From positions 32,001 to 96,000 of the IMG/VR virus record IMGVR_UViG_3300008448_000012: DNA of 64,000 nt, one strand, 5' to 3'. This DNA comes from a virus. The notes beneath the pieces were generated by a model that was not told the DNA's origin, made no database searches, and saw nothing but the letters and a program-made list of their open reading frames with translations. The translations under genes were made by a program, and so were the position numbers. Positions 1 to 64,000 of this stretch are shown in pieces (position 1 is the stretch's first letter; each line of letters begins with the position of its first letter).

Positions 1-492
1 CCATGTTCTATAGGAAGAAGTAAATTCAAGCTTCCACGTATTGCTGAGGGAAACTATCAATACATTATTCAAGGTGTCTACTCAATCAATGCAATGAGTG
101 GACAAGGAAAGAAACTTAAAGAAATTACAGTAAACAGATATATAAATCTTTTGAAACTTCCAATAATAAAGAACGAACAATACTATTGGATTCAAAATGA
201 ATATCTGTATGTCAACAATCCATATCTTAAGGCAATCAGAATTTCTGCTTTATTTGAGAACGATGTTCCAAATGAATTGCTTTATCCAGAATGTTGTTGT
301 GGAGAGGATATAGTTGTAGAAGATTTCTGCAAGAATCCTCTTGATAAACCATATGCTCTTCCTGGATATTTGCAATCACAGGTTTTGGAACTTACAACAA
401 AGAAACTGTTGTCTACTTATTTTGCTATTAAAACTGACCTTACAGAAGATGGATTGGACGGACAAGCTCCGAATGTTAAACCAACCAGTTAA
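1..492 (+). CDS. Tail ring/tubular protein, 5'-truncated by window edge
   Basis: Frame is open from base 1 (PCSIGRSKFKLPRI...); position before IHF-like, ring and muzzle genes matches crAss-like gene order. Confidence 0.6.
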   Translation, partial: PCSIGRSKFKLPRIAEGNYQYIIQGVYSINAMSGQGKKLKEITVNRYINLLKLPIIKNEQYYWIQNEYLYVNNPYLKAIRISALFENDVPNELLYPECCCGEDIVVEDFCKNPLDKPYALPGYLQSQVLELTTKKLLSTYFAIKTDLTEDGLDGQAPNVKPTS

Positions 493-965
493 TGAGGACA
501 AAGATTGAATGGCGAAGTGCAAGTAAGGAAAACTATCAAAACTTCTGTAAGAAGCATCCAGACATAAAGTTGAACTTTGATGAATGGAAAGATATTATCT
601 ACAGATTCAACGAAGCATTTAGAAACTACATTCTTGAGACAGGTTATAAGGAAAAGCTTCCTTATGGTTTTGGTGAGTTTTCAGTTACAAAGAAAATAAG
701 ACGAAAGAAGAAAGGACTCAATGATGAGTTTGTAAATCTTGCTGTTGACTGGAAAAGAACAAAGGAAAGAGGAAAGATCACCTACAATTTTAATTACCAC
801 ACAGAAGGGTATTTCTTTGGTTGGTTATGGTTTAAAGAAACTGCCAGACTAAAGGGTACACAATTTTGGTATTTCAAAGCTTCACGTGTAACGTCAAGAA
901 TGATAGCACATTATATTAACGCTGATGAAAAATATCAGTATTTGTATCAAGAATGGAGAAAATAA
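492..965 (+). CDS. IHF/HU-like DNA-binding protein of the crAss-like tail module
   Basis: LPYGFGEFSVTKK resembles the HU/IHF GFGxF motif; basic; syntenic position. Confidence 0.65.
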   Translation: MRTKIEWRSASKENYQNFCKKHPDIKLNFDEWKDIIYRFNEAFRNYILETGYKEKLPYGFGEFSVTKKIRRKKKGLNDEFVNLAVDWKRTKERGKITYNFNYHTEGYFFGWLWFKETARLKGTQFWYFKASRVTSRMIAHYINADEKYQYLYQEWRK

Positions 966-971
966 AAAATA

Positions 972-1907
972 ATGAGTTATTATTACAAATATAATTTCGT
1001 AAGCCCTGAACCAGTTTATTCTACTATAAAAGAAGAACTGAAAAGCTATTTTGATACAGGGGCAATCGATGATTTGCTTTTCCCCACTTATACAGACAAA
1101 TGTCTTAGGAAGTTGGGTAAATCGTCTTATGAAATTCAAGAAACCTATCTTGATATCGAAGACTTTGAAGCAAGACTTCCTGATAACTTCTTTGCTGTAA
1201 GAGAAGCATGGATGTGTACAACTGTAAATGGTTATCCATATCAATCAGCAAACTCATTCTATTCTCAAGCTTCTACAGAGACAACTATTCAGGTGAGCCC
1301 TGTTATATCTGGAGGAACACCATGTACAAACCCAAGTTGTACAACTCCTGGTTGTGATGGTCACACATGCATGCCTGAATTGATACAAGCTGTATACAAG
1401 ACCAACAATTCACTCAATCGTTCTGTACAAAGACAATATTTGCTTAAACCAGGAAACATTTCTGTAAAAGCACATTGTACATTGGATTGTGCAAATCTTG
1501 GAAGTTCTTCTCTTGATAGCTTTGATATCAGAGATAATAAGTTTGTTACAAACTTTAGAAATGGTGTTGTTCATTTGGTATTCTATGCATACGAATATGA
1601 CAATGCTGGCAATCAAATGATTCCAGACAACTTTCGTATCAGGGAATATATTGAGCACTTTATTAAGTTTAAAGTTTTTGAAACTCTTGCTAATCAAATA
1701 AATGATGAAACATTCAATCAGATTCAACAGAAGCTTGCTTATTACAAACAGTTGTCTGAAGAAGCATACATCATGGCTGATATAGAGGTGAAGAAACAAG
1801 ATGTCTATGCTAAACAAAGAAGGATAGTTCAAGACCTGAACAGATTCAATATGTATGAACTTCCAAACAGAACCAATAGGTATGGTTGGAGAAGAAATGG
1901 ACAATAA
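972..1907 (+). CDS. Tail ring/tubular protein
   Basis: 311 aa directly upstream of the large stabilisation protein; crAss-like synteny. Confidence 0.6.
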   Translation: MSYYYKYNFVSPEPVYSTIKEELKSYFDTGAIDDLLFPTYTDKCLRKLGKSSYEIQETYLDIEDFEARLPDNFFAVREAWMCTTVNGYPYQSANSFYSQASTETTIQVSPVISGGTPCTNPSCTTPGCDGHTCMPELIQAVYKTNNSLNRSVQRQYLLKPGNISVKAHCTLDCANLGSSSLDSFDIRDNKFVTNFRNGVVHLVFYAYEYDNAGNQMIPDNFRIREYIEHFIKFKVFETLANQINDETFNQIQQKLAYYKQLSEEAYIMADIEVKKQDVYAKQRRIVQDLNRFNMYELPNRTNRYGWRRNGQ

Positions 1908-4900
1908 TGGCTGAACAAGAGCAATCAAACATAAGACAAGAGAGTAATGTAGCTACTACTGGCTTGAACATGGATCAAACCGTGAATCAAGTTAAGAAGG
2001 GACAGCTTACGTATGCTCTTAATGCTGCTGTAGAAAACTTTGATGCAACATCTGTAAACTATCAAAATGAACCAGGAAACGAACTATGTTTTGAGTTTCC
2101 TCAAGGATATCATTTGATTGGTGAGCATTTTATAAATGAGAAGAACAAGCATATATTCTTTCTTACAAATCCTGAAACAGGAGAAAGTGAGATTGGATAT
2201 ATGGATAACAATGATTGTGTCTACAGAACATATGTCAATGCTAATTGCTTAAACTTCAATATCGATTATCCAATTCACAAAGCTGTACATAAGATTACAA
2301 ACTGTACAACAGAAATCTATTGGACAGATGGATTCAACTCACGCAGATATCTGGATCTTGAGAATCTTCCTTATAAGATTCAAGAGGGCACTGATGTTTG
2401 TGACAACAAAACAACCACTGAAATAGACTGCAATAAACTGAACATCCAACCAAATTTTAATATTCCTAATCTTGAGATTACGAATGTTATCAATGGAGGA
2501 AATCTAATTGCAGGAACTTATCAGTTTGCAATTCAATACTGTGATGCAAATGGAGGTGCTTACACATCGTATTATTCTGTAACCAATCCTACACCAATTG
2601 CAAATCCTCAGTTCACCACTCCTGATTTTAACTACCCTGTAGGAAGATCTATTGTAGTGGATATCACTAACATAGATGTAACTGGTTATTATAAGTATTA
2701 CAATGTTGCAGTGATAAAAACTGTAAATGATATTACATCTGTTGAGCTTGTTGGAACTTATTTCATAGATGACTCAAGTAATCAAATAACGTACACTGGT
2801 CAAAATCAAACTCAGATCAGGCTTACAATCAACGATATATTTGAGAAGTTTCCATATTACGATATTGCACAAGACTTGACAGCTGTTCAAGATGTTCTTG
2901 TTTGGGATAATCTTACATCTATCGATAGAATCAACTATCAGCAGATTGCCAATCAAATAGATCTTAAGTGGCAAACTTATAAACTCCCTGCAAACGAAGA
3001 TTATTCAGATGAGTTGAATGCAACAAATCTTAGAGGTTATCTAAGAGATGAGGTGTATGCATTTGAAGTTGTATTCCTTCTGAGGAACGGTAAGCAAACA
3101 GATGGTTTTCATATTCCTGGTAGGGAAATATCCTACAGCGAGCTTATACAACCAGATGTTCCTAACACCAATCCTGACTTTATTGGAGAAGGAACAAGTG
3201 CTCCATATTGGAAAATATATAACACAGCTTCTGTAATTGGAGCTGCTACAGGCCCAAACATTGGTAATGCTACACCATACGAATATGGTGAATTTGCATA
3301 TTGGGAATCTACAGAAGTGTATCCATGTAATGATGCTGTTTGGGGAAGCCTTGCTAATCAACCAATCAGACATCATAAGTTTCCTGATGTTCTTGTAAGT
3401 CCTATATTTGAAAGTGGTACACCCACAATCAGCTATAGTGGTACATACACAAACTTAAAAATGGAAAATGCTGCCATCTATCCAATAGGACTAAGGATAG
3501 ATGTTCCTCAAGTTTATCAAGCTATAGCAGCATCCAATCTTACACAAGAACAAAAAGAAAGTGTTATTGGATTTAAAATAGTTAGAGGAAACAGAAGCAC
3601 AAACAGTTCTATCATAGCAAAGGGAATTCTTAGAAATATCGGTGAATATGAAAGAGAAGGAACTTCCTATTATTTCCCCAACTATCCATACAACGATCTT
3701 AGGAAAGATCCATTTCTTCTTCAAGAAAACAATGCATTTGATGCTGTATGTAGGGAGTACCAAGTAACAATCACTGCTACTGGTAAACTTAATTATTACA
3801 GTTGTGATACAGGATTGCCAGTAGTAGATGATGTTACTATTGGAGATGTTGTTAATATATGTTCTACAAGCTTTCCAAAATTCTCAGACTCTGCCACTGG
3901 TACAATCACTGCGACTAACTATGGTACATACAATCTATGTACAATTGTTGGTAATGCTGGTAATAGGTTTTCCTATTTTCCACCAGATGCTGATAAACCT
4001 ACAGTTATTTGGGTTCCTGGTAATTTATTCACTACCAATTGCGAGGTTGTTGATTCAATAACAAAACCTATATTCATTGAAGGAAGTGACAGATATACAA
4101 TCACTTTGTTATCTGAAAACACAGGAGTGCTGAACTGTACAGTGAGTGTTGATCAGTTGGATGCATTCGCAACTGATAAATCTAAATATAGGTTTGTATT
4201 CAACTCTCCAGAAACTTCTTTTGGAAAACCTTTCCTTGGAAGTGTATTGAAATTGGAAAATGCAATATACGGTGCTGGTTCTGGTCATTTTGTACAAGTG
4301 AACAAGAACGCAATGTATAAACTTATTACTGAAGAAGCACAAAGAGATGCTTTGAAGTCAAGTGAAAAGATTGCAGATATAACATCTCCGTTTAGTCCAA
4401 CTGCAATGTTCACTGCCTATCAGGCATATCTGCAGATTTACATAAATGGAATTACTAGAAGAAATTACGCCAAGTCATATAACTCAATAGCCAAATATAA
4501 CTATTCAGCATCTATAGACAACAACTTGGGAGTTAAACAAAGAGAAATTGATATAACTCAATATCTCAGTCCTGGTGTTCAAAATGTTGGTGACGATCTG
4601 AATGTAAATAATTTCAATAGAGAGTCTTCTGTTTACATAAAGACAATTCAAGAAAAAGAAGGACTTCCTGTAGTCAGTCTTCCTTATCCTAGCTATACAC
4701 CAAATTTGCTTGTAGGAGGAGGAACCACACCTGCAATTGAAGATAAATCAAGATATACTATTTCTGAAAGAGGTAACTGTCTTAAGCCTGAGAAACAGTT
4801 TGATATATCTACAGTGACCTATTATGGATCTATAAAAAATATATTTGTAAATCAGTGGGGTCAAATGTATTCTTATGAAACAATTGACACAGGGTTTCAA

Positions 4901-6886
4901 AATCTATTAAATGAGAATACATCAGTTGGGATAATTTTTGGAGGAGATGTATTCATTAACAAGTTCTCTTTTAAAACTAAACTTCCTTTCTTTATTGATA
5001 ATAGGGTTGGAGCTCCTGATGATAGTGACATTTTTTATGATGAAATAGGTAATGTTGCATATCCTAAATACTGGCACTCAGCTAGGTCTATTCTAAGCAG
5101 TTATACAACAACAGTTACGCCTGTAAAAACCATGGATAATATTATTTCAGTCAAGGCTCACAACTTTGATTGTCCTAATAGCCAAGCTGAGGGTAGCCCT
5201 GGAAGAACATTTTATGACGGAAGTTTTTATCTTTTTGCCTATGGGATTCCTACATTCTATTGTGAGTCGACAGTGAATGTAGATCTTAGGCAAGCTTTTA
5301 ATAATAGAGAGGGTGATTTCTACCCACACGTGAGCACGGGTATTCCTGATCAATGGTTGCAAGAAAGTTTTGTAACAATTGCTCAAGACAATACCTATTA
5401 TTACAATAGTACATTCTCTAAGCAAAATAAAGAGAACTCTTTCTCCCACTTACCTATCAACTGGAGTGAGGATATTTGTTTGACAAACTATCCATTTAGA
5501 GCAATCTATTCAGATAGGCAAGAAAGTTATGTTGATAATAACACAAACAATTGGCTCATCTATAGACCAATATCATCATTTGACTTTCCACAGAACTACG
5601 GAAAGCTTACATCTCTTGATGGTATTCAGAATAGGGCTATTCTTGCTAGGTTTGAGAACAAGAGCTTGTTGTACAACACAATGTTGACAATCAACACAAG
5701 CAATCCTCAAGCTGCCTATCTGGGAAATGATACATTGTTTAAAAGCTCTCCTCCCATTGATTTTGCAGAAACAGATCTTGGATATGTAGGAAGTCAGAAC
5801 AAGATGCTTCTGAAAATTCCTCAAGGACAGATTACAGTGGATGCTAAACGTGGACAAGTGTTTCTTATTGCAGGAAACCAAGCTACAGATTTGTCAGCAT
5901 TTGGTTCTGGATTGAATAGGTTCTTTACAGATCATCTTGCATTTGAGATTCTTCGTCACTATCCAAACGTACCTACAGATAACCATTTCAATGGTGTAGG
6001 ATTGCATGGCGTATATGACAGTAAGTATGATAGGGTGATAATTACAAAGCTTGATTACATCCCATTGACAAACAACATCAAGTATGATGCTGCAACAAAT
6101 GAGTTCTATGTAGAAAATACATTTGGTCAAACTGTTATAAAAACTGTTGTTTATTTAACAGATAATACTTATTTTTGTAACAAGTCTTGGACACTGTCAT
6201 TTAATATGAACACCCAGTCTTGGGTAAGTTTCCATAGCTATATTCCAAATTGGTATATCGCTGAGAATAACTTCTTCTATTCTGGACTGAATGAAGGTTG
6301 TGATCTTGAACTGATTGCAGCTCAAGAAGTTCCAACAACTACAACTACATCCACTACAACAACCACTCCTGTTTATGATTGTACATTGACAGGAGAAGCA
6401 AGAACAATAAACTGTGAATTGATAGGAACAGCAGAAGTAGTAGGAAATTGTACATTTACAGGAACTGCTCAATTGTATCTATCATTTACAGTGGGTGCTC
6501 CTAGTGGTCAGGCTAGTGCAACTTGTCCTGCAAGTTTGATTGGATGGAGGGTTGACACATGGTATGTTGTAAATGGTGACATATATTCATTTGGAACTAC
6601 AGAGACATTCTCTGTTCCTGCTGGAAGTCTTGTAACAATAGAATCTGTTGTAGCTGATGATTACTACATCTACAATCCTGGAGCAGGTTTCCAATATTGT
6701 GACTTGAGATTCAAACCTTACATAGACGCTACAATCAATGGTTCAACAACTACCACTTATGGTACAGAGATTGTTCAGGGTCTTACAGAAGGCACATCAA
6801 CACCTCACTCATCAACACTTACATATACATTTAATCCAACACAAGGCAACACATACAGCTTTGTAGCGTATTCAGTTCAAGCTTAA
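1907..6886 (+). CDS. Tail stabilisation/muzzle protein (N-terminal part) with inserted Cys-rich module and C-terminal Thr-linker domain
   Basis: Likely start MAEQEQ at 1907 overlapping upstream stop; GLNMD...ALNA, IRHHKFP, FGGDVFI, WVSFHSY segments typical of crAss-like muzzle proteins; TTTTTSTTTTTP near C-terminus. Confidence 0.7.
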   Translation: MAEQEQSNIRQESNVATTGLNMDQTVNQVKKGQLTYALNAAVENFDATSVNYQNEPGNELCFEFPQGYHLIGEHFINEKNKHIFFLTNPETGESEIGYMDNNDCVYRTYVNANCLNFNIDYPIHKAVHKITNCTTEIYWTDGFNSRRYLDLENLPYKIQEGTDVCDNKTTTEIDCNKLNIQPNFNIPNLEITNVINGGNLIAGTYQFAIQYCDANGGAYTSYYSVTNPTPIANPQFTTPDFNYPVGRSIVVDITNIDVTGYYKYYNVAVIKTVNDITSVELVGTYFIDDSSNQITYTGQNQTQIRLTINDIFEKFPYYDIAQDLTAVQDVLVWDNLTSIDRINYQQIANQIDLKWQTYKLPANEDYSDELNATNLRGYLRDEVYAFEVVFLLRNGKQTDGFHIPGREISYSELIQPDVPNTNPDFIGEGTSAPYWKIYNTASVIGAATGPNIGNATPYEYGEFAYWESTEVYPCNDAVWGSLANQPIRHHKFPDVLVSPIFESGTPTISYSGTYTNLKMENAAIYPIGLRIDVPQVYQAIAASNLTQEQKESVIGFKIVRGNRSTNSSIIAKGILRNIGEYEREGTSYYFPNYPYNDLRKDPFLLQENNAFDAVCREYQVTITATGKLNYYSCDTGLPVVDDVTIGDVVNICSTSFPKFSDSATGTITATNYGTYNLCTIVGNAGNRFSYFPPDADKPTVIWVPGNLFTTNCEVVDSITKPIFIEGSDRYTITLLSENTGVLNCTVSVDQLDAFATDKSKYRFVFNSPETSFGKPFLGSVLKLENAIYGAGSGHFVQVNKNAMYKLITEEAQRDALKSSEKIADITSPFSPTAMFTAYQAYLQIYINGITRRNYAKSYNSIAKYNYSASIDNNLGVKQREIDITQYLSPGVQNVGDDLNVNNFNRESSVYIKTIQEKEGLPVVSLPYPSYTPNLLVGGGTTPAIEDKSRYTISERGNCLKPEKQFDISTVTYYGSIKNIFVNQWGQMYSYETIDTGFQNLLNENTSVGIIFGGDVFINKFSFKTKLPFFIDNRVGAPDDSDIFYDEIGNVAYPKYWHSARSILSSYTTTVTPVKTMDNIISVKAHNFDCPNSQAEGSPGRTFYDGSFYLFAYGIPTFYCESTVNVDLRQAFNNREGDFYPHVSTGIPDQWLQESFVTIAQDNTYYYNSTFSKQNKENSFSHLPINWSEDICLTNYPFRAIYSDRQESYVDNNTNNWLIYRPISSFDFPQNYGKLTSLDGIQNRAILARFENKSLLYNTMLTINTSNPQAAYLGNDTLFKSSPPIDFAETDLGYVGSQNKMLLKIPQGQITVDAKRGQVFLIAGNQATDLSAFGSGLNRFFTDHLAFEILRHYPNVPTDNHFNGVGLHGVYDSKYDRVIITKLDYIPLTNNIKYDAATNEFYVENTFGQTVIKTVVYLTDNTYFCNKSWTLSFNMNTQSWVSFHSYIPNWYIAENNFFYSGLNEGCDLELIAAQEVPTTTTTSTTTTTPVYDCTLTGEARTINCELIGTAEVVGNCTFTGTAQLYLSFTVGAPSGQASATCPASLIGWRVDTWYVVNGDIYSFGTTETFSVPAGSLVTIESVVADDYYIYNPGAGFQYCDLRFKPYIDATINGSTTTTYGTEIVQGLTEGTSTPHSSTLTYTFNPTQGNTYSFVAYSVQA

Positions 6887-6896
6887 AATAAAAAAT

Positions 6897-7376
6897 ATGG
6901 CACTTACAGTACTTATAACATTAACTTCAGCAGGATCAGATACAGGACCCTTCGACTTATATTCAGATGTTGATGGGTATATAGTACCATTTGAATCTGC
7001 TGTTCCAAAAGCATCTCTTCTTGCAGGATATAGCTCTACAGTGGTTCCTGATGGAACAACTATAATTAGGGTGAAGTCTGTAAGTGTCCTTTGTACAAAT
7101 TATATAGATTTGCCTGTTGCAGGTGCAACCACTACAACAACTACCACTACCACTGCACCTTTCTCTTGTGCTGATTGTAGAAACTGGCAGTATGTAGGAG
7201 AGACTATTCCTGTAGAAGGTGGTGTGATAAATTACTACAGGTGTAGTGATGGTGCTCCTCAAACAATTGTTTTGAGTAGTGGTGATCCTAGTGGATCTTT
7301 CTGTAACTGTAACTCTTCAGGAACACCTACTGGTGGAGGCATCACTCTTACAGAAGTGGGCATTTGTGTACCTTAA
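6897..7376 (+). CDS. Small structural protein: beta-rich domain + poly-Thr linker + Cys-rich domain
   Basis: 159 aa with T9 tract and C-terminal Cys-rich module. Confidence 0.6.
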   Translation: MALTVLITLTSAGSDTGPFDLYSDVDGYIVPFESAVPKASLLAGYSSTVVPDGTTIIRVKSVSVLCTNYIDLPVAGATTTTTTTTTAPFSCADCRNWQYVGETIPVEGGVINYYRCSDGAPQTIVLSSGDPSGSFCNCNSSGTPTGGGITLTEVGICVP

Positions 7377-7387
7377 TAAGATTGTAA

Positions 7388-8260
7388 ATGGCTAAGACAA
7401 TTATCATAAAGTTAAAAAAGGCTGGCAGCAGACTTACAAAATTTTCAATCTCTGATAATTTTGGGAATGTGCTTGCAACAGATGTGGGTAAACCACAGTT
7501 GATTAATGGTCTTGCATTAAGTGTTGCAGATGATGTCACTGTAATTGTTGTTACATCAACTGGAGCAGATTGCTGTTCAAAATCTTGGAATATTCCTGTT
7601 ACAACAATCACTCTTCCAGAACTTGCAAGTATTAAGTATGTTGAATCAAACACATCAAGTTTGTGGACACATCTGCTTAATCCTGTAACATACAACAAGT
7701 TTTATGGATGTATACAACCTTATATAATAGAATATCCTTTTGCCTATCAGTATTATGATGAGATTTTGCAGAACGTAAAGGATTATACAAAGGTTTACAG
7801 ATACCTTCCTACAGACGATGGTATATTCAATTGGAACAGGAAGGTGGAAACAGACAATCAGTATTTCAATAAAGCAGTGTTGTACAATGGGCAACAGTCT
7901 TCAGGTGTTCTTGAACTTGTTCCCAAGCCAATGAACAATCTGAGTGAGTATTTGAAATACCCAATATACAATACAGAGAGTAAAACTATCACATTCACAA
8001 AGAGTGATAATTTCTATCAGTATAACACATTCTGGGGATTGGTGAAAGATAAATCAGTTCCCCTGTTTACAAAAAGCTGCGAGAGTCTTTCTATAGACAA
8101 GATTGTAAACCAAGCAAACATGGACTATGGAAAGAGGTCATTTAAAAAAGAACCTCTCAGAGCTAAAGAATTAAAGGTGAGACATATATTAGATAACAAA
8201 TCTGATATACATTTGACAAGCCAATTTATCATTGCTCCTGCACAAATCTCCTACAAGTAA
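7388..8260 (+). CDS. Tail protein, probably the separated C-terminal part of the stabilisation protein
   Basis: FNKAVLYNGQQSSG and EPLRAK segments resemble muzzle C-termini; N-terminal domain resembles that of 6897..7376. Confidence 0.5.
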   Translation: MAKTIIIKLKKAGSRLTKFSISDNFGNVLATDVGKPQLINGLALSVADDVTVIVVTSTGADCCSKSWNIPVTTITLPELASIKYVESNTSSLWTHLLNPVTYNKFYGCIQPYIIEYPFAYQYYDEILQNVKDYTKVYRYLPTDDGIFNWNRKVETDNQYFNKAVLYNGQQSSGVLELVPKPMNNLSEYLKYPIYNTESKTITFTKSDNFYQYNTFWGLVKDKSVPLFTKSCESLSIDKIVNQANMDYGKRSFKKEPLRAKELKVRHILDNKSDIHLTSQFIIAPAQISYK

Positions 8261-8261
8261 G

Positions 8262-10316
8262 ATGGCAAAGAAGAAACAACAACTAGGTGGTTATGTTTAT
8301 CCTGTAAACTACGTTCCTCAAAAGAAGAACGGTGGATGGCTTGATGAGTTTGAGGATGTTCCTCAAGCTCAATTTGGCATAAATTCTTTTCCTACAAACG
8401 TTATTATAGAAAAAGTAGCAGGTCTTTTTGGTGGTGACAAATATTCTCGTCCAGATGAAATTGATATAAAAGATTTTAGGAAAATAAGAAAAACAACAAA
8501 TAAAAAAATTGATCCAAATTCAGATCTTGTTTCTGGAAAATATGATACAAGGTTAATTGGTGAAATGTTGGACCAAGCAAAAGAGTTTGGAATAAGCAAA
8601 GAAGATGCTTGGAATCTTGCTGCAATAGGACTTCAAGAATCTGGATGGGGAAAAACTGATAGTAATCTAGGACACGTAATTGGAGATATTTCACAAGGAG
8701 ATACAGAACATCCTTTTATCAATGCTTATTTAAATAAGATGAAGGATGCAGATAGATTGAAAATTACAAATCCTGAGTTGCGTTTGCAGGTTTATAATGG
8801 TCTTGGTGTAGTTAAACCAGAAACAGAACAAAACTATCATGGATTTAAGATGAAGAAAATCTATGGTGTACCTGTTCCAAAGGAAGGAATAAACATGAAG
8901 AAAACTCCTTTGTATGGTAGACAGATAATTGACATCAGAGACAATGTTTTGAAAAAGAATCCAGAGGTAGTTAAATTTGTAGACTCCTACTATCCAGAAG
9001 AAAAACAATATGGCGGTAGTGTAGAATCCACTATGGGTGGATTGACAGATAAAGGATTTAATTACAATGGTGCATGGGGTGGTCCTTCTATGCAAATGGG
9101 TGGTTCTATGCCTGGTGCTGTAGGATTCACATACGCACGTACAATTAATCCTGCTCCTAGCAAGGGTAAGTATGCAAAGAAGACAATGGCTAGTGCACAG
9201 AATGGACAGGAGATGAAATTCTACCAAGAAGGACTTGATTGGACTCCAAAGAATATTAGTAGAGATGGAAGTGAAATTCCACAAGCTCAATTTGGAATAC
9301 AAGGTATACTTCCTACACCAGCTCAATATCAAAAGTTTGCAGAAAATGTAGGAGAGTTGTTATCTGTTCCACAGAAAGCTATAACATCCCTTTTCTCTGG
9401 AAAGTATCAAGCTCCTTCAGAGGCATTAGATATTAAGAATAAAGCTGCTGCAATTGCTACAGATATAGCCCTTGATCCTTTAAATTTAATACTTGGTGGA
9501 GGAGCTGCTTCAAAAGCTACTAAAGCTAGTATGAAATCTGGAGCACTAAGTAAAGCTTATGAAATAAATCCTTGGGCAGTTAAAGAGAACCCTGAAATGT
9601 TTCTTTATAGGGCAAGACCAGTAGGTCAAGATGTTAATATGAATATGGCAGCTCAATTAAAAGCTAAAGAAGCAGCTGGCGAACCTCTTACTTGGTGGCA
9701 AAAAAACCTATTAAATAAACAAACCAATCCACAAATGACCGCTAGAGAAAAGTATTACGGTCAGTGGTTTGAAAAAGATCCTTCAAGATTAGATTTTTAT
9801 ATAGATCCTTCTACAAGAAACTTTGCAGATAATGATGCTATAGAAATACTCAGAACAAAATTACCTAAATCAGAAGCAGATAAATTAAATGTTTCTCAAT
9901 TTTCTGATGCCAAGATTTTGTCAGCATCACCTGAAACAGAATTTATTCTACCTAAAGACATGATAGAATCTGCTGAAAGATTTCCTGAAAGTTCTTGGAA
10001 ACAACTTATACAACAAGATAAAGAATTTAATACTCCTCATTGGCTAAAAGGATATAAAGAAGTTAAATCTCCAAAGAAAAAAGAAAAAGGTGGAGAGATA
10101 AAGAAAGATGACATGGGTTATTGGAACCCAGAGAATTGGGGAGAGCCTGTAGAGATAGGAAGTAATGAAATAACAATGCAAGGAGTGTATCAACCTCTTC
10201 TTGGTATATCTGATACAGGAGATGTACAAATGATGTATCCTGGGGAAGATTATACATTTAATGGAAAAAAAGTTACAGAATACCCTGTAACAAATTGGTT
10301 AGATGAATTTGAATAA
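8262..10316 (+). CDS. Virion cargo protein with SLT-like and ART-like inserted domains
   Basis: Start MAKKKQQLGG at 8262; repeated xxGG and PQAQFG motifs; AIGLQESGWG; LYR...WF...ETEF. Confidence 0.6.
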   Translation: MAKKKQQLGGYVYPVNYVPQKKNGGWLDEFEDVPQAQFGINSFPTNVIIEKVAGLFGGDKYSRPDEIDIKDFRKIRKTTNKKIDPNSDLVSGKYDTRLIGEMLDQAKEFGISKEDAWNLAAIGLQESGWGKTDSNLGHVIGDISQGDTEHPFINAYLNKMKDADRLKITNPELRLQVYNGLGVVKPETEQNYHGFKMKKIYGVPVPKEGINMKKTPLYGRQIIDIRDNVLKKNPEVVKFVDSYYPEEKQYGGSVESTMGGLTDKGFNYNGAWGGPSMQMGGSMPGAVGFTYARTINPAPSKGKYAKKTMASAQNGQEMKFYQEGLDWTPKNISRDGSEIPQAQFGIQGILPTPAQYQKFAENVGELLSVPQKAITSLFSGKYQAPSEALDIKNKAAAIATDIALDPLNLILGGGAASKATKASMKSGALSKAYEINPWAVKENPEMFLYRARPVGQDVNMNMAAQLKAKEAAGEPLTWWQKNLLNKQTNPQMTAREKYYGQWFEKDPSRLDFYIDPSTRNFADNDAIEILRTKLPKSEADKLNVSQFSDAKILSASPETEFILPKDMIESAERFPESSWKQLIQQDKEFNTPHWLKGYKEVKSPKKKEKGGEIKKDDMGYWNPENWGEPVEIGSNEITMQGVYQPLLGISDTGDVQMMYPGEDYTFNGKKVTEYPVTNWLDEFE

Positions 10317-10337
10317 AAACCTTTTCAATAATATAAA

Positions 10338-13259
10338 ATGAAAAAAGACATTCTGAAAATTGCTGGTGTTAAGTCCGAGAAGGAATTCTACAAGAAGTTC
10401 CCTACCAAAGAAGCTTTTATGGCTAAACATGGTGGTGCTTTTAAGAAAGCTGCCATGGGTGCTTCTATGGTTAAGAAACAATTGACACAGCTCACTGATT
10501 TTGCAAATCCTCCACAAGCTCAAGTAGGACGCAATATAAATGGTATACCTTCTCAATATCAACTTCAAACATATAATCCTTATTCTGGAAATGTACTAAA
10601 TTCTGCTACATACAATAACCAAACTGGAATGTTTAATTCTAACACAGGTCAGGTAAGTATGGCTGATACGCAAGCTGCTGGATTTAAGAATAGTGGTAAC
10701 AAAACACTTGATAGAACTATAAAAGATTTGAGTGCTAGTGATATACAATCAGGTGTTCAAATGACATCAACCATAGGATCAAATGTGCAAAAAGTAAGTA
10801 ATGCAATTAAACAGAAAAAAGAAGCAAAAAGATTAAATGCTTTAGCTCCTGTTATATTGCAAGCTTCTGGAACAAGACCAGAAGAAACAAGACGTAGGTA
10901 TGTTCGTCCTGAAGATAATCTTGTAAATCCTGGTGAACTAGCTCCTTCTTATGGAACAGGGACAAACTTCCTTGCCAAAGATGGTATGCAAATAGGAGGC
11001 AATCTTACAGAGATTCAAAACATGTACAATCCTGGAGACATATATTCTGATATGGGATATGAACCTCTTAGTGAAAGTGACGTAGTTAAGCAATATAAAA
11101 AAGGTGGATTTATTCCAAAAGCTCAATTAGGTATAATTCAAGAAGCAGTTAATACAGCAGGAGATTTAACTGCTGGGCTTATAAGTATAGGTACCAATAA
11201 ACTTAATAAGCAAAGTGAACAGATTCTTGGTCAAGCTGGTTTTCAATCAGGAATGCAGGACTTACAACAGAATCAATATTCAGGATTTATGGAAGATGGT
11301 GGATGGGTTAGTCATGATTGGCAACCACAGGTTATTGCTAAGTTTGGTGATTATGATCTGAAAGATCTTCTGAAACCTGACCCAACAATGGACACTCTTA
11401 GAACTGGTGGTAGCATCAGGAATAACTATATGGGCTATGATGAGAATATGTCAATGATGCAAATGGGAGGAGAACTCGAAACCCATTGGGGTGGTGAGGC
11501 TGAACCTATTTCATACAATCCATATCTTCCAGATGGTGGAGAAACTGTAATGTTCAGAGGACAATCTCATGAAGAAGCTGATGGTAAAGGAAGAACAGGA
11601 ATAGGTATTACATTTGGTGATAACCCTGTAGAAGTGGAAAGAGGTGAACCTGCTGTAAAGCTTCAGGATGGTGGTAGTGATGAAAGTCTTGTTGTGTTTG
11701 GTGATATGAAGATTCCTTCTTATGGAGTTAGTGAGATTGGTGATGATAAAGCTAAAAGTATGAAATTCAAGCATTACGGTAAACATTTGAGCAAGTTGGA
11801 AGATAAGCAAAATAAAACTATCAATAAATCACTTAGTCTGATTGACTCTATAGATAGCGATAGTCCTTTTGATCTTCTCAAGCTTAACTCAGGAAAAATG
11901 TCATTGGTTGGTGCAGACATGAAGCTTAAGGATTTGGCTATGAAGAAACAAACATTGGCAAATGTTCAGAATGCAATTCTTGATACAGCAGATGAATATG
12001 GTTTGGAAAGTGCTGAGCTTGCTAAGGGTAATATTAAACAAGCCAAGCTTGGTGCTAAATTGAAAACTGCACAATTTGGATTTCAATCAAACACTCCTCC
12101 TTGGCAATCTCCAGAACCTCTTCCTTTCTTTAGAGGTCCAGGTTATGGTATCACTCCTTCAGTTGATGTGAAATCAGCCTCTGCAAAAACAGCTACAAAA
12201 AGCTCAAGTACTAAATCAAGCAGTTCTACAAAAGGTGGTTCTAAAAGTTCAACTAAAGAAGTTTCAACTAAATCACCTGAACCAGTATCTTTAATGCGTA
12301 ACCCTTCAGATAATGCGTATGAGGCATTTACTAAAAGATGGGATGCATATGCACAACCAAAAGCACCATTGATAACAGTACCTTACAAATCAGCTGAAGC
12401 AGAAAAAAGATCTACAGAAGCAATTAAGAAAGAAGGTGAAAAGAAATCAGATAAGTCAACTAGTTCTTCAGAAACTGCTAAGAAAGATAAATTTGATTTG
12501 AATAATCTTTTGGATATGGCTGCTCCATATCTGAGACATATGATTAAGAACCCTTTTGATCCTACTCAAATTATGGCAGAAGCTGCTTCTTTTGCACTGC
12601 TTGATAAAAATGGTGTACAAGCACAAACATTCCAACCACTATTGGAACAAATAACAAGCATATCATTACAAGATCAATTGAATGAAATCCAAGCTGATGT
12701 AAATGCTTCAAAAAGAATGGTTGGAAACAATCCTGCTGCTCTTGCTATGATTGATGCTCAAGCTGCTGCTGCCAAGAATAAAGTTCTGGGAGAGCAATTC
12801 AGAACAAATCAAATGCTTCAAGCAGAGACCAGAAGAAGGAATCTTGGATTGTTGAATGATGCTACATTGAAGAATATGGCTATTCTTGATCAACAATATG
12901 TTAGGGGATCTGAATCTGAGTCTAGAAGAAAAGCACAAGCAATTACAGCACTTAGTTCTATTGCTGATAAGATTGCAAAGAATAAGGCTGAGACACTCCA
13001 AGCCAATGTTATGGCAAATATGTATCCACAATACACATTTGGTCCTAAGGGAAGAATCTATAACACTGGATTGACAAGGTTTAATATTCCTGACGATGTT
13101 GGAGCAGATGAACTTACTGATACTCAGAAAGACCAAATAAGAAAACTGAACGAAAAAATAGTTACTAAATCAGGTACTGGAGAAGTTAAAAGTATTAAAG
13201 AAAAAGAACAGACTAAATCCAGGAATGGTTCTATTGTAAAAGCACTTAAAAACTTCTAA
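10338..13259 (+). CDS. Virion cargo/core protein
   Basis: 973 aa; GQSHEE...VEVERGEP block typical of crAss-like cargo proteins; many xxGG/AQxG motifs; Ser/Lys-rich linker. Confidence 0.6.
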   Translation: MKKDILKIAGVKSEKEFYKKFPTKEAFMAKHGGAFKKAAMGASMVKKQLTQLTDFANPPQAQVGRNINGIPSQYQLQTYNPYSGNVLNSATYNNQTGMFNSNTGQVSMADTQAAGFKNSGNKTLDRTIKDLSASDIQSGVQMTSTIGSNVQKVSNAIKQKKEAKRLNALAPVILQASGTRPEETRRRYVRPEDNLVNPGELAPSYGTGTNFLAKDGMQIGGNLTEIQNMYNPGDIYSDMGYEPLSESDVVKQYKKGGFIPKAQLGIIQEAVNTAGDLTAGLISIGTNKLNKQSEQILGQAGFQSGMQDLQQNQYSGFMEDGGWVSHDWQPQVIAKFGDYDLKDLLKPDPTMDTLRTGGSIRNNYMGYDENMSMMQMGGELETHWGGEAEPISYNPYLPDGGETVMFRGQSHEEADGKGRTGIGITFGDNPVEVERGEPAVKLQDGGSDESLVVFGDMKIPSYGVSEIGDDKAKSMKFKHYGKHLSKLEDKQNKTINKSLSLIDSIDSDSPFDLLKLNSGKMSLVGADMKLKDLAMKKQTLANVQNAILDTADEYGLESAELAKGNIKQAKLGAKLKTAQFGFQSNTPPWQSPEPLPFFRGPGYGITPSVDVKSASAKTATKSSSTKSSSSTKGGSKSSTKEVSTKSPEPVSLMRNPSDNAYEAFTKRWDAYAQPKAPLITVPYKSAEAEKRSTEAIKKEGEKKSDKSTSSSETAKKDKFDLNNLLDMAAPYLRHMIKNPFDPTQIMAEAASFALLDKNGVQAQTFQPLLEQITSISLQDQLNEIQADVNASKRMVGNNPAALAMIDAQAAAAKNKVLGEQFRTNQMLQAETRRRNLGLLNDATLKNMAILDQQYVRGSESESRRKAQAITALSSIADKIAKNKAETLQANVMANMYPQYTFGPKGRIYNTGLTRFNIPDDVGADELTDTQKDQIRKLNEKIVTKSGTGEVKSIKEKEQTKSRNGSIVKALKNF

Positions 13260-13300
13260 CTCATTCAGTTATACCAACTTACCAAGTTTCGTTAGGATGT

Positions 13301-13332
13301 CTTGGTTATTATAATATTTTAAATTACATTTG
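13301..13332 (+). promoter_or_regulatory. Bacteroidota sigmaA-type promoter
   Basis: CTTG-N20-TACATTTG (-33/-7 consensus TTTG...TAnnTTTG). Confidence 0.65.
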
Positions 13333-13347
13333 CTAACTTAATCTATC

Positions 13348-13965
13348 ATGGCTTCATTTACAGGAATAATTTATCTCACTATTAACCAAATAAACGGAAA
13401 AGTTTATGTTGGACAAACTGGTGTTGATAGTAGTTCCTATATAGGAAGTGGTAAAGCAATGTTAAAAGCTATTAAAAAGTACGGAAAGTCAAACTTCATT
13501 AAAACAATACTTAGAGATAGCATAAAATCTTTAGAAGAATTAAATTTCTGGGAGGATTTTTATATAAGATTATTTGATTCTAGAAATCCAAAAATTGGAT
13601 ATAATATTCGTCCTGGTGGAAAGAATTCTAAATTTAAACACACTCCTGAATCTATTGTAAAAATTAAAAAAAGAAGTAATCAAGAAGATAACAGATTGAG
13701 AATCAGACAAATACAAAAAGTTGCAGCTGATACCAGAAAAGGGACGCATCATTCTAAAGAAGCAAAATTAAGAATAATGTCTACTAAATTTGGGCATGTT
13801 AAAGAAATAGAAATATATAAAAAGGATGGTGAGGTTTTATATACGTGCAATTTTTCAACTGAAGCTTCTGATCTTACTGGAGTAAAAAGAGCAGCAATTG
13901 CCAATAATCTTGCTGGTCTTTCTAAATCCGCAGGAGGATATATTTTTAAATATAAAAACAATTAA
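13348..13965 (+). mobile_element. Free-standing GIY-YIG homing endonuclease
   Basis: GIIY...VYVGQT, YIGSG, GYN, NUMOD3-like HTPES/HSKEAK and C-terminal NUMOD1-like SAGGYIFKY. Confidence 0.9.
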
Positions 13966-13967
13966 CA

Positions 13968-16568
13968 TTGGCAAGCTTTACAGATACCATAATGCAATTT
14001 AACCCCTACGTTCAGCAATTGCCTACAGAGGCAATGGCTCAAGTGGGTATGTATAAACAGCAGAAGTATGAGGAGGGGGTACAAAAAATCCAGTCTGAAA
14101 TCGATAGGGTTGCTGGATTGGATGTTATACGAGATGTTGATAAACAATATCTCCAATCAAAACTTAATGAACTTGGAGGTAAATTAAAAACTGTAGCTGC
14201 TGGTGACTTCTCAAACTTCCAATTGGTCAACTCTGTAGGAGGAATGGCTACGCAGATTGGTAAAGATCAAAATGTTAGAAATGCAGTTTCATCTACAGCT
14301 TGGTATAGAAAGCAGGTTGCTGAAATGGAAAAGGCTATTTCTGAAGGAAAATCTAGTCAATCCAACATTTGGGATTTTAATCAAAGAGCAGATGCTTGGA
14401 AAAACTCAACAGATATCAAACAAGGATTTAGTGGTAGGTATACACCTTACGTAGATGTAAATAAAAAGTTTCTTGATGTATTGAAGACATTAAATCCAAA
14501 TGCCACTCAAGAAGATATTGCTTATGAAATTGATCCTGTCACTGGTAAAGTAGATACTAAGCAGATTGCTGCAGCAATGGCTAGAAAAGGATATGAAGGA
14601 GTTAGTGCTGCAAAAATTGAAAATGCACTGAATGCAACATTGACTCCTGATGATATCAATCAGCTTTCTATAGATGCAAGATATAGGTTTAAAGATTATG
14701 GTGTTCCTGATTTACAAAACTATGCAAAACAACAAGTTAAATCAAGAACAGATAACATAGATACAAAAATTCAAGCTTTAGAAAAGTTTTCAAAGCTAAG
14801 TTCTTCTAGCCCAGAAGATGTAACTACAGCATTACAATCTATACAGGATTTAAAAAACAAGAGAGCAAAAATAGAAAGTGAACTTCCTTCTCAACTTGAA
14901 GCTATTGCAAGAAACCCTGACGGAACAAAGTTCAATATTTATAAAGAAGGATATTTAGATAGTTTTTCAGAAGCATTTTCTTGGGAAAAACAAAAGCTTG
15001 AACTTCTTACAAATCCTGTTCTTGCTGCTGACCATTGGGCAAAAGAATATAAAATAACTCAAGCTAGATTAAATCTTGATGAACGACAGTTTAACTGGAA
15101 ACAGTATGTAGAGGGAGAAGGTCTCAAGATGAGAAGAGAAGAACTTGATTTGGAAGTTGCCAAAACTTATGGAACTGCTGGATTTACAACATATGGAGGT
15201 GAAAGCACTAATGTAAAAAATCCAGTAGTTGCAATGAAGCAAGATGCTAATGCTAAAGATCAAATGGCATTGGATGGAGTTAAACAAATGGCTGTAGGAT
15301 TGTTTGGAAAAGCAACTCCTGAAAATATTGGAGCTATAGAAAGTTCAATTCTTAAATATCAAAATGCAACCACTGATGCTGAAAGAAATGCAATTCCTGT
15401 AGAATGGAGAGAGGTTGCTAATGGTATTATTGAGAACAGAATCAAAGCTAAAAATATAACCAATGCACTTTCTGAATCTGAAAAAAGAGCAATGGCTAAT
15501 CCAGCATTAGCAGGATCTGCTGCTGCAATTGATAATGCTCTTAAATCAAAGAAAGGATTTACTATTACTGTAGGAGGTAAACCTACATATTTTAGCAATA
15601 GAGAAATTCTTGACTATTTAAGCAAAGAAGGACCTAGAGGTATTGCTTCAGGTGGAATTATAACAGGTCCAAACACTGCTGCACAACCAGTAGGAACTCC
15701 TATTGATCCAAGTACACTAAGTCCCAAAGAAAGAATATTGTACGAAGTAGTGAAAAATAATCGTTATGGTTTGGGAAAAGCCACTGCTGCACAGGGTGCT
15801 ATAAACGGTATACTTAATCAATATACAGATCTTGTAAATCAAGGAAAGAGTTTTAAAAATTCAATGGACTCATATGTTTCTCAAGATATGCTCCAAAGAT
15901 CTGGTAAATATATTCCTTCAATTAGTTCTATTTTTGTAGGAGGAGATAAGGAAGATAACCTTGCAAGAAATAGAATGGAATCAATTGTTGGTACAGTGCT
16001 TAGCAGATATGCAAAAGATAAGGGAGGAGCAGAAGGACTGGATGTATCTGGTGCAGCAGCACTTCTTGCTGCAGAAGGTAAAAATGCAATTCAATATCAA
16101 AAAGTTTTGCAAGGGGACAAGGCATATGTAGTTATGAAGAAAGGGAATGATGAATTCATGATTCCTGTAACACCTATGGAAGCTGCACAACTTCCAAAAA
16201 TGAAAGGTGAGCCATCTCCATTGGAAGTTGATATCACTACAACACAACAGTTGAATGGTGGTACAACCAATGCTAGCGGAAATGCTGAAGATTCTTACTT
16301 CCAAAGATTCAATTTTAGTAATGTTAGGAATTTGAATGTTACAGCAGATTTGAAAAGAAATGTTTCCAATCCAGCAATCCAATATATGACTGTTCAATTA
16401 AAAACACCGTCTGGTTGGAAGTCTCTACCACTTACAGACTATCCAATGGATGTAAGTAAAGCAGCTACATTGGTTGGTACGTTTACAGATAACGATATAG
16501 TTCAGTATTTTTTGAATAGTAAGAATGTTCCACAGTCTTGGAAAGACGAAATTAAAACTCTTCGATAA
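13968..16568 (+). CDS. Virion cargo protein upstream of the vRNAP (TTG start)
   Basis: 866 aa; FNPYVQQLP N-terminus; crAss-like cargo position. Confidence 0.65.
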   Translation: MASFTDTIMQFNPYVQQLPTEAMAQVGMYKQQKYEEGVQKIQSEIDRVAGLDVIRDVDKQYLQSKLNELGGKLKTVAAGDFSNFQLVNSVGGMATQIGKDQNVRNAVSSTAWYRKQVAEMEKAISEGKSSQSNIWDFNQRADAWKNSTDIKQGFSGRYTPYVDVNKKFLDVLKTLNPNATQEDIAYEIDPVTGKVDTKQIAAAMARKGYEGVSAAKIENALNATLTPDDINQLSIDARYRFKDYGVPDLQNYAKQQVKSRTDNIDTKIQALEKFSKLSSSSPEDVTTALQSIQDLKNKRAKIESELPSQLEAIARNPDGTKFNIYKEGYLDSFSEAFSWEKQKLELLTNPVLAADHWAKEYKITQARLNLDERQFNWKQYVEGEGLKMRREELDLEVAKTYGTAGFTTYGGESTNVKNPVVAMKQDANAKDQMALDGVKQMAVGLFGKATPENIGAIESSILKYQNATTDAERNAIPVEWREVANGIIENRIKAKNITNALSESEKRAMANPALAGSAAAIDNALKSKKGFTITVGGKPTYFSNREILDYLSKEGPRGIASGGIITGPNTAAQPVGTPIDPSTLSPKERILYEVVKNNRYGLGKATAAQGAINGILNQYTDLVNQGKSFKNSMDSYVSQDMLQRSGKYIPSISSIFVGGDKEDNLARNRMESIVGTVLSRYAKDKGGAEGLDVSGAAALLAAEGKNAIQYQKVLQGDKAYVVMKKGNDEFMIPVTPMEAAQLPKMKGEPSPLEVDITTTQQLNGGTTNASGNAEDSYFQRFNFSNVRNLNVTADLKRNVSNPAIQYMTVQLKTPSGWKSLPLTDYPMDVSKAATLVGTFTDNDIVQYFLNSKNVPQSWKDEIKTLR

Positions 16569-19500
16569 TGCCAGATTTTGACAAAGATCTCAAACCTCTT
16601 ATAAACAAAGAAGAACTTCCTGAGCTCACACCAAATGTGAAAGCTCCTAATGTTTATCAAGCTTCTGTAGAGAGGCTGTCAAACTATGCCAATTCTGAAA
16701 ATCCATTTGATAAACTTGCACAGGCATCTCGTTCTTCCAAATTTGATCAGAAAGGTGTATTTGTTACTAATGCTGAATTAGAAGCAAATAAAAGATATCG
16801 TACATACAATCCTACAGTGGCAAATCAAGAAGATTATGCTGCTTATGGACAAAGTGTTGCTGATAAGGCAGCAAATGGTTTGTTGAAAGGTGTTAATCTT
16901 GCAGCCACCACAATAGCTGGTGGTTTTGGAATGTTATATGGTGCAGCCAAATCTCCATTTACAGGAAGACTTGCTGACATATGGGATAATGAGGTGATGA
17001 GAGGTTTGGATGATTGGAACACAAAAGTGGACCAGGAATATCTGCCAAACTATTATACAGATGTTGAAAAGAATGCATCATGGTATTCTAGAGACAACTG
17101 GTTCAAAGCAAACTTTTTATTTGATAAGTTAATTAAGAATACTGGATTTGCTGTAGGTGCTATGGTGAGTGGTAACATAGCTAATGCTGGTTTGTTAAGA
17201 GCAGGTGCTGCTCTTGGTAAAGCTGCAATGGCTGGTGCAACAGCAGCTGAAGCATCTCAAGGATTTAAATTGTTTTCGCCTTTGTTGAGAAATACAGCAA
17301 GGGCTTTTAGTGTTGGTAAGAATGTAGAAGCTGCAACTATATTGGAGAAAGAGATTTCATCAATAGCAGATTTGACAGCAAGAACATCAAAGATTGGAGA
17401 GCTCGCTAAAACTACAAACATGTTTGCTGGTTTTAACGATGCTGCAAGAAGAACAGCAATTGCTGCTTATTCCTCTGCTGGAGAAGCTTCATTTGAAGCT
17501 ATGCAAACAGCTAAGGAATTTAGAGAAAAGCTTGTTCAAGAACATATAGACAGAACAGGAGAAGAACCAATTGGTGATGATCTGAAAAGAATCAACGAGC
17601 AAGCTGATAGTGTAGGTAAAACCTCATTCCTTGGAAACCTTGCTGTGCTTAGTATTACAGAATATATGCAACTTCCTAAACTTTTAGGATCTTCATATTC
17701 TTCTAGTAAGCAAGCTGCAAACAGTTTGCTTGGTAAAGTGGACGATATTGCTTACAAAGATGGTGTGTATTCTGCACTTAAACCAACTACAAAGTTTGGT
17801 AAAATATCAAGTAAAATTGCTGGTGTATCCAGATATGTATTTGATCCAAAAGAAGCTGCTCAGGAAGGATTGCAATACGCTCTCCAAGTTGGAACACAAA
17901 ACTATTACAACAAAGCATTTCGTTCCAATAATGCAGATGCATATGTAGATGGTGTTCTTTACGGATTGTTTGGACAAGATGAGTATGGTGAAGGAGTTGG
18001 TGCATTGAATTCAAAAGAAGGTGCTGAGAGCATGGTGCTTGGAGGACTTACAGGAGGATTAATGCAAGCAAGAGGCACTTACATAGAACAAAAAACAGTT
18101 GCAAAAAATACTCAAGCTTTTATAAATCAACTTAATAGCACTCCTGGATTCAAACAATCTTTTGTTGATAGACTTCAGGCTGCCAATAGATCTAATGTAT
18201 TACAAGAGCAACAACAAGATGCTGTTATTCAAGGAGATAAACTTGAAGCAAAAGATCTTGACGCAGACTTGATGCATAATTATCTTTCATCTCGTATCAA
18301 ATATGGTAGGTTTGATATGGTGATGGATGACATCAATGATTTGAAAATGAACGCTTCCACAAAGGAAGGGTTGAGTGAGCTTAAGCAACAAGGACTTGCT
18401 AATGTAAATGATACAATTGAATCTTATAGAGAGAGGCTGACAAATTTTGAGAAGGTGGCTAATTATACAAATGAATTGTATAAGTCCATAGATCTCAGAT
18501 ATTCTGGTGTAATGAATGAAGATAAGACCAGAAAGTATTCTCCACAGGTTATAGATAAAATGGTTTATGCTGCTTCAAAGATAGCAAACTATGACTTGCG
18601 TATTCCTCAAGTAGAGTCTCCTTTGTCACAAGCTGGAGTAACCACTTTTGATGTTCTTGAAGGAATTATAAAGAACAACAAAGAAAACAAAGAAGCTACA
18701 GCACAAGCTCTAGATGTTATAAATAATCTTAATGTCACTTCAGATATCAAAGACGAACTTAAAACAAATTTGTCTGATATTATTGAATTGTCCCTTCGTA
18801 GAAAAAAGTTCATGGAGGAATATGACGACATTAAAGATAATCCTTCCAAATATGAAGTGATTGATTACGGTGAACTTGGTGCTCTTGAAGAACCAGGAAC
18901 AGTTTCAATCAAACAAGAAGTTCCTGAATCTGAAGAAGAAGGAGCTAAAAAGAAAGTTGTAGATAAGGAAATTGAAGTTGGTAAAGAATACTCTCTGAGA
19001 CAACCTGTAAGAAGAGAAGGTAATAGATTACAATTTGCTCCTAAGGTTGGTGTATTATCCAAAACTCTTGGTGGAGAATATGAAGTTAAACTTCCTAATG
19101 GTAATGTTACATTCTTTACTCCTGAACAGTTTAAAGATTATGAAGTTTCAGATGTAAACCCTGCTTCTCCAAAAATTGCTGAAATTCTTGACAAGGCTAT
19201 TGATTCTGTTCTTGGTAGAAAAAAGTATGAATCAATTGAGAAGCCTACAGAAGATAAACTTGACTACATCAACAATCTTGATAACAAAGAATTGATTGAT
19301 GATATTGAACAGGAGTTCAATGAAAAGGCTGAAGAATATCTTAAAGAGTTGGCTAGTGAAGTGGCTAGAGTTGAGAGGTTGATGAACAACTCTGAACAAC
19401 TTAAAAAGACACAAGAAGATATTGAAAAGCTTTCTGGAGACAATCCTACAAATGATGATGAGTCTGACATTGAGTTAAGTGAGAACTTCTGGGAGGACAT

Positions 19501-22500
19501 GAAGAAGTCAGCTATACGATTGTTCAAGTCTACAATAAATGCTTCAGAAGATTGGGAAAAAGGTCCTCTTGCTCCACACATCACTCGTTTCATTGAGTTC
19601 ACTAATAAAGCAAAAGACTTTACAAACAGGTCAAAGCTTAAGGTTATTCTTGTAACTTCAGCATCTCAGAAAGCACTTGGTCTTGATGGTCTTGCTCAAA
19701 TGTCATTTGAAGCAGGTGGAGATAAATCTCTTCTTGTTGGTAAAGAAGAATTTGATAAGCTTGATGACAACAAGAAGAAAGAAGTTATTACAAATGGTTT
19801 TGTAGGTGCTGTTGTTGTTGAGATGGACAAGAACGGAAATATGTTCTTTGTCAACAAGAATGGAGAACGCATCAAATCTCCTGAAGGCAATGATATCAAG
19901 GTGACAGAACAGGCTCCTATTAATGATGTTGTTTTTTCAACAATGCCTGCTGTAAACCTTTACTATTCAAATGATGAGAAGAGTCCTAGATATAGGAGTG
20001 GTGAGAAAGAAGAAGCTGCAAATTATGCTGCTGCATGGGAGGTTTATCGTAAAGGTCTTTTTGAAGGAAATCCTAAATCTGCTACAATATTTGACTTTGG
20101 TATATCCAAAGGAATTCCTGTAATAAACAAAGAAGCTCGTGAGAAAAACTTTGTAGGAAATACACTTATTGATAATGATAAGCTTGCCACTCAAAACCTT
20201 ATAGTTGTATCTACAAAAGGTGCAATTGCTCATGAGGATGGTAATAACTACAGGTTTGCAAATGGAAGACCTGTATTTAAGAATGCTGATGATTTGGCAT
20301 ATCTTAACAACAATAGGTTTTCAAAAAATAAAGCTAAGGCAATATTTTCTGTTATCAAGAAATGGTCTGATGAAATCAACCAACAGATTGTTGATAACAA
20401 GAACATTGTTGTAAATGAAAACTATTCGAAGTTTCTTCAGAACGTTCTTTATTGGAACTCTAAACCTGGAGCACTTCCTAGTGCAAATAAAATTTATTTA
20501 GATACTAACACAGGTCTTCTCCATGTTGGTACTAAAATAGATGGTGAGATTAGAGAAAACACATATGATTTTGCCAACATAGGAAAATATGAAAATGAGG
20601 TTATAAATGATTTGACAAATGCCTACCACAATGTTAATAACAAAACATTGGAGTTAGGACTTGCTGAACCATTTTTGGAATTCTATCTGGATGAGAATGG
20701 TGATCTTAAAGAAAGAACTTGGACCAACTATCAATCATATTTGCTGTCTAATGTAAATCCTGATGGTAGCAATCGTTTGATTGAGGATGCTCCTTTGTTT
20801 ACAAATATCTCCAAACCAACAGAAAGTGTTCCATATCCATTCAAACAGAAATATCTCTATCTGCAAGGAATGGATCTTCCTGTTGAGGAAGTAAAACCTA
20901 AGGAAGATGAAAAGAAAGGAGACCCTACTCCTGCAGCTCCTTCAAATAAGATTGGAGAATATTTTGTAGATGGCAAAACAGTTAATAAATACAATATTGC
21001 CAGTATCAAAAAGGATGTAGAGCTCACTATAGATATAGATGAGAATGGTGAACCTAATGTAACACTTATATCAAGTGAAGGAAATAAAGACGCAATAGAT
21101 ACAATCCTTAAGCCAGAAAACGCAGCTCTTAAAAATACACTCATAGGAGTTCTGAAAAACAGTAAGGATGCTGATGGGAATTCTTTATTTGAGGCTGATA
21201 AACCTGATGACTATCTTATTGGAAAGGCTATTTCATATAGCATCAAGTCTAAAGTGGTACAGATTAGTAAGGAACAAAAACCAGAACCTTCAACATCAAA
21301 CACACCACCACCTCCTCCTCCACCACCACCTCCTGTTACTCCAAAATTAACTAGGAAAGAAGAAATACTAAATAAGTTAAAAAGTATAAGAGGAAATAGT
21401 TTAGGATTTTCTAGTAGAACAACTCCTGGAACAACTAAGTGGACTGAAGATGGAACTAAGGTGACATTCAATAGTAGTAACAGAGATAAGTATAATAGGG
21501 GTAATGAGATATTTACAATAAATGATAAGACTACAATATCTGTAGATTATAACCAAAGACCTTCAAATGGTTTTAGGGGCATGGAGGAACTTCCTTTTAA
21601 TGCTTATTATTCTGAAAATCCAAAAGCTCTTCTTGATGAATTAGCTGCTTTAGAAAAAGAAGAAGAAGTTAAACCTACTGTAGTAGAAGTTACACCTGCT
21701 GAAGAGACTAAACCTGAGACACAAGCTCCAGTTGATTTTAGTTATATAGATGATTCTGACGATAGCACTGTTTATAAAAGAGTGGGAGTTGATACAGAAG
21801 CTGAACCTATGTCAGAAGCTGAAGTGGAATTCTTTAAGGATTTTGTTGGTAAAAAAGTTCCTGGTATTCCATATGAATTTATGGACAACCTCATTAGAAC
21901 ATATGATAATGAAGATGCATATGGTTCTTTTGAAAAGGGGATGATGAAGATATATAAGAAAGCAGCTAAGGGTACAGCATTCCATGAATTGATGGAAGGC
22001 GTATGGATGGGCTTTCTTTCTCCAGAAAGAAGAAGAGCAATTCTGGATGAGTTCAAATCCAAGAAAGGAAGTTTTGTAGACAGAGCTTCTGGACGAAAGA
22101 TTGATTATAATGAGGCTACAGATCAGGAAGCAAAGGAAAGAATCATGGATGACTTTGCTGAATTCATGGATGGAAAGATTCCTGCTAAGTCTGTATCTGA
22201 AAAAATATTGCAATGGTTTAAGGCAATTCTTGATTACATCAAAGCTATTGTAAACAAAGGATCTTTAAAGGATGAATTGTTTAGAGAAGTGTATAGAGGT
22301 AAATTCAAGAATGCAGTGTTTCCACAAGAGAAAATGGGAGCTGCTGCTGAGTATAGAGAAGTTGAAGGATTGAACCAACAACAAGTTAATGACTTTGTAC
22401 AAGACATCACTGCAAGAGTATTCCAAATAGTATTTAAGACAAAACGTTCTTTGTTCAATCCTGAAGAGATTACATCCAAACAAATATTTGATGATGTAAA

Positions 22501-25500
22501 AGAACAATATGTTCAGAAGGGATACTTCAAGAAAATATCTGATAAAACATTTGATGAACTTGTAGATAGGACAAGAGACTATCTTAGAGTGTTCAATATT
22601 GAGTTTGATAGTGATGGTAATATTAACATCAATGATGAGGGAGCTAATAATAGAGACTATGCTGCTGAAACATTCAGTATAAACTTTAAGAAGTCTTCTC
22701 CTTATGCTGTTAAACTTCTAATTAGTTCATTGATTAGGACAGGAAGAGTTAATCAGGAAAAGATACTCACTCCTAGTGCAGATATTGTTGCTGATAAAAC
22801 TGGGTCTAGTGTTAAAGGATTTATGCTTGTTCCTTTTGGACAATCGTTCAATATATTGATGAACAAGTTGAATAACACTCTTGACAAAGATGACTTTGTA
22901 AGAAAGCTTTATTCTCTTGCTAAAGAGAACTCTGATTATATAGCACTGTTCAAACGTTTGGGTGGTGATTTTGCTACAGGTAAAATCAACTTCAACAATT
23001 ATGAAGATCATGACTGGAGACTGTTTACAAGTTTCTATCAGGTGTTTACAAAACAACTTCCTGATGGAATCACCCAATATGTTGATGGTGGACAGGTTTA
23101 CAGTGGATCAGCAAACCAATCTAGAGCAATAGATCAGATTGGTAAAGAGTGGACAGAGAATATAAAAGAACTTGCAAACAAGAAGGATTCCATAATACAA
23201 TATGATCCAATTGGTAAAGCATACAAAGTTGATAAAAGTTCAGATAAGTATAAATCAATCGATATAGGAAGTCCTTCAAAGATGATTGATTTTCTTAATG
23301 AACTAGGAATCAATTTCTCTATAAGCACATACAATAGACTTAAAGGAAAACAACTAATAAATTTTGCAGAAGCTGTAAGTGGTATTAAGACAGGTCTTGA
23401 TAAGAGTGGTGTATTGATATCCATGAAGATTAAGAATAAAGAACTTGATATTACAGGAAACATCAATACAATTGCTGATCTTTATGTAAAGGCAGAAAAT
23501 CCTACAGTAGAAACAACATTCTTCAATAACTCAGGTAAGCAACAACAAGCTTTCACTGATAGCAATGCTCCTTCTGTATTTGAATCTATATTCAATTCTG
23601 TTGAAACTCTAGAAGAGCTTAAAAAGAAAATGCCTCAATTGAATGATGTATTTTCAACCACTTCCCAATTGCTCAAGCGTGGAGGAGTATTCTTTGATGA
23701 GAAAGGAAATAGAACAGATGCTAATTTGAAAGTGCAATACATTCTTGGAGATAAAGACAAGAATGATAATGATGGAACAACAATTGCAGAACTCAGTCCT
23801 GGAAAAAGAAAGTCTCTTGAGATAAATCAAAATATCAAAGGAAGCTATTACATTGTTATCCCTGGAGATGGTTCTACAGAATGGATGATGAATCTTGGTA
23901 ATCAGATTGATTACAAAGAGTTTAGAAGAGGAGCTGGTTTTGAAAAAGTGTATGAAATTTTCCAAGGATACCTGAAAGATGAAATTGCTTTGGCAAAAGA
24001 TTCTGAAAACAGGAAGAAGTTAAAGAATGTAGGAAGCAAAGCATCTGAACTCAGATTCTTTAAAGAACTGCTTTCTGAAGGTGTTCTTAAAAAAGCAAAT
24101 GATATCATAGCTGATAAAAAAGCTACACCTGCAGATATAGAAAAATTCATTGCAGATAATGCAGAAGCTATCAACTTGTCCATAAAAAATTTCATTGATT
24201 CTAGTGCAAGAAAAACATTGGAATCACTGAAATACAATGGTGAGATTGTTCTGAATAAGAACGGATCATACAGCTACAAAGGACTTGATTCAAACTTCTC
24301 AAGGAACAATGATATAAATCAAAACAAAATGTCAGAAGAACAACTTCTGAACTTGCTGACATTCACAAATGCCAATTTTGCAATAAACAACATAGAGTAT
24401 CACAAGGTTCTCTTTGGTGATCCATATCAGTTCAAGATTGCTAATAAGGACGGTAAAGTGATTTTGGATGAAACCAAACGTATTAAATCATTCCTTTCTC
24501 CAAGAAGAGTTACTCTCAGTTTTGATGAGATGAACAACTGGTATGATAAAGAGTACAATAAAGTTGGTCAAATCAGTCTTACTAAAGATGACTATGGATA
24601 TCATCAGTTTAAGAACTATGCTAAAACATTCACTGCTAAAGATGTAGAGATTGTTGGTAGTCTTGCTTCAAGGTTCCCTGCTTATGCTAAAACCAATGAG
24701 GCAGATGCTGCTTCATGGATTAGTGCAACTGCTTACAGAGAAGTTAAAATTAAAAACGGTCAATGGAGCGAAGAAGCTGAAAGATTCCATCAATGGCAAA
24801 TGGCTTATACAAGACAGAACATTCCTGGATATGTATACACCAATGAAGCATTGAGAGAACTGGATGCAAAGATTATAAGCTATCCAGTTCCCAACTATAC
24901 AATTGAGGTTATTAAACCTATTGTAACAGGAAACAAGTTCCAAAAGAATGATATAAATCTGGTATTGGATAAGTTTTCTCAAATGCCTATTTACTATCAA
25001 GCTGTAAAAGGAACTAATCTTGAAAGTCTTTATATAAAGATGTTCAAGGGTGGATATGATTATGTAGTTGTTGAGAGTGGTAGGAAAGTTGGAATAGAAG
25101 GATTGCAAGAATTGTATAAACCAAATGGTGAATTCAATGATGATGCTGCAATCAACAATACTATCAATGTTCCTTGGTCAGCATACGGTATTCAAGTGGA
25201 GAACAGTTATAATAAAGAAAAACTGCAAACACTTGGTTCTCAGCTTACTAAACTTGGTACAATGGATTTGTACAGGGATGGTGAAGCTATTGGTGATACC
25301 CCAGAAAGAAAAGAAGTTATAAAGAAAGCAGTTGAGCGTAACATCACTGCTTTGTCAGAAATGGCAATGAATGGATATAACGAACTTCTTAATAAGTTGG
25401 GTATTGAAGATCTTGGAGATGGATTTAATATTCTTGACAAAACCACTGTAGCAAATACCCTTAGACAAGAAATGCTCAAAAGGGAAATATCAGATAATGG

Positions 25501-28500
25501 AATTGATAGTGTCACTCTCAATAGTCAAACAGGTGAGTTTGAAATTCCTTTTGAAGCATCTACAAACTACAAACAAATTAAAGATATTCTTTATTCTATT
25601 GTAGACAAATCTATTGCTTCTCCAAAGGTGAACGGTTTCTCTGGTGTACAGGTGGCTGCTACAATGTGGGAAAAGTCTGGCAAAGGAAGACAGCTTGTAC
25701 AGAAAATCTATTTCCAAAAAGTTGGAGAAACTCTAAAAGAGATTACCAAAGAAAAATATGACGAACTTCCAAAATCAGAAAAGTCAACTGATTGGAAGAA
25801 AATCACTTCTAAGGAATATGAAAGTCTTCCACAAGATAGACAAGCTGATGTGCAACTGACAAGTGATGCACTTAAGTTCTATGAAGACAAAGATGGTAAA
25901 AGGTATTGTGAAGTTATGCTTCCTAACTGGTTTAGAAAGAAACTTCCTGCAGGTAAATTTAAGAGTGATGAAGAACTTATCAATTATCTGAACACCACAG
26001 AAGGTGGAAAGATTTTGATGGGTATAGGATTTCGTATTCCTACACAGGCAATTAACTCTGTAGAGGTGTTTAAGGTGAAAGGGTTCCTTCCAGATTTTAT
26101 GGGAAGAACTGTAGTGGTTCCTTCAGAAATCACTACTAAGTCAGGATCTGACTTTGACATAGATAAACTCAACATGTATCTGAAGAATGTGTACATCACT
26201 CCTAGTGGTGAAATTAAACTTGTACCATTCTTTGGATTTGGACAGCAGGCTATTGATAAAATGAAAGACTTCATTTTCCAAGAAGACATCAAGTCTGTAA
26301 TGAGCATCTATGAAGATGTTACAGGTGATCGTGAAGATGATTATGGTGAACTCTCAGAAAAGCTTTATAAGCAATCTCTTGAGAATGAATATTATGATTC
26401 TCTAGAAGAACTGTTGACACTTCCTGAAAACTTTGAACGTTTGGTTGTCCCAAATACAAGTAAGGATTTGGAAGATCTTGCCTCTGAACTTAGTAATCTA
26501 AGAGGTGAAACTGAGGAAAATGTTAAAAACAGGCTCTTGGATAGAGATGTCATGAGTGACCTTAGGCACACATTCATCACTGCAAAAAGATGGGTTGGTA
26601 GGGCAGCTGTTAATATTACAAGTCACTCTTTGTTTCAGAAAAGACTAATGTATATTGCAATTCCAAAGTTTAAAATTGTTCTTCCCCATAACTCTGTAAT
26701 AATAGATGGCACTCCTTTTGTTTCTCTTTCTGGTACATTAGATAAAGCTGGTAAATACATTTCTGATAAACTGTCAATGTATGCCAACTCCTTTGTGGAC
26801 GTTGTGAAAGATCCATACATTATGAAGATCATTTACAGTGACAGATTGGTTAGTACATTCATGTTCTTGGAAAGAGCTGGTGTTCCAATGAGATCCATAG
26901 GACTGTTTATGAATCAGCCTATTATTAGAGAATATGTAAACATCCTCGATGCTAGTGGTGCAAGTAGTTTTTCAATTGAATCAGATTCTTCATTTCTTAT
27001 AATTGGAAAAATGTTTCCAACAAAGAAGGAACTTATTGCAAAAACAAATATTGATGTAAGTAATGCTAGTTTAGCTGACTCTATATCAAAATACTATAAG
27101 GATGGTAAAACGTTAACAGATGCTGAAAATGCTCAACAGCGTTTGATATTAGAACAGTTTATTAGTTATTATAAAATGTCTGATAGCTTATTCAAAATAA
27201 CTCAGGCTACAAACTATGATACCACTAGCTTTAAAAATGCTGATGATCTTTATAGAAAACAAATAGTAACTAATTTAACAAATGAGACAAGTCCTATACC
27301 ATTTGCTCCATTAGAAATATTAAAGTCTTCTCATTTGGGAACTCTTGCTAAAGCTTTAGACAGAGCAGGATTGGCATTAGGTGAGATATTAAAATTCAAT
27401 AAGTCTGAATTTAGAGATGTATTAGAAAGATCAATCTATCAATATGCATCTAATCAATATTTGTCAAAGGATAAGTTCACAAGAGTGGCAGAAAAACTTT
27501 CAGCATCATTCTTGGATTACATTATCCAGACAAACATGAACACATTGGATCTTAAATCTCTTGTTGTTGATTCTGATTCTGTAGCAAACAGAATAGAACA
27601 AGCAAAGGTGCTTTATCCTGAGGTTAAGATATTGAAAGACTTTGTAATGGAATCCAGCGATCTTCCTGGAGGTGCTAAAACTGTAAAGCTCAGGGCAAAC
27701 GTTAAAGAGGTGTATGATGAAAATCTCTACATCGGATACATGAGAGAAATGAAATCTCATCCTGCCCTAAGAGATTTGTATAACGATCTTGTAAAACTGG
27801 CTATTGTACAAGGGACATACCAATCTGCAGTATCCATAAAGAACATTGTTCCTTTGGAAGACTATGCAGCAATTGTTGCTCCTATTATGAAGACATTGAA
27901 TGTCAATGATAACATTAGGCAGTTCTATAAAGAGAACATGTTCCAGAGAAGTAATTGGAAAGATAAGAACATTGTTCCAAGAGTGAAACCTAGTTTTTAT
28001 TTGGATGAAGAAGGTGATTATGATCCGCTAATCACTGTAGATGAAAATGATGTTGAAATCTATCAATATAGCACAAAAGCTTTTCCTGAAATTCTAGAAT
28101 TAGGAATAACATCTGGACAGAGAAAAATAATGTTACTTAGTCCAAGATCTAAAGGTTCTAAAAATAGTGTTGTAATAGTTCCTAGAATTGTTACAGTTGG
28201 AAACACTAGTGAAATGATTGATTTTATTACAGGACAAACTGTTACAAAGAGCGAGTTTGCCATCAGGAAAAAAGCTGGTGATCCAACAATAAATGAGATA
28301 TATGGGTACAAAAGATTGGAAGATAGTAATGGAGAACCTATTACAACAGATAAAGGATATTCTATATACAAGCAAATCAATCTGTTAGGTGATGGTCAGT
28401 ATGCTTCTGAGTATAAGTTATTCCCTACAAAGTCTCCAATTAATAATGGTACAGTGAAGATTGAACAGGAGATTCCTGATAATGACATCATTAGATTTTT

Positions 28501-28747
28501 ACTTAAAGATGTTTCACCAGTTATACCAGCAACATTGCAAACATCTATTTCTAATGAACCTGTAACACCTACACAACCTGTAAGTTTTGATATACTAGAA
28601 GATTTTACTTTTGAAAGAAAACAGGAAATATTGTCTAACTTTGCTACAAAGCATAAAATGACACAAGAGCAAGCCAAGAATTATATCAATGAAGCTCTTC
28701 AAAAGGATAGAGAAAATACAATAGCTAAACTTAAAGAATGTTATTAA
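16568..28747 (+). CDS. Virion-packaged DNA-dependent RNA polymerase (phi14:2 gp66-like)
   Basis: 4059 aa; catalytic GSDFDIDK (~26141-26167), RIPTQ and NSFVDVVKDP motifs. Confidence 0.9.
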   Translation: MPDFDKDLKPLINKEELPELTPNVKAPNVYQASVERLSNYANSENPFDKLAQASRSSKFDQKGVFVTNAELEANKRYRTYNPTVANQEDYAAYGQSVADKAANGLLKGVNLAATTIAGGFGMLYGAAKSPFTGRLADIWDNEVMRGLDDWNTKVDQEYLPNYYTDVEKNASWYSRDNWFKANFLFDKLIKNTGFAVGAMVSGNIANAGLLRAGAALGKAAMAGATAAEASQGFKLFSPLLRNTARAFSVGKNVEAATILEKEISSIADLTARTSKIGELAKTTNMFAGFNDAARRTAIAAYSSAGEASFEAMQTAKEFREKLVQEHIDRTGEEPIGDDLKRINEQADSVGKTSFLGNLAVLSITEYMQLPKLLGSSYSSSKQAANSLLGKVDDIAYKDGVYSALKPTTKFGKISSKIAGVSRYVFDPKEAAQEGLQYALQVGTQNYYNKAFRSNNADAYVDGVLYGLFGQDEYGEGVGALNSKEGAESMVLGGLTGGLMQARGTYIEQKTVAKNTQAFINQLNSTPGFKQSFVDRLQAANRSNVLQEQQQDAVIQGDKLEAKDLDADLMHNYLSSRIKYGRFDMVMDDINDLKMNASTKEGLSELKQQGLANVNDTIESYRERLTNFEKVANYTNELYKSIDLRYSGVMNEDKTRKYSPQVIDKMVYAASKIANYDLRIPQVESPLSQAGVTTFDVLEGIIKNNKENKEATAQALDVINNLNVTSDIKDELKTNLSDIIELSLRRKKFMEEYDDIKDNPSKYEVIDYGELGALEEPGTVSIKQEVPESEEEGAKKKVVDKEIEVGKEYSLRQPVRREGNRLQFAPKVGVLSKTLGGEYEVKLPNGNVTFFTPEQFKDYEVSDVNPASPKIAEILDKAIDSVLGRKKYESIEKPTEDKLDYINNLDNKELIDDIEQEFNEKAEEYLKELASEVARVERLMNNSEQLKKTQEDIEKLSGDNPTNDDESDIELSENFWEDMKKSAIRLFKSTINASEDWEKGPLAPHITRFIEFTNKAKDFTNRSKLKVILVTSASQKALGLDGLAQMSFEAGGDKSLLVGKEEFDKLDDNKKKEVITNGFVGAVVVEMDKNGNMFFVNKNGERIKSPEGNDIKVTEQAPINDVVFSTMPAVNLYYSNDEKSPRYRSGEKEEAANYAAAWEVYRKGLFEGNPKSATIFDFGISKGIPVINKEAREKNFVGNTLIDNDKLATQNLIVVSTKGAIAHEDGNNYRFANGRPVFKNADDLAYLNNNRFSKNKAKAIFSVIKKWSDEINQQIVDNKNIVVNENYSKFLQNVLYWNSKPGALPSANKIYLDTNTGLLHVGTKIDGEIRENTYDFANIGKYENEVINDLTNAYHNVNNKTLELGLAEPFLEFYLDENGDLKERTWTNYQSYLLSNVNPDGSNRLIEDAPLFTNISKPTESVPYPFKQKYLYLQGMDLPVEEVKPKEDEKKGDPTPAAPSNKIGEYFVDGKTVNKYNIASIKKDVELTIDIDENGEPNVTLISSEGNKDAIDTILKPENAALKNTLIGVLKNSKDADGNSLFEADKPDDYLIGKAISYSIKSKVVQISKEQKPEPSTSNTPPPPPPPPPPVTPKLTRKEEILNKLKSIRGNSLGFSSRTTPGTTKWTEDGTKVTFNSSNRDKYNRGNEIFTINDKTTISVDYNQRPSNGFRGMEELPFNAYYSENPKALLDELAALEKEEEVKPTVVEVTPAEETKPETQAPVDFSYIDDSDDSTVYKRVGVDTEAEPMSEAEVEFFKDFVGKKVPGIPYEFMDNLIRTYDNEDAYGSFEKGMMKIYKKAAKGTAFHELMEGVWMGFLSPERRRAILDEFKSKKGSFVDRASGRKIDYNEATDQEAKERIMDDFAEFMDGKIPAKSVSEKILQWFKAILDYIKAIVNKGSLKDELFREVYRGKFKNAVFPQEKMGAAAEYREVEGLNQQQVNDFVQDITARVFQIVFKTKRSLFNPEEITSKQIFDDVKEQYVQKGYFKKISDKTFDELVDRTRDYLRVFNIEFDSDGNININDEGANNRDYAAETFSINFKKSSPYAVKLLISSLIRTGRVNQEKILTPSADIVADKTGSSVKGFMLVPFGQSFNILMNKLNNTLDKDDFVRKLYSLAKENSDYIALFKRLGGDFATGKINFNNYEDHDWRLFTSFYQVFTKQLPDGITQYVDGGQVYSGSANQSRAIDQIGKEWTENIKELANKKDSIIQYDPIGKAYKVDKSSDKYKSIDIGSPSKMIDFLNELGINFSISTYNRLKGKQLINFAEAVSGIKTGLDKSGVLISMKIKNKELDITGNINTIADLYVKAENPTVETTFFNNSGKQQQAFTDSNAPSVFESIFNSVETLEELKKKMPQLNDVFSTTSQLLKRGGVFFDEKGNRTDANLKVQYILGDKDKNDNDGTTIAELSPGKRKSLEINQNIKGSYYIVIPGDGSTEWMMNLGNQIDYKEFRRGAGFEKVYEIFQGYLKDEIALAKDSENRKKLKNVGSKASELRFFKELLSEGVLKKANDIIADKKATPADIEKFIADNAEAINLSIKNFIDSSARKTLESLKYNGEIVLNKNGSYSYKGLDSNFSRNNDINQNKMSEEQLLNLLTFTNANFAINNIEYHKVLFGDPYQFKIANKDGKVILDETKRIKSFLSPRRVTLSFDEMNNWYDKEYNKVGQISLTKDDYGYHQFKNYAKTFTAKDVEIVGSLASRFPAYAKTNEADAASWISATAYREVKIKNGQWSEEAERFHQWQMAYTRQNIPGYVYTNEALRELDAKIISYPVPNYTIEVIKPIVTGNKFQKNDINLVLDKFSQMPIYYQAVKGTNLESLYIKMFKGGYDYVVVESGRKVGIEGLQELYKPNGEFNDDAAINNTINVPWSAYGIQVENSYNKEKLQTLGSQLTKLGTMDLYRDGEAIGDTPERKEVIKKAVERNITALSEMAMNGYNELLNKLGIEDLGDGFNILDKTTVANTLRQEMLKREISDNGIDSVTLNSQTGEFEIPFEASTNYKQIKDILYSIVDKSIASPKVNGFSGVQVAATMWEKSGKGRQLVQKIYFQKVGETLKEITKEKYDELPKSEKSTDWKKITSKEYESLPQDRQADVQLTSDALKFYEDKDGKRYCEVMLPNWFRKKLPAGKFKSDEELINYLNTTEGGKILMGIGFRIPTQAINSVEVFKVKGFLPDFMGRTVVVPSEITTKSGSDFDIDKLNMYLKNVYITPSGEIKLVPFFGFGQQAIDKMKDFIFQEDIKSVMSIYEDVTGDREDDYGELSEKLYKQSLENEYYDSLEELLTLPENFERLVVPNTSKDLEDLASELSNLRGETEENVKNRLLDRDVMSDLRHTFITAKRWVGRAAVNITSHSLFQKRLMYIAIPKFKIVLPHNSVIIDGTPFVSLSGTLDKAGKYISDKLSMYANSFVDVVKDPYIMKIIYSDRLVSTFMFLERAGVPMRSIGLFMNQPIIREYVNILDASGASSFSIESDSSFLIIGKMFPTKKELIAKTNIDVSNASLADSISKYYKDGKTLTDAENAQQRLILEQFISYYKMSDSLFKITQATNYDTTSFKNADDLYRKQIVTNLTNETSPIPFAPLEILKSSHLGTLAKALDRAGLALGEILKFNKSEFRDVLERSIYQYASNQYLSKDKFTRVAEKLSASFLDYIIQTNMNTLDLKSLVVDSDSVANRIEQAKVLYPEVKILKDFVMESSDLPGGAKTVKLRANVKEVYDENLYIGYMREMKSHPALRDLYNDLVKLAIVQGTYQSAVSIKNIVPLEDYAAIVAPIMKTLNVNDNIRQFYKENMFQRSNWKDKNIVPRVKPSFYLDEEGDYDPLITVDENDVEIYQYSTKAFPEILELGITSGQRKIMLLSPRSKGSKNSVVIVPRIVTVGNTSEMIDFITGQTVTKSEFAIRKKAGDPTINEIYGYKRLEDSNGEPITTDKGYSIYKQINLLGDGQYASEYKLFPTKSPINNGTVKIEQEIPDNDIIRFLLKDVSPVIPATLQTSISNEPVTPTQPVSFDILEDFTFERKQEILSNFATKHKMTQEQAKNYINEALQKDRENTIAKLKECY

Positions 28748-28748
28748 T

Positions 28749-31700
28749 ATGGCATGTATAAATCCAAATAGTGCAGAATTTAAAGCTGCTCTTGAGAAAG
28801 TAGGTGGTAATCCATTATTGGCTGAGATTAATCTTTCTAAGCAACAGGAACTTTCTGTAAAGATTGAAAATGAAATGGGTGAATCCTATTGGAAAAATCT
28901 TTATACAGGCAATAGACTATCTAATAGAGAAGATTTCGTATCAGTTGCTATACCTGGAATCCCTAATAAATTCAAGCCTGACTACTATAATGTATATCAT
29001 GGAACAAATGTATACAATATAAGTGATGATGGAAGTTTAGTATTGACTCCTTCTAAAAACTTTGATGACAAAACTACATCAATATCTTTAACTCAGATTC
29101 CTGTAGTTGCTCAAGATTACATGCTTAGAAAAGATGGGAATGTGATTATTAAAATAAAGAATGGAGCATTAGGAGATAATTATGATGTAGAATCTGCAGA
29201 AGAGATAGCTATCAATGGAAACAAACCTTTAGTTGTTCCAAAAGGACAATATGAAATAATAACAGTCCCTACGCTAAAAGAGAAGATGCGTCAAAAGTAT
29301 AGTGCGGAGGTTGATGATGTAGCTGAAGAAATGATGTCAGAAGCTAGTTCTGATATAGAGCTTCTTGATTCAATTTATTCTAACAGAATAGAGGCAGCAA
29401 ATTATTCTGAATTGCAAGAGTTTGAAAGAGGTTCAGAAAATGATACTACTCCTGATTGGTATGTTCCTGATGAATATATTGCATCTAGAGCTGCTGAAAA
29501 AGTTTTTAATAAGATTAAAAATAAAATAGATAAGTCATTTATTGTCAACGGGTTATCTGAAAAGATATTAGACACCATTAGAAAAATTGGAAATAAAGTT
29601 GATGTAAATGAAATGTATTTGTCAAATATTTCCACTTATGGATCAAGAAATTCTCCTCATGGAGGTGACTTGTTTGATTTCCTAGTTCGTGAAATAAATG
29701 CTACAAAGAGTGAGAAAGAGTCTATAATAAAAGAAATAAAAGATATTGTAGACAACAATCAACAAGCAGCTATTGACTTTTACAACTCTCCAGAACAAGT
29801 TCAGAAAAGAAAAGAAGAAGCTAGATTGTATGAAGAAAATTTAAAAAAGTTTAAAGAACTATCAAATGATAAGGATTTAGACTTTCTTCCATTTCAATTA
29901 ATAGGAACAGAAACATCTAAAGCTTCTCCTAAAACAATAAGATTGGTGAAAGACCTTCTTAAAAGAATAGGGGTTAATTATCAATCAGTTAGCTCTATAA
30001 GAGTGAATGGATTAGAGATTGGAGCAAATGGTGTTGCTGATATTACACAGAAGCTTGTACAAATTGTACAGGGTAAGGAAGATGTTGCTCTTACAGAGGA
30101 AGCAATGCACTTTGTTGTTGAACTTTTGGAACAAAAAGACCCTGCTTTGTTCAACAAACTTCTTGGTGAAATAAATGGTTACAACATGTACAAAAGTGTT
30201 GTAGCTGAGTATGGATCTCTTAAAGAATATCAAACAGCTGATGGTAAACCAGATATCAGAAAGCTTAAGAAAGAAGCTATTGCAAAAGTACTCACTGAGG
30301 TTGTTATCAAGAAGAATGAAGGATATACAGAAAAGCCTGAACTTCTGGCTAAGTCTGAATCTTGGTGGGATAGAATAGTTAATGCAATTAGAGGAATATT
30401 CTCAAAATCAGGATTTGATCAAGCAGCAATGCAAGTGCTATCTGGAGAGTTCGAAGGAACTGTAGATGAACTTAGAGGTGATGGTGGAGTGTATCTACAA
30501 GAGTCTAAATCAGTACAGCAAAAGATTATTGACAATTTAAAAGATATACAGTCAAGGATAAAGAAACCTACAACAGATGGTGGAAAATATACCATTGATG
30601 GTAAAGAGATTAAGAATAGGGTGAGTGATTTGTCCAAGACTTGGTATGAGAATAGGTTTGCTGATAAAGATCTTGTAAAGTCTGAATTTGCTCAAGCTGT
30701 AGATGATCTTAAGAAAGAAAAAGGAACAGCAGGACATGCTGACTTTGAACAAATGATGAAGAATCATTTCCTTGATGCTGATGGTAAGTTCATAAAGAAT
30801 GAAGCAGATAGACCTTCTGATGCTAATTATGTTTCTCAAATCAATCCTTATGATAGAGAAATGTATGATACTCTTAAAGCAAACATGGAGCAACGTTTAG
30901 CATCATTTCCTGATGGCACAGTGTTTCTTGCAGAAACAACAATATATGATCCTAAGCGTGATCTTGCAGGTACCATTGACTTCATAGCTGTAGAACCTTC
31001 AGGCAAGACACATATCCTTGACTGGAAGTTCATGGATATTAATATTGATAAAACAGAAGATGTTCCTTGGTATAAGGTTGGAGCTTGGAAAACTCAAATG
31101 AAAAACTATAAGCTTATTCTAAAGAATGCTTATGGTGTTCAGTTTGATGGAACTGAGCAAACAACAATGATTCCTATCAGAGCTGAATACAGTAAAGGTG
31201 ATTCCAAGAAAAAGATTAAGCCTCAATTGCTTAAAATATATATTGGAAATGTCAATGTTAAAGATGAAGAAAGAGCCTATCTACTTCCTGTAGGTCTTGA
31301 AGAACAGAAAACTGGTGATAAGAGAATTGATAAACTCATTGAGCAGCTTAACAATATCTATGAAACCATTTCTTCAAGAAAAGCTACTCCTGATCAAAAA
31401 GGAGTAAAAGCTGAACAACTTAATGAGTTATATAAAGCAATCAGACAATTGCAAGTTAGACAAAACTTTAAACCCCTAGTTCATCAGGCAAAGGTGCTTA
31501 ACAAAGAGATTAGAAGCATAATCAAAGATTATAATGAGAACTGGAAGTCTAAAGATCTCAGTACAATAAGTAGGGCTGAGAAGAATGACTTTGCAAATAA
31601 GATTCTTACATATGAAAAGTCTCTCACTGTATATACAACTCTCTACAAGAATCTAAGAGGTTTGTTTGGGGATACACTTACAGAAGAAGATAAAAAACTT

Positions 31701-34499
31701 AGGGATGATATACGTGATGTAACTGATACAGCAAATGAATTGGAAACAGAGTTGGATGAAGTGCGTGATGATTTTGCTGAAAACATTATAGCCAAGGGTG
31801 AAAATGTTCTTGAATTCTTGAGACCAGAAAAAATCATCAAAGGATTTAGCAAATGGTTTGGATCCACATCTACATTGCAACTTAAGAGTACAGAGGTGTT
31901 GTATAAGATGGCTAACAGAGCATTTGGTTTTGCTGCTCAGGATACAGTTACACAAGGTAACATTCTGCTGGGAATAAAAGAGAAGTATGACAAGTGGGCT
32001 GCTGGAAAAGGATTAAACAATAAAAACTACTTTGATATCCTTAAGAAGAAGGATAAGAATGAACTTATTGATGAATTTGATCCTGAGTTCTACAAAGAGT
32101 TGAAAAGTAAAATACATGATAAGGATCGTCAGTGGGTTAAAGATAATGTTGATGTAGATGCCTATCGTAAGTTCCTGGAAGAACAAAAACAAAAGGATTA
32201 CGAAACTATAGAAAAGAAAACAAGATTTGGTAATGATAGGGATATAGCAAATGAAATCACCTTTGAAAAAGGAAAGGTAGATCAGTTGCTTGACATATCA
32301 ACTCCTGATTCTCCTGGATGGCTTTTGTATGATTATGCTAAGAAGTTTCCAAAAAGAGAGAAGTGGGAATCCAAAGAATGGAAAATTCTTAATAGTAAAG
32401 GAAATGAACCTGCTCTTGAATTCTACAACTATATCAAGAAAAGAAATGAAGAATTTGAAAAGATAGGGTATATAAATGGTAGGCAAGCAAGAACCTTCCT
32501 TCCTTTTGTAAGAAAAAGTTTGATGGAAAAGATTGTGATGGGTGGCAAACTTGCTGTAGGAGAAGGTTTGTTGAGAGCTATCACTGTGAGTGAAGGGGAT
32601 GTTGGATATGGACAGATTGATCCTATTACAAAACAACCAGTATATAACATTCCAAAGTATTTCACTAGAGATACAAAAGAAGAAGTGAGTGGTGATCTGT
32701 TTAGAAACATGACACTTCTTAATGAGATGGCTATTCGTTATGAATATCTTAATGAGATTGAAGATCAACTTAACTTGATAATAGCAACAGAATCCAACAA
32801 AGATGCAATTAAAACTTCCTATTTTGGTAAAACTGTTTACAGACCTGATGGTGAAATAGAAACAACCTCTGACAACACTGAGAATACAAAGCTTGTCAGA
32901 GATATGATGGAAGCTATTGTATATGGACATAAGTTTATCGAGAGTGAAAACTTTGACCAGCTTCTTGGAGGACTTGGTAATCTTGGTAAAAGGGTTAATG
33001 AGAAGTTAGGAATTAATATATTTCCAGAAAAATATACAAATAGTCAGATATCTTTGAATAAGTCTATATCTTGGTTGAATAATACATTTCAATTAAAAGC
33101 ATTAGGACTTAACCCAATATCTGCACTTTCCAACTTCCTTGGAGGCTCCTTCCAGAGTTACATTAATGCTGGAACATATTTTACAAAGAGTGAGTTTGCA
33201 AAAAATGAATTCCTGATAGCAGGAAGAATGAAAGGTGCAGATGCTAAGAAGTATCTAGGAGCATTAGAATACTTCTTACCATTGACAGAAAACTACAATC
33301 AAATTCTTGCTAAGAAGCTGTCTCTCAGTAAGTTAAGTCAAGAAGGTGTACAAGATTTCCTTATGAGTTTGATGAGAAACTCTGATCAGTATGTACAAAC
33401 TGTAAACTTCTTCAGCTTCTTGGATAATACGATTGTTGAGGATGGTAAACTTGTTAATGCAAGAGAGTTTCTCAGAGCTACAGATGAGTATTCAAACATA
33501 TATAATGTATCTGGTGCTGAAAGAAAAGCACTTGATGCAAAGTTTGAAGAAGATGTAAAGAAGCTTGTTGAAGAAAAAGGAGTGATGAAACTCGCAGAGG
33601 TTAAAGGAGATGAGTTGATTATTCCTGGAATTGAAAGAAAATCTGATACTGTTATAAATCTTCGTAGGAAGGTGCAGGCAGTAACAAAAGATGCTTTGGG
33701 TAATCTGTCTGAAGATGATTTGAGAACAATCAATCTTAACATATATGGAAAATCTTTCATGGTGTTCAAGAACTGGATTCCTCGTTTGGTTGATGTTCGT
33801 CTTGGTAATCTGAAATACAACTCAGCTACAGAAGCTTATGAGTGGGGTAGAACTAGGATGATGTGGAGAGTGTTATCTGAAGAAGGAGTGCTTAAATCAA
33901 TTTCCAATCTGACCAGTGCTGTTATGGGAAATGATGAAAGGTGGGTGGAACAAATGAAAACCCTCTATGAAAAAAAGAAGACTGATTATAAGAAAGATAC
34001 AGGAAAAGAATTAAAAATGACTGAAGCTGAGTTTCTAGATCTTGTTAACAAGAACATTAGAAACCAGGCAACAGACTTATTGTTCTATTTGTCTCTTACA
34101 GGATTGTTCCTTCTTGCAAAAGCCCTTCCTCCAGATGATGAGGATAAAGCTACCCAAAACAGATATAAATATATGGTGAGGGTTCTTGATAAGGTAAAAG
34201 ATGAGATTGGATTCTTTTATGATCCAACATCTATGATTGGCTTAACAGCATCTGGACTATTCCCAGCTGTAGGATATTTGGACAACTTCAAAAAACTATT
34301 CTTGAATTTCAGTAATGAAATGTATGGTATGGCTATAGGAGATGAAGAAAGAGTTGAGAAAAACCAGGTGCTTAAATACGGACTCAAAGGATTTCCTGTT
34401 ACATCCCAGTTTGATGCTATTTTCTTAATGTTTTTCCCTGATTTGGCAAAAGAGCTTGGTATGAAAGCCCAATCTCAAGCTAGACCTTTTGGTAAATAA
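28749..34499 (+). CDS. Large virion cargo protein: ART-like N-domain, degenerate zincin, PD-(D/E)xK nuclease domain
   Basis: YHGT..SISLT..EEI; TEEAMH; GTAGH..E..AGTIDF..LDWK..QMKNY. Confidence 0.7.
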   Translation: MACINPNSAEFKAALEKVGGNPLLAEINLSKQQELSVKIENEMGESYWKNLYTGNRLSNREDFVSVAIPGIPNKFKPDYYNVYHGTNVYNISDDGSLVLTPSKNFDDKTTSISLTQIPVVAQDYMLRKDGNVIIKIKNGALGDNYDVESAEEIAINGNKPLVVPKGQYEIITVPTLKEKMRQKYSAEVDDVAEEMMSEASSDIELLDSIYSNRIEAANYSELQEFERGSENDTTPDWYVPDEYIASRAAEKVFNKIKNKIDKSFIVNGLSEKILDTIRKIGNKVDVNEMYLSNISTYGSRNSPHGGDLFDFLVREINATKSEKESIIKEIKDIVDNNQQAAIDFYNSPEQVQKRKEEARLYEENLKKFKELSNDKDLDFLPFQLIGTETSKASPKTIRLVKDLLKRIGVNYQSVSSIRVNGLEIGANGVADITQKLVQIVQGKEDVALTEEAMHFVVELLEQKDPALFNKLLGEINGYNMYKSVVAEYGSLKEYQTADGKPDIRKLKKEAIAKVLTEVVIKKNEGYTEKPELLAKSESWWDRIVNAIRGIFSKSGFDQAAMQVLSGEFEGTVDELRGDGGVYLQESKSVQQKIIDNLKDIQSRIKKPTTDGGKYTIDGKEIKNRVSDLSKTWYENRFADKDLVKSEFAQAVDDLKKEKGTAGHADFEQMMKNHFLDADGKFIKNEADRPSDANYVSQINPYDREMYDTLKANMEQRLASFPDGTVFLAETTIYDPKRDLAGTIDFIAVEPSGKTHILDWKFMDINIDKTEDVPWYKVGAWKTQMKNYKLILKNAYGVQFDGTEQTTMIPIRAEYSKGDSKKKIKPQLLKIYIGNVNVKDEERAYLLPVGLEEQKTGDKRIDKLIEQLNNIYETISSRKATPDQKGVKAEQLNELYKAIRQLQVRQNFKPLVHQAKVLNKEIRSIIKDYNENWKSKDLSTISRAEKNDFANKILTYEKSLTVYTTLYKNLRGLFGDTLTEEDKKLRDDIRDVTDTANELETELDEVRDDFAENIIAKGENVLEFLRPEKIIKGFSKWFGSTSTLQLKSTEVLYKMANRAFGFAAQDTVTQGNILLGIKEKYDKWAAGKGLNNKNYFDILKKKDKNELIDEFDPEFYKELKSKIHDKDRQWVKDNVDVDAYRKFLEEQKQKDYETIEKKTRFGNDRDIANEITFEKGKVDQLLDISTPDSPGWLLYDYAKKFPKREKWESKEWKILNSKGNEPALEFYNYIKKRNEEFEKIGYINGRQARTFLPFVRKSLMEKIVMGGKLAVGEGLLRAITVSEGDVGYGQIDPITKQPVYNIPKYFTRDTKEEVSGDLFRNMTLLNEMAIRYEYLNEIEDQLNLIIATESNKDAIKTSYFGKTVYRPDGEIETTSDNTENTKLVRDMMEAIVYGHKFIESENFDQLLGGLGNLGKRVNEKLGINIFPEKYTNSQISLNKSISWLNNTFQLKALGLNPISALSNFLGGSFQSYINAGTYFTKSEFAKNEFLIAGRMKGADAKKYLGALEYFLPLTENYNQILAKKLSLSKLSQEGVQDFLMSLMRNSDQYVQTVNFFSFLDNTIVEDGKLVNAREFLRATDEYSNIYNVSGAERKALDAKFEEDVKKLVEEKGVMKLAEVKGDELIIPGIERKSDTVINLRRKVQAVTKDALGNLSEDDLRTINLNIYGKSFMVFKNWIPRLVDVRLGNLKYNSATEAYEWGRTRMMWRVLSEEGVLKSISNLTSAVMGNDERWVEQMKTLYEKKKTDYKKDTGKELKMTEAEFLDLVNKNIRNQATDLLFYLSLTGLFLLAKALPPDDEDKATQNRYKYMVRVLDKVKDEIGFFYDPTSMIGLTASGLFPAVGYLDNFKKLFLNFSNEMYGMAIGDEERVEKNQVLKYGLKGFPVTSQFDAIFLMFFPDLAKELGMKAQSQARPFGK

Positions 34500-34545
34500 T
34501 CAAATGTCATATAGCTATATTATGCCAAATAACTTTCTGTAGGTC

Positions 34546-34588
34546 ATTGTATATGGGGGAGATTGAGTTACTTTTGCTCAATCCCCCA
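34546..34588 (+). promoter_or_regulatory. Putative sigmaA promoter with the -7 box in an inverted-repeat loop
   Basis: ATTG-N19-TACTTTTG; arms GATTGAG/CTCAATC flank the -7 box. Confidence 0.5.
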
Positions 34589-34620
34589 AACTATATTTCA
34601 ATCATTTATATATAATTGCA

Positions 34621-37600
34621 ATGAACATAACTTGTTCTGCTAAAGCCTGTCCTGTACTATTAAGTGCTGCCTGCGTGTTCTACGAAGGAGTTAATCTCCC
34701 ATATACGGGAATTAACATGAATGATAATTTACAGGTGGCTCTTGAGAAGATTGATACAAAGTTCAACAGCTTAATTGATGTTAATATATATGTATCTAAT
34801 GGTACAGTAACCAGCAATAGAACTGTCACTCTCAATGGTAAGACACTCAGTTTTGTTGGTTCTTCCTACACAACAATATTTCAGCCTGCAGGAACATTGC
34901 AGCTTGGATCATTGGCTGGTGCTGGAAACAGAATGGTGATTGCTGATACAAATGGTTTGCTAAGCACACAGGCAATTCCCCTTGGAACTGTTACATCTGT
35001 AGACATGTCTGTTCCTACAGGATTTGCAATAAGTGGTAATCCTGTTACAACATCAGGAACTCTTGCTCTTGCATTTGCTTCAGGATATTCTTTGCCTACA
35101 AACTCAAGTCAATCAAATTGGGATACAGCATATAACTGGGTGAGCAATTTCCCAGCACTTGTAGCTGGACAATATCTGACAAATAATGGCACCAGTCTTT
35201 CATGGTCAGCAATAGATCTCTCTGGATATGTTCCATATATAGGAGCTACACAAGATGTTGACCTTGGAACACACAAACTCACTGCTGATGCAATTGCATT
35301 TAGCCTTACACCAACAAACTCTCCAGGTGCAGGACAGATTGCATATTATGGTGGAACAGGCGCACTTGCCTATTTGATGGACAATACAACTGTGATGTGC
35401 CAAATAGGACAGCAGTTGTATGCTTATGTAACAAATGATGACACTGTAACAATCCAAAAAGGACAACCTGTATATCTGTATTCAGCAACAGGAAACAGAG
35501 CTTCTGTAAAGCTTGCTGCAAATACAGGTGATGCTACATCAGCCAAAACACTTGGACTTGCTGCTCAAGATATTACATCTGGACAGAAAGGCTTCATCAT
35601 GTGTCAGGGTGTTCTTGACGGTTTGAATACTGGGATGTATAATTCTGGTGACACTCTCTATCTTGGACCAACAGCTGGTTCCTTGACAGCCACAAAACCA
35701 TATGCTCCAAACCACCTTGTTTACATAGGTGTTGTAGAAAGAGCAAACAATGGTAATGGACAAATATATGTACGTCCTCAGAACGGATATGAGCTTGATG
35801 AGATACATGACGTAGACCTCATCAGCACTCCTCCTGTTAATAACGACATTCTTACATACATTACAGGAACAAACAATCTATGGAAACCAAGGAGTATTGC
35901 AACCATTCTTGGCTACACTCCTGCAAATGCAGCAACAACTCTTACAATCAATGGTACAACCTATGACATTTCTGCAAACAGAACTTGGAGTGTAGGAACT
36001 GTAACATCTATTGCCACATCTGGTCCTATAACAGGAGGAACAATTACCACCTCAGGTACAATTGGTATTACACAAGCCACAACATCAACAGATGGTTATT
36101 TGTCTTCCACAGATTGGAATACATTCAACAATAAATACAATCTCCCTGCTCTTACATCAGGTAGTGTTCTGTTTAGCAATGGTACAACAATAGCTCAGAA
36201 TAATGCCAACTTCTTTTGGGATAATGTAAATGGGAGATTAGGATTGGGAACTTCAAGCCCAAGTGCTGCTGGAGCGAGATTGACTATATCATATAGTGAT
36301 AATAGTTATAATCAAGGTTTTGTTATACAAAATACAAACACAGGGACTACTGCAATTACGGGTATGCTTCTACAAGCACAAAGCACTTTAGTAGCAGCTT
36401 TTGCTTATTATCCAAGCAATTACAATATAGCAGGACTACAAAATACTGCGGTATTTTCATCAGTAACATCTCAAAAATTAGGATTTCAGGCTAATGCAGC
36501 AGGTAACAATGGAGTGCCTCAAGATATTTGGTTCAGTACTTATGGTACAAATACTACTTACCAAATGCAAATAAAAGCAAATGGTAATGTACAAATAAAT
36601 ACTAATACCGATGCAGGATATAGATTAGATGTCAACGGTACAACAAGACTTCAGGGTAATACAACAATTAGTACAGGAAACCTTACCGTTACATCAAACG
36701 GCACCAATACTTTTGGTTATTACACATTAGTAGGTACAAGTAATAATCTCACTTTAAACGGTGGTCATCTTGGAACTACGTTTAAGAGCAGGGATCCAAA
36801 TATGGATAGCCAGTACAATAGTGCTCTTTTTTCTATTGGTGCTACTAACTTTAATGGAACATCAGGTATTCCTCAAATCCTTAATGTTAATGCAACTGTA
36901 AACAGTACAGGAACAGCAGGATATACAGGTTTACAAGTATCTATTACAGATACAGGGACTGGTACTGGTGCTAAAAATCTAATGAAGCTTTCTCTTGGTG
37001 GTGTTGATAGATTTTCTGTATCTAATACAGGTGTACTCACTTCAACAGCAGCTGTGACAGCATCTGCAGCATTGGCAAGAGGTGTTATCTTTAATCCAAC
37101 ATTAACAGCTGCTGCTAACAATGATGTATTGGTTGGGCTTGACATAGCTCCTACATTTACTAACGGTGCTTTCACTGGTGTTAGTAACTGGGCATTGAGA
37201 ATTCAAGGAGGTAATATATCACTAGGAACATCTACATCAAACCCCACTATAAATCTTGCAGCTTCTAATAACGCAAGTGCCACACAATTTGTAATTAACA
37301 ACTCTGCTTATGGTGGAACCTTAGTGACATTTAGAAACCCTGCTGACAGTAGATATTTTAGAATAAGTGGAATAAACTTTGACTTATATACAAGTGGAAA
37401 TATTTATCCTACTAATGTTATAGCTGGATCGATTTCATTTGGTAGTAGCTATGGTACAATTATTTATGGATTTAACAACTCATACTTAAACCTAGGTGGA
37501 GATACTGTTGTTCTTGCATCTAGGGATAACACAGCAGCAAGTATCTCACTACTTGCAGGTAATGGAGACATCAACTTTCAACAGAGACCATCAGGTGTTA

Positions 37601-38229
37601 CAACACTTAGAGCTAAATTTGCAATTTCTACAGGTAACTTCATGATTCAAAATGGAGGTACATTTACAGATAGTGGTGAGAGATTGCAAGTTATTGGAGA
37701 TGCTAAGTTCACAGGAACAATGTATCAAAACAGTGCAAGTGATGCTTTGTACAATTTCCAGAATGGTGGAGCAAACAAATGGAGGATTGGTAATGCATTT
37801 GTTGCAGGAGCAAACTATTTCCAGTTGTATGACAGTGTAAGCAGTCTTGAGAGAATCAGATGGAACAATAATAGTACAGCTACATTTACAAGTGATTTCA
37901 CATTTGTGGGTGGTTCAAATGCTGTAGCTACATTCCAAGCAGCTCAGCCTGATGTAAAGATACAAGCTACAGGAGGATCAAATGCTGTATCCCTATCCTT
38001 CGCTCCTTCTGACGGATTTGAAGGTGTTGTTCAGAATAATGTAACAAATGGTTTCATACAAGTGAAGACAGCCTCTACAATTAGGGTGACATTTAAAAAT
38101 GGAGGACAAGTGAACTTCCAACCTCTTGCTGCTGATCCAGCTGGTGCAGGTGCAGGAGATGTATATTATAATTCAGGAACAAATAAGCTTCGTCTTTATG
38201 ACGGAACTTCTTGGGTAGACTTAAATTAA
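34621..38229 (+). CDS. Long tail fibre / receptor-binding protein
   Basis: Cys-rich N-terminus, Gly/Thr/Asn-rich repeats (GYLSSTDWNTFNNK, RLGLGTSSP, RLDVNGT), C-terminal YYNSGTNKLRLYDGTSW. Confidence 0.85.
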   Translation: MNITCSAKACPVLLSAACVFYEGVNLPYTGINMNDNLQVALEKIDTKFNSLIDVNIYVSNGTVTSNRTVTLNGKTLSFVGSSYTTIFQPAGTLQLGSLAGAGNRMVIADTNGLLSTQAIPLGTVTSVDMSVPTGFAISGNPVTTSGTLALAFASGYSLPTNSSQSNWDTAYNWVSNFPALVAGQYLTNNGTSLSWSAIDLSGYVPYIGATQDVDLGTHKLTADAIAFSLTPTNSPGAGQIAYYGGTGALAYLMDNTTVMCQIGQQLYAYVTNDDTVTIQKGQPVYLYSATGNRASVKLAANTGDATSAKTLGLAAQDITSGQKGFIMCQGVLDGLNTGMYNSGDTLYLGPTAGSLTATKPYAPNHLVYIGVVERANNGNGQIYVRPQNGYELDEIHDVDLISTPPVNNDILTYITGTNNLWKPRSIATILGYTPANAATTLTINGTTYDISANRTWSVGTVTSIATSGPITGGTITTSGTIGITQATTSTDGYLSSTDWNTFNNKYNLPALTSGSVLFSNGTTIAQNNANFFWDNVNGRLGLGTSSPSAAGARLTISYSDNSYNQGFVIQNTNTGTTAITGMLLQAQSTLVAAFAYYPSNYNIAGLQNTAVFSSVTSQKLGFQANAAGNNGVPQDIWFSTYGTNTTYQMQIKANGNVQINTNTDAGYRLDVNGTTRLQGNTTISTGNLTVTSNGTNTFGYYTLVGTSNNLTLNGGHLGTTFKSRDPNMDSQYNSALFSIGATNFNGTSGIPQILNVNATVNSTGTAGYTGLQVSITDTGTGTGAKNLMKLSLGGVDRFSVSNTGVLTSTAAVTASAALARGVIFNPTLTAAANNDVLVGLDIAPTFTNGAFTGVSNWALRIQGGNISLGTSTSNPTINLAASNNASATQFVINNSAYGGTLVTFRNPADSRYFRISGINFDLYTSGNIYPTNVIAGSISFGSSYGTIIYGFNNSYLNLGGDTVVLASRDNTAASISLLAGNGDINFQQRPSGVTTLRAKFAISTGNFMIQNGGTFTDSGERLQVIGDAKFTGTMYQNSASDALYNFQNGGANKWRIGNAFVAGANYFQLYDSVSSLERIRWNNNSTATFTSDFTFVGGSNAVATFQAAQPDVKIQATGGSNAVSLSFAPSDGFEGVVQNNVTNGFIQVKTASTIRVTFKNGGQVNFQPLAADPAGAGAGDVYYNSGTNKLRLYDGTSWVDLN

Positions 38230-38260
38230 TTCTTATTTTTGATAACTAAAACAATAAACA

Positions 38261-38512
38261 ATGGCACAAATTCAACCGATCGTGTACCCTCTCATTGGTA
38301 CAGCAACCACCCTCGAGGTGACAGTTCTTTCATTTGCTACATCTGCAACTACAGCAGGAACCTACAATCGTCTTTTGACAGATGATGGTAAAGAGTGTGT
38401 TCCAGCATGGAACTATTACATGACCGAAGAGCAGTTTGCTGCTTGGGGACAAGACAATTCTGTTGTAGATGATTATGTAGCAGCAGACAAAGGGTTGGTG
38501 ATTATCCCATAA
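38261..38512 (+). CDS. Tail-fibre-associated small protein (putative chaperone)
   Basis: 83 aa directly after the fibre; EEQFAAWGQDN motif. Confidence 0.55.
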   Translation: MAQIQPIVYPLIGTATTLEVTVLSFATSATTAGTYNRLLTDDGKECVPAWNYYMTEEQFAAWGQDNSVVDDYVAADKGLVIIP

Positions 38513-38518
38513 AATAAA

Positions 38519-38550
38519 TTTGGATAATTAATTTAATTACCTTAGTTTTG
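38519..38550 (+). promoter_or_regulatory. Bacteroidota sigmaA-type promoter
   Basis: TTTG-N20-TAGTTTTG, preceded by AAAATAAA. Confidence 0.75.
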
Positions 38551-38569
38551 CCAAAAATAATCAACTCTT

Positions 38570-38950
38570 ATGACGTATAAAGATTTGAACCTCCTGGTTA
38601 GGAATATCCAAGCTAGTGTGGGAAATCAAGAAACCAAAGTTCAAAAGAAACTCTTCAAGATTTTTGAAAAAGTTAAGAAGCATTTGGAAGATTACAACGA
38701 GCAAGTTAATGAGCTTAGGCTTGATAACGCTTCTGTAGATGAGAAAGGAATTATTCTCATGGACGATAAGGGTGCTTATAAGTACACCAAGGAAGCTGCA
38801 AAACTTCTAACTAAACAAATTACTGATCTTGACAACAAGGAGTTTCCTTTTGAAAAGATTAATGTTGTAAATCCTCAGGGTCTCGAAGACTTCATATTCC
38901 TCCAAGATTGGGTGGTAGGAGTGGAGTTCGAGGCTGATGAAGAACTCTAA
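38570..38950 (+). CDS. Hypothetical protein (helical, post-fibre)
   Basis: 126-aa ORF behind its own promoter. Confidence 0.6.
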   Translation: MTYKDLNLLVRNIQASVGNQETKVQKKLFKIFEKVKKHLEDYNEQVNELRLDNASVDEKGIILMDDKGAYKYTKEAAKLLTKQITDLDNKEFPFEKINVVNPQGLEDFIFLQDWVVGVEFEADEEL

Positions 38951-38971
38951 CTAATTAATTATCAACTAAAT

Positions 38972-39019
38972 ATATTCTCCCTTTTCCTGTTAAAAGCAGG
39001 AACTGGGAGAATATTTTTT
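38972..39019 (+). terminator. Long hairpin with T-tail upstream of the lysis genes
   Basis: ATATTCTCCC..TTCCTG-loop-CAGGAA..GGGAGAATAT followed by TTTTT. Confidence 0.55.
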
Positions 39020-39035
39020 AAAGGAAGACAATGTA

Positions 39036-39341
39036 ATGGAACAGGAATTTAAATCTGAGCTAACGCAAATGGAACACAGACTCACAGAGATGGAGGAGAA
39101 AATTGACGTTATTGACAAAAAGCTCAACCAAGTGGTTGAAGCTATTCTTGGCAATTCACTAACTAAAAGTGGTGGGTTCATCCATGACATTGATGTTCTT
39201 AAAGAGAAAATGTTTCTCTTAGAGAAGAAGATTGAAAAGCAGGAAGAGTTCAGGAAGAGGATATCATGGACAATTGGCATTATTGCAGCTGCTGCCATGG
39301 TTATACAATATCTTGTTAACCTTTATACTAGTGTAAAATGA
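39036..39341 (+). CDS. Coiled-coil protein with C-terminal TM helix (holin/antiholin-like)
   Basis: Coiled coil then ISWTIGIIAAAAMVIQYLV. Confidence 0.55.
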   Translation: MEQEFKSELTQMEHRLTEMEEKIDVIDKKLNQVVEAILGNSLTKSGGFIHDIDVLKEKMFLLEKKIEKQEEFRKRISWTIGIIAAAAMVIQYLVNLYTSVK

Positions 39342-39595
39342 AAGACTGGATCATTGAATTATTCAAAGATGAACGTGGTGTAGCTTCAATTAAACCTGTA
39401 GCTGCTGCCATATGTACAGTTTTTCTTTGTGTAACAATGACAATCACTAGCTTTGCAAAGGATATGAAACCAGCAGACACCCTTGTGGATGCTGTAATGT
39501 TTATTGCTCTTGTAGGTATGGGCAGTGATACATTTGATAAGTTCAGTACAAGAAACCTACCAAAAAAAGAAGAAACCAAACAACCTGATATATGA
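39338..39595 (+). CDS. Putative holin
   Basis: 85 aa, two hydrophobic segments, charged C-tail, upstream of endolysin. Confidence 0.6.
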   Translation: MKDWIIELFKDERGVASIKPVAAAICTVFLCVTMTITSFAKDMKPADTLVDAVMFIALVGMGSDTFDKFSTRNLPKKEETKQPDI

Positions 39596-40200
39596 AATAT
39601 GTAAGTGCTGTCCTGTTCCTAATCATTCTTGGATTTGTTTTTTATCGTCATCAGAATGGTGGAATATTTGGACCAGAAAAACCAATCGTTGATACTATTG
39701 TTAAAATAGACACTCAGTATCAAGAAGTTACAGTGGTAGAGGTTAGAAAAGTACCAGTGGTACGTGTTATTCATGATAGTATTCCCTATCCAGAATACAT
39801 CCCTGATACATCCTATCCAAAACTAAAACTACAATATGAAGACCTTGTTTCAAAATATACTGATAAGATTGTGTATGGTGATAGCTTTCCTATTGGTACT
39901 TACGGTAGGTTGGTTGTGCGTGACACTGTTCAATTTAATAAACTTGGCAATAGGAGTTATGATGCAAAGTTTGATATTCCTACAGTTACCAATACAGTTA
40001 CAATAGTTGAACCTGCTCCAAAGAAGAATGAATTCTATGTTGGTGGAGGTGTGGCAGGTAACAGAAGTGCTGTATCAGCCATCCAAGTTGGAACAATTAT
40101 GAAGACTAAAAGTGATAAAATCCTAGGCACTTACGTTAGTGGAGCACCTGGAACCAAGCTTTCCTACGGTGTTCAATACTACGTAAAAATAGGAAAATGA
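39592..40200 (+). CDS. Putative spanin-like membrane protein
   Basis: N-terminal TM, DTIVKIDT/VIHDSI repeats, C-terminal beta strands with YVGGG; lysis context. Confidence 0.5.
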   Translation: MKYVSAVLFLIILGFVFYRHQNGGIFGPEKPIVDTIVKIDTQYQEVTVVEVRKVPVVRVIHDSIPYPEYIPDTSYPKLKLQYEDLVSKYTDKIVYGDSFPIGTYGRLVVRDTVQFNKLGNRSYDAKFDIPTVTNTVTIVEPAPKKNEFYVGGGVAGNRSAVSAIQVGTIMKTKSDKILGTYVSGAPGTKLSYGVQYYVKIGK

Positions 40201-40355
40201 AAATTATAAAGTACTTTATCTACGCAGCATGTATTTATGTAATATCTGTTGTAGCTCTTGAAGGAATCATCATTGTTGCTGATTCTTTTGGATTTGAAAA
40301 TGTCAAGGGTTTAGCATTTAAGATTCTCAAAACCATAACATTTAATACTATTTAG
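40197..40355 (+). CDS. Small membrane peptide, 52 aa (not in ORF track)
   Basis: MKIIKYFIYAACIYVISVVALEGIIIVADSFGFENVKGLAFKILKTITFNTI; ATGA overlap with upstream gene. Confidence 0.6.
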   Translation: MKIIKYFIYAACIYVISVVALEGIIIVADSFGFENVKGLAFKILKTITFNTI

Positions 40356-40357
40356 AT

Positions 40358-40864
40358 ATGAAAGATCAACCAACTTTGTCAAGAATCAAAACTGCCCATC
40401 CTAAACTTGTTGAAGAGTTAACTGAGATATACAATGAGATATCAACTGTGTTAACAGGTAGGGCTATTTGTAGATTTCCTTTTGTAACAAGAACAATTGC
40501 TGAGCAAGATGCTCTGTATGCACAAGGAAGAACTAAACCAGGAAAGATTGTTACAAATGCAAAAGGTGGACAATCATACCATAACTATGGACTAGCAGTG
40601 GACATTGTTCTTCTGTGGGATAAAGATGGTAATGGTACATTTGAGACAGCTGTTTGGGATACAAAGACAGATTTTGATGGAGACAAGAAGTCAGACTGGA
40701 TTGAAGTGGTAAATGTATTTAAGAGGCATGGTTGGGAATGGGGAGGAGACTGGCGTTTTGTTGATCCACCACACTTCCAAAAGACATTTGGAAAATCTAT
40801 ATCAGACCTTCTTAAATTATATAATGCCAAGAAGGTTGATAAAAATGGATATGTATTAATATAA
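40358..40864 (+). CDS. Endolysin, peptidase M15 (L-Ala-D-Glu peptidase-like)
   Basis: RTIAEQDALYAQGR, SYHNYGLAVD, WGGDW..DPPHFQ. Confidence 0.9.
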   Translation: MKDQPTLSRIKTAHPKLVEELTEIYNEISTVLTGRAICRFPFVTRTIAEQDALYAQGRTKPGKIVTNAKGGQSYHNYGLAVDIVLLWDKDGNGTFETAVWDTKTDFDGDKKSDWIEVVNVFKRHGWEWGGDWRFVDPPHFQKTFGKSISDLLKLYNAKKVDKNGYVLI

Positions 40865-40874
40865 AATTGTAGAA

Positions 40875-41006
40875 ATGGCAAAAGCTAAAGGCGGTGGTTC
40901 TGAGAAAACCAAAATCACATTCGGAAAACGTAAGAAAGGTAAAGCTCAGAAAAGCTACAACAAACATGATAGGTCAGAAAAGAACTATCGTGGACAAGGT
41001 AAATAA
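40875..41006 (+). CDS. Basic 43-aa peptide ending YRGQGK (not in ORF track)
   Basis: MAKAKGGGSEKTKITFGKRKKGKAQKSYNKHDRSEKNYRGQGK. Confidence 0.7.
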   Translation: MAKAKGGGSEKTKITFGKRKKGKAQKSYNKHDRSEKNYRGQGK

Positions 41007-41078
41007 CTGATTTAGTTAGACAATATTTTTAAATTGACATTGCAGATCTATCTGGATGTCATACCTTTATGATGTTTT

Positions 41079-41717
41079 ATGAAACTAACTAAATTAAAAA
41101 TTAACGAGCTTTGGAATAAATTACAGAGCGTAATTTCAAAAAACCCAGAGGAAGTATCTATTATTATAGAAGAAGAATCTCCTATTATAATAGAAGAAAC
41201 CCCACCTCCTCCTCCTGATATGGCTGTAATTTCTGAAGAGCAGCCTATAATAAATGAAGCAGAAGAGGAGGTTATTGAATATAGAGGATTGTTTTTTGAT
41301 AACAATAAACAAACAGCTCCAAGAGACATAATCAGAGCTGTTAAGTTTGGTAATACAAATGAGGCTTACACAAACAAGTTTATTGTTAAGAACAACACAT
41401 CAGGCAATCCAACAAGAATTACAGCATTACGTAAGGGATCTTATACACTAAGAATATCTGCCCAACTACAAAAGTTATCAGTAACTAAGAAAGCTCAAGT
41501 TGTTCTTTGCGTAAGAAAGAATGATTTGAATGTACCAGATACAGCAACCACTATAATAATGGAACCAGGACTTGTGGGATTGATTGCAACATGGGATTTT
41601 TCCATAGATATGCTGGCTGGAGAATATATAGAAATAATATGGTCACAAAATGGTGGAGTGGAAATATCAAATAAGCAGACACCAAGTGTGATGTTGAAGA
41701 TTAATCAGATAATATAA
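41079..41717 (+). CDS. Protein with acidic/Pro-rich N-terminus and C1q/BclA-like jelly-roll C-domain
   Basis: IIIEEE repeats, PPPPP, then GSYTLRISAQL...LAGEYIEIIW. Confidence 0.5.
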   Translation: MKLTKLKINELWNKLQSVISKNPEEVSIIIEEESPIIIEETPPPPPDMAVISEEQPIINEAEEEVIEYRGLFFDNNKQTAPRDIIRAVKFGNTNEAYTNKFIVKNNTSGNPTRITALRKGSYTLRISAQLQKLSVTKKAQVVLCVRKNDLNVPDTATTIIMEPGLVGLIATWDFSIDMLAGEYIEIIWSQNGGVEISNKQTPSVMLKINQII

Positions 41718-43537
41718 TGACAAGTAGACAAATAGGATGGAGCCAAGAATCTAACCTTCTCTATGAAATAGGGAAGCAGTTGGATATTCTTGCCAAGGTT
41801 TTAGCAAACTCTGGTAAGGGTAGTTTGGAAGCATACCCAGATTTGGCTTCTTTTCCTCCAGTGGGAGTTCCAGGAGTGATATACTTGGCTGAAGACACTG
41901 GATACATATATTATTGGGATGGAGCATCTTATGTTCAGTTTGGAGGAGGATCATATGTTCCTACCTCAAGACAGCTAACCATAAATGGTGTTACGTTTGA
42001 TTTGTCAGCAGACAGAACATGGACAATAAGTACAGGGGATGATATAACTGTTGTAGCAAACTATTCAGCTCTCCCTGCTCCAAACACTGTAACAGGACAA
42101 TTCTATTGGTGTTCAAATCCTCAAGGAACAGCATGGCTTCCTGGATCTGTAGGAGGAACATACTATAATTCAGGACTTTATTATTCAAATGGAACAACAT
42201 GGGAATTTCTCAATGTTCCATACCAAGCAACACAATCTGAGGTTAATGCAGGAATAATATCAGACAAGTTTGTAACTCCAAACACTCTGTTCAATTCTTC
42301 CCAATGGGGCACAAAAGAAAACCCATTAACATTCTCTGCCCCTCTTTCAAGAAGTGTAAACACAATTAGCATTCCTGCTGCATCGTCTTCAGCCAATGGT
42401 TATTTATCATCTACGGATTGGTCAACATTCAATGGCAAACAAGGTGCTTTAACACTCACCACCACAGGCACATCAGGTGCTGCTACATTGGTAGGAAATA
42501 CGCTTAATATTCCGCAGTATTCAGGCGGAGGTGGTGGTATGGCTATCGGTGGAAGCATAACTTCTGCAACGGCAGGTAGTGTGTTGTTTGCGGGAACAAG
42601 TGGGGTGTTGGCGCAGGATAATAGCAACCTGTTTTGGGACAATACTAATAAGAGGTTGGGGATTGGGACGGTAAGTCCGCAAGGCCCTTTTCATATCAAT
42701 TCAAATATTACTGCAGCTACTAATGGTTTAACAATAACAAGAAATGCAGTTTCTTTATCAGATGCAAATTTTCAGATAACAAGTGCAACAAATAATAGCG
42801 GAGAATTTTTACCTGCTTTTTTATTCACAAGTAATTTTTCTGCTCCTGGATTTACAATTGGTGGTTTTTTAAGTGCAAGAATTACAAATAGTTCAACAAC
42901 TGATATAGGAATTATTCTTGATGCAAGAACTAAATCAGCTTCAGCATTAACACAAGGATACATTTTATCGATTAGAGGTTTTACAACTGATTATGTTCGA
43001 ATAGCACATAATGGTAATATGATTCTACAAAACGGAGGCACTTTCACCGACGCAGGCTTCAGACTCGATGTTAACGGAACGATGAGGGTGCAGAGTGAGA
43101 CTGTATTAAATAATTTTTCAATTGGTAGAACATCACTTTCTCCAAGCTATCCTGCAATATGGATAGATAATGGGAATAGAACGCTTTTATCAAATTATTC
43201 TTATTCAGGATACTTACAACTTCAAGGCGCATATAATAATGAGGGAGCGCATTTAAGACTTTCAGGAAAAACTTCTATATCAAATACGGCTAATAGCGCA
43301 ATTTTAATTACGAGTGGATTTGTTATCGGTGTTTATGGAGTTGATAATGTAGGAATAAATCCAAACACTTCTGCAATATTACAAGCTAACTCAACTACTC
43401 AGGGCTTCCTTCCTCCAAGAATGACAACCACGCAGAAAAACGCTATAAGTTCTCCAGCATCAGGATTGGTGGTTTATGATTCTACAACAAATAAACTTTG
43501 CTGCTATAACGGCAGTACATGGAATGATTTATTTTAA
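41717..43537 (+). CDS. Fibre-like protein with RQIGWSQE N-terminal anchor
   Basis: FPPVG..GVIYLAEDTG motif; modules shared with the 34621 fibre; GFLPPRMTTTQKNAI..GLVVYD C-terminus. Confidence 0.75.
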   Translation: MTSRQIGWSQESNLLYEIGKQLDILAKVLANSGKGSLEAYPDLASFPPVGVPGVIYLAEDTGYIYYWDGASYVQFGGGSYVPTSRQLTINGVTFDLSADRTWTISTGDDITVVANYSALPAPNTVTGQFYWCSNPQGTAWLPGSVGGTYYNSGLYYSNGTTWEFLNVPYQATQSEVNAGIISDKFVTPNTLFNSSQWGTKENPLTFSAPLSRSVNTISIPAASSSANGYLSSTDWSTFNGKQGALTLTTTGTSGAATLVGNTLNIPQYSGGGGGMAIGGSITSATAGSVLFAGTSGVLAQDNSNLFWDNTNKRLGIGTVSPQGPFHINSNITAATNGLTITRNAVSLSDANFQITSATNNSGEFLPAFLFTSNFSAPGFTIGGFLSARITNSSTTDIGIILDARTKSASALTQGYILSIRGFTTDYVRIAHNGNMILQNGGTFTDAGFRLDVNGTMRVQSETVLNNFSIGRTSLSPSYPAIWIDNGNRTLLSNYSYSGYLQLQGAYNNEGAHLRLSGKTSISNTANSAILITSGFVIGVYGVDNVGINPNTSAILQANSTTQGFLPPRMTTTQKNAISSPASGLVVYDSTTNKLCCYNGSTWNDLF

Positions 43538-43548
43538 TACATAATAAC

Positions 43549-43572
43549 ATGGCAAATATTCAACCTGTTTGA
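43549..43572 (+). pseudogene. 7-codon remnant (MANIQPV*) of a fibre-associated small gene
   Basis: ATGGCAAATATTCAACCT resembles ATGGCACAAATTCAACCG (MAQIQPI) at 38261; same position relative to a fibre C-terminus. Confidence 0.55.
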
Positions 43573-43596
43573 AGTTGAATAATAAAATATAATAAA

Positions 43597-44769
43597 ATGG
43601 CTAATAGACAAATTGGTTGGAGTCAGGAAGCTAATCTTCTATATCTCATCTCTGGACAAGTGGACAGGGTTGCCCAAATAATTGCTAGTTCTGGTGTAGG
43701 AGGTGGGGTGAGTTCGTTCAATACCAGAACAGGAGATATTACACTTCTTTCTTCAGATGTAACAACTGCTCTTGGATATACGCCTACAAATGGTAATATT
43801 TATGGTACTAATGGTTCACTCACTGGAGTGAGAACTGTTAATACAGGAGCATATGCATTGGCTTTCACTGCTACACAGCCTGCTGCCAGTTATGCATTTA
43901 CAATTGGTACACCTACAGGTGTGAGTGTTCCTTCTTGGCCTGCAACATTTGTAAGGCAAGGTGAATTTAATATTTCATCAACATCTTCTGCTGAACCTGA
44001 AAACTCCAGGTATTGGGGAAGAAACCAAACGACAGCTCTTAAAAGTCTTTATGTAAATCAATCATATGCTGATGTCACTGCTGAAACAGCAGGAGGAGGT
44101 GTTTCTTTATATAATCAAAGTATAAGAACATACAGAGGATCTCCACTTGATATAAGCACTGCAGTTACAACATTGTCTAATTTAACAGGTGTAGTTAATA
44201 CTATAGGACATGGTTATTCTGGAACATCGTTAACTACTGCTCAAATACATACCCAAAATGTAAACGCAGTCCAATCTTCTATACAGAATAACGTTGGTAC
44301 AATGGTTAATGCTAACGGATATCGTATTATTCTTTCGATGTCACCAACCTCAACCAGTCAGAATTCCGCAATTACAAACTTCTATGGAGTAAATATAGGT
44401 ACATTTACCATAGGAGCAACCAGTGGACCAACAGCCACCATTACAAATTTCTATGCTCTTTATATAGATGGTATAACAACCCGTGCTACAGGAACTGTTA
44501 CAAACAGGTGGGGTATATATTCAACAGATTCCACTATGACACATTACCTTAATGGTAATGTATTGATTGGTACAAGTACAATTGCTGGATTTAAACTAGA
44601 TGTAAATGGGACGATGAGAGCATCTCAGTTTTATTTGAGTGCATTGAATTCAACTCCTGCTTCAGCAGGAGCAACAGGAACACTTGGAGAAATCAGAATT
44701 GACGCAAACTATATTTATGTATGTACAGCAACCAACACTTGGAAGCGTGCATCCATAGCAACTTGGTAA
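43597..44769 (+). CDS. Fibre-like protein with RQIGWSQE N-terminal anchor
   Basis: VSSFNTRTG, KLDVNGTMR, C-terminal GEIRIDANYIYVCTATNTWKR. Confidence 0.75.
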   Translation: MANRQIGWSQEANLLYLISGQVDRVAQIIASSGVGGGVSSFNTRTGDITLLSSDVTTALGYTPTNGNIYGTNGSLTGVRTVNTGAYALAFTATQPAASYAFTIGTPTGVSVPSWPATFVRQGEFNISSTSSAEPENSRYWGRNQTTALKSLYVNQSYADVTAETAGGGVSLYNQSIRTYRGSPLDISTAVTTLSNLTGVVNTIGHGYSGTSLTTAQIHTQNVNAVQSSIQNNVGTMVNANGYRIILSMSPTSTSQNSAITNFYGVNIGTFTIGATSGPTATITNFYALYIDGITTRATGTVTNRWGIYSTDSTMTHYLNGNVLIGTSTIAGFKLDVNGTMRASQFYLSALNSTPASAGATGTLGEIRIDANYIYVCTATNTWKRASIATW

Positions 44770-44780
44770 AATATAATAAA

Positions 44781-45464
44781 ATGGGAATTCCAAATAGACA
44801 AATAGGTATTTATAAAATCACTAGTCCTAGTGGTAAAACCTATATTGGTCAAAGTTGGAATATTAGAAAAAGAATTTATAAGTATAAAAGTGTACAAGGT
44901 TGCAAAAAACAAAGAATTTTATATAATTCTCTTAAAAAATATGGTTGGGAAAATCATATATTTGAAGTTGTCTATACATTACCCATAGAAACAGAGCAAC
45001 GCACTTTAGATAACTATGAAATATTTTATATTATTCAGTTTAAAGAAGCTGGATATGAAATGATGAATATAAAAGAAGGAGGTTCAGGAGGTAAATTATC
45101 TAAAGAATCTATACAAAAGATGATAGAGACTAGAGGAAAATGGAACCACTCAGAAGAAACTAAAAAGAAAATCAGTGAGTCTCACAAAGGAATAAAACAT
45201 TCTTTAGAGACTATTAAAAAAATGAAAGGAAGAAAATTTACAATTGAACATGTAAATAAAATGAAAGGAAGAAAGCGCAATGAATCAACTGTAGAAAAAT
45301 TTAAAAAAATTATTCTTCCTGGCAGATTAGTTTTAGATAAAGAGATGGGAATTTTTTATGATAGTATTGCGATGGCAGCTAAAATTTTTAGAATAAATCA
45401 AAAAACACTACATAATAGACTTACAGGAATTTCAAAAAATACTACTAATTTAATACTTGTATAA
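44781..45464 (+). mobile_element. Free-standing GIY-YIG homing endonuclease
   Basis: Start MGIPNRQIGIYKITSPSGKTYIGQS; SLKKYGWENH; NUMOD3 HSEETKKKIS. Confidence 0.9.
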
Positions 45465-45466
45465 TT

Positions 45467-45607
45467 ATGATACCTTCAAGACAAATAGGATGGTCTCAAG
45501 AAGCCAATCTCTTATGGGAGATAGCAAGAAAACTTGAAAGACTTATTCAAGTTGCTGGACCAACAAGTCCTACAACCACAACCACTACTACAACTGTAGC
45601 TCCTTAA
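45467..45607 (+). CDS. 46-aa RQIGWSQE-anchor peptide with poly-Thr tail (not in ORF track)
   Basis: MIPSRQIGWSQEANLLWEIARKLERLIQVAGPTSPTTTTTTTTVAP. Confidence 0.8.
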   Translation: MIPSRQIGWSQEANLLWEIARKLERLIQVAGPTSPTTTTTTTTVAP

Positions 45608-45634
45608 GAATTATAAAACCAACAAAAACTACAT

Positions 45635-46654
45635 ATGAAGGATCTAAAGTTCCTTTGCGTTCAGCCTGATGATCATTATTACGTTTGGCAAGTGCACACA
45701 TGGATTGAGAGTTTAAAAAATATTGGAAAGAGTGGGGACGCTATAGTGGTTGTTTTCACTCCAGACTTCAGAGAATTCAATACGAAATGGAAAGAGCTAC
45801 AGGCTTTGTATCCAGAGGTTGAATTCTTTTTTGTTAAGGATGAGGATGGAATCAGCAAACTGATAAGAGTGTATATTCCCATCATCAGACCTTATTCACT
45901 GATGAAATATTTTCAAGCTCGTCCAGAGATGGTACAAAAAGCAATATTCTATTGTGACTGTGATATCATCTTTACAGAGAAGTTCAATGTTGATCAATAT
46001 GTAGATGATGATGTTTGCTACCTATCTGATACAAACAGCTACATCAATGCTTCATATTTTGACAGCAAGATAAAAGATGTCAAACCTGAACTTCTCGAAG
46101 AATATAAGAAGATGGATGTTCTTTCTGGAGCATGCAGTCTTGTAGGAATAACACGTGAGATATGTGAGAAGAACAATCAGCATTCAGGAGGAGCACAATA
46201 TCTTCTGAAGAACGTAGGAGCAAGCTTTTGGGAAAAGGTGATTGGTGATTGCATTATGATAAGAACCTATCTCTCTGCTATAAACAAAGACTTCTTTGAG
46301 AATGAGAGTAAGGGGTTTCAGTCTTGGTGCTCTGATATGTGGGCTGTGCTTTGGAACCTTTGGTTAAGAGAACAAGAAACAAAATGTATTCCTGAAATGA
46401 ATTTTGCATGGAGTACAGATCATATAAGTAAATTAAATAATTCAACGATCCTTCATAATGCAGGAATATCATCCACACATATGGGAGATGTTCCAGTGTT
46501 CTACAAAGGACTCTATCACAATAAAAAAGATCCTTTTGAGGATCCACATTTAACCAACGTTTTAAATAATGAAAAGAGCAAGAGTCTCTGTAATCATTAC
46601 TATTTGACAAAAATGTTTGAAGTTAAAAATAAATATAATTTAAACTATGGCTAG
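45635..46654 (+). CDS. GT-A glycosyltransferase, HPAT/SERGT (GT95/GT96)-like
   Basis: YYVWQ, YIPIIRPY, IFYCDCDIIF (DxD), WCSDMWAV and ILHNAG in the order of HPAT/SERGT motifs. Confidence 0.65.
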   Translation: MKDLKFLCVQPDDHYYVWQVHTWIESLKNIGKSGDAIVVVFTPDFREFNTKWKELQALYPEVEFFFVKDEDGISKLIRVYIPIIRPYSLMKYFQARPEMVQKAIFYCDCDIIFTEKFNVDQYVDDDVCYLSDTNSYINASYFDSKIKDVKPELLEEYKKMDVLSGACSLVGITREICEKNNQHSGGAQYLLKNVGASFWEKVIGDCIMIRTYLSAINKDFFENESKGFQSWCSDMWAVLWNLWLREQETKCIPEMNFAWSTDHISKLNNSTILHNAGISSTHMGDVPVFYKGLYHNKKDPFEDPHLTNVLNNEKSKSLCNHYYLTKMFEVKNKYNLNYG

Positions 46655-47066
46655 TAATAAACGCTTTTTAAAAGCATACGCAAGATTTGATGGTTCTGGA
46701 AGAATTGTTCCATCTAGCACTATTCTCAGAAAGAATAAACCTAAGGTGGGTAATTGGACAGAAGTGCAAACATATGAGTGCTGCAATGAAGTATCCTCCT
46801 ATGATCTATTTGCTATACCACCATTACCAATAACTTGGCCCGATGTAATATTTTTCTGTAACGAAGAAGGATTACCTATTGGATCTGGTTTCCCAGGAAC
46901 ATACACAACATTGGAAGAGCTAGCAGATGCATTTAATGCTGAAATAGGCTCAATGTATGGAGTTTTCTCAGTGTACAACGATGGTATAAAACTCACGGTA
47001 TCAGCAGAGTTTAAGAACACCCACTGTCCAAATGGTGTTTTAACATATGGTATTATACCAGACTAA
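46647..47066 (+). CDS. Modular protein, KRxLKAY...CCN anchor family (1)
   Basis: Shared ~45-aa N-terminus followed by a small domain. Confidence 0.7.
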   Translation: MASNKRFLKAYARFDGSGRIVPSSTILRKNKPKVGNWTEVQTYECCNEVSSYDLFAIPPLPITWPDVIFFCNEEGLPIGSGFPGTYTTLEELADAFNAEIGSMYGVFSVYNDGIKLTVSAEFKNTHCPNGVLTYGIIPD

Positions 47067-47076
47067 AATATAAAAT

Positions 47077-47499
47077 ATGTCTAACAAACGTTTCCTAAGA
47101 GCTTTTGTAGAATACGATGGAACAGGGAGAGTGCTTCCTGGAAGTCTTGTTCTGCGTGGCAACATCCCAAGAGTTGGGAACTGGGGAGAGATTCCTGCAT
47201 ACAAATGTTGCAATCCCTCTACACCAATGTCCAACACTGTAACAGCTGGTGGTGAACCAGGAACTATTTGTGTATATGGATTTGAGCTGTTCTGTGATGA
47301 ATTGTTTCTGTTTGGAATAGCATTTGATTTTGGAGACACTATGACAAGTGTTCTTTCAGGATTGAATTCTTCATATGGATTCCTTGGACAATGGACAGCT
47401 CCTGACAGTGGAACAATCAAGCTTGATATGAAAGACGAAGTTGCTAAAGGACTTTGTCCAAATGGAACCATAACAATTACCTATATTTGTGGAGGATAA
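47077..47499 (+). CDS. Modular protein, KRxLKAY...CCN anchor family (2)
   Basis: Shared N-terminus; C-domain resembles that of 46647 (CPNG). Confidence 0.7.
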   Translation: MSNKRFLRAFVEYDGTGRVLPGSLVLRGNIPRVGNWGEIPAYKCCNPSTPMSNTVTAGGEPGTICVYGFELFCDELFLFGIAFDFGDTMTSVLSGLNSSYGFLGQWTAPDSGTIKLDMKDEVAKGLCPNGTITITYICGG

Positions 47500-47504
47500 A
47501 CATT

Positions 47505-49001
47505 ATGGAAAAAAGAATTTTAAAAGCTTACGAACGTTACGATTATAATGGAAGAGTTGTACCAGGCAGCCTTGTATTGAGAAGTAAGAAGCCTAAGAAC
47601 GGTAAATGGAAGGAAGTACAAGCCTATAGATGTTGTAATGAAACAGGAGGTATTTGTACTAATTTCTGGATTAACCAAACAGTGAATCCAGATAATCTAG
47701 ATGGTGTTTGGACAGTAGGATCAGGAATGGATACTCAATGTAATTCATTTATGATAATGGAAGATTACTGGACCAGTCCAAACAACCCTAATCAAGATTC
47801 CCCACAAAACTTAGTGCTACAAAAGTTAAATAACGCTGGTGAGGTAGTTTGGAATAGAGTGTTTGATTTTGCAGAAAGTGGTGTAGACTATGAATATTTG
47901 GAAGCTCAAACAATGGGCGTAGACAAAAATAATAATGTGATTGTTTGTCTAATAGCATATGTTACAGCAACTTCTAAACAAAGAACAGGTATCATAAAGT
48001 TTGATAATGATGGTAATAAGTTATGGGCAATAATTCTTACAGATTCTATCTATGATCAAGAATATGTAACCTCTATAAAATTTGATAGTTTTAATAATAT
48101 TTATCTTGCTATTCGTGGAGGTGGAAGTACAGGTGGTATAATAAAAGTTACTCCAGAAGGTGCAATAGTAGACAAAAAGTATTTAGTCCATCTATACAAC
48201 CTAGATGAGTGTTATATAGAAGTGAATTCAAATAACGAAATTTATTTGATAACCAAATATTATGGTCCTCCACCCATTTATAACGCTCGTATTATTAAAT
48301 TGGATTCTTCTCTAAATGAAATTTGGAATAAGAGCTTTGATCCAGATACAGGTGGTACTCCATATGGTATAGCATTAGATGCAAATGAGAATATAGTATT
48401 TCAAATAGGTAATGGAATTGGTGCAAATACATCATCTCTATTTGGAGCATACATAAAGGTGTCACCAGAAGGAAACTTTATTTGGGCTACTAGGATATCT
48501 AATACTATAGATCCTGATGTTTCTCTTGGAACTTTTCAATTAGACTCTGATAAAAGCGGTAATGTATATATTTCATCAGGTTATCCATCCTCAATTCCTG
48601 GATATAGTACTAATCCAAGCAATACAGTAATTATAGCAAAACTGTTACCAAATGGATCTCTTGATTGGGTTTATGGTATAGAGTCTGTTAGTAGCATATA
48701 TCCTTGGTATTGGAGTAGTCCAATAGTGGGAAAAGTTGTAAACAATGCTCTTATTCTTGCATATTATAATGATGGAGATCCATTTGATGCACAATTGTTT
48801 AAACTTCCATTAACTGCTGTAGCTGACGGTACATATGGAGATTATACATTTACAAACATCACTAACTTATGGACAACATCAAATCCTTCAATTATACTTA
48901 GTGATGCTGAAAGTATTTGGACATCTGATTCTACAAATTCAGTGGAATTGAACTATCTTACATTTGAGGGAACTTACACAACAACACTTACATCTTTGTA
49001 A
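47505..49001 (+). CDS. Modular protein, anchor family (3), with beta-propeller
   Basis: Start MEKRILKAY at 47505; repeats GVDKNNNV/FDSFNNIY/LDANENIV/SDKSGNVY with KxDxxGnxxW. Confidence 0.7.
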   Translation: MEKRILKAYERYDYNGRVVPGSLVLRSKKPKNGKWKEVQAYRCCNETGGICTNFWINQTVNPDNLDGVWTVGSGMDTQCNSFMIMEDYWTSPNNPNQDSPQNLVLQKLNNAGEVVWNRVFDFAESGVDYEYLEAQTMGVDKNNNVIVCLIAYVTATSKQRTGIIKFDNDGNKLWAIILTDSIYDQEYVTSIKFDSFNNIYLAIRGGGSTGGIIKVTPEGAIVDKKYLVHLYNLDECYIEVNSNNEIYLITKYYGPPPIYNARIIKLDSSLNEIWNKSFDPDTGGTPYGIALDANENIVFQIGNGIGANTSSLFGAYIKVSPEGNFIWATRISNTIDPDVSLGTFQLDSDKSGNVYISSGYPSSIPGYSTNPSNTVIIAKLLPNGSLDWVYGIESVSSIYPWYWSSPIVGKVVNNALILAYYNDGDPFDAQLFKLPLTAVADGTYGDYTFTNITNLWTTSNPSIILSDAESIWTSDSTNSVELNYLTFEGTYTTTLTSL

Positions 49002-49003
49002 TT

Positions 49004-49132
49004 ATGGAAACTACCACAACCACTACTACATCTGCTCCTGTTGAAAAATTATACGGTAGAGAACTTGCAGATAAATTGAGAGAAGAAAGAGAGCAAAAAA
49101 GAGTTGCCAGACTTCAGTCTTCTCAACAGTAA
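49004..49132 (+). CDS. 42-aa peptide with N-terminal poly-Thr (not in ORF track)
   Basis: METTTTTTTSAPVEKLYGRELADKLREEREQKRVARLQSSQQ. Confidence 0.65.
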   Translation: METTTTTTTSAPVEKLYGRELADKLREEREQKRVARLQSSQQ

Positions 49133-49150
49133 TATATTAAAATAGAAGAA

Positions 49151-50059
49151 ATGGATAAAAGAATTCTTAAAGCTTACGAAAGATATGACTACAATGGTAA
49201 AGTTGTTTCTGGTAGTCTTGTACTCAGATACAAAAAGCCTAAAAATGGTAAATGGAAAGAGTTGACAAGTTATGAGTGTTGTAACGACATAACAACTACC
49301 ACTACAATTCCTCCAGCATTTAGAATGTTTGCAACTACTACATCTCCTAGTCAGACATTTCAATTCTCAATAGGATCATTAGGAGGAGTTTTACCACTTA
49401 ATATAGATTGGGGTGATGGTAATTCAGAAACAGTTAGTACTCCTACATACTCATCATCTGATCTAGCACATACATATGTTTCCCCAGGTTCATATGTAGT
49501 GACTCTTACTAGTACTTCTCCTCAATACTTTGGTGTCTTAAATTCATTTACATCAATTCTAAAAAATATAACTGGATGGGATCAGTTTCCAAATATGACA
49601 GGTTTATACATAAGTAATGGTGGATTTACATCAGTAGACTTTGGCACTCTAAATTTCTTAAGTTCAGTAACTCTTATAGACATGCCAAGTCTTACATCTT
49701 TTACATTTACAAGTCTTCCTGCATTAAGTTTCTTACATTTGTATGGTACTAATATATCAGGAAATTTGTTTAGTGGGAAATCTCTTCCACTTCTTAGTGA
49801 GCTTAATGCTGCTTATACAGATATCACCAACATTGACTTATCAGGACTTCCAGACTTATACATCTTACGTTTGATGGGCTGTGCTATAACAAATAGTACA
49901 GATATTGATAACATATTTATTGGTATTCTTGCTAATGATAGAACAGGTGGTGTAATTGATGTAAGTGGAGGAACTAATGCTGCTCCAACAGCTGCTAGTG
50001 CTGCTGCTAGAGCCACTCTTACAAACTTTGATTACGACTACTATTTAGCTTACAATTAA
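49151..50059 (+). CDS. Modular protein, anchor family (4): Thr linker + PKD-like + LRR-like
   Basis: TTTTTIPP; IDWGDG..HTYVSPGSYVVTL; LPALSFLHL/LPLLSELNA/LSGLPDLYILRL. Confidence 0.7.
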   Translation: MDKRILKAYERYDYNGKVVSGSLVLRYKKPKNGKWKELTSYECCNDITTTTTIPPAFRMFATTTSPSQTFQFSIGSLGGVLPLNIDWGDGNSETVSTPTYSSSDLAHTYVSPGSYVVTLTSTSPQYFGVLNSFTSILKNITGWDQFPNMTGLYISNGGFTSVDFGTLNFLSSVTLIDMPSLTSFTFTSLPALSFLHLYGTNISGNLFSGKSLPLLSELNAAYTDITNIDLSGLPDLYILRLMGCAITNSTDIDNIFIGILANDRTGGVIDVSGGTNAAPTAASAAARATLTNFDYDYYLAYN

Positions 50060-50074
50060 TAAAACAAATATAAA

Positions 50075-50485
50075 ATGGCAAAATCCCTATTTCCAGAAGA
50101 CATGATGTCAAAGTCTGGAGGAGCTATGACTCTTGAAACCATCGCAGCTAAGCTCACTTATTTTCATGAGCAATTGCATCTATTGCATTGGCAAACAAGC
50201 TCTTATGCTGAGCATCAAGCTCTTGGAGGATTGTACGATTATGTACATGATTTCAAAGATGGATTGATTGAAAAGATTATGGGATATACAGGGAAGCGTC
50301 CTAGTGGTTATAAAATTGATTCAGTTACAGCAACAGCTGCCACTTCTGTAGTTAGTGAACTTATGGCATTTGCTTCTAGTCTAAAAGATTATGGAGAAGC
50401 AAATTCATATCACGATGTTTGTAATCTTGCTGATTCTCTTTCTGGAGAAGCAGCTAAAACTAAATATCTGCTAACCCTCAGCTAA
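50075..50485 (+). CDS. Dps/ferritin-like protein
   Basis: LHLLHWQTSSYAEHQALGGLYD...DGLIE. Confidence 0.8.
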   Translation: MAKSLFPEDMMSKSGGAMTLETIAAKLTYFHEQLHLLHWQTSSYAEHQALGGLYDYVHDFKDGLIEKIMGYTGKRPSGYKIDSVTATAATSVVSELMAFASSLKDYGEANSYHDVCNLADSLSGEAAKTKYLLTLS

Positions 50486-50766
50486 TGCAAATACATACAA
50501 AATTCTTTCCCCAAGTGTTGCAAGATAATGAAATAGCTTATTTTGCACACTTGGAGGGAATTTTAGAGGCAGTGGATGAATTGGCTTCTTTAGAGATAAC
50601 AAAAAATCCACACTCATACCACTTTAGACTAGCTCCTTCTCTACCAAAATATAACGACATGTTATTGGAAGAGCTATTAAAGTTTCACAATTTGCTGCAG
50701 ATAAAGCTGAATCTCAGCAAGAGTATAAAAAGTTCAGCAACAATAGTATTTGAAATTTCAATTTAA
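50485..50766 (+). CDS. Hypothetical protein
   Basis: 93-aa ORF coupled to upstream stop. Confidence 0.6.
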   Translation: MQIHTKFFPQVLQDNEIAYFAHLEGILEAVDELASLEITKNPHSYHFRLAPSLPKYNDMLLEELLKFHNLLQIKLNLSKSIKSSATIVFEISI

Positions 50767-50771
50767 CTGAC

Positions 50772-51242
50772 ATGCCTACATTTATTAAAACAGGATTTTG
50801 GGAAAAACTGTCTAAAGCTCCCAAGGAATATTTGAATCTTGACAACCTCATCCAATCAATTGGAGGAGGAGGAGGTGGTTCCTATCTTAAATATATTGCT
50901 TCAATGGGGCAAGTTGGAATCAGTGACCCTCAGGTGATTGTTCATGAGAACACAATAGGTAATATTGTTTGGACAAGAGATTCTGATGGTTTATATATAG
51001 CCACTTTAGCAGGAGCATTTCCTAACGGAAAAGTTTGGTGCAATGTAACCTCAGGTTCCAACTATGGCAACACTACAATTCCTATTGGGTTTGCAAAAGA
51101 AAATTTTAATTCAAATGATTCACTTGCACTTCGTACAGGATATATTGATGCTACAGGTGCAGATGTTCCTGTAGATATAAATTCAAATTTTGGACCTAAT
51201 GTTGTTTATGAGTATTCTATTGAAATTCGTGTATACCCATAA
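50772..51242 (+). CDS. Putative structural/decoration protein
   Basis: GGGGGG linker, beta-rich domain ending SIEIRVYP. Confidence 0.55.
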   Translation: MPTFIKTGFWEKLSKAPKEYLNLDNLIQSIGGGGGGSYLKYIASMGQVGISDPQVIVHENTIGNIVWTRDSDGLYIATLAGAFPNGKVWCNVTSGSNYGNTTIPIGFAKENFNSNDSLALRTGYIDATGADVPVDINSNFGPNVVYEYSIEIRVYP

Positions 51243-51248
51243 AATAAA

Positions 51249-51280
51249 TTTGGTAAATCCAAATTAATTTATTACATTCG
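51249..51280 (+). promoter_or_regulatory. Bacteroidota sigmaA-type promoter
   Basis: AAAATAAA then TTTG-N20-TACATTCG. Confidence 0.7.
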
Positions 51281-51296
51281 CCCCTAAAACCAATTT

Positions 51297-51524
51297 ATGG
51301 AAAAAATTAAATACGATCCTACAAAATCCTACAAATGGACACCAGATGATTCTTTTATTTTGTCTGGAGGAGAATTCGGAACAATTCTAAATGCATTCCG
51401 TGCTGTACTTTCTTCTCAAGAAGCCCAAAAAATCATTGCTGTTGAAAGAGCAAATGATTTGCTTGAGGGAGTTTTGAAGAAAGCTGTAGAAGATGGAATT
51501 GCTGTAGAGTCAAATAATGAGTAA
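51297..51524 (+). CDS. Hypothetical protein
   Basis: 75-aa ORF after the promoter. Confidence 0.65.
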   Translation: MEKIKYDPTKSYKWTPDDSFILSGGEFGTILNAFRAVLSSQEAQKIIAVERANDLLEGVLKKAVEDGIAVESNNE

Positions 51525-51697
51525 TGAAAAAACAAATGATTAAACGCAAGGATGGTTCTGTCTCACAACGTGGTTTGTGGGACAACTTGAGGAGCAAAGC
51601 TGCTGAAAATAAAGCATCAGGAGCTAAGCCCAAAAAACCTACAGCCCAAATGCTTAAGCAAGAGAAGAAGATTAAAGCTGCTTCTAAGAAGAAATGA
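51524..51697 (+). CDS. Lys-rich micro-protein, 57 aa
   Basis: MKKQMIKRKDGSVSQRGLWDNLRSKAAENKASGAKPKKPTAQMLKQEKKIKAASKKK. Confidence 0.7.
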   Translation: MKKQMIKRKDGSVSQRGLWDNLRSKAAENKASGAKPKKPTAQMLKQEKKIKAASKKK

Positions 51698-51774
51698 AAA
51701 TGTGTGGTATCCATATAATCCCTTTGGATGAACATGGACTATGTCCAATATGTCTAAATGATAAAAACACTTAA
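51694..51774 (+). CDS. 26-aa CxxH/CxxC peptide
   Basis: MKMCGIHIIPLDEHGLCPICLNDKNT; fills the gap with an ATGA overlap. Confidence 0.45.
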   Translation: MKMCGIHIIPLDEHGLCPICLNDKNT

Positions 51775-51776
51775 TT

Positions 51777-51932
51777 ATGGCAAAGGTAAGCAAAGCTAAA
51801 AACATCTCTGCAGGTGTTGGTGGCAAAGGTAAGAAAGCTCCTATGGTAGATCCCAAAGGTGCTTATACAAAAGTGCAAGAACGCACTCTTGGTAACATGA
51901 AGAAAGGCGGTAAAGTTTCTAAAAAGAAATAA
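51777..51932 (+). CDS. Lys-rich micro-protein, 51 aa
   Basis: MAKVSKAKNISAGVGGKGKKAPMVDPKGAYTKVQERTLGNMKKGGKVSKKK. Confidence 0.7.
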   Translation: MAKVSKAKNISAGVGGKGKKAPMVDPKGAYTKVQERTLGNMKKGGKVSKKK

Positions 51933-51934
51933 CC

Positions 51935-52096
51935 ATGGCTACAGATAAAAAGTGGATACAAAAAGCCACTGCTTCTATTAAACGTAGAGGTACAGAAGGT
52001 AAATGTACCCCCATCACTAAACCTGGATGCACAGGTAAAGCTAAAGCCCTTGCCAAGACTTTCAAGAAAATGGCTAAAGCCCGTAAAGGCAAATGA
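51935..52096 (+). CDS. Lys-rich micro-protein, 53 aa
   Basis: MATDKKWIQKATASIKRRGTEGKCTPITKPGCTGKAKALAKTFKKMAKARKGK. Confidence 0.7.
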   Translation: MATDKKWIQKATASIKRRGTEGKCTPITKPGCTGKAKALAKTFKKMAKARKGK

Positions 52097-52296
52097 CAAT
52101 ATTCGAACCATCAAATCGTGTTGAGGTTTCTACTCCCAAAGGTGATGGAGTCATTTGGTTAGTGACCGAGTTTGGTCATGAAACAGATACAATTTACACT
52201 GTAATTATTAATGATACAGGTGAAATGTGGCAGTTGCGTCATAAAGATATTATTGTAAAGAACAACATTACTTTTGGTAGAAATGGCAACTATTAA
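52093..52296 (+). CDS. Small hypothetical beta protein
   Basis: 67 aa; VSTPKGDG..NITFGR. Confidence 0.6.
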   Translation: MTIFEPSNRVEVSTPKGDGVIWLVTEFGHETDTIYTVIINDTGEMWQLRHKDIIVKNNITFGRNGNY

Positions 52297-52642
52297 AAAA
52301 CTTCTTCAGGATGCTCCTAGGATGAGAGGTGTTACACCTGTTCCTAATGGACCATTGGTTAAGAAGAAAGGACCTTATAAAGGATCCACACTTAAATCAG
52401 GTGGTAAGGTGAAGGTTGTTGCTGGTGGTGAAAAGCACGTAGTTTACAAAGCTTCAAAGAAAACTTCTAAAGGTAAACCTGGAGATGTTATGGTGAATCA
52501 TCCTACAATGGATAAAGGTAAATGGGATACCATTAATCTTACCAAGAAAGGAAAAGCCAAAACTGTTAAACAGGGAGTTGCTGCTACAAAGAAATGGCAC
52601 AAAGACAACCCTGATTATAAATACAAGGGTAAAAAGAAATAA
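52283..52642 (+). CDS. Lys-rich basic protein
   Basis: Start MATIKK at 52283; LKSGG motif. Confidence 0.7.
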   Translation: MATIKKLLQDAPRMRGVTPVPNGPLVKKKGPYKGSTLKSGGKVKVVAGGEKHVVYKASKKTSKGKPGDVMVNHPTMDKGKWDTINLTKKGKAKTVKQGVAATKKWHKDNPDYKYKGKKK

Positions 52643-52643
52643 A

Positions 52644-52946
52644 ATGGCTACTGTTAAAAAAGTTATGAAGTCTGGTGGTAAAACACCTGCTTGGACACGT
52701 TCTGAAGGAAAGGATCCAAAAGGAGGTCTCAACCGTAAGGGTGTAGCTAGTTATAGAGCTGCTAATCCTGGCAGTAAGTTAAAGATGGCTGTAACTACAC
52801 CTCCTTCTAAGTTAAAGAAAGGTAGTAAGGCAGCAAAAAGAAGAAAAAGTTTTTGTGCCCGAATGTCAGGAGTTAAAGGTCCTATGAAAAAACCAAATGG
52901 TAAACCTACAAGAAAAGCTCTTGCTCTTCGTAAATGGAATTGTTAA
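52644..52946 (+). CDS. Basic phage protein (DUF6321-like)
   Basis: PAWTRSEGKDPKGGLN...RRKSFCARM...ALRKWNC. Confidence 0.75.
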   Translation: MATVKKVMKSGGKTPAWTRSEGKDPKGGLNRKGVASYRAANPGSKLKMAVTTPPSKLKKGSKAAKRRKSFCARMSGVKGPMKKPNGKPTRKALALRKWNC

Positions 52947-52965
52947 TCATAAAAATTAATATAAA

Positions 52966-53235
52966 ATGGCAACTGTTAAAAAGAAAATGAAATCTGGTGG
53001 ATCTCTTGGTATGAAATCAGTTAAGGCTGGTTATGACAAGAATCCTTCTGTAACTAGGGCTGACGTTATCGTAGCTGCTAAGGGTGAAGCTAAACATGGT
53101 ACTAAAATGAAGAAAGCTAAAAGTGGTGCTGCTTTGAAAAAGCAAGCTGCTACAGCTATTGCCATGAAAAAAGCTGGTAAGGCTCCCAAGAAGATGATGA
53201 AGATGGGTGGTAAATGTAAATATGGTTGCAAATGA
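52966..53235 (+). CDS. Lys-rich basic protein
   Basis: MKSGG, AKHG, AKSG and MKMGG motifs. Confidence 0.75.
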   Translation: MATVKKKMKSGGSLGMKSVKAGYDKNPSVTRADVIVAAKGEAKHGTKMKKAKSGAALKKQAATAIAMKKAGKAPKKMMKMGGKCKYGCK

Positions 53236-53369
53236 AATCAGGCAAACCAAAGAAAGCTCCTAAAGTGAAAAATCCTCGTCCAAAGGATAATTACATGAAG
53301 GAAGCTGATACAAAGCTTAGACTCAAAAGTCCTCAATGGCCTATGAAGCAGAAGAGATTATCAAAATAA
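53232..53369 (+). CDS. Lys-rich micro-protein, 45 aa
   Basis: MKSGKPKKAPKVKNPRPKDNYMKEADTKLRLKSPQWPMKQKRLSK. Confidence 0.65.
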   Translation: MKSGKPKKAPKVKNPRPKDNYMKEADTKLRLKSPQWPMKQKRLSK

Positions 53370-53400
53370 GAAAAGCCCCAATTAATTTTGGGGCTTTTTT
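53370..53400. terminator. Bidirectional rho-independent terminator
   Basis: AAAAGCCCCAA-loop-TTGGGGCTTTTTT at the convergence of the + and - gene blocks. Confidence 0.9.
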
Positions 53401-54068
53401 ATTTTCTTATAATAGTCTTGTTTAAACCTTGGAGATAGTGTAATCACTCCTTTTGTATTATCCAACACCTTGTCTGCCTTGTTTAGGATTGTTTCATTGG
53501 ATTGTTTACCCAGTCCTGATATATGTAGAGTGTTCATTCCCCATCTATATATCATTGTTGGATCATCTATGGTGTATATTTTGGCATTGTTTGAAAATGT
53601 AATGTCAGCATCCTCATCTCCACTTTTATCTGGAAACTTGATTCTGTCTAAATAGGATTTAGTGTATACATTCCCATTATTTACACTGCCTGTAATTTTA
53701 TCATAGACATTGTTCACAAAGAAATAGTGTCCCTTGCTTCTGTATATTTCATATCCAGGATTGGATTGAATTGCTTCAGACACAATCTTCAATCCTCCAT
53801 CATACAAAAGATCATCATCATCGAGTCTATATATGTAATCATATTTACACTGCTTATATCCCCATTCAAGTTTAGAGGCTATAGATGGAAATCTTTCTTT
53901 ACAATTGATAACTCTCACCCTGTCATGGTTATAAACATAATCCACTTCTGGATTATCATTTATAATAACCATTTCACAATTAAGTGAATCATCCTGTTGT
54001 AAAAAAGATTCAATAGCTTCTTCAAGAAGATGATGTCTTTTATATGTTATTGTAAGTGTAGATATCAT
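53382..54068 (-). CDS. Glycosyltransferase family 2
   Basis: TYKRHHLLEEAIESFLQQ, VIIND, YRLDDDD, GDED. Confidence 0.85.
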   Translation of the reverse strand: MISTLTITYKRHHLLEEAIESFLQQDDSLNCEMVIINDNPEVDYVYNHDRVRVINCKERFPSIASKLEWGYKQCKYDYIYRLDDDDLLYDGGLKIVSEAIQSNPGYEIYRSKGHYFFVNNVYDKITGSVNNGNVYTKSYLDRIKFPDKSGDEDADITFSNNAKIYTIDDPTMIYRWGMNTLHISGLGKQSNETILNKADKVLDNTKGVITLSPRFKQDYYKKIKKPQN

Positions 54069-54427
54069 TAGTATACCATCTCTTTGGCTAATCCTTTATC
54101 AAGAAGTACAGCGTTAAGATGCATGCTATAACCTTCACCACAATATACATCCACAAGTGGTCGTCCATATTTGTCCAGGTCCTTACTCTTGATGATGATT
54201 GTTGATCCTTCAGGGAGATTGGCTTTAGTGAACTCTTTAGATTCCAAGCCTCGTTTCTTTTCTTCAGCATCTTTAGTCTTTGTCTCAGGGGTATTAATTC
54301 CATAAAATCTACATGGAGATTTGAAATAGGTTCTGAATCCTAAGTCAATAAGCAAATCAGCAGTGTCTCCATCAAGCACCCTAATGATTGTAGCTTTATA
54401 ATAATGCAAGTTACTTTCCATACTCAT
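54068..54427 (-). CDS. Thermonuclease (SNase-like)
   Basis: VLDGDT, RFYGINTPE, DKYGRPL. Confidence 0.9.
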   Translation of the reverse strand: MSMESNLHYYKATIIRVLDGDTADLLIDLGFRTYFKSPCRFYGINTPETKTKDAEEKKRGLESKEFTKANLPEGSTIIIKSKDLDKYGRPLVDVYCGEGYSMHLNAVLLDKGLAKEMVY

Positions 54428-55073
54428 AGTCTAGAATTTTGCCCACAAGATCGCTCCTGTGATTTTCTTTAAGTTTAATGTATTGAATATCATCTATTCT
54501 TTTTGAGAGCTCAATAGCATAAGCCAACCCATTCATACCGTTGTCCCTGATATCTGTCTGTTCAAGATCACCATTAATGATAATCTTTCCTGTTTTACCA
54601 ATCCTTGTAAGAATTGCAAGCATCTGGGCTTTAGTCAGGTTTTGGGCTTCTTCTACAATAAGCACATCATCAATAGTCTTACCACGAATAAACTGTACAG
54701 GATAGGTGAGAATCTTCTTTCCCTCTATCAGTTCCTGTATCTTTATTGCATCGTAACACTTGAGAAGGTTCTCTTGGAATGCTTCCAAATAGGGATTGAA
54801 TTTATCATCAATACCTCCAGGAAGAAATCCCAATGAATTACCCACCTCAATTGTAGCTCTTGTAATAAACACCTTATCACATTGCTTCTTAAACAGAAAG
54901 TCTAAAGCACATTGTGCACTAACCAATGATTTACCACAACCTGCTCTTCCTGTAATTACAACTATTTGGTTTTCAATTATGAGCCTCTTTGCTTCCTTCT
55001 GCTCATCATTCAATGTCACCTTATACTTAATATCACTTTTGTACTCACGTTTAGGCTCTCGCATATTTTTCAA
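54411..55073 (-). CDS. phoH: PhoH-family ATPase
   Basis: GRAGCGKS, LGFLPG, FIRGKT, EEAQN, LTRIG, GDLEQTD, HRS. Confidence 0.92.
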   Translation of the reverse strand: MKNMREPKREYKSDIKYKVTLNDEQKEAKRLIIENQIVVITGRAGCGKSLVSAQCALDFLFKKQCDKVFITRATIEVGNSLGFLPGGIDDKFNPYLEAFQENLLKCYDAIKIQELIEGKKILTYPVQFIRGKTIDDVLIVEEAQNLTKAQMLAILTRIGKTGKIIINGDLEQTDIRDNGMNGLAYAIELSKRIDDIQYIKLKENHRSDLVGKILDYEYGK

Positions 55074-55440
55074 GTAGTTTATCTCTTCTAGAATTTATTT
55101 CCTCATACCTATACATATCCATTTCAACCTGATCATGTTCTTGCCATGTTAATAAGACAATGTTTTCAGGATCATAAGCTGCTTCTGGATATTTTTCTTT
55201 TGGAAGAATGTGATGAAAGAACACTGTCAATGGTTCATTCCCAAGAAATACATTGCTCACCTCAGAAAAGTGTCTACGTTGTGCCCAAACTTCTTTAAAG
55301 AAATCTTTCATTTCTCTTATCTGTATGCCACATTTACCATCTTTACATGTCCACTTTCTTGTTCTAGCCATTGCTTTCCTAGGTTTACATCTGAAACAAT
55401 ATTCACTATCAGCGTTCTTTCCGCATTTGATACATTTCAT
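55051..55440 (-). CDS. Small HNH-type nuclease with N-terminal Zn ribbon
   Basis: CxxC..CxxC; FHHILPK...NIVLLTWQEH. Confidence 0.65.
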   Translation of the reverse strand: MKCIKCGKNADSEYCFRCKPRKAMARTRKWTCKDGKCGIQIREMKDFFKEVWAQRRHFSEVSNVFLGNEPLTVFFHHILPKEKYPEAAYDPENIVLLTWQEHDQVEMDMYRYEEINSRRDKLLEKYARA

Positions 55441-55670
55441 TTGATTTTTTTATAAGCTGCCCATCCAACTTTAATATTGTACATGTCTATAAGAAAGTTA
55501 ACCTTCTCCTTCCAGAGTCTGTATTCCTTCTTACGTTTGTCAATTTTATCCTCTTCATATTCCAAACGCTCAATCTCTTCTTTGATTTCAGCAGCGTTCA
55601 GGTATTGTTTCTTGAAAAGGTTTAAGTCATTCTCCTCAATATCGAGGATCAAGTTAGTCTTCTTGCTCAC
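55437..55670 (-). CDS. Hypothetical protein
   Basis: 77-aa coupled ORF. Confidence 0.6.
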   Translation of the reverse strand: MSKKTNLILDIEENDLNLFKKQYLNAAEIKEEIERLEYEEDKIDKRKKEYRLWKEKVNFLIDMYNIKVGWAAYKKIK

Positions 55671-56046
55671 TTCTGTAAAGTTTTTCTTCTATAAATAATA
55701 ACAAATAAACGTCAGATAGGGTTGCTTTTTGGTTTGGACCAGGGATGTAGAACTCAAGAATTGCATCCAACCAATCATCACTAATATCCATAAGTGACAT
55801 ATACTTTTGATCATAGTTATTCCACCTATAGTAATATTGTCTGATGATTGAGAATGGATGGTCTTCCAAATACAAACAATGGTTAAACACTGTATTAGGT
55901 TTATCCCATCCCCATCTTGAATAGTCCAAGCCCCCATCCACCATGGCATTTTTACAACTACAGTATTTAAAATCGTGTCTATGGTAACTTTGAATAGTCT
56001 CACCACATAGACTACAATATACTGAATTATAAATTAATGTTTTCAT
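55654..56046 (-). CDS. Conserved phage Zn-binding protein
   Basis: CSLCGETIQSYHRHDFKYCSCKNAMVDGG. Confidence 0.7.
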   Translation of the reverse strand: MKTLIYNSVYCSLCGETIQSYHRHDFKYCSCKNAMVDGGLDYSRWGWDKPNTVFNHCLYLEDHPFSIIRQYYYRWNNYDQKYMSLMDISDDWLDAILEFYIPGPNQKATLSDVYLLLFIEEKLYRSEQED

Positions 56047-56602
56047 AAATCTTATTAATCTTGTTCCTGAATTCTGTTAACGATAAATCATTTTTCATTC
56101 TGTTACAATATTTACAACAAGGTACACAATTATTAGAAACATAACCAATTGTATTTTCTAGTCTATCTATACCATTATAATAAATTGACTTATTGCTTCT
56201 TTGAAAAAAGTTAGAAGAGGACTCATGACAATAGTAACATTTATCTTTTATTAAAACTTCAAACTCTTCCAAAGAAATAGAAAATTCGATATTTCTACGT
56301 TTTGCAGAAGATTTATATTTAATATAAATACTATTTACTAAAATATCAATTTTCTCTTTTTCTGATTTATTGCTATGAAATTTTTTAACAGATAATGATC
56401 TATTACAACCACAACTTGTAGTGGCACCAGAACTTAAATTATAAGAAACAACAACACATTCATTTCCACAATCACACAAACATTTCCAAAAAGTTCTACT
56501 ATTACTTTTATTTTTAGTAGAATATTTTTTGACATGGTCTAGTTCTAAAACTAAAAGTTTTCCATATCTGGTATTTGTTTTATCATGAATATTTTTATGC
56601 AT
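56027..56602 (-). mobile_element. HNH homing endonuclease
   Basis: RYGKLLV..WKCLCDCGN..SCGC; CYYC..GIDRLENTIGYVSNNCVPCCKYCNRMK. Confidence 0.85.
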
Positions 56603-56625
56603 TGTTGTTTCTTATTTAATTTAAT

Positions 56626-56757
56626 CTACAAACTTGCCAACCATTGCTTGGCAGCTTTGATTGTTGTAAAGTTACGGCTCATACGTATACCATCTACGTA
56701 TTTCCTAACCCTGTAAGTACCGTTGATTGTCTTGTAGATGTTGTTCATCTTTTTCAT
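56626..56757 (-). CDS. 43-aa AP2/Arm-like putative DNA-binding peptide (not in ORF track)
   Basis: MKKMNNIYKTINGTYRVRKYVDGIRMSRNFTTIKAAKQWLASL. Confidence 0.55.
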   Translation of the reverse strand: MKKMNNIYKTINGTYRVRKYVDGIRMSRNFTTIKAAKQWLASL

Positions 56758-56759
56758 AA

Positions 56760-57176
56760 CTATTGGTTTAAATAAATGACAATTCCAAGAGAGACTCCTT
56801 TTGTTGCTGTTACAACAGATTTAGGAATCTTACCAAGAAACCTATCTTGATGACTTGTAGTTCCTGTATAGTCATATGGAAGATTTCTTGTCAAATTATA
56901 ACCTGCATCAAATAACGCATACCTGAGACAGGTGAATGTAATTACATAATTCCATCCATCTTTTCTATCAATATGCGTAACCAAAGGTACAATTAATAAT
57001 GTTCCTATGGATGCAGCTTTAAAACTTTTTGATTCAAGCTTTTTCCCTTCGTCATATAGCCCATCACCCACAGCATTCAAGACAATGGATGTAGTGAACA
57101 ATCCCACTCTCACCCATTTGTCTTGAGATTTTGCTGTAAGCGATGCGACAATTAACAAAAGGAACAGGTATTTCAT
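56760..57176 (-). CDS. Membrane/exported protein
   Basis: Signal peptide MKYLFLLLIVASLTAKSQ and hydrophobic segments. Confidence 0.65.
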   Translation of the reverse strand: MKYLFLLLIVASLTAKSQDKWVRVGLFTTSIVLNAVGDGLYDEGKKLESKSFKAASIGTLLIVPLVTHIDRKDGWNYVITFTCLRYALFDAGYNLTRNLPYDYTGTTSHQDRFLGKIPKSVVTATKGVSLGIVIYLNQ

Positions 57177-57610
57177 TTCAAACCAGTTGATCCGAATCCT
57201 CCAGATCCCCTATTTGATTCTTCAAGAGAGTCAACTTCCTTAAATTCAACATCCAACACTTTTTCAAAATAGATTTGACCAACCCTATCTCCTGTACCAT
57301 AAGGAAGACTGTTTTCTATCAACTCTCCTTCAAGAGGTGTAAGAATCATCATCCATTCTCCCCTATAGTCACTATCAATAACTCCCACACTATTGTTCAT
57401 AACCCATCTATGTTTGGTCAGATTGCTTCTTGGTACAATGATTCCTTTGTAACCAACAGGGATTTCTGTAGCAAATCCCAGACCATAGACAGCTTTACCA
57501 TCCTTAAATGTAATAGAGCTACAATAAACATCGTAACATGCTGCATGTTCACTACCTTTTACAGGCAGTTTTGCATCCTTTGTAAGTCGTTTAAATTTCA
57601 CTGTTAACAT
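57173..57610 (-). CDS. dut: Trimeric dUTPase
   Basis: ACYD, PRS, GVIDSDYRGE, RGSGGFGSTG. Confidence 0.95.
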   Translation of the reverse strand: MLTVKFKRLTKDAKLPVKGSEHAACYDVYCSSITFKDGKAVYGLGFATEIPVGYKGIIVPRSNLTKHRWVMNNSVGVIDSDYRGEWMMILTPLEGELIENSLPYGTGDRVGQIYFEKVLDVEFKEVDSLEESNRGSGGFGSTGLK

Positions 57611-58619
57611 CTTGTTCGGTTTTAATTTCTACTTCGTTAATCTTACTCTTGATTTTCTCACGAATATCATTGTAAAACTCTTCATTATCTAACAGCATTG
57701 ATGAGAATTGCTCAAGATCATACTTTGTTTCTCCAAAAGTAATGGTTTTTCCCCATTTCTTGAAGATTTCATACTCACTTCCCAGTTCCATCATCTCTTT
57801 CAGCTTGTCAATACCCACACCATACACAATCTCAAACTGGCTCAGCCTATAGGGAGGAGACATTTTGTTCTTGATAGCCTTCACCTTGGTGATATTACCG
57901 TAGTTTACATCACCTTCTTTAGCCAAAGATTTGCTCACCTCTATACGAACATCTGAATAATACTTCAGAGCATGACCACCCTGTGTAGTTGTAGGATTAC
58001 CAAACATCACACCTATCTTCTCACGATATTGACTGATAACAATAACACAAACATTGTGTTCAGCAAGAGCAGATTTCATCTTTGGATAGGCAGAACTGTT
58101 CAGAACAGCTTTCTTACCGATAGCACTATCCCCCACCTCACCATCTAACACCTTCTTGGGAATAAGAGATGAATCTGAATCTATAATAACAAGATCCACA
58201 CCACCACTATTAATCATTTCCATAGCAATGTTAAAACCTTCCTCACCACAACTGGGCTGAGCAATCAACATCTTATTTGTATCTACACCAAGAGCCTCGA
58301 AATACTTCTTGTCAACAGCATGTTCACCATCTATATACAATACAACACCACCCTTCTTCTGACATTCTGCTACAGCATGACCACAAATTGTTGATTTACC
58401 TGAACCTTCCCATCCCATCAATTCATACATCTTTCCCTTTACAAATCCTCCTGTTCCCAATGTCACATAATCAAACCCTACAGATCCTGTACTGATTACA
58501 TCATATTCCCCATCTGACTTACTGCTTAATGTAAGAATTGTTCCTACACCGTATGTCTTATTTAATTTCTCCAGCGTTTCCTGGAACTTGTCCCCTGTTG
58601 ATTCTTTTGCTTTTGCCAT
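57591..58619 (-). CDS. recA: RecA recombinase
   Basis: GWEGSGKST, YIDGEHAVD, QYREKIGVMFGNPTTTQGGHALKYY, KNKMSPPY. Confidence 0.95.
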   Translation of the reverse strand: MAKAKESTGDKFQETLEKLNKTYGVGTILTLSSKSDGEYDVISTGSVGFDYVTLGTGGFVKGKMYELMGWEGSGKSTICGHAVAECQKKGGVVLYIDGEHAVDKKYFEALGVDTNKMLIAQPSCGEEGFNIAMEMINSGGVDLVIIDSDSSLIPKKVLDGEVGDSAIGKKAVLNSSAYPKMKSALAEHNVCVIVISQYREKIGVMFGNPTTTQGGHALKYYSDVRIEVSKSLAKEGDVNYGNITKVKAIKNKMSPPYRLSQFEIVYGVGIDKLKEMMELGSEYEIFKKWGKTITFGETKYDLEQFSSMLLDNEEFYNDIREKIKSKINEVEIKTEQDVNSEI

Positions 58620-58630
58620 AATTTTTTTAT

Positions 58631-58662
58631 CAAATATACAAAATATTGTTTAAAAGGCCAAA
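58631..58662 (-). promoter_or_regulatory. Bacteroidota sigmaA-type promoter for recA
   Basis: Minus strand TTTG-N20-TATATTTG. Confidence 0.75.
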
Positions 58663-58694
58663 TAAAAAAAGCCCAGGGGTAGAAACCCCCAGGC
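58663..58694 (-). terminator. Rho-independent terminator
   Basis: Minus strand GCCTGGGGGT-TTCT-ACCCCTGGGC-TTTTTTT. Confidence 0.75.
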
Positions 58695-58714
58695 GTAAAA
58701 TCGAAAACACAATA

Positions 58715-58882
58715 CTATTGAAGTTTCTTATTTCCTTTCTTGACAGGCTTTGTAAATGGACAATGTCTGCAAGAATTTCCACAACAATGGTTTCTATCTT
58801 TTAAATATTTTTCAGTAAAGATAATTTTACCATTTTCTAAATAAAAATGAATATTTTCAATAAATTCTTTTTTATCTTGCAT
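58715..58882 (-). CDS. DUF5522-like Cys-rich small protein, 55 aa (not in ORF track)
   Basis: FYLENGKIIFTEKYLKDRNHCCGNSCRHCPF. Confidence 0.75.
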   Translation of the reverse strand: MQDKKEFIENIHFYLENGKIIFTEKYLKDRNHCCGNSCRHCPFTKPVKKGNKKLQ

Positions 58883-59426
58883 GATTCAAGTATATCATTG
58901 TACATAAATTTACAAATTCTTCGTGAGACATAGATCCTTTAAATTTATTTAAAGGCTTATAAACCCATTGAACATTTCCTTCCACATAACCAAAGTTGCT
59001 ATTTATTCTATCTAAAGATGCATTTAAAGGGGTTCTTGATCCAGTATTTTTGTTCTTTAAAATCAAATCTATTCCTGTATAAGGACATTTTTTATTTTGA
59101 TTAATATAGATTTTCCATAAGTATTCTCCATCTACTTCAAACAATATGTTTCTCTTCAAGGCATTTTCTTTATAATGATAGATTATACTTCCAGAAAGTT
59201 CTGTATTCAAATGTCCTTTCCATTGACCGTTCAAAATCCCTTTATTTTTTTGACATCCACATGATTTAGTTTTTCCACGTTTAACATCTTGTAATGCAGA
59301 AATATGTTCATTTTTACATAGTAAACATATAAACTTCCAATAAGTTACCTTATTTATTCTATGTGAATGTTCTACAGCTTGAAGATTATTATAAATATCT
59401 CCTTTTTTGGTAATAGTTTTTGGCAT
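58872..59426 (-). mobile_element. HNH homing endonuclease
   Basis: Start MPKT; KSCGC; CPYTG..ASLDRINSNFGYVEGNVQWVYKPLNKFK. Confidence 0.85.
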
Positions 59427-59444
59427 ATGAGGATTTTGTTTATA

Positions 59445-59476
59445 CAAACGTACAACAAAATCCTCACATTACCAAA
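59445..59476 (-). promoter_or_regulatory. Bacteroidota sigmaA-type promoter
   Basis: Minus strand AAATAAA then TTTG-N20-TACGTTTG. Confidence 0.75.
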
Positions 59477-59483
59477 TTTATTT

Positions 59484-61352
59484 TTAGATATAAACCTCAC
59501 ATGCTCCTCCTCCACAAGCCTGAATAGAAGAGAAGTCAACTGTATCATCAAGCTCAACAACTTTTGTGAGGTCTACAGACTTGAGACTTTCAATTCTCTT
59601 TTCATATTCCTCTTTAGTGATGTCCTCAAAAGGTGCTTGTTTATAGGTGCCTCCAAAGAATGGCAATACACTCAAACCATTGTATACATCCCTATTGTTC
59701 CACATCCATTCTCCCACTTCTTTCCACCCATCTTCAAGAATAGAAATTGTAGCACTTACGTTATGTGTATTATCACCATTAATATGTCCTGGCTTAATCC
59801 ATTCTTGAGAAAACTTCTTAACACGCTCAAGTGTATCAATAGCTGTCTCTGTACGGAAAATAGATCCTTCAGGAGCTTTAACAGGAATTCTTACACATAC
59901 AGTGTCTGTTGGTCTGAGTACATCATCTTCACAAAGCTCTGGATGATTAACCATCAAATAGGCAGCAAGGTCTTCATTCTTGTTGAACCTCATTGTTCTC
60001 AGATAGTAATCATTATGCCATGCATGAATACCACTAGCTGTACCCAACACCAATGATGTTGTACCACTTGGTTTGATACATGTAATCCTAGCTGCTTCAT
60101 TGGTTCCAATCAAGCCACTAATCATCCTGTTCATTGTTTTGGCAACATCAGCAGCAATATCCAAATTGTATTTGAGGATTTCACCAGATCCAATACCTGT
60201 CATACCTATACCAAGAAGAGCATCCTTTTGTGTTGTCCTAGCCCAAATTGGTCTGAGATAATGAAAGTCTGTAAATCCTGCCTGAAGAGTTCCAAAGAAT
60301 GCTGCAACACCTACACGATTGTTCAAATCTTCTTGGTCAGTTACATCACTTACATTCACCTCACACAGGTTACAGAATTGATAGGGTCTCAAACCAATTT
60401 CACAACAAGGATTGGTTCCCCAATCTTTATTGTTGGTCCAATAGATACCAGGTTCACCAGATCCACTTGCTTCAATCCTCTTCCAAAGATCAAAGAATTC
60501 TTGTTCACCAACTTGTCCTCTCTCAAGAACAGCACTATTGTTAGCCCTACCACGTTGCTCATTCAGTTCCCACCAATTACCATACTTACATGTAATCATT
60601 TCCTCATCATCATGACTGAACAGAGCAATCATAGCAGATCTACGGATACCACCAGCAAGTACACTATTGGCAATATGACAAAGCATATCATGACATTCCA
60701 ATGGTGAAAGCTTTTCCCCTTCTTGTTTCCTATCAAGAACTGCTTGAATATGTGCCAAACAAATCTTAAGAGGCTCAGCACCAGGAGCTTTACCACCTGC
60801 TGTAACAAGCCTTGCACCCTTCTCACGAATAGCACGGAAATCAAATTCAGGCATAAACTTACCTTCCAAATAGGCTTTGAACAACACCTTAACAGCATCA
60901 GCCCAGCCCATAATAGAATCTTCTATCAGGTAGTGCCTCTTCTTTCCTGGTTTTGTAATAGCAGGAAGTTGGTCTACGTGATGTTTCTGTACAGAATATC
61001 CTACACCTGATCCTCCAAGAAGAAGAAACATTGTCTCTGGGAATGCATAAATTGTGTCAACAGGATGATATGCACAGTTATAACCCCTTGCATTGTTAAC
61101 CTCCATAGCTGGACCAGCAAATTGCAGAGCTCTCATGGAAGGAAGCACCTTTTTATCCCTAATCATCTTGGCACTTTCAACAATAGCATCTTGTAGTTTG
61201 GGATATTTCTTAATCATCATTGTCTGATAGCGATCAACAATTTCATCCCATGTCTCTCTTCGTTTGAGTTCAGGAACGTACTTACTGTACTTCGAGAACA
61301 CAGTGATTTTGGATAGAGAATCCAATCCTAGATCTTTTTTTGTTTCCATCAT
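59484..61352 (-). CDS. nrdJ: Class II (adenosylcobalamin-dependent) ribonucleotide reductase
   Basis: YNCA, GGIRRSA, TNPCCEI, FCNLCE, IKPSGTTS, C-terminal ACGGGACE; no nrdB in window. Confidence 0.88.
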   Translation of the reverse strand: MMETKKDLGLDSLSKITVFSKYSKYVPELKRRETWDEIVDRYQTMMIKKYPKLQDAIVESAKMIRDKKVLPSMRALQFAGPAMEVNNARGYNCAYHPVDTIYAFPETMFLLLGGSGVGYSVQKHHVDQLPAITKPGKKRHYLIEDSIMGWADAVKVLFKAYLEGKFMPEFDFRAIREKGARLVTAGGKAPGAEPLKICLAHIQAVLDRKQEGEKLSPLECHDMLCHIANSVLAGGIRRSAMIALFSHDDEEMITCKYGNWWELNEQRGRANNSAVLERGQVGEQEFFDLWKRIEASGSGEPGIYWTNNKDWGTNPCCEIGLRPYQFCNLCEVNVSDVTDQEDLNNRVGVAAFFGTLQAGFTDFHYLRPIWARTTQKDALLGIGMTGIGSGEILKYNLDIAADVAKTMNRMISGLIGTNEAARITCIKPSGTTSLVLGTASGIHAWHNDYYLRTMRFNKNEDLAAYLMVNHPELCEDDVLRPTDTVCVRIPVKAPEGSIFRTETAIDTLERVKKFSQEWIKPGHINGDNTHNVSATISILEDGWKEVGEWMWNNRDVYNGLSVLPFFGGTYKQAPFEDITKEEYEKRIESLKSVDLTKVVELDDTVDFSSIQACGGGACEVYI

Positions 61353-61867
61353 TTTGTTAGATATTTTATAGCGTTTGTTAAATAATTTACATTATCATCA
61401 AATTGTCCTAATCCTTTATTACATTTTCCACAAAGAATACCTCTTACTTTACCAGTTGTATGACAATGATCTATATGTATTTCATTATCTAAATTTTTAT
61501 TACATATAGCACAATTACCATTCTGATTATCAATCAATTGTATAAACTCAAGTTTAGTTATTCCGTATTGTTTATATCTATGTACTTCTTTATGATAAGT
61601 TTGTGATTTTATTTTAGAACAAGATTTACAACATGAATGACAGTGTCCAGACGCATACTTAAAAAATTCATCTAGAGACTTTTCAACATTACAAGATGAA
61701 CACATTTTAGAATCTCCTCTATACAAATTACCTATTCCACCTAGTTGAATAGAATTTGAACAAGATCTGCAAGGTTTATTATGTTTTCTAGCCTTGTAAA
61801 AATATTGTTTTGATGAAAATTTTCTTAATTTACCACATATAGGACATGGTAATTTACAATCGCTCAT
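61349..61867 (-). mobile_element. Endonuclease VII-like HNH endonuclease
   Basis: Start MSDCK; CAIC..HIDHCHTTGKVRGILCGKCNKGLGQFDDN. Confidence 0.85.
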
Positions 61868-61892
61868 ATTAGTATATTTGGAAAATATAAAA

Positions 61893-61932
61893 AGGGATTG
61901 CGAAATTAATGCAATCCCTCTTAATAACCAAG
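61893..61932 (-). promoter_or_regulatory. Putative promoter overlapping a hairpin/terminator
   Basis: Minus strand CTTG-N20-TAATTTCG; AGGGATTGC/GCAATCCCT stem followed by TTTT. Confidence 0.55.
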
Positions 61933-61946
61933 ACATTTGAAAAATT

Positions 61947-62198
61947 CTAACTAACCAATCGTCTTATTTTTTCACCAAGTTCCTGATCATTTGGAGTGGT
62001 TTTAACAAGATTGATTATCTCTGCATTTTGTGTCAATATTTTCTCAATGTAGAGAGTCGCATCTTGTAACTCTTCCTGAAGATGGAGCAGATAATTGTCG
62101 TGATTGTTTTGGTATAGTGTTGTACCATACTTCTTTATCCCAACACTGCTTCTCTGGAGAAACTTGGCAATAACTTGATCTACGATTTGGTCTTTCAT
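61947..62198 (-). CDS. Small phage protein, possibly MazG-like all-alpha
   Basis: RSSVGIKKYGTTL...LQEELQDATLY. Confidence 0.55.
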   Translation of the reverse strand: MKDQIVDQVIAKFLQRSSVGIKKYGTTLYQNNHDNYLLHLQEELQDATLYIEKILTQNAEIINLVKTTPNDQELGEKIRRLVS

Positions 62199-62199
62199 T

Positions 62200-62883
62200 T
62201 TATTTCGTTTTAATTACAAATCCGCTATTGTCTTTTTTACCCCTCCCTTTAGCTCTTAGTCCTACAATTACACCTTTTTCATCCAGCCATCTGACATCAT
62301 CAACATCTCCATCTATCACCTTCCTGTTTTTCCACTCCAAAGGAAGAGCATCTTCCTTCTTTGTATCAAATACAACAGCAATATTAACATTTTTTGTCAA
62401 TAATAGCTCAACTTCATCATCATTTGATTCATTTCTACTAAATGTCAAATGATAATTTTCAGGAAGCTCCTTGTCAAATCTGTTTGCCACCTTTGTATAA
62501 TCATAGAACCTTATGTCTGGAAACTTTTTTATTATTCCAAAACGTGTCCATTCTATATCTGATGTTCCATTTAACCTAACAGTGGGCAAATAACTCAGCT
62601 TCTTTGCTTTCTTAACCAAAGAATTAATGTCTTTGTTCAATAGATCCATAAACATGTCTCTTTTCTCAAAGAACATCTTTGTTCGGTTTATTCTAGCAGT
62701 TTGCACTGTAGTGAATGCACCATGTCCAGCTGTATAAAGACAAGCTTTTGTACAGCCATCACTTCTCTTTGGACAAACTTCCCAACCAGAAATAGATGCA
62801 GGAGCAAGATAGAGAATTCCTGTTAGAATTCCCTTCTTCTCTCCTTTTATTGTTTTTGCATTATTCAGTGTCAGTAAGTGCAT
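62200..62883 (-). CDS. Gp88-like phage protein
   Basis: LYLAPA, CPKRSDGCTKACL, VRLNGTSDI, FYDYTK, YHLTFS, IDGDVDDVR, GLRAKG. Confidence 0.75.
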   Translation of the reverse strand: MHLLTLNNAKTIKGEKKGILTGILYLAPASISGWEVCPKRSDGCTKACLYTAGHGAFTTVQTARINRTKMFFEKRDMFMDLLNKDINSLVKKAKKLSYLPTVRLNGTSDIEWTRFGIIKKFPDIRFYDYTKVANRFDKELPENYHLTFSRNESNDDEVELLLTKNVNIAVVFDTKKEDALPLEWKNRKVIDGDVDDVRWLDEKGVIVGLRAKGRGKKDNSGFVIKTK

Positions 62884-63238
62884 CTTCCAAAACTTTAAAT
62901 GCATCAATAACAGCTACCTTTTCTGCTTCCCTCCTGGTCTTATACCATTTTACATCTAAGAATTTTACATCTCTAGGATATATTTTATAAGAAAAGTCTG
63001 TATTTGATACAGAAATTTCAATGAATATACCATTATCATCGAATGCATCAAATAGACCTCTTGGAGCAGCATCCAACATTTTAGCAATGTCTTCATTGCT
63101 CAGCCCCTTTTCTCTTACATAATCCTTAAAGTTCTCAGGGAGCTCCTCAGTGTTTAGGCTTTCTAGCATTACCTCTAGATAATACTTCCTAACTACTTCT
63201 GCCGCTTTTGGATACTTGTTTAACACTTCCATTATCAT
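62861..63238 (-). CDS. Hypothetical protein
   Basis: 125-aa coupled ORF. Confidence 0.65.
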   Translation of the reverse strand: MIMEVLNKYPKAAEVVRKYYLEVMLESLNTEELPENFKDYVREKGLSNEDIAKMLDAAPRGLFDAFDDNGIFIEISVSNTDFSYKIYPRDVKFLDVKWYKTRREAEKVAVIDAFKVLEDALTDTE

Positions 63239-63465
63239 AGTTCTTGATTTTTAAGTTTGTCTGCCCTATCTTTCCACCATGTCCTTTCATAATCATAATC
63301 CATATATTGGTCATATGGAATGTTCTTCATTTGCTTGAACTCACGAACAATTATGTCATTCTTCTCTGCTTCCAGTTGACAGAATATAAGAGCTTGTTCT
63401 CTGCCATGTTCTGAAATAATACGCTGTACAAAATCCTCGTTATACATTTTCTTTGATTTTATCAA
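63235..63465 (-). CDS. Hypothetical protein
   Basis: 76-aa coupled ORF (start may be MYNED). Confidence 0.55.
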   Translation of the reverse strand: MIKSKKMYNEDFVQRIISEHGREQALIFCQLEAEKNDIIVREFKQMKNIPYDQYMDYDYERTWWKDRADKLKNQEL

Positions 63466-63994
63466 TGTTTAAAGTTTCATCTTCCTCTATCCAAGTTTGC
63501 CAATATTCCATAGAATCATCAAATTCCACATCAAACTTCTCTTCCCAATATTTTTTCAAATCTTCTGTCTTATTGAAGACACGATATTGTAAAGATATTT
63601 CATCTTTATGTAAACCGTTAAGTTTAATCTTTACAACCTTGGGAAACAATGCTTGAAACTCTGGTGATGTTTTGGAATATTTACCAAGCTTAATAAGAGT
63701 GAAGTCTTTCTTGAACTTTGGATTCATTTGATATACTACAACCACATACCCATCAGGATAGTCATAATCATCAATAATGCTCTTTGTTCTTTCATACTCT
63801 TCATCTAGAAACTCTTTGAATTTATCCAGATTGGATGGATGAAACAAAAGATATGCAGCATTTTTATACTGCACATCTTTACCAGCATCTTCAATAAATC
63901 CATTAATGAACCCATTTTCCAATAACTTATCCCTGCTTATTCCAAATGTTGGAACAATAAATATGGTTGTTACAGTTCTTACTACCTCCATCAA
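63440..63994 (-). CDS. Hypothetical phage protein
   Basis: 184 aa; GKYSKTS motif. Confidence 0.65.
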   Translation of the reverse strand: MMEVVRTVTTIFIVPTFGISRDKLLENGFINGFIEDAGKDVQYKNAAYLLFHPSNLDKFKEFLDEEYERTKSIIDDYDYPDGYVVVVYQMNPKFKKDFTLIKLGKYSKTSPEFQALFPKVVKIKLNGLHKDEISLQYRVFNKTEDLKKYWEEKFDVEFDDSMEYWQTWIEEDETLNIDKIKENV

Positions 63995-64000
63995 TTTCCT

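Follow-up and report, generated by a model that had tools for sequence, protein, structure and literature searches.

To our knowledge, experimental evidence that phages glycosylate their own particles comes from mycobacteriophages only, whose virion O-glycosylation was reportedly described by Freeman et al. in Cell Host Microbe in 2023. One published account summarises that work as virion O-glycosylation by phage-encoded glycosyltransferases in mycobacteriophages Che8, Corndog and Myrna, with the glycans attached to extensions at the ends of capsid and tail-tube subunits (PMC12619734). In plants, hydroxyproline O-arabinosyltransferase (HPAT; GT95, Pfam PF23452) and the peptidyl-serine alpha-galactosyltransferase SERGT1 (GT96) initiate glycans at hydroxyl amino acids in cell-wall proteins that are repetitive and unstructured. 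The serine-rich repeat adhesins of Gram-positive bacteria are O-glycosylated along long Ser/Thr repeats in the cytoplasm before final placement, first by GtfA/B, the initiating enzyme being a GT-B protein, and then by GlyE and others. Chlorovirus PBCV-1, a giant virus of eukaryotes whose N-linked glycans are atypical, uses its own GT-A enzyme, A064R, in glycosylation of the major capsid protein of its particle.

Here we analyse a 64,000-nt stretch (the window) of the complete 114-kb genome of an uncultured crAss-like phage. Fold, gene order and comparison between phages make it likely that one gene of its structural operon encodes a cytoplasmic protein O-glycosyltransferase acting on poly-Thr tracts of virion proteins. 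As in mycobacteriophages, the targets would be the phage's own particle proteins and, for the Thr tails proposed in Bacillota phages, terminal extensions. Unlike there, the acceptors would be pure Thr runs, which also form internal linkers and stand-alone mini-fibres, the enzyme gene lies in the structural operon beside its presumed substrate, and the system is a prediction from genome comparison. The adhesin system differs in that its substrates are exported bacterial adhesins rather than virion proteins. A literature search found no publication describing this enzyme family or its pairing with poly-Thr.

Fold and family of the enzyme

The 339-aa protein matches phrog_4417, a phage protein family without assigned function (E 3.6e-51; residues 4-309 against profile positions 1-275 of 293), and found no Pfam family at E ≤0.1 and no match in a PDB sequence search. 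Its AF2 model (pLDDT 96.9) shows one Rossmann-like domain of GT-A type for binding nucleotide-sugars, with the Asp-x-Asp pair at the end of strand 103-107, after the fourth strand of the fold. Among the 107 PDB representatives at Z ≥8, GT-A glycosyltransferases fill the first 12 places and the majority of the first 50, and Foldseek returned 239 matches at E ≤0.001 (E approximately 1e-6 to glycogenin and UGGT). The nearest solved folds, from GT8, GT77 and GT24, are the Skp1 alpha-galactosyltransferase AgtA (Z 14.4), glycogenin (Z 14.2), LgtC (Z 14.0) and the UGGT catalytic domain (Z 14.0), with 218-246 residues aligned; the best matches (Z 13-14.4) are retaining enzymes that modify proteins or glycans. 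The phage protein resembles these enzymes in its Asp-x-Asp pair and probably in a His conserved further on, putative metal ligands by analogy with GT8, but identity is 8-12% and the phage enzyme is approximately 80 residues longer, with extra helices. GlyE is also a fold match (Z 13.0), and the stepwise extension by glycosyltransferases in its system parallels the fusions found in the phage family; the match to A064R (Z 10.9) is weaker than those to GT8 and GT77. On the model, we assign the protein to the GT-A glycosyltransferases by fold with high confidence. It is probably soluble and metal-dependent, with a retaining mechanism; neither a membrane segment nor a signal peptide was visible in sequence or model.

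Enzymatic activity is predicted from sequence and fold, and the protein could instead be an inactive, glycosyltransferase-like structural or assembly component whose association with Thr is chemically meaningless. We find this hardly credible, given that D108, D110 and H274 are invariant in both family alignments (A1, 50 sequences; A3, 59 sequences), which are diverse, and that the family has repeatedly been fused to other sugar-handling domains. In distant homologues the partners are GT2, GT6, Glyco_transf_7C, GT29, GT25, PF11397 with O-FucT, and methyltransferases. Y80, Y136, F257 and K291 are likewise invariant in A1.

The earlier note had likened the protein to HPAT and SERGT through a motif series that includes the DxD. 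The series is present and, in the order given for the plant enzymes, falls on conserved columns of the 50-sequence alignment, but the likeness does not extend to membership of GT95 or GT96. PF23452 does not match the window enzyme, and only one of approximately 96 family members tested approaches its gathering cut-off of 23.9 bits (P0272, 21.9 bits, E 1.3e-4, collinear over profile positions 9-230 of 307). A search started from P0272 returned no PF23452-annotated protein, and no solved HPAT or SERGT structure is among the fold matches, the nearest of which belong to GT77, GT8 and GT24. The plant enzymes reside in the Golgi membrane, whereas the phage enzyme looks soluble. A distant link to PF23452 and HPAT is nevertheless plausible, because 21 of the 30 named ESM Atlas neighbours lie in PF23452-carrying clusters. 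Among solved structures, the comparison that the earlier note had proposed brought up GT8 among the nearest folds (with GT77 and GT24, Z approximately 14) and neither plant family. Glyco_transf_8 (GT8) gave no sequence match to the window enzyme and was not among the Pfam families matched by the 50 or 59 members; H274 and K291, invariant in the family's own alignment, are candidate counterparts of the C-terminal His metal ligand and the phosphate-motif Lys of GT8.

Genes around the enzyme

The 46-aa mini-fibre gene described in the earlier note ends 27 nt before the ATG of the enzyme gene (Table 1); its model has a helix at residues 11-30 and an unstructured tail. Runs of at least four Thr in real plus-strand ORFs of the window begin at 6335 and 6353 (T5-S-T5), 6746 (T4), 7128 (T9), 45572 (T8), 49010 (T7) and 49292 (T5), and include every tract listed previously. 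The two anchor-2 proteins adjoining the enzyme carry none; at the orthologous position of the first, relatives have mini-proteins composed of anchor 2 and poly-Thr. For the 42-aa ORF, no homologue was found in approximately 160 related loci. The endonuclease, whose PF01541 and NUMOD3 matches fall slightly below their cut-offs, is a passenger outside the proposed glycosylation system.

Table 1 Features of the window, numbered from its first nucleotide
Feature	Position	Strand	Remarks
T5-S-T5 linker	6335..6367	+	Within 1666-aa virion protein 1886..6886
T9 linker joining two domains	7128..7154	+	In 159-aa protein 6897..7376
Fibre-like protein, 606 aa	41717..43537	+	N-terminus is anchor 1, as in mini-fibre
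Fibre-like protein, 390 aa	43597..44769	+	Anchor-1 N-terminus; C-terminus matches tail-protein PHROGs
GIY-YIG homing endonuclease	44721..45464	+	Between fibre and mini-fibre genes; phrog_314 E 6.2e-30
Mini-fibre, 46 aa	45467..45607	+	Fibre-type N-terminal helix (anchor 1), T8, Val-Ala-Pro; candidate acceptor
T8 tract of mini-fibre	45572..45595	+	
Glycosyltransferase (predicted), 339 aa	45635..46654	+	GT-A fold; phrog_4417; D108-x-D110 and H274 invariant
Anchor-2 protein, 139 aa	46647..47066	+	No Thr tract here
Anchor-2 protein, 140 aa	47077..47499	+	No Thr tract
Anchor-2 protein, 498 aa	47505..49001	+	Beta-propeller-like matches (weak)
ORF, 42 aa	49004..49132	+	Starts with T7; uncertain status
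Anchor-2 protein, 302 aa	49151..50059	+	T5 linker (49292..49306) followed by PKD-like and LRR-like regions
GT2-family glycosyltransferase, 228 aa	53382..54068	-	PF00535 E 1.3e-12

The only GT2 of the genome has homologues in 75 related loci. It is missing from the relative without the enzyme described below, but three loci that do have the enzyme (L038, L041 and L044) likewise lack a GT2 close to it. It may carry out a second glycosylation step, extending the glycan as the earlier note had supposed. No epimerase, NTP-transferase or ThyA-family gene was found in the genome; lacking the first two, the phage would depend on host sugar donors.

Pairing of the enzyme with poly-Thr tracts

Thr tracts at enzyme loci exceed chance. 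Runs of T5 or longer number 282 per 1.17 Mb, compared with 7 per 1.03 Mb in control viral loci, an approximately 35-fold higher density; the next commonest residue at enzyme loci, Leu, forms 23 runs. In the majority of 80 related loci the mini-fibre gene precedes the enzyme gene by 25-31 nt, and 39 of its 42 unique versions have a run of T4 or more. The helix part of the mini-fibre is under purifying selection (pN/pS = 0.34). Downstream of the enzyme gene, related loci encode anchor-2 proteins that carry poly-Thr. In three enzyme-bearing related loci the mini-fibre lacks Thr and T5 runs are absent within 10 kb; two of them carry tracts in other parts of the genome, whereas the third, a fragment, has no tract. 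Loci of one clade are non-independent samples.

The mixed ACN codons reported for the window tracts proved general, with a single codon used throughout in just 1 of 256 tracts of at least six ACN codons in related loci, a pattern indicating that the tract is constrained to be Thr. This also bears on a second reading of the system, in which phage proteins are modified but the tracts are docking or recognition tags or spacers, with the sugar elsewhere or the enzyme riding the virion by way of the tracts. In its favour, the close fold match glycogenin modifies a Tyr. We nonetheless think this reading unlikely, as the tract is kept as Thr and the mini-fibre, consisting of a docking helix and a Thr run alone, has no other plausible acceptor.

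Outside the clade, the enzyme gene adjoins a Thr-tract-bearing capsid, tail or fibre gene in all 11 cultured phage lineages inspected, with hosts from three bacterial phyla: Bacteroidota, Bacillota and, for one phage, Actinomycetota. That phage, Arcanobacterium phage TPWB06, is the only actinobacteriophage among 77 phage records with an enzyme match. A Thr-tailed capsid, tail-tube or fibre gene stands beside the enzyme in phiFL1A, Planchet, bIL285, PT94, Semele, MA9V-3, phiCTP1, TPWB06 and 1706, and LP65 has Thr/Gln repeats in place of pure Thr tails. In reverse, among viral loci picked solely by a run of eight ACN codons, 7 of 118 contain the enzyme, compared with 0 of 117 picked by eight GAN codons (Fisher p 0.007), and a poly-Thr ORF lies directly 5' of the enzyme gene in 6/6 of those newly found. 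The co-occurrence anticipated in the earlier note therefore holds in the clade, in the cultured lineages and in the reverse direction. Poly-Thr can also exist without the enzyme, since 38 of 42 whole poly-Thr-bearing viral records have none.

That most poly-Thr viral contigs are free of the enzyme would suit a different explanation, in which the target is a host envelope glycan (for superinfection block or receptor change) or phage DNA, and the tracts are flexible linkers that share mobile fibre cassettes; the GT-A clan also includes LPS and polysaccharide enzymes (LgtC Z 14.0, WbbM Z 13.4). A shared cassette fails to explain the pairing because the enzyme gene lies directly 3' of Thr-tailed genes from quite different modules: a capsid gene in bIL285 and Planchet, a tail-tube gene in phiFL1A, phiCTP1 and 1706, and fibre genes in the window phage. 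The enzyme has no visible membrane segment or signal peptide, and without a ThyA-family gene the phage cannot make hydroxymethyl-pyrimidine DNA by that family's route. Together with the tract losses described next, this renders a target outside the phage proteins improbable.

Taking the neighbouring Dps-like gene as anchor gave 48 loci, 47 of which contain the enzyme. The single exception is the closest relative of the window phage (record G085, locus L325), in which 70.5 kb contain neither the enzyme nor a run of six ACN codons; this natural knock-out is one genome pair, and the G085 record is only 61% complete. At 5/5 orthologous sites checked, the Thr run is deleted, swapped for poly-Pro, truncated away or lost with its ORF. 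The mini-fibre orthologue has a poly-Pro linker instead of T8, the 302-aa anchor-2 protein (50% identical) is without T5, the T7-opening ORF is absent, the 1666-aa virion protein precisely misses T5-S-T5, and the orthologue of the 159-aa protein is 77 aa long and stops just short of the T9 point. The losses extend to sites 40 kb from the enzyme position, which argues against a target other than the phage's own proteins. Enzyme and Thr tracts are jointly present and jointly lost.

Proposed mechanism and implications

From the earlier proposal that the enzyme O-glycosylates Thr-rich peptides, we retain the likely activity, in view of the glycosyltransferase fold, a family that travels with virion-protein poly-Thr across very different phages and the loss of tracts in the enzyme-less close relative, and drop the GT95/GT96 identity. 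The enzyme would be produced late in infection from the structural operon, take up a host nucleotide-sugar in the host cytoplasm and, as we infer for transfer, sugar identity and acceptor alike, pass the sugar to hydroxyl groups of poly-Thr on phage particle proteins. Its acceptors would be unstructured linkers or tails on the mini-fibre, an anchor-2 decoration protein and the two upstream virion proteins. Since its N-terminal helix is the same as that of the two large fibres, the mini-fibre would dock at the same sites of the particle and there display a short, sugar-coated tail. The outcome may be a glycan coat or a mimic of the host, as the earlier note had suggested.

More tentatively, the family may catalyse the first transfer in a widespread and so far undescribed phage system that builds mucin-like glycopeptide brushes on virions. 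In this crAss-like lineage the phage would have evolved dedicated 'glyco-whiskers' that take up fibre sites on the tail, proteins of 45-60 residues in which a fibre docking helix bears a glycosylated Thr tail and nothing else. The Thr runs would be a portable, genetically encoded glycosylation tag, functional only where the enzyme is present and eliminated once it has gone.

Cultured members of the family exist, and direct testing is therefore feasible by ordinary methods. If the proposal is true, sugar-coated virions are to be expected wherever a phrog_4417 gene adjoins a poly-Thr tract, among phages that infect lactic acid bacteria, enterococci, staphylococci, clostridia and Bacteroidota, dairy and therapy-relevant ones included. 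The pair would also provide a compact enzyme and tag for adding sugar to chosen proteins in bacteria, and the coat would matter for how stable phages are, how they adsorb, how antibodies recognise them and how they behave in mucus.

Phage and operon setting

The source record is a complete virus of 114,470 bp with direct terminal repeats (the window being bases 32001-96000), and its large virion protein is most similar to those of Cellulophaga phages phi17:2 and phi4:1, phage csAssE-Sib, Flavobacterium phage FpV4 and a Leptolyngbya phage. This similarity identifies it as an environmental crAss-like phage whose host is probably a member of the Bacteroidota. From the window start to ~53.3 kb every gene lies on the + strand, and the PHROG matches there are virion proteins. 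A scan of 41000..51500 found no + strand terminator-like sites between genes, with promoter and terminator counts at the level of shuffled sequence; the terminator-free + strand block is compatible with, and no proof of, a single transcript.

The same structural operon holds two GIY-YIG homing endonuclease genes. The first residues of the one at 44721..45464, Arg-Gln-Ile-Gly, copy the start of an N-terminal module, anchor 1, and only 2 nt separate its end from the ATG of a 46-aa ORF, the mini-fibre; several relatives carry a different endonuclease directly 5' of the glycosyltransferase gene (hereafter the enzyme gene). The last + strand genes before the - strand ones encode Lys-rich proteins, several of which look paralogous. 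Homopolymer linkers of Pro also occur in virion proteins.

Coordinates of features in the window, in its genome (G000) and in related loci
Position	Strand	Feature
1886..6886	+	Large virion protein
6335, 6353, 6746, 7128, 45572, 49010, 49292	+	Runs of at least four Thr in real ORFs
13348..13965	+	GIY-YIG homing endonuclease
21305	+	Ten Pro in a 4059-aa ORF
41079	+	212-aa ORF, five Pro at 41202
41717, 43597	+	Fibre-like proteins, anchor 1 at N-terminus
44721..45464	+	GIY-YIG homing endonuclease
45467..45607	+	Mini-fibre, 46 aa, anchor 1 at N-terminus
45635..46654	+	Enzyme, 339 aa
46647, 47077, 47505, 49151	+	ORFs with anchor 2 at N-terminus
49004		42-aa ORF
50075..50485	+	Dps-like DUF5856 protein
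51524..53369	+	Seven short, very Lys-rich ORFs (47-122 aa)
53382..54068	-	GT2
54068..54427		119-aa ORF, nuclease-like by eye only
G000:C1:27813-27832	coding	Run of at least six ACN codons, 4.2 kb before window start
L325 7617..8255		Mini-fibre counterpart in G085
L325 13362..13671		~300 nt carrying another small ORF
L321 9892..10035		Thr-run frame, 3' end of Planchet major capsid gene
L405 5660..5923		Thr-run frame, 3' end of TPWB06 major tail gene

Family and predicted fold of the enzyme

The enzyme has no Pfam match and no PDB sequence match, either as a single sequence or as a profile. The protein falls in phrog_4417 (E 3.6e-51), a family of unknown function; a collection of 5.8 billion proteins contains 1519 relatives, none of them named, and 755 cluster representatives match the enzyme at E <= 0.001. 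The AlphaFold2 model (pLDDT 96.9, pTM 0.93, from a 50-sequence alignment) has a predicted GT-A fold. In a search against representative chains the leading matches are Skp1 alpha-galactosyltransferase (Z 14.4), glycogenin (Z 14.2), LgtC (Z 14.0), the catalytic domain of UGGT (Z 14.0), WbbM (Z 13.4) and GlyE (Z 13.0), an S. pneumoniae glycosyltransferase that acts on serine-rich repeat adhesins. Foldseek gave a consistent result, and the nearest viral models are members of the enzyme's own family, followed by giant-virus GT8-like enzymes. By its modelled fold the enzyme groups with retaining GT8/GT77-type enzymes.

The metal site of GT8-type enzymes consists of Asp-x-Asp and His. D108, D110, H274 and K291 are invariant in family alignments, and the first three would be compatible with such a site. 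Since the nearest fold neighbours are all retaining, the likeliest product would be an alpha-linked sugar, from a UDP-sugar. The earlier note had likened the enzyme to HPAT (GT95) and SERGT (GT96), but by Pfam's curated threshold it falls outside HPAT (PF23452), which the window protein does not match; a distant HPAT link is plausible. Distant homologues are fused to GT2, GT6, Glyco_transf_7C (five cases), GT29 and GT25 domains, to PF11397 with O-FucT, to methyltransferases and to a radical SAM domain, and such fusions to sugar-handling domains would be expected for an enzyme that starts a glycan pathway.

Thr tracts, the mini-fibre and their association with the enzyme

Thr tracts in the window lie at protein ends or between folded parts. 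An origin from slippage-prone simple repeats is rejected, as 255 of 256 tracts in related loci use mixed codons. Two N-terminal modules recur, anchor 1 with the core motif RQIGWSQE and anchor 2 ending in CCN. The distal parts found behind anchor 1 in relatives are of many kinds, including collagen-like and Gly-Thr-Ser repeats, which reads as the pattern of exchangeable fibre proteins with a common docking piece. Downstream of the enzyme, relatives encode one to three mini-proteins consisting of anchor 2 and Thr runs. The 42-aa ORF has no homologue among about 160 related loci and is not counted as an established gene.

The mini-fibre, the proposed acceptor, is modelled as a single helix (residues 11-30, pLDDT about 80) plus a loose tail. 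Among 80 IMG/VR loci encoding enzymes with 59-73% identity to that of the window, most have a mini-fibre-type ORF upstream of the enzyme gene, with a gap of 25-31 nt between the two. This ORF exists in 42 distinct versions, 39 of which have a run of at least four Thr, and in most versions the last three residues are, in order, Ala/Thr/Pro/Val, Ala/Thr and Pro. The helix part has pS 0.65 and pN 0.22, and to judge from sequence comparison the mini-fibre is a real gene. Although it shares a reading frame with the enzyme in the window, a read-through fusion of the two is rejected, given that two TAA stops intervene and that many relatives have a spacer whose length is not divisible by three.

The co-occurrence of enzyme and poly-Thr that the earlier note had put forward as a check was found. 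The surroundings of the enzyme gene hold 282 runs of five or more Thr per 1.17 Mb, against 23 for Leu, the next residue, and 7 Thr runs per 1.03 Mb in control viral loci, although within-clade loci are kin, so their counts overstate independence and the weight rests on cross-lineage cases. When viral loci are chosen only by eight consecutive ACN (Thr) codons the enzyme is present in 7/118, compared with 0/117 for eight consecutive GAN codons (p 0.007); the whole-record version gives 4/42 versus 0/42. All six newly found enzyme loci have a Thr-bearing ORF immediately 5' of the enzyme gene, and these ORFs differ widely in size (184 to 2069 aa). Most viral poly-Thr tracts are found without the enzyme. 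Three relatives have the enzyme and no local run of five Thr; two of these are complete genomes in which Thr tracts occur at other places, and the remaining one is a fragment (25%).

Only 77 of 50,697 deposited phage genomes carry the enzyme family. Eleven lineages were inspected, with the window's own clade counted as the eleventh. The Thr-run frames at the ends of the Planchet and TPWB06 genes are candidate programmed frameshifts, which would place a Thr tail on a fraction of subunits only.

Thr-rich sequences in the other lineages inspected
Phage	Thr-rich sequence and setting
phiFL1A	Long terminal Thr runs in capsid-like gp45 and major tail protein; enzyme gene directly after tail gene
Planchet	Enzyme after major capsid gene; unannotated frame overlapping capsid gene end encodes Thr runs
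bIL285	Tail protein terminus is nine Thr
PT94	Fourteen Thr near C-terminus of ORF just upstream
Semele	Thr repeats make up both upstream ORFs
Chryseobacterium phage MA9V-3	Long Thr/Ser stretches in both upstream ORFs
phiCTP1	Two Thr runs end tail tube protein
Arcanobacterium phage TPWB06	Nine Thr at tail protein end; overlapping Thr-rich frame
1706	Nine to ten Thr at ends of major structural protein and capsid/protease
LP65	Most distant lineage; Thr/Gln repeats in place of Thr runs

Nearly all relatives keep the Dps-like gene (PF19174, E 3.4e-14), with 58-93% identity, and in 47 loci it follows the enzyme gene at a distance of 0.1-6 kb. With this gene as search anchor, 80 more loci were fetched, and the enzyme is present in 47 of the 48 Dps-anchored loci having at least 6 kb upstream. 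The sole exception, G085 (locus L325), is, on the Dps-like gene, the nearest relative of the window phage (93% identity). In this natural knock-out, which is one genome pair with G085 estimated to be 61% complete, 70.5 kb contain neither an enzyme-family match nor a GT2, and six ACN codons in a row occur nowhere, versus four such sites in the window's genome. The mini-fibre counterpart has seven Pro in place of the eight Thr and extends past this linker to 213 aa, with a folded-looking C-terminal part. The counterpart of the ORF at 49151 is 50% identical and lacks the run of five Thr, and that of the large, 1666-aa virion protein is missing precisely T5-S-T5 while the sequence around it is conserved. 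For the 159-aa protein the counterpart is only 77 aa long, with its stop right where nine Thr begin, and the 42-aa ORF is absent at the orthologous position.

Sugar supply and proposed function

GT2 is the genome's only other glycosyltransferase and is conserved in 75 related loci; it is missing from G085, and also from the neighbourhood of the enzyme gene in L038, L041 and L044. With the adjoining 119-aa ORF it occupies ~1 kb, a stretch that is replaced in L325. Genes for an epimerase, a nucleotidyltransferase or a ThyA-family protein are absent from the window phage genome, which means that sugar donors would have to come from the host and makes a T4-style glucosylated hydroxymethyl base unlikely.

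A literature search returned no publication in which phage glycosylation is connected with the enzyme family or with poly-Thr tails. We consider it probable that the enzyme glycosylates the poly-Thr tracts of virion proteins. Such a system would work like mycobacteriophage virion glycosylation and like the glycosylation that serine-rich repeat adhesins receive in the cytoplasm. More tentatively, and with somewhat less than even confidence, dedicated glycosylated mini-fibres may be shown on the particle.
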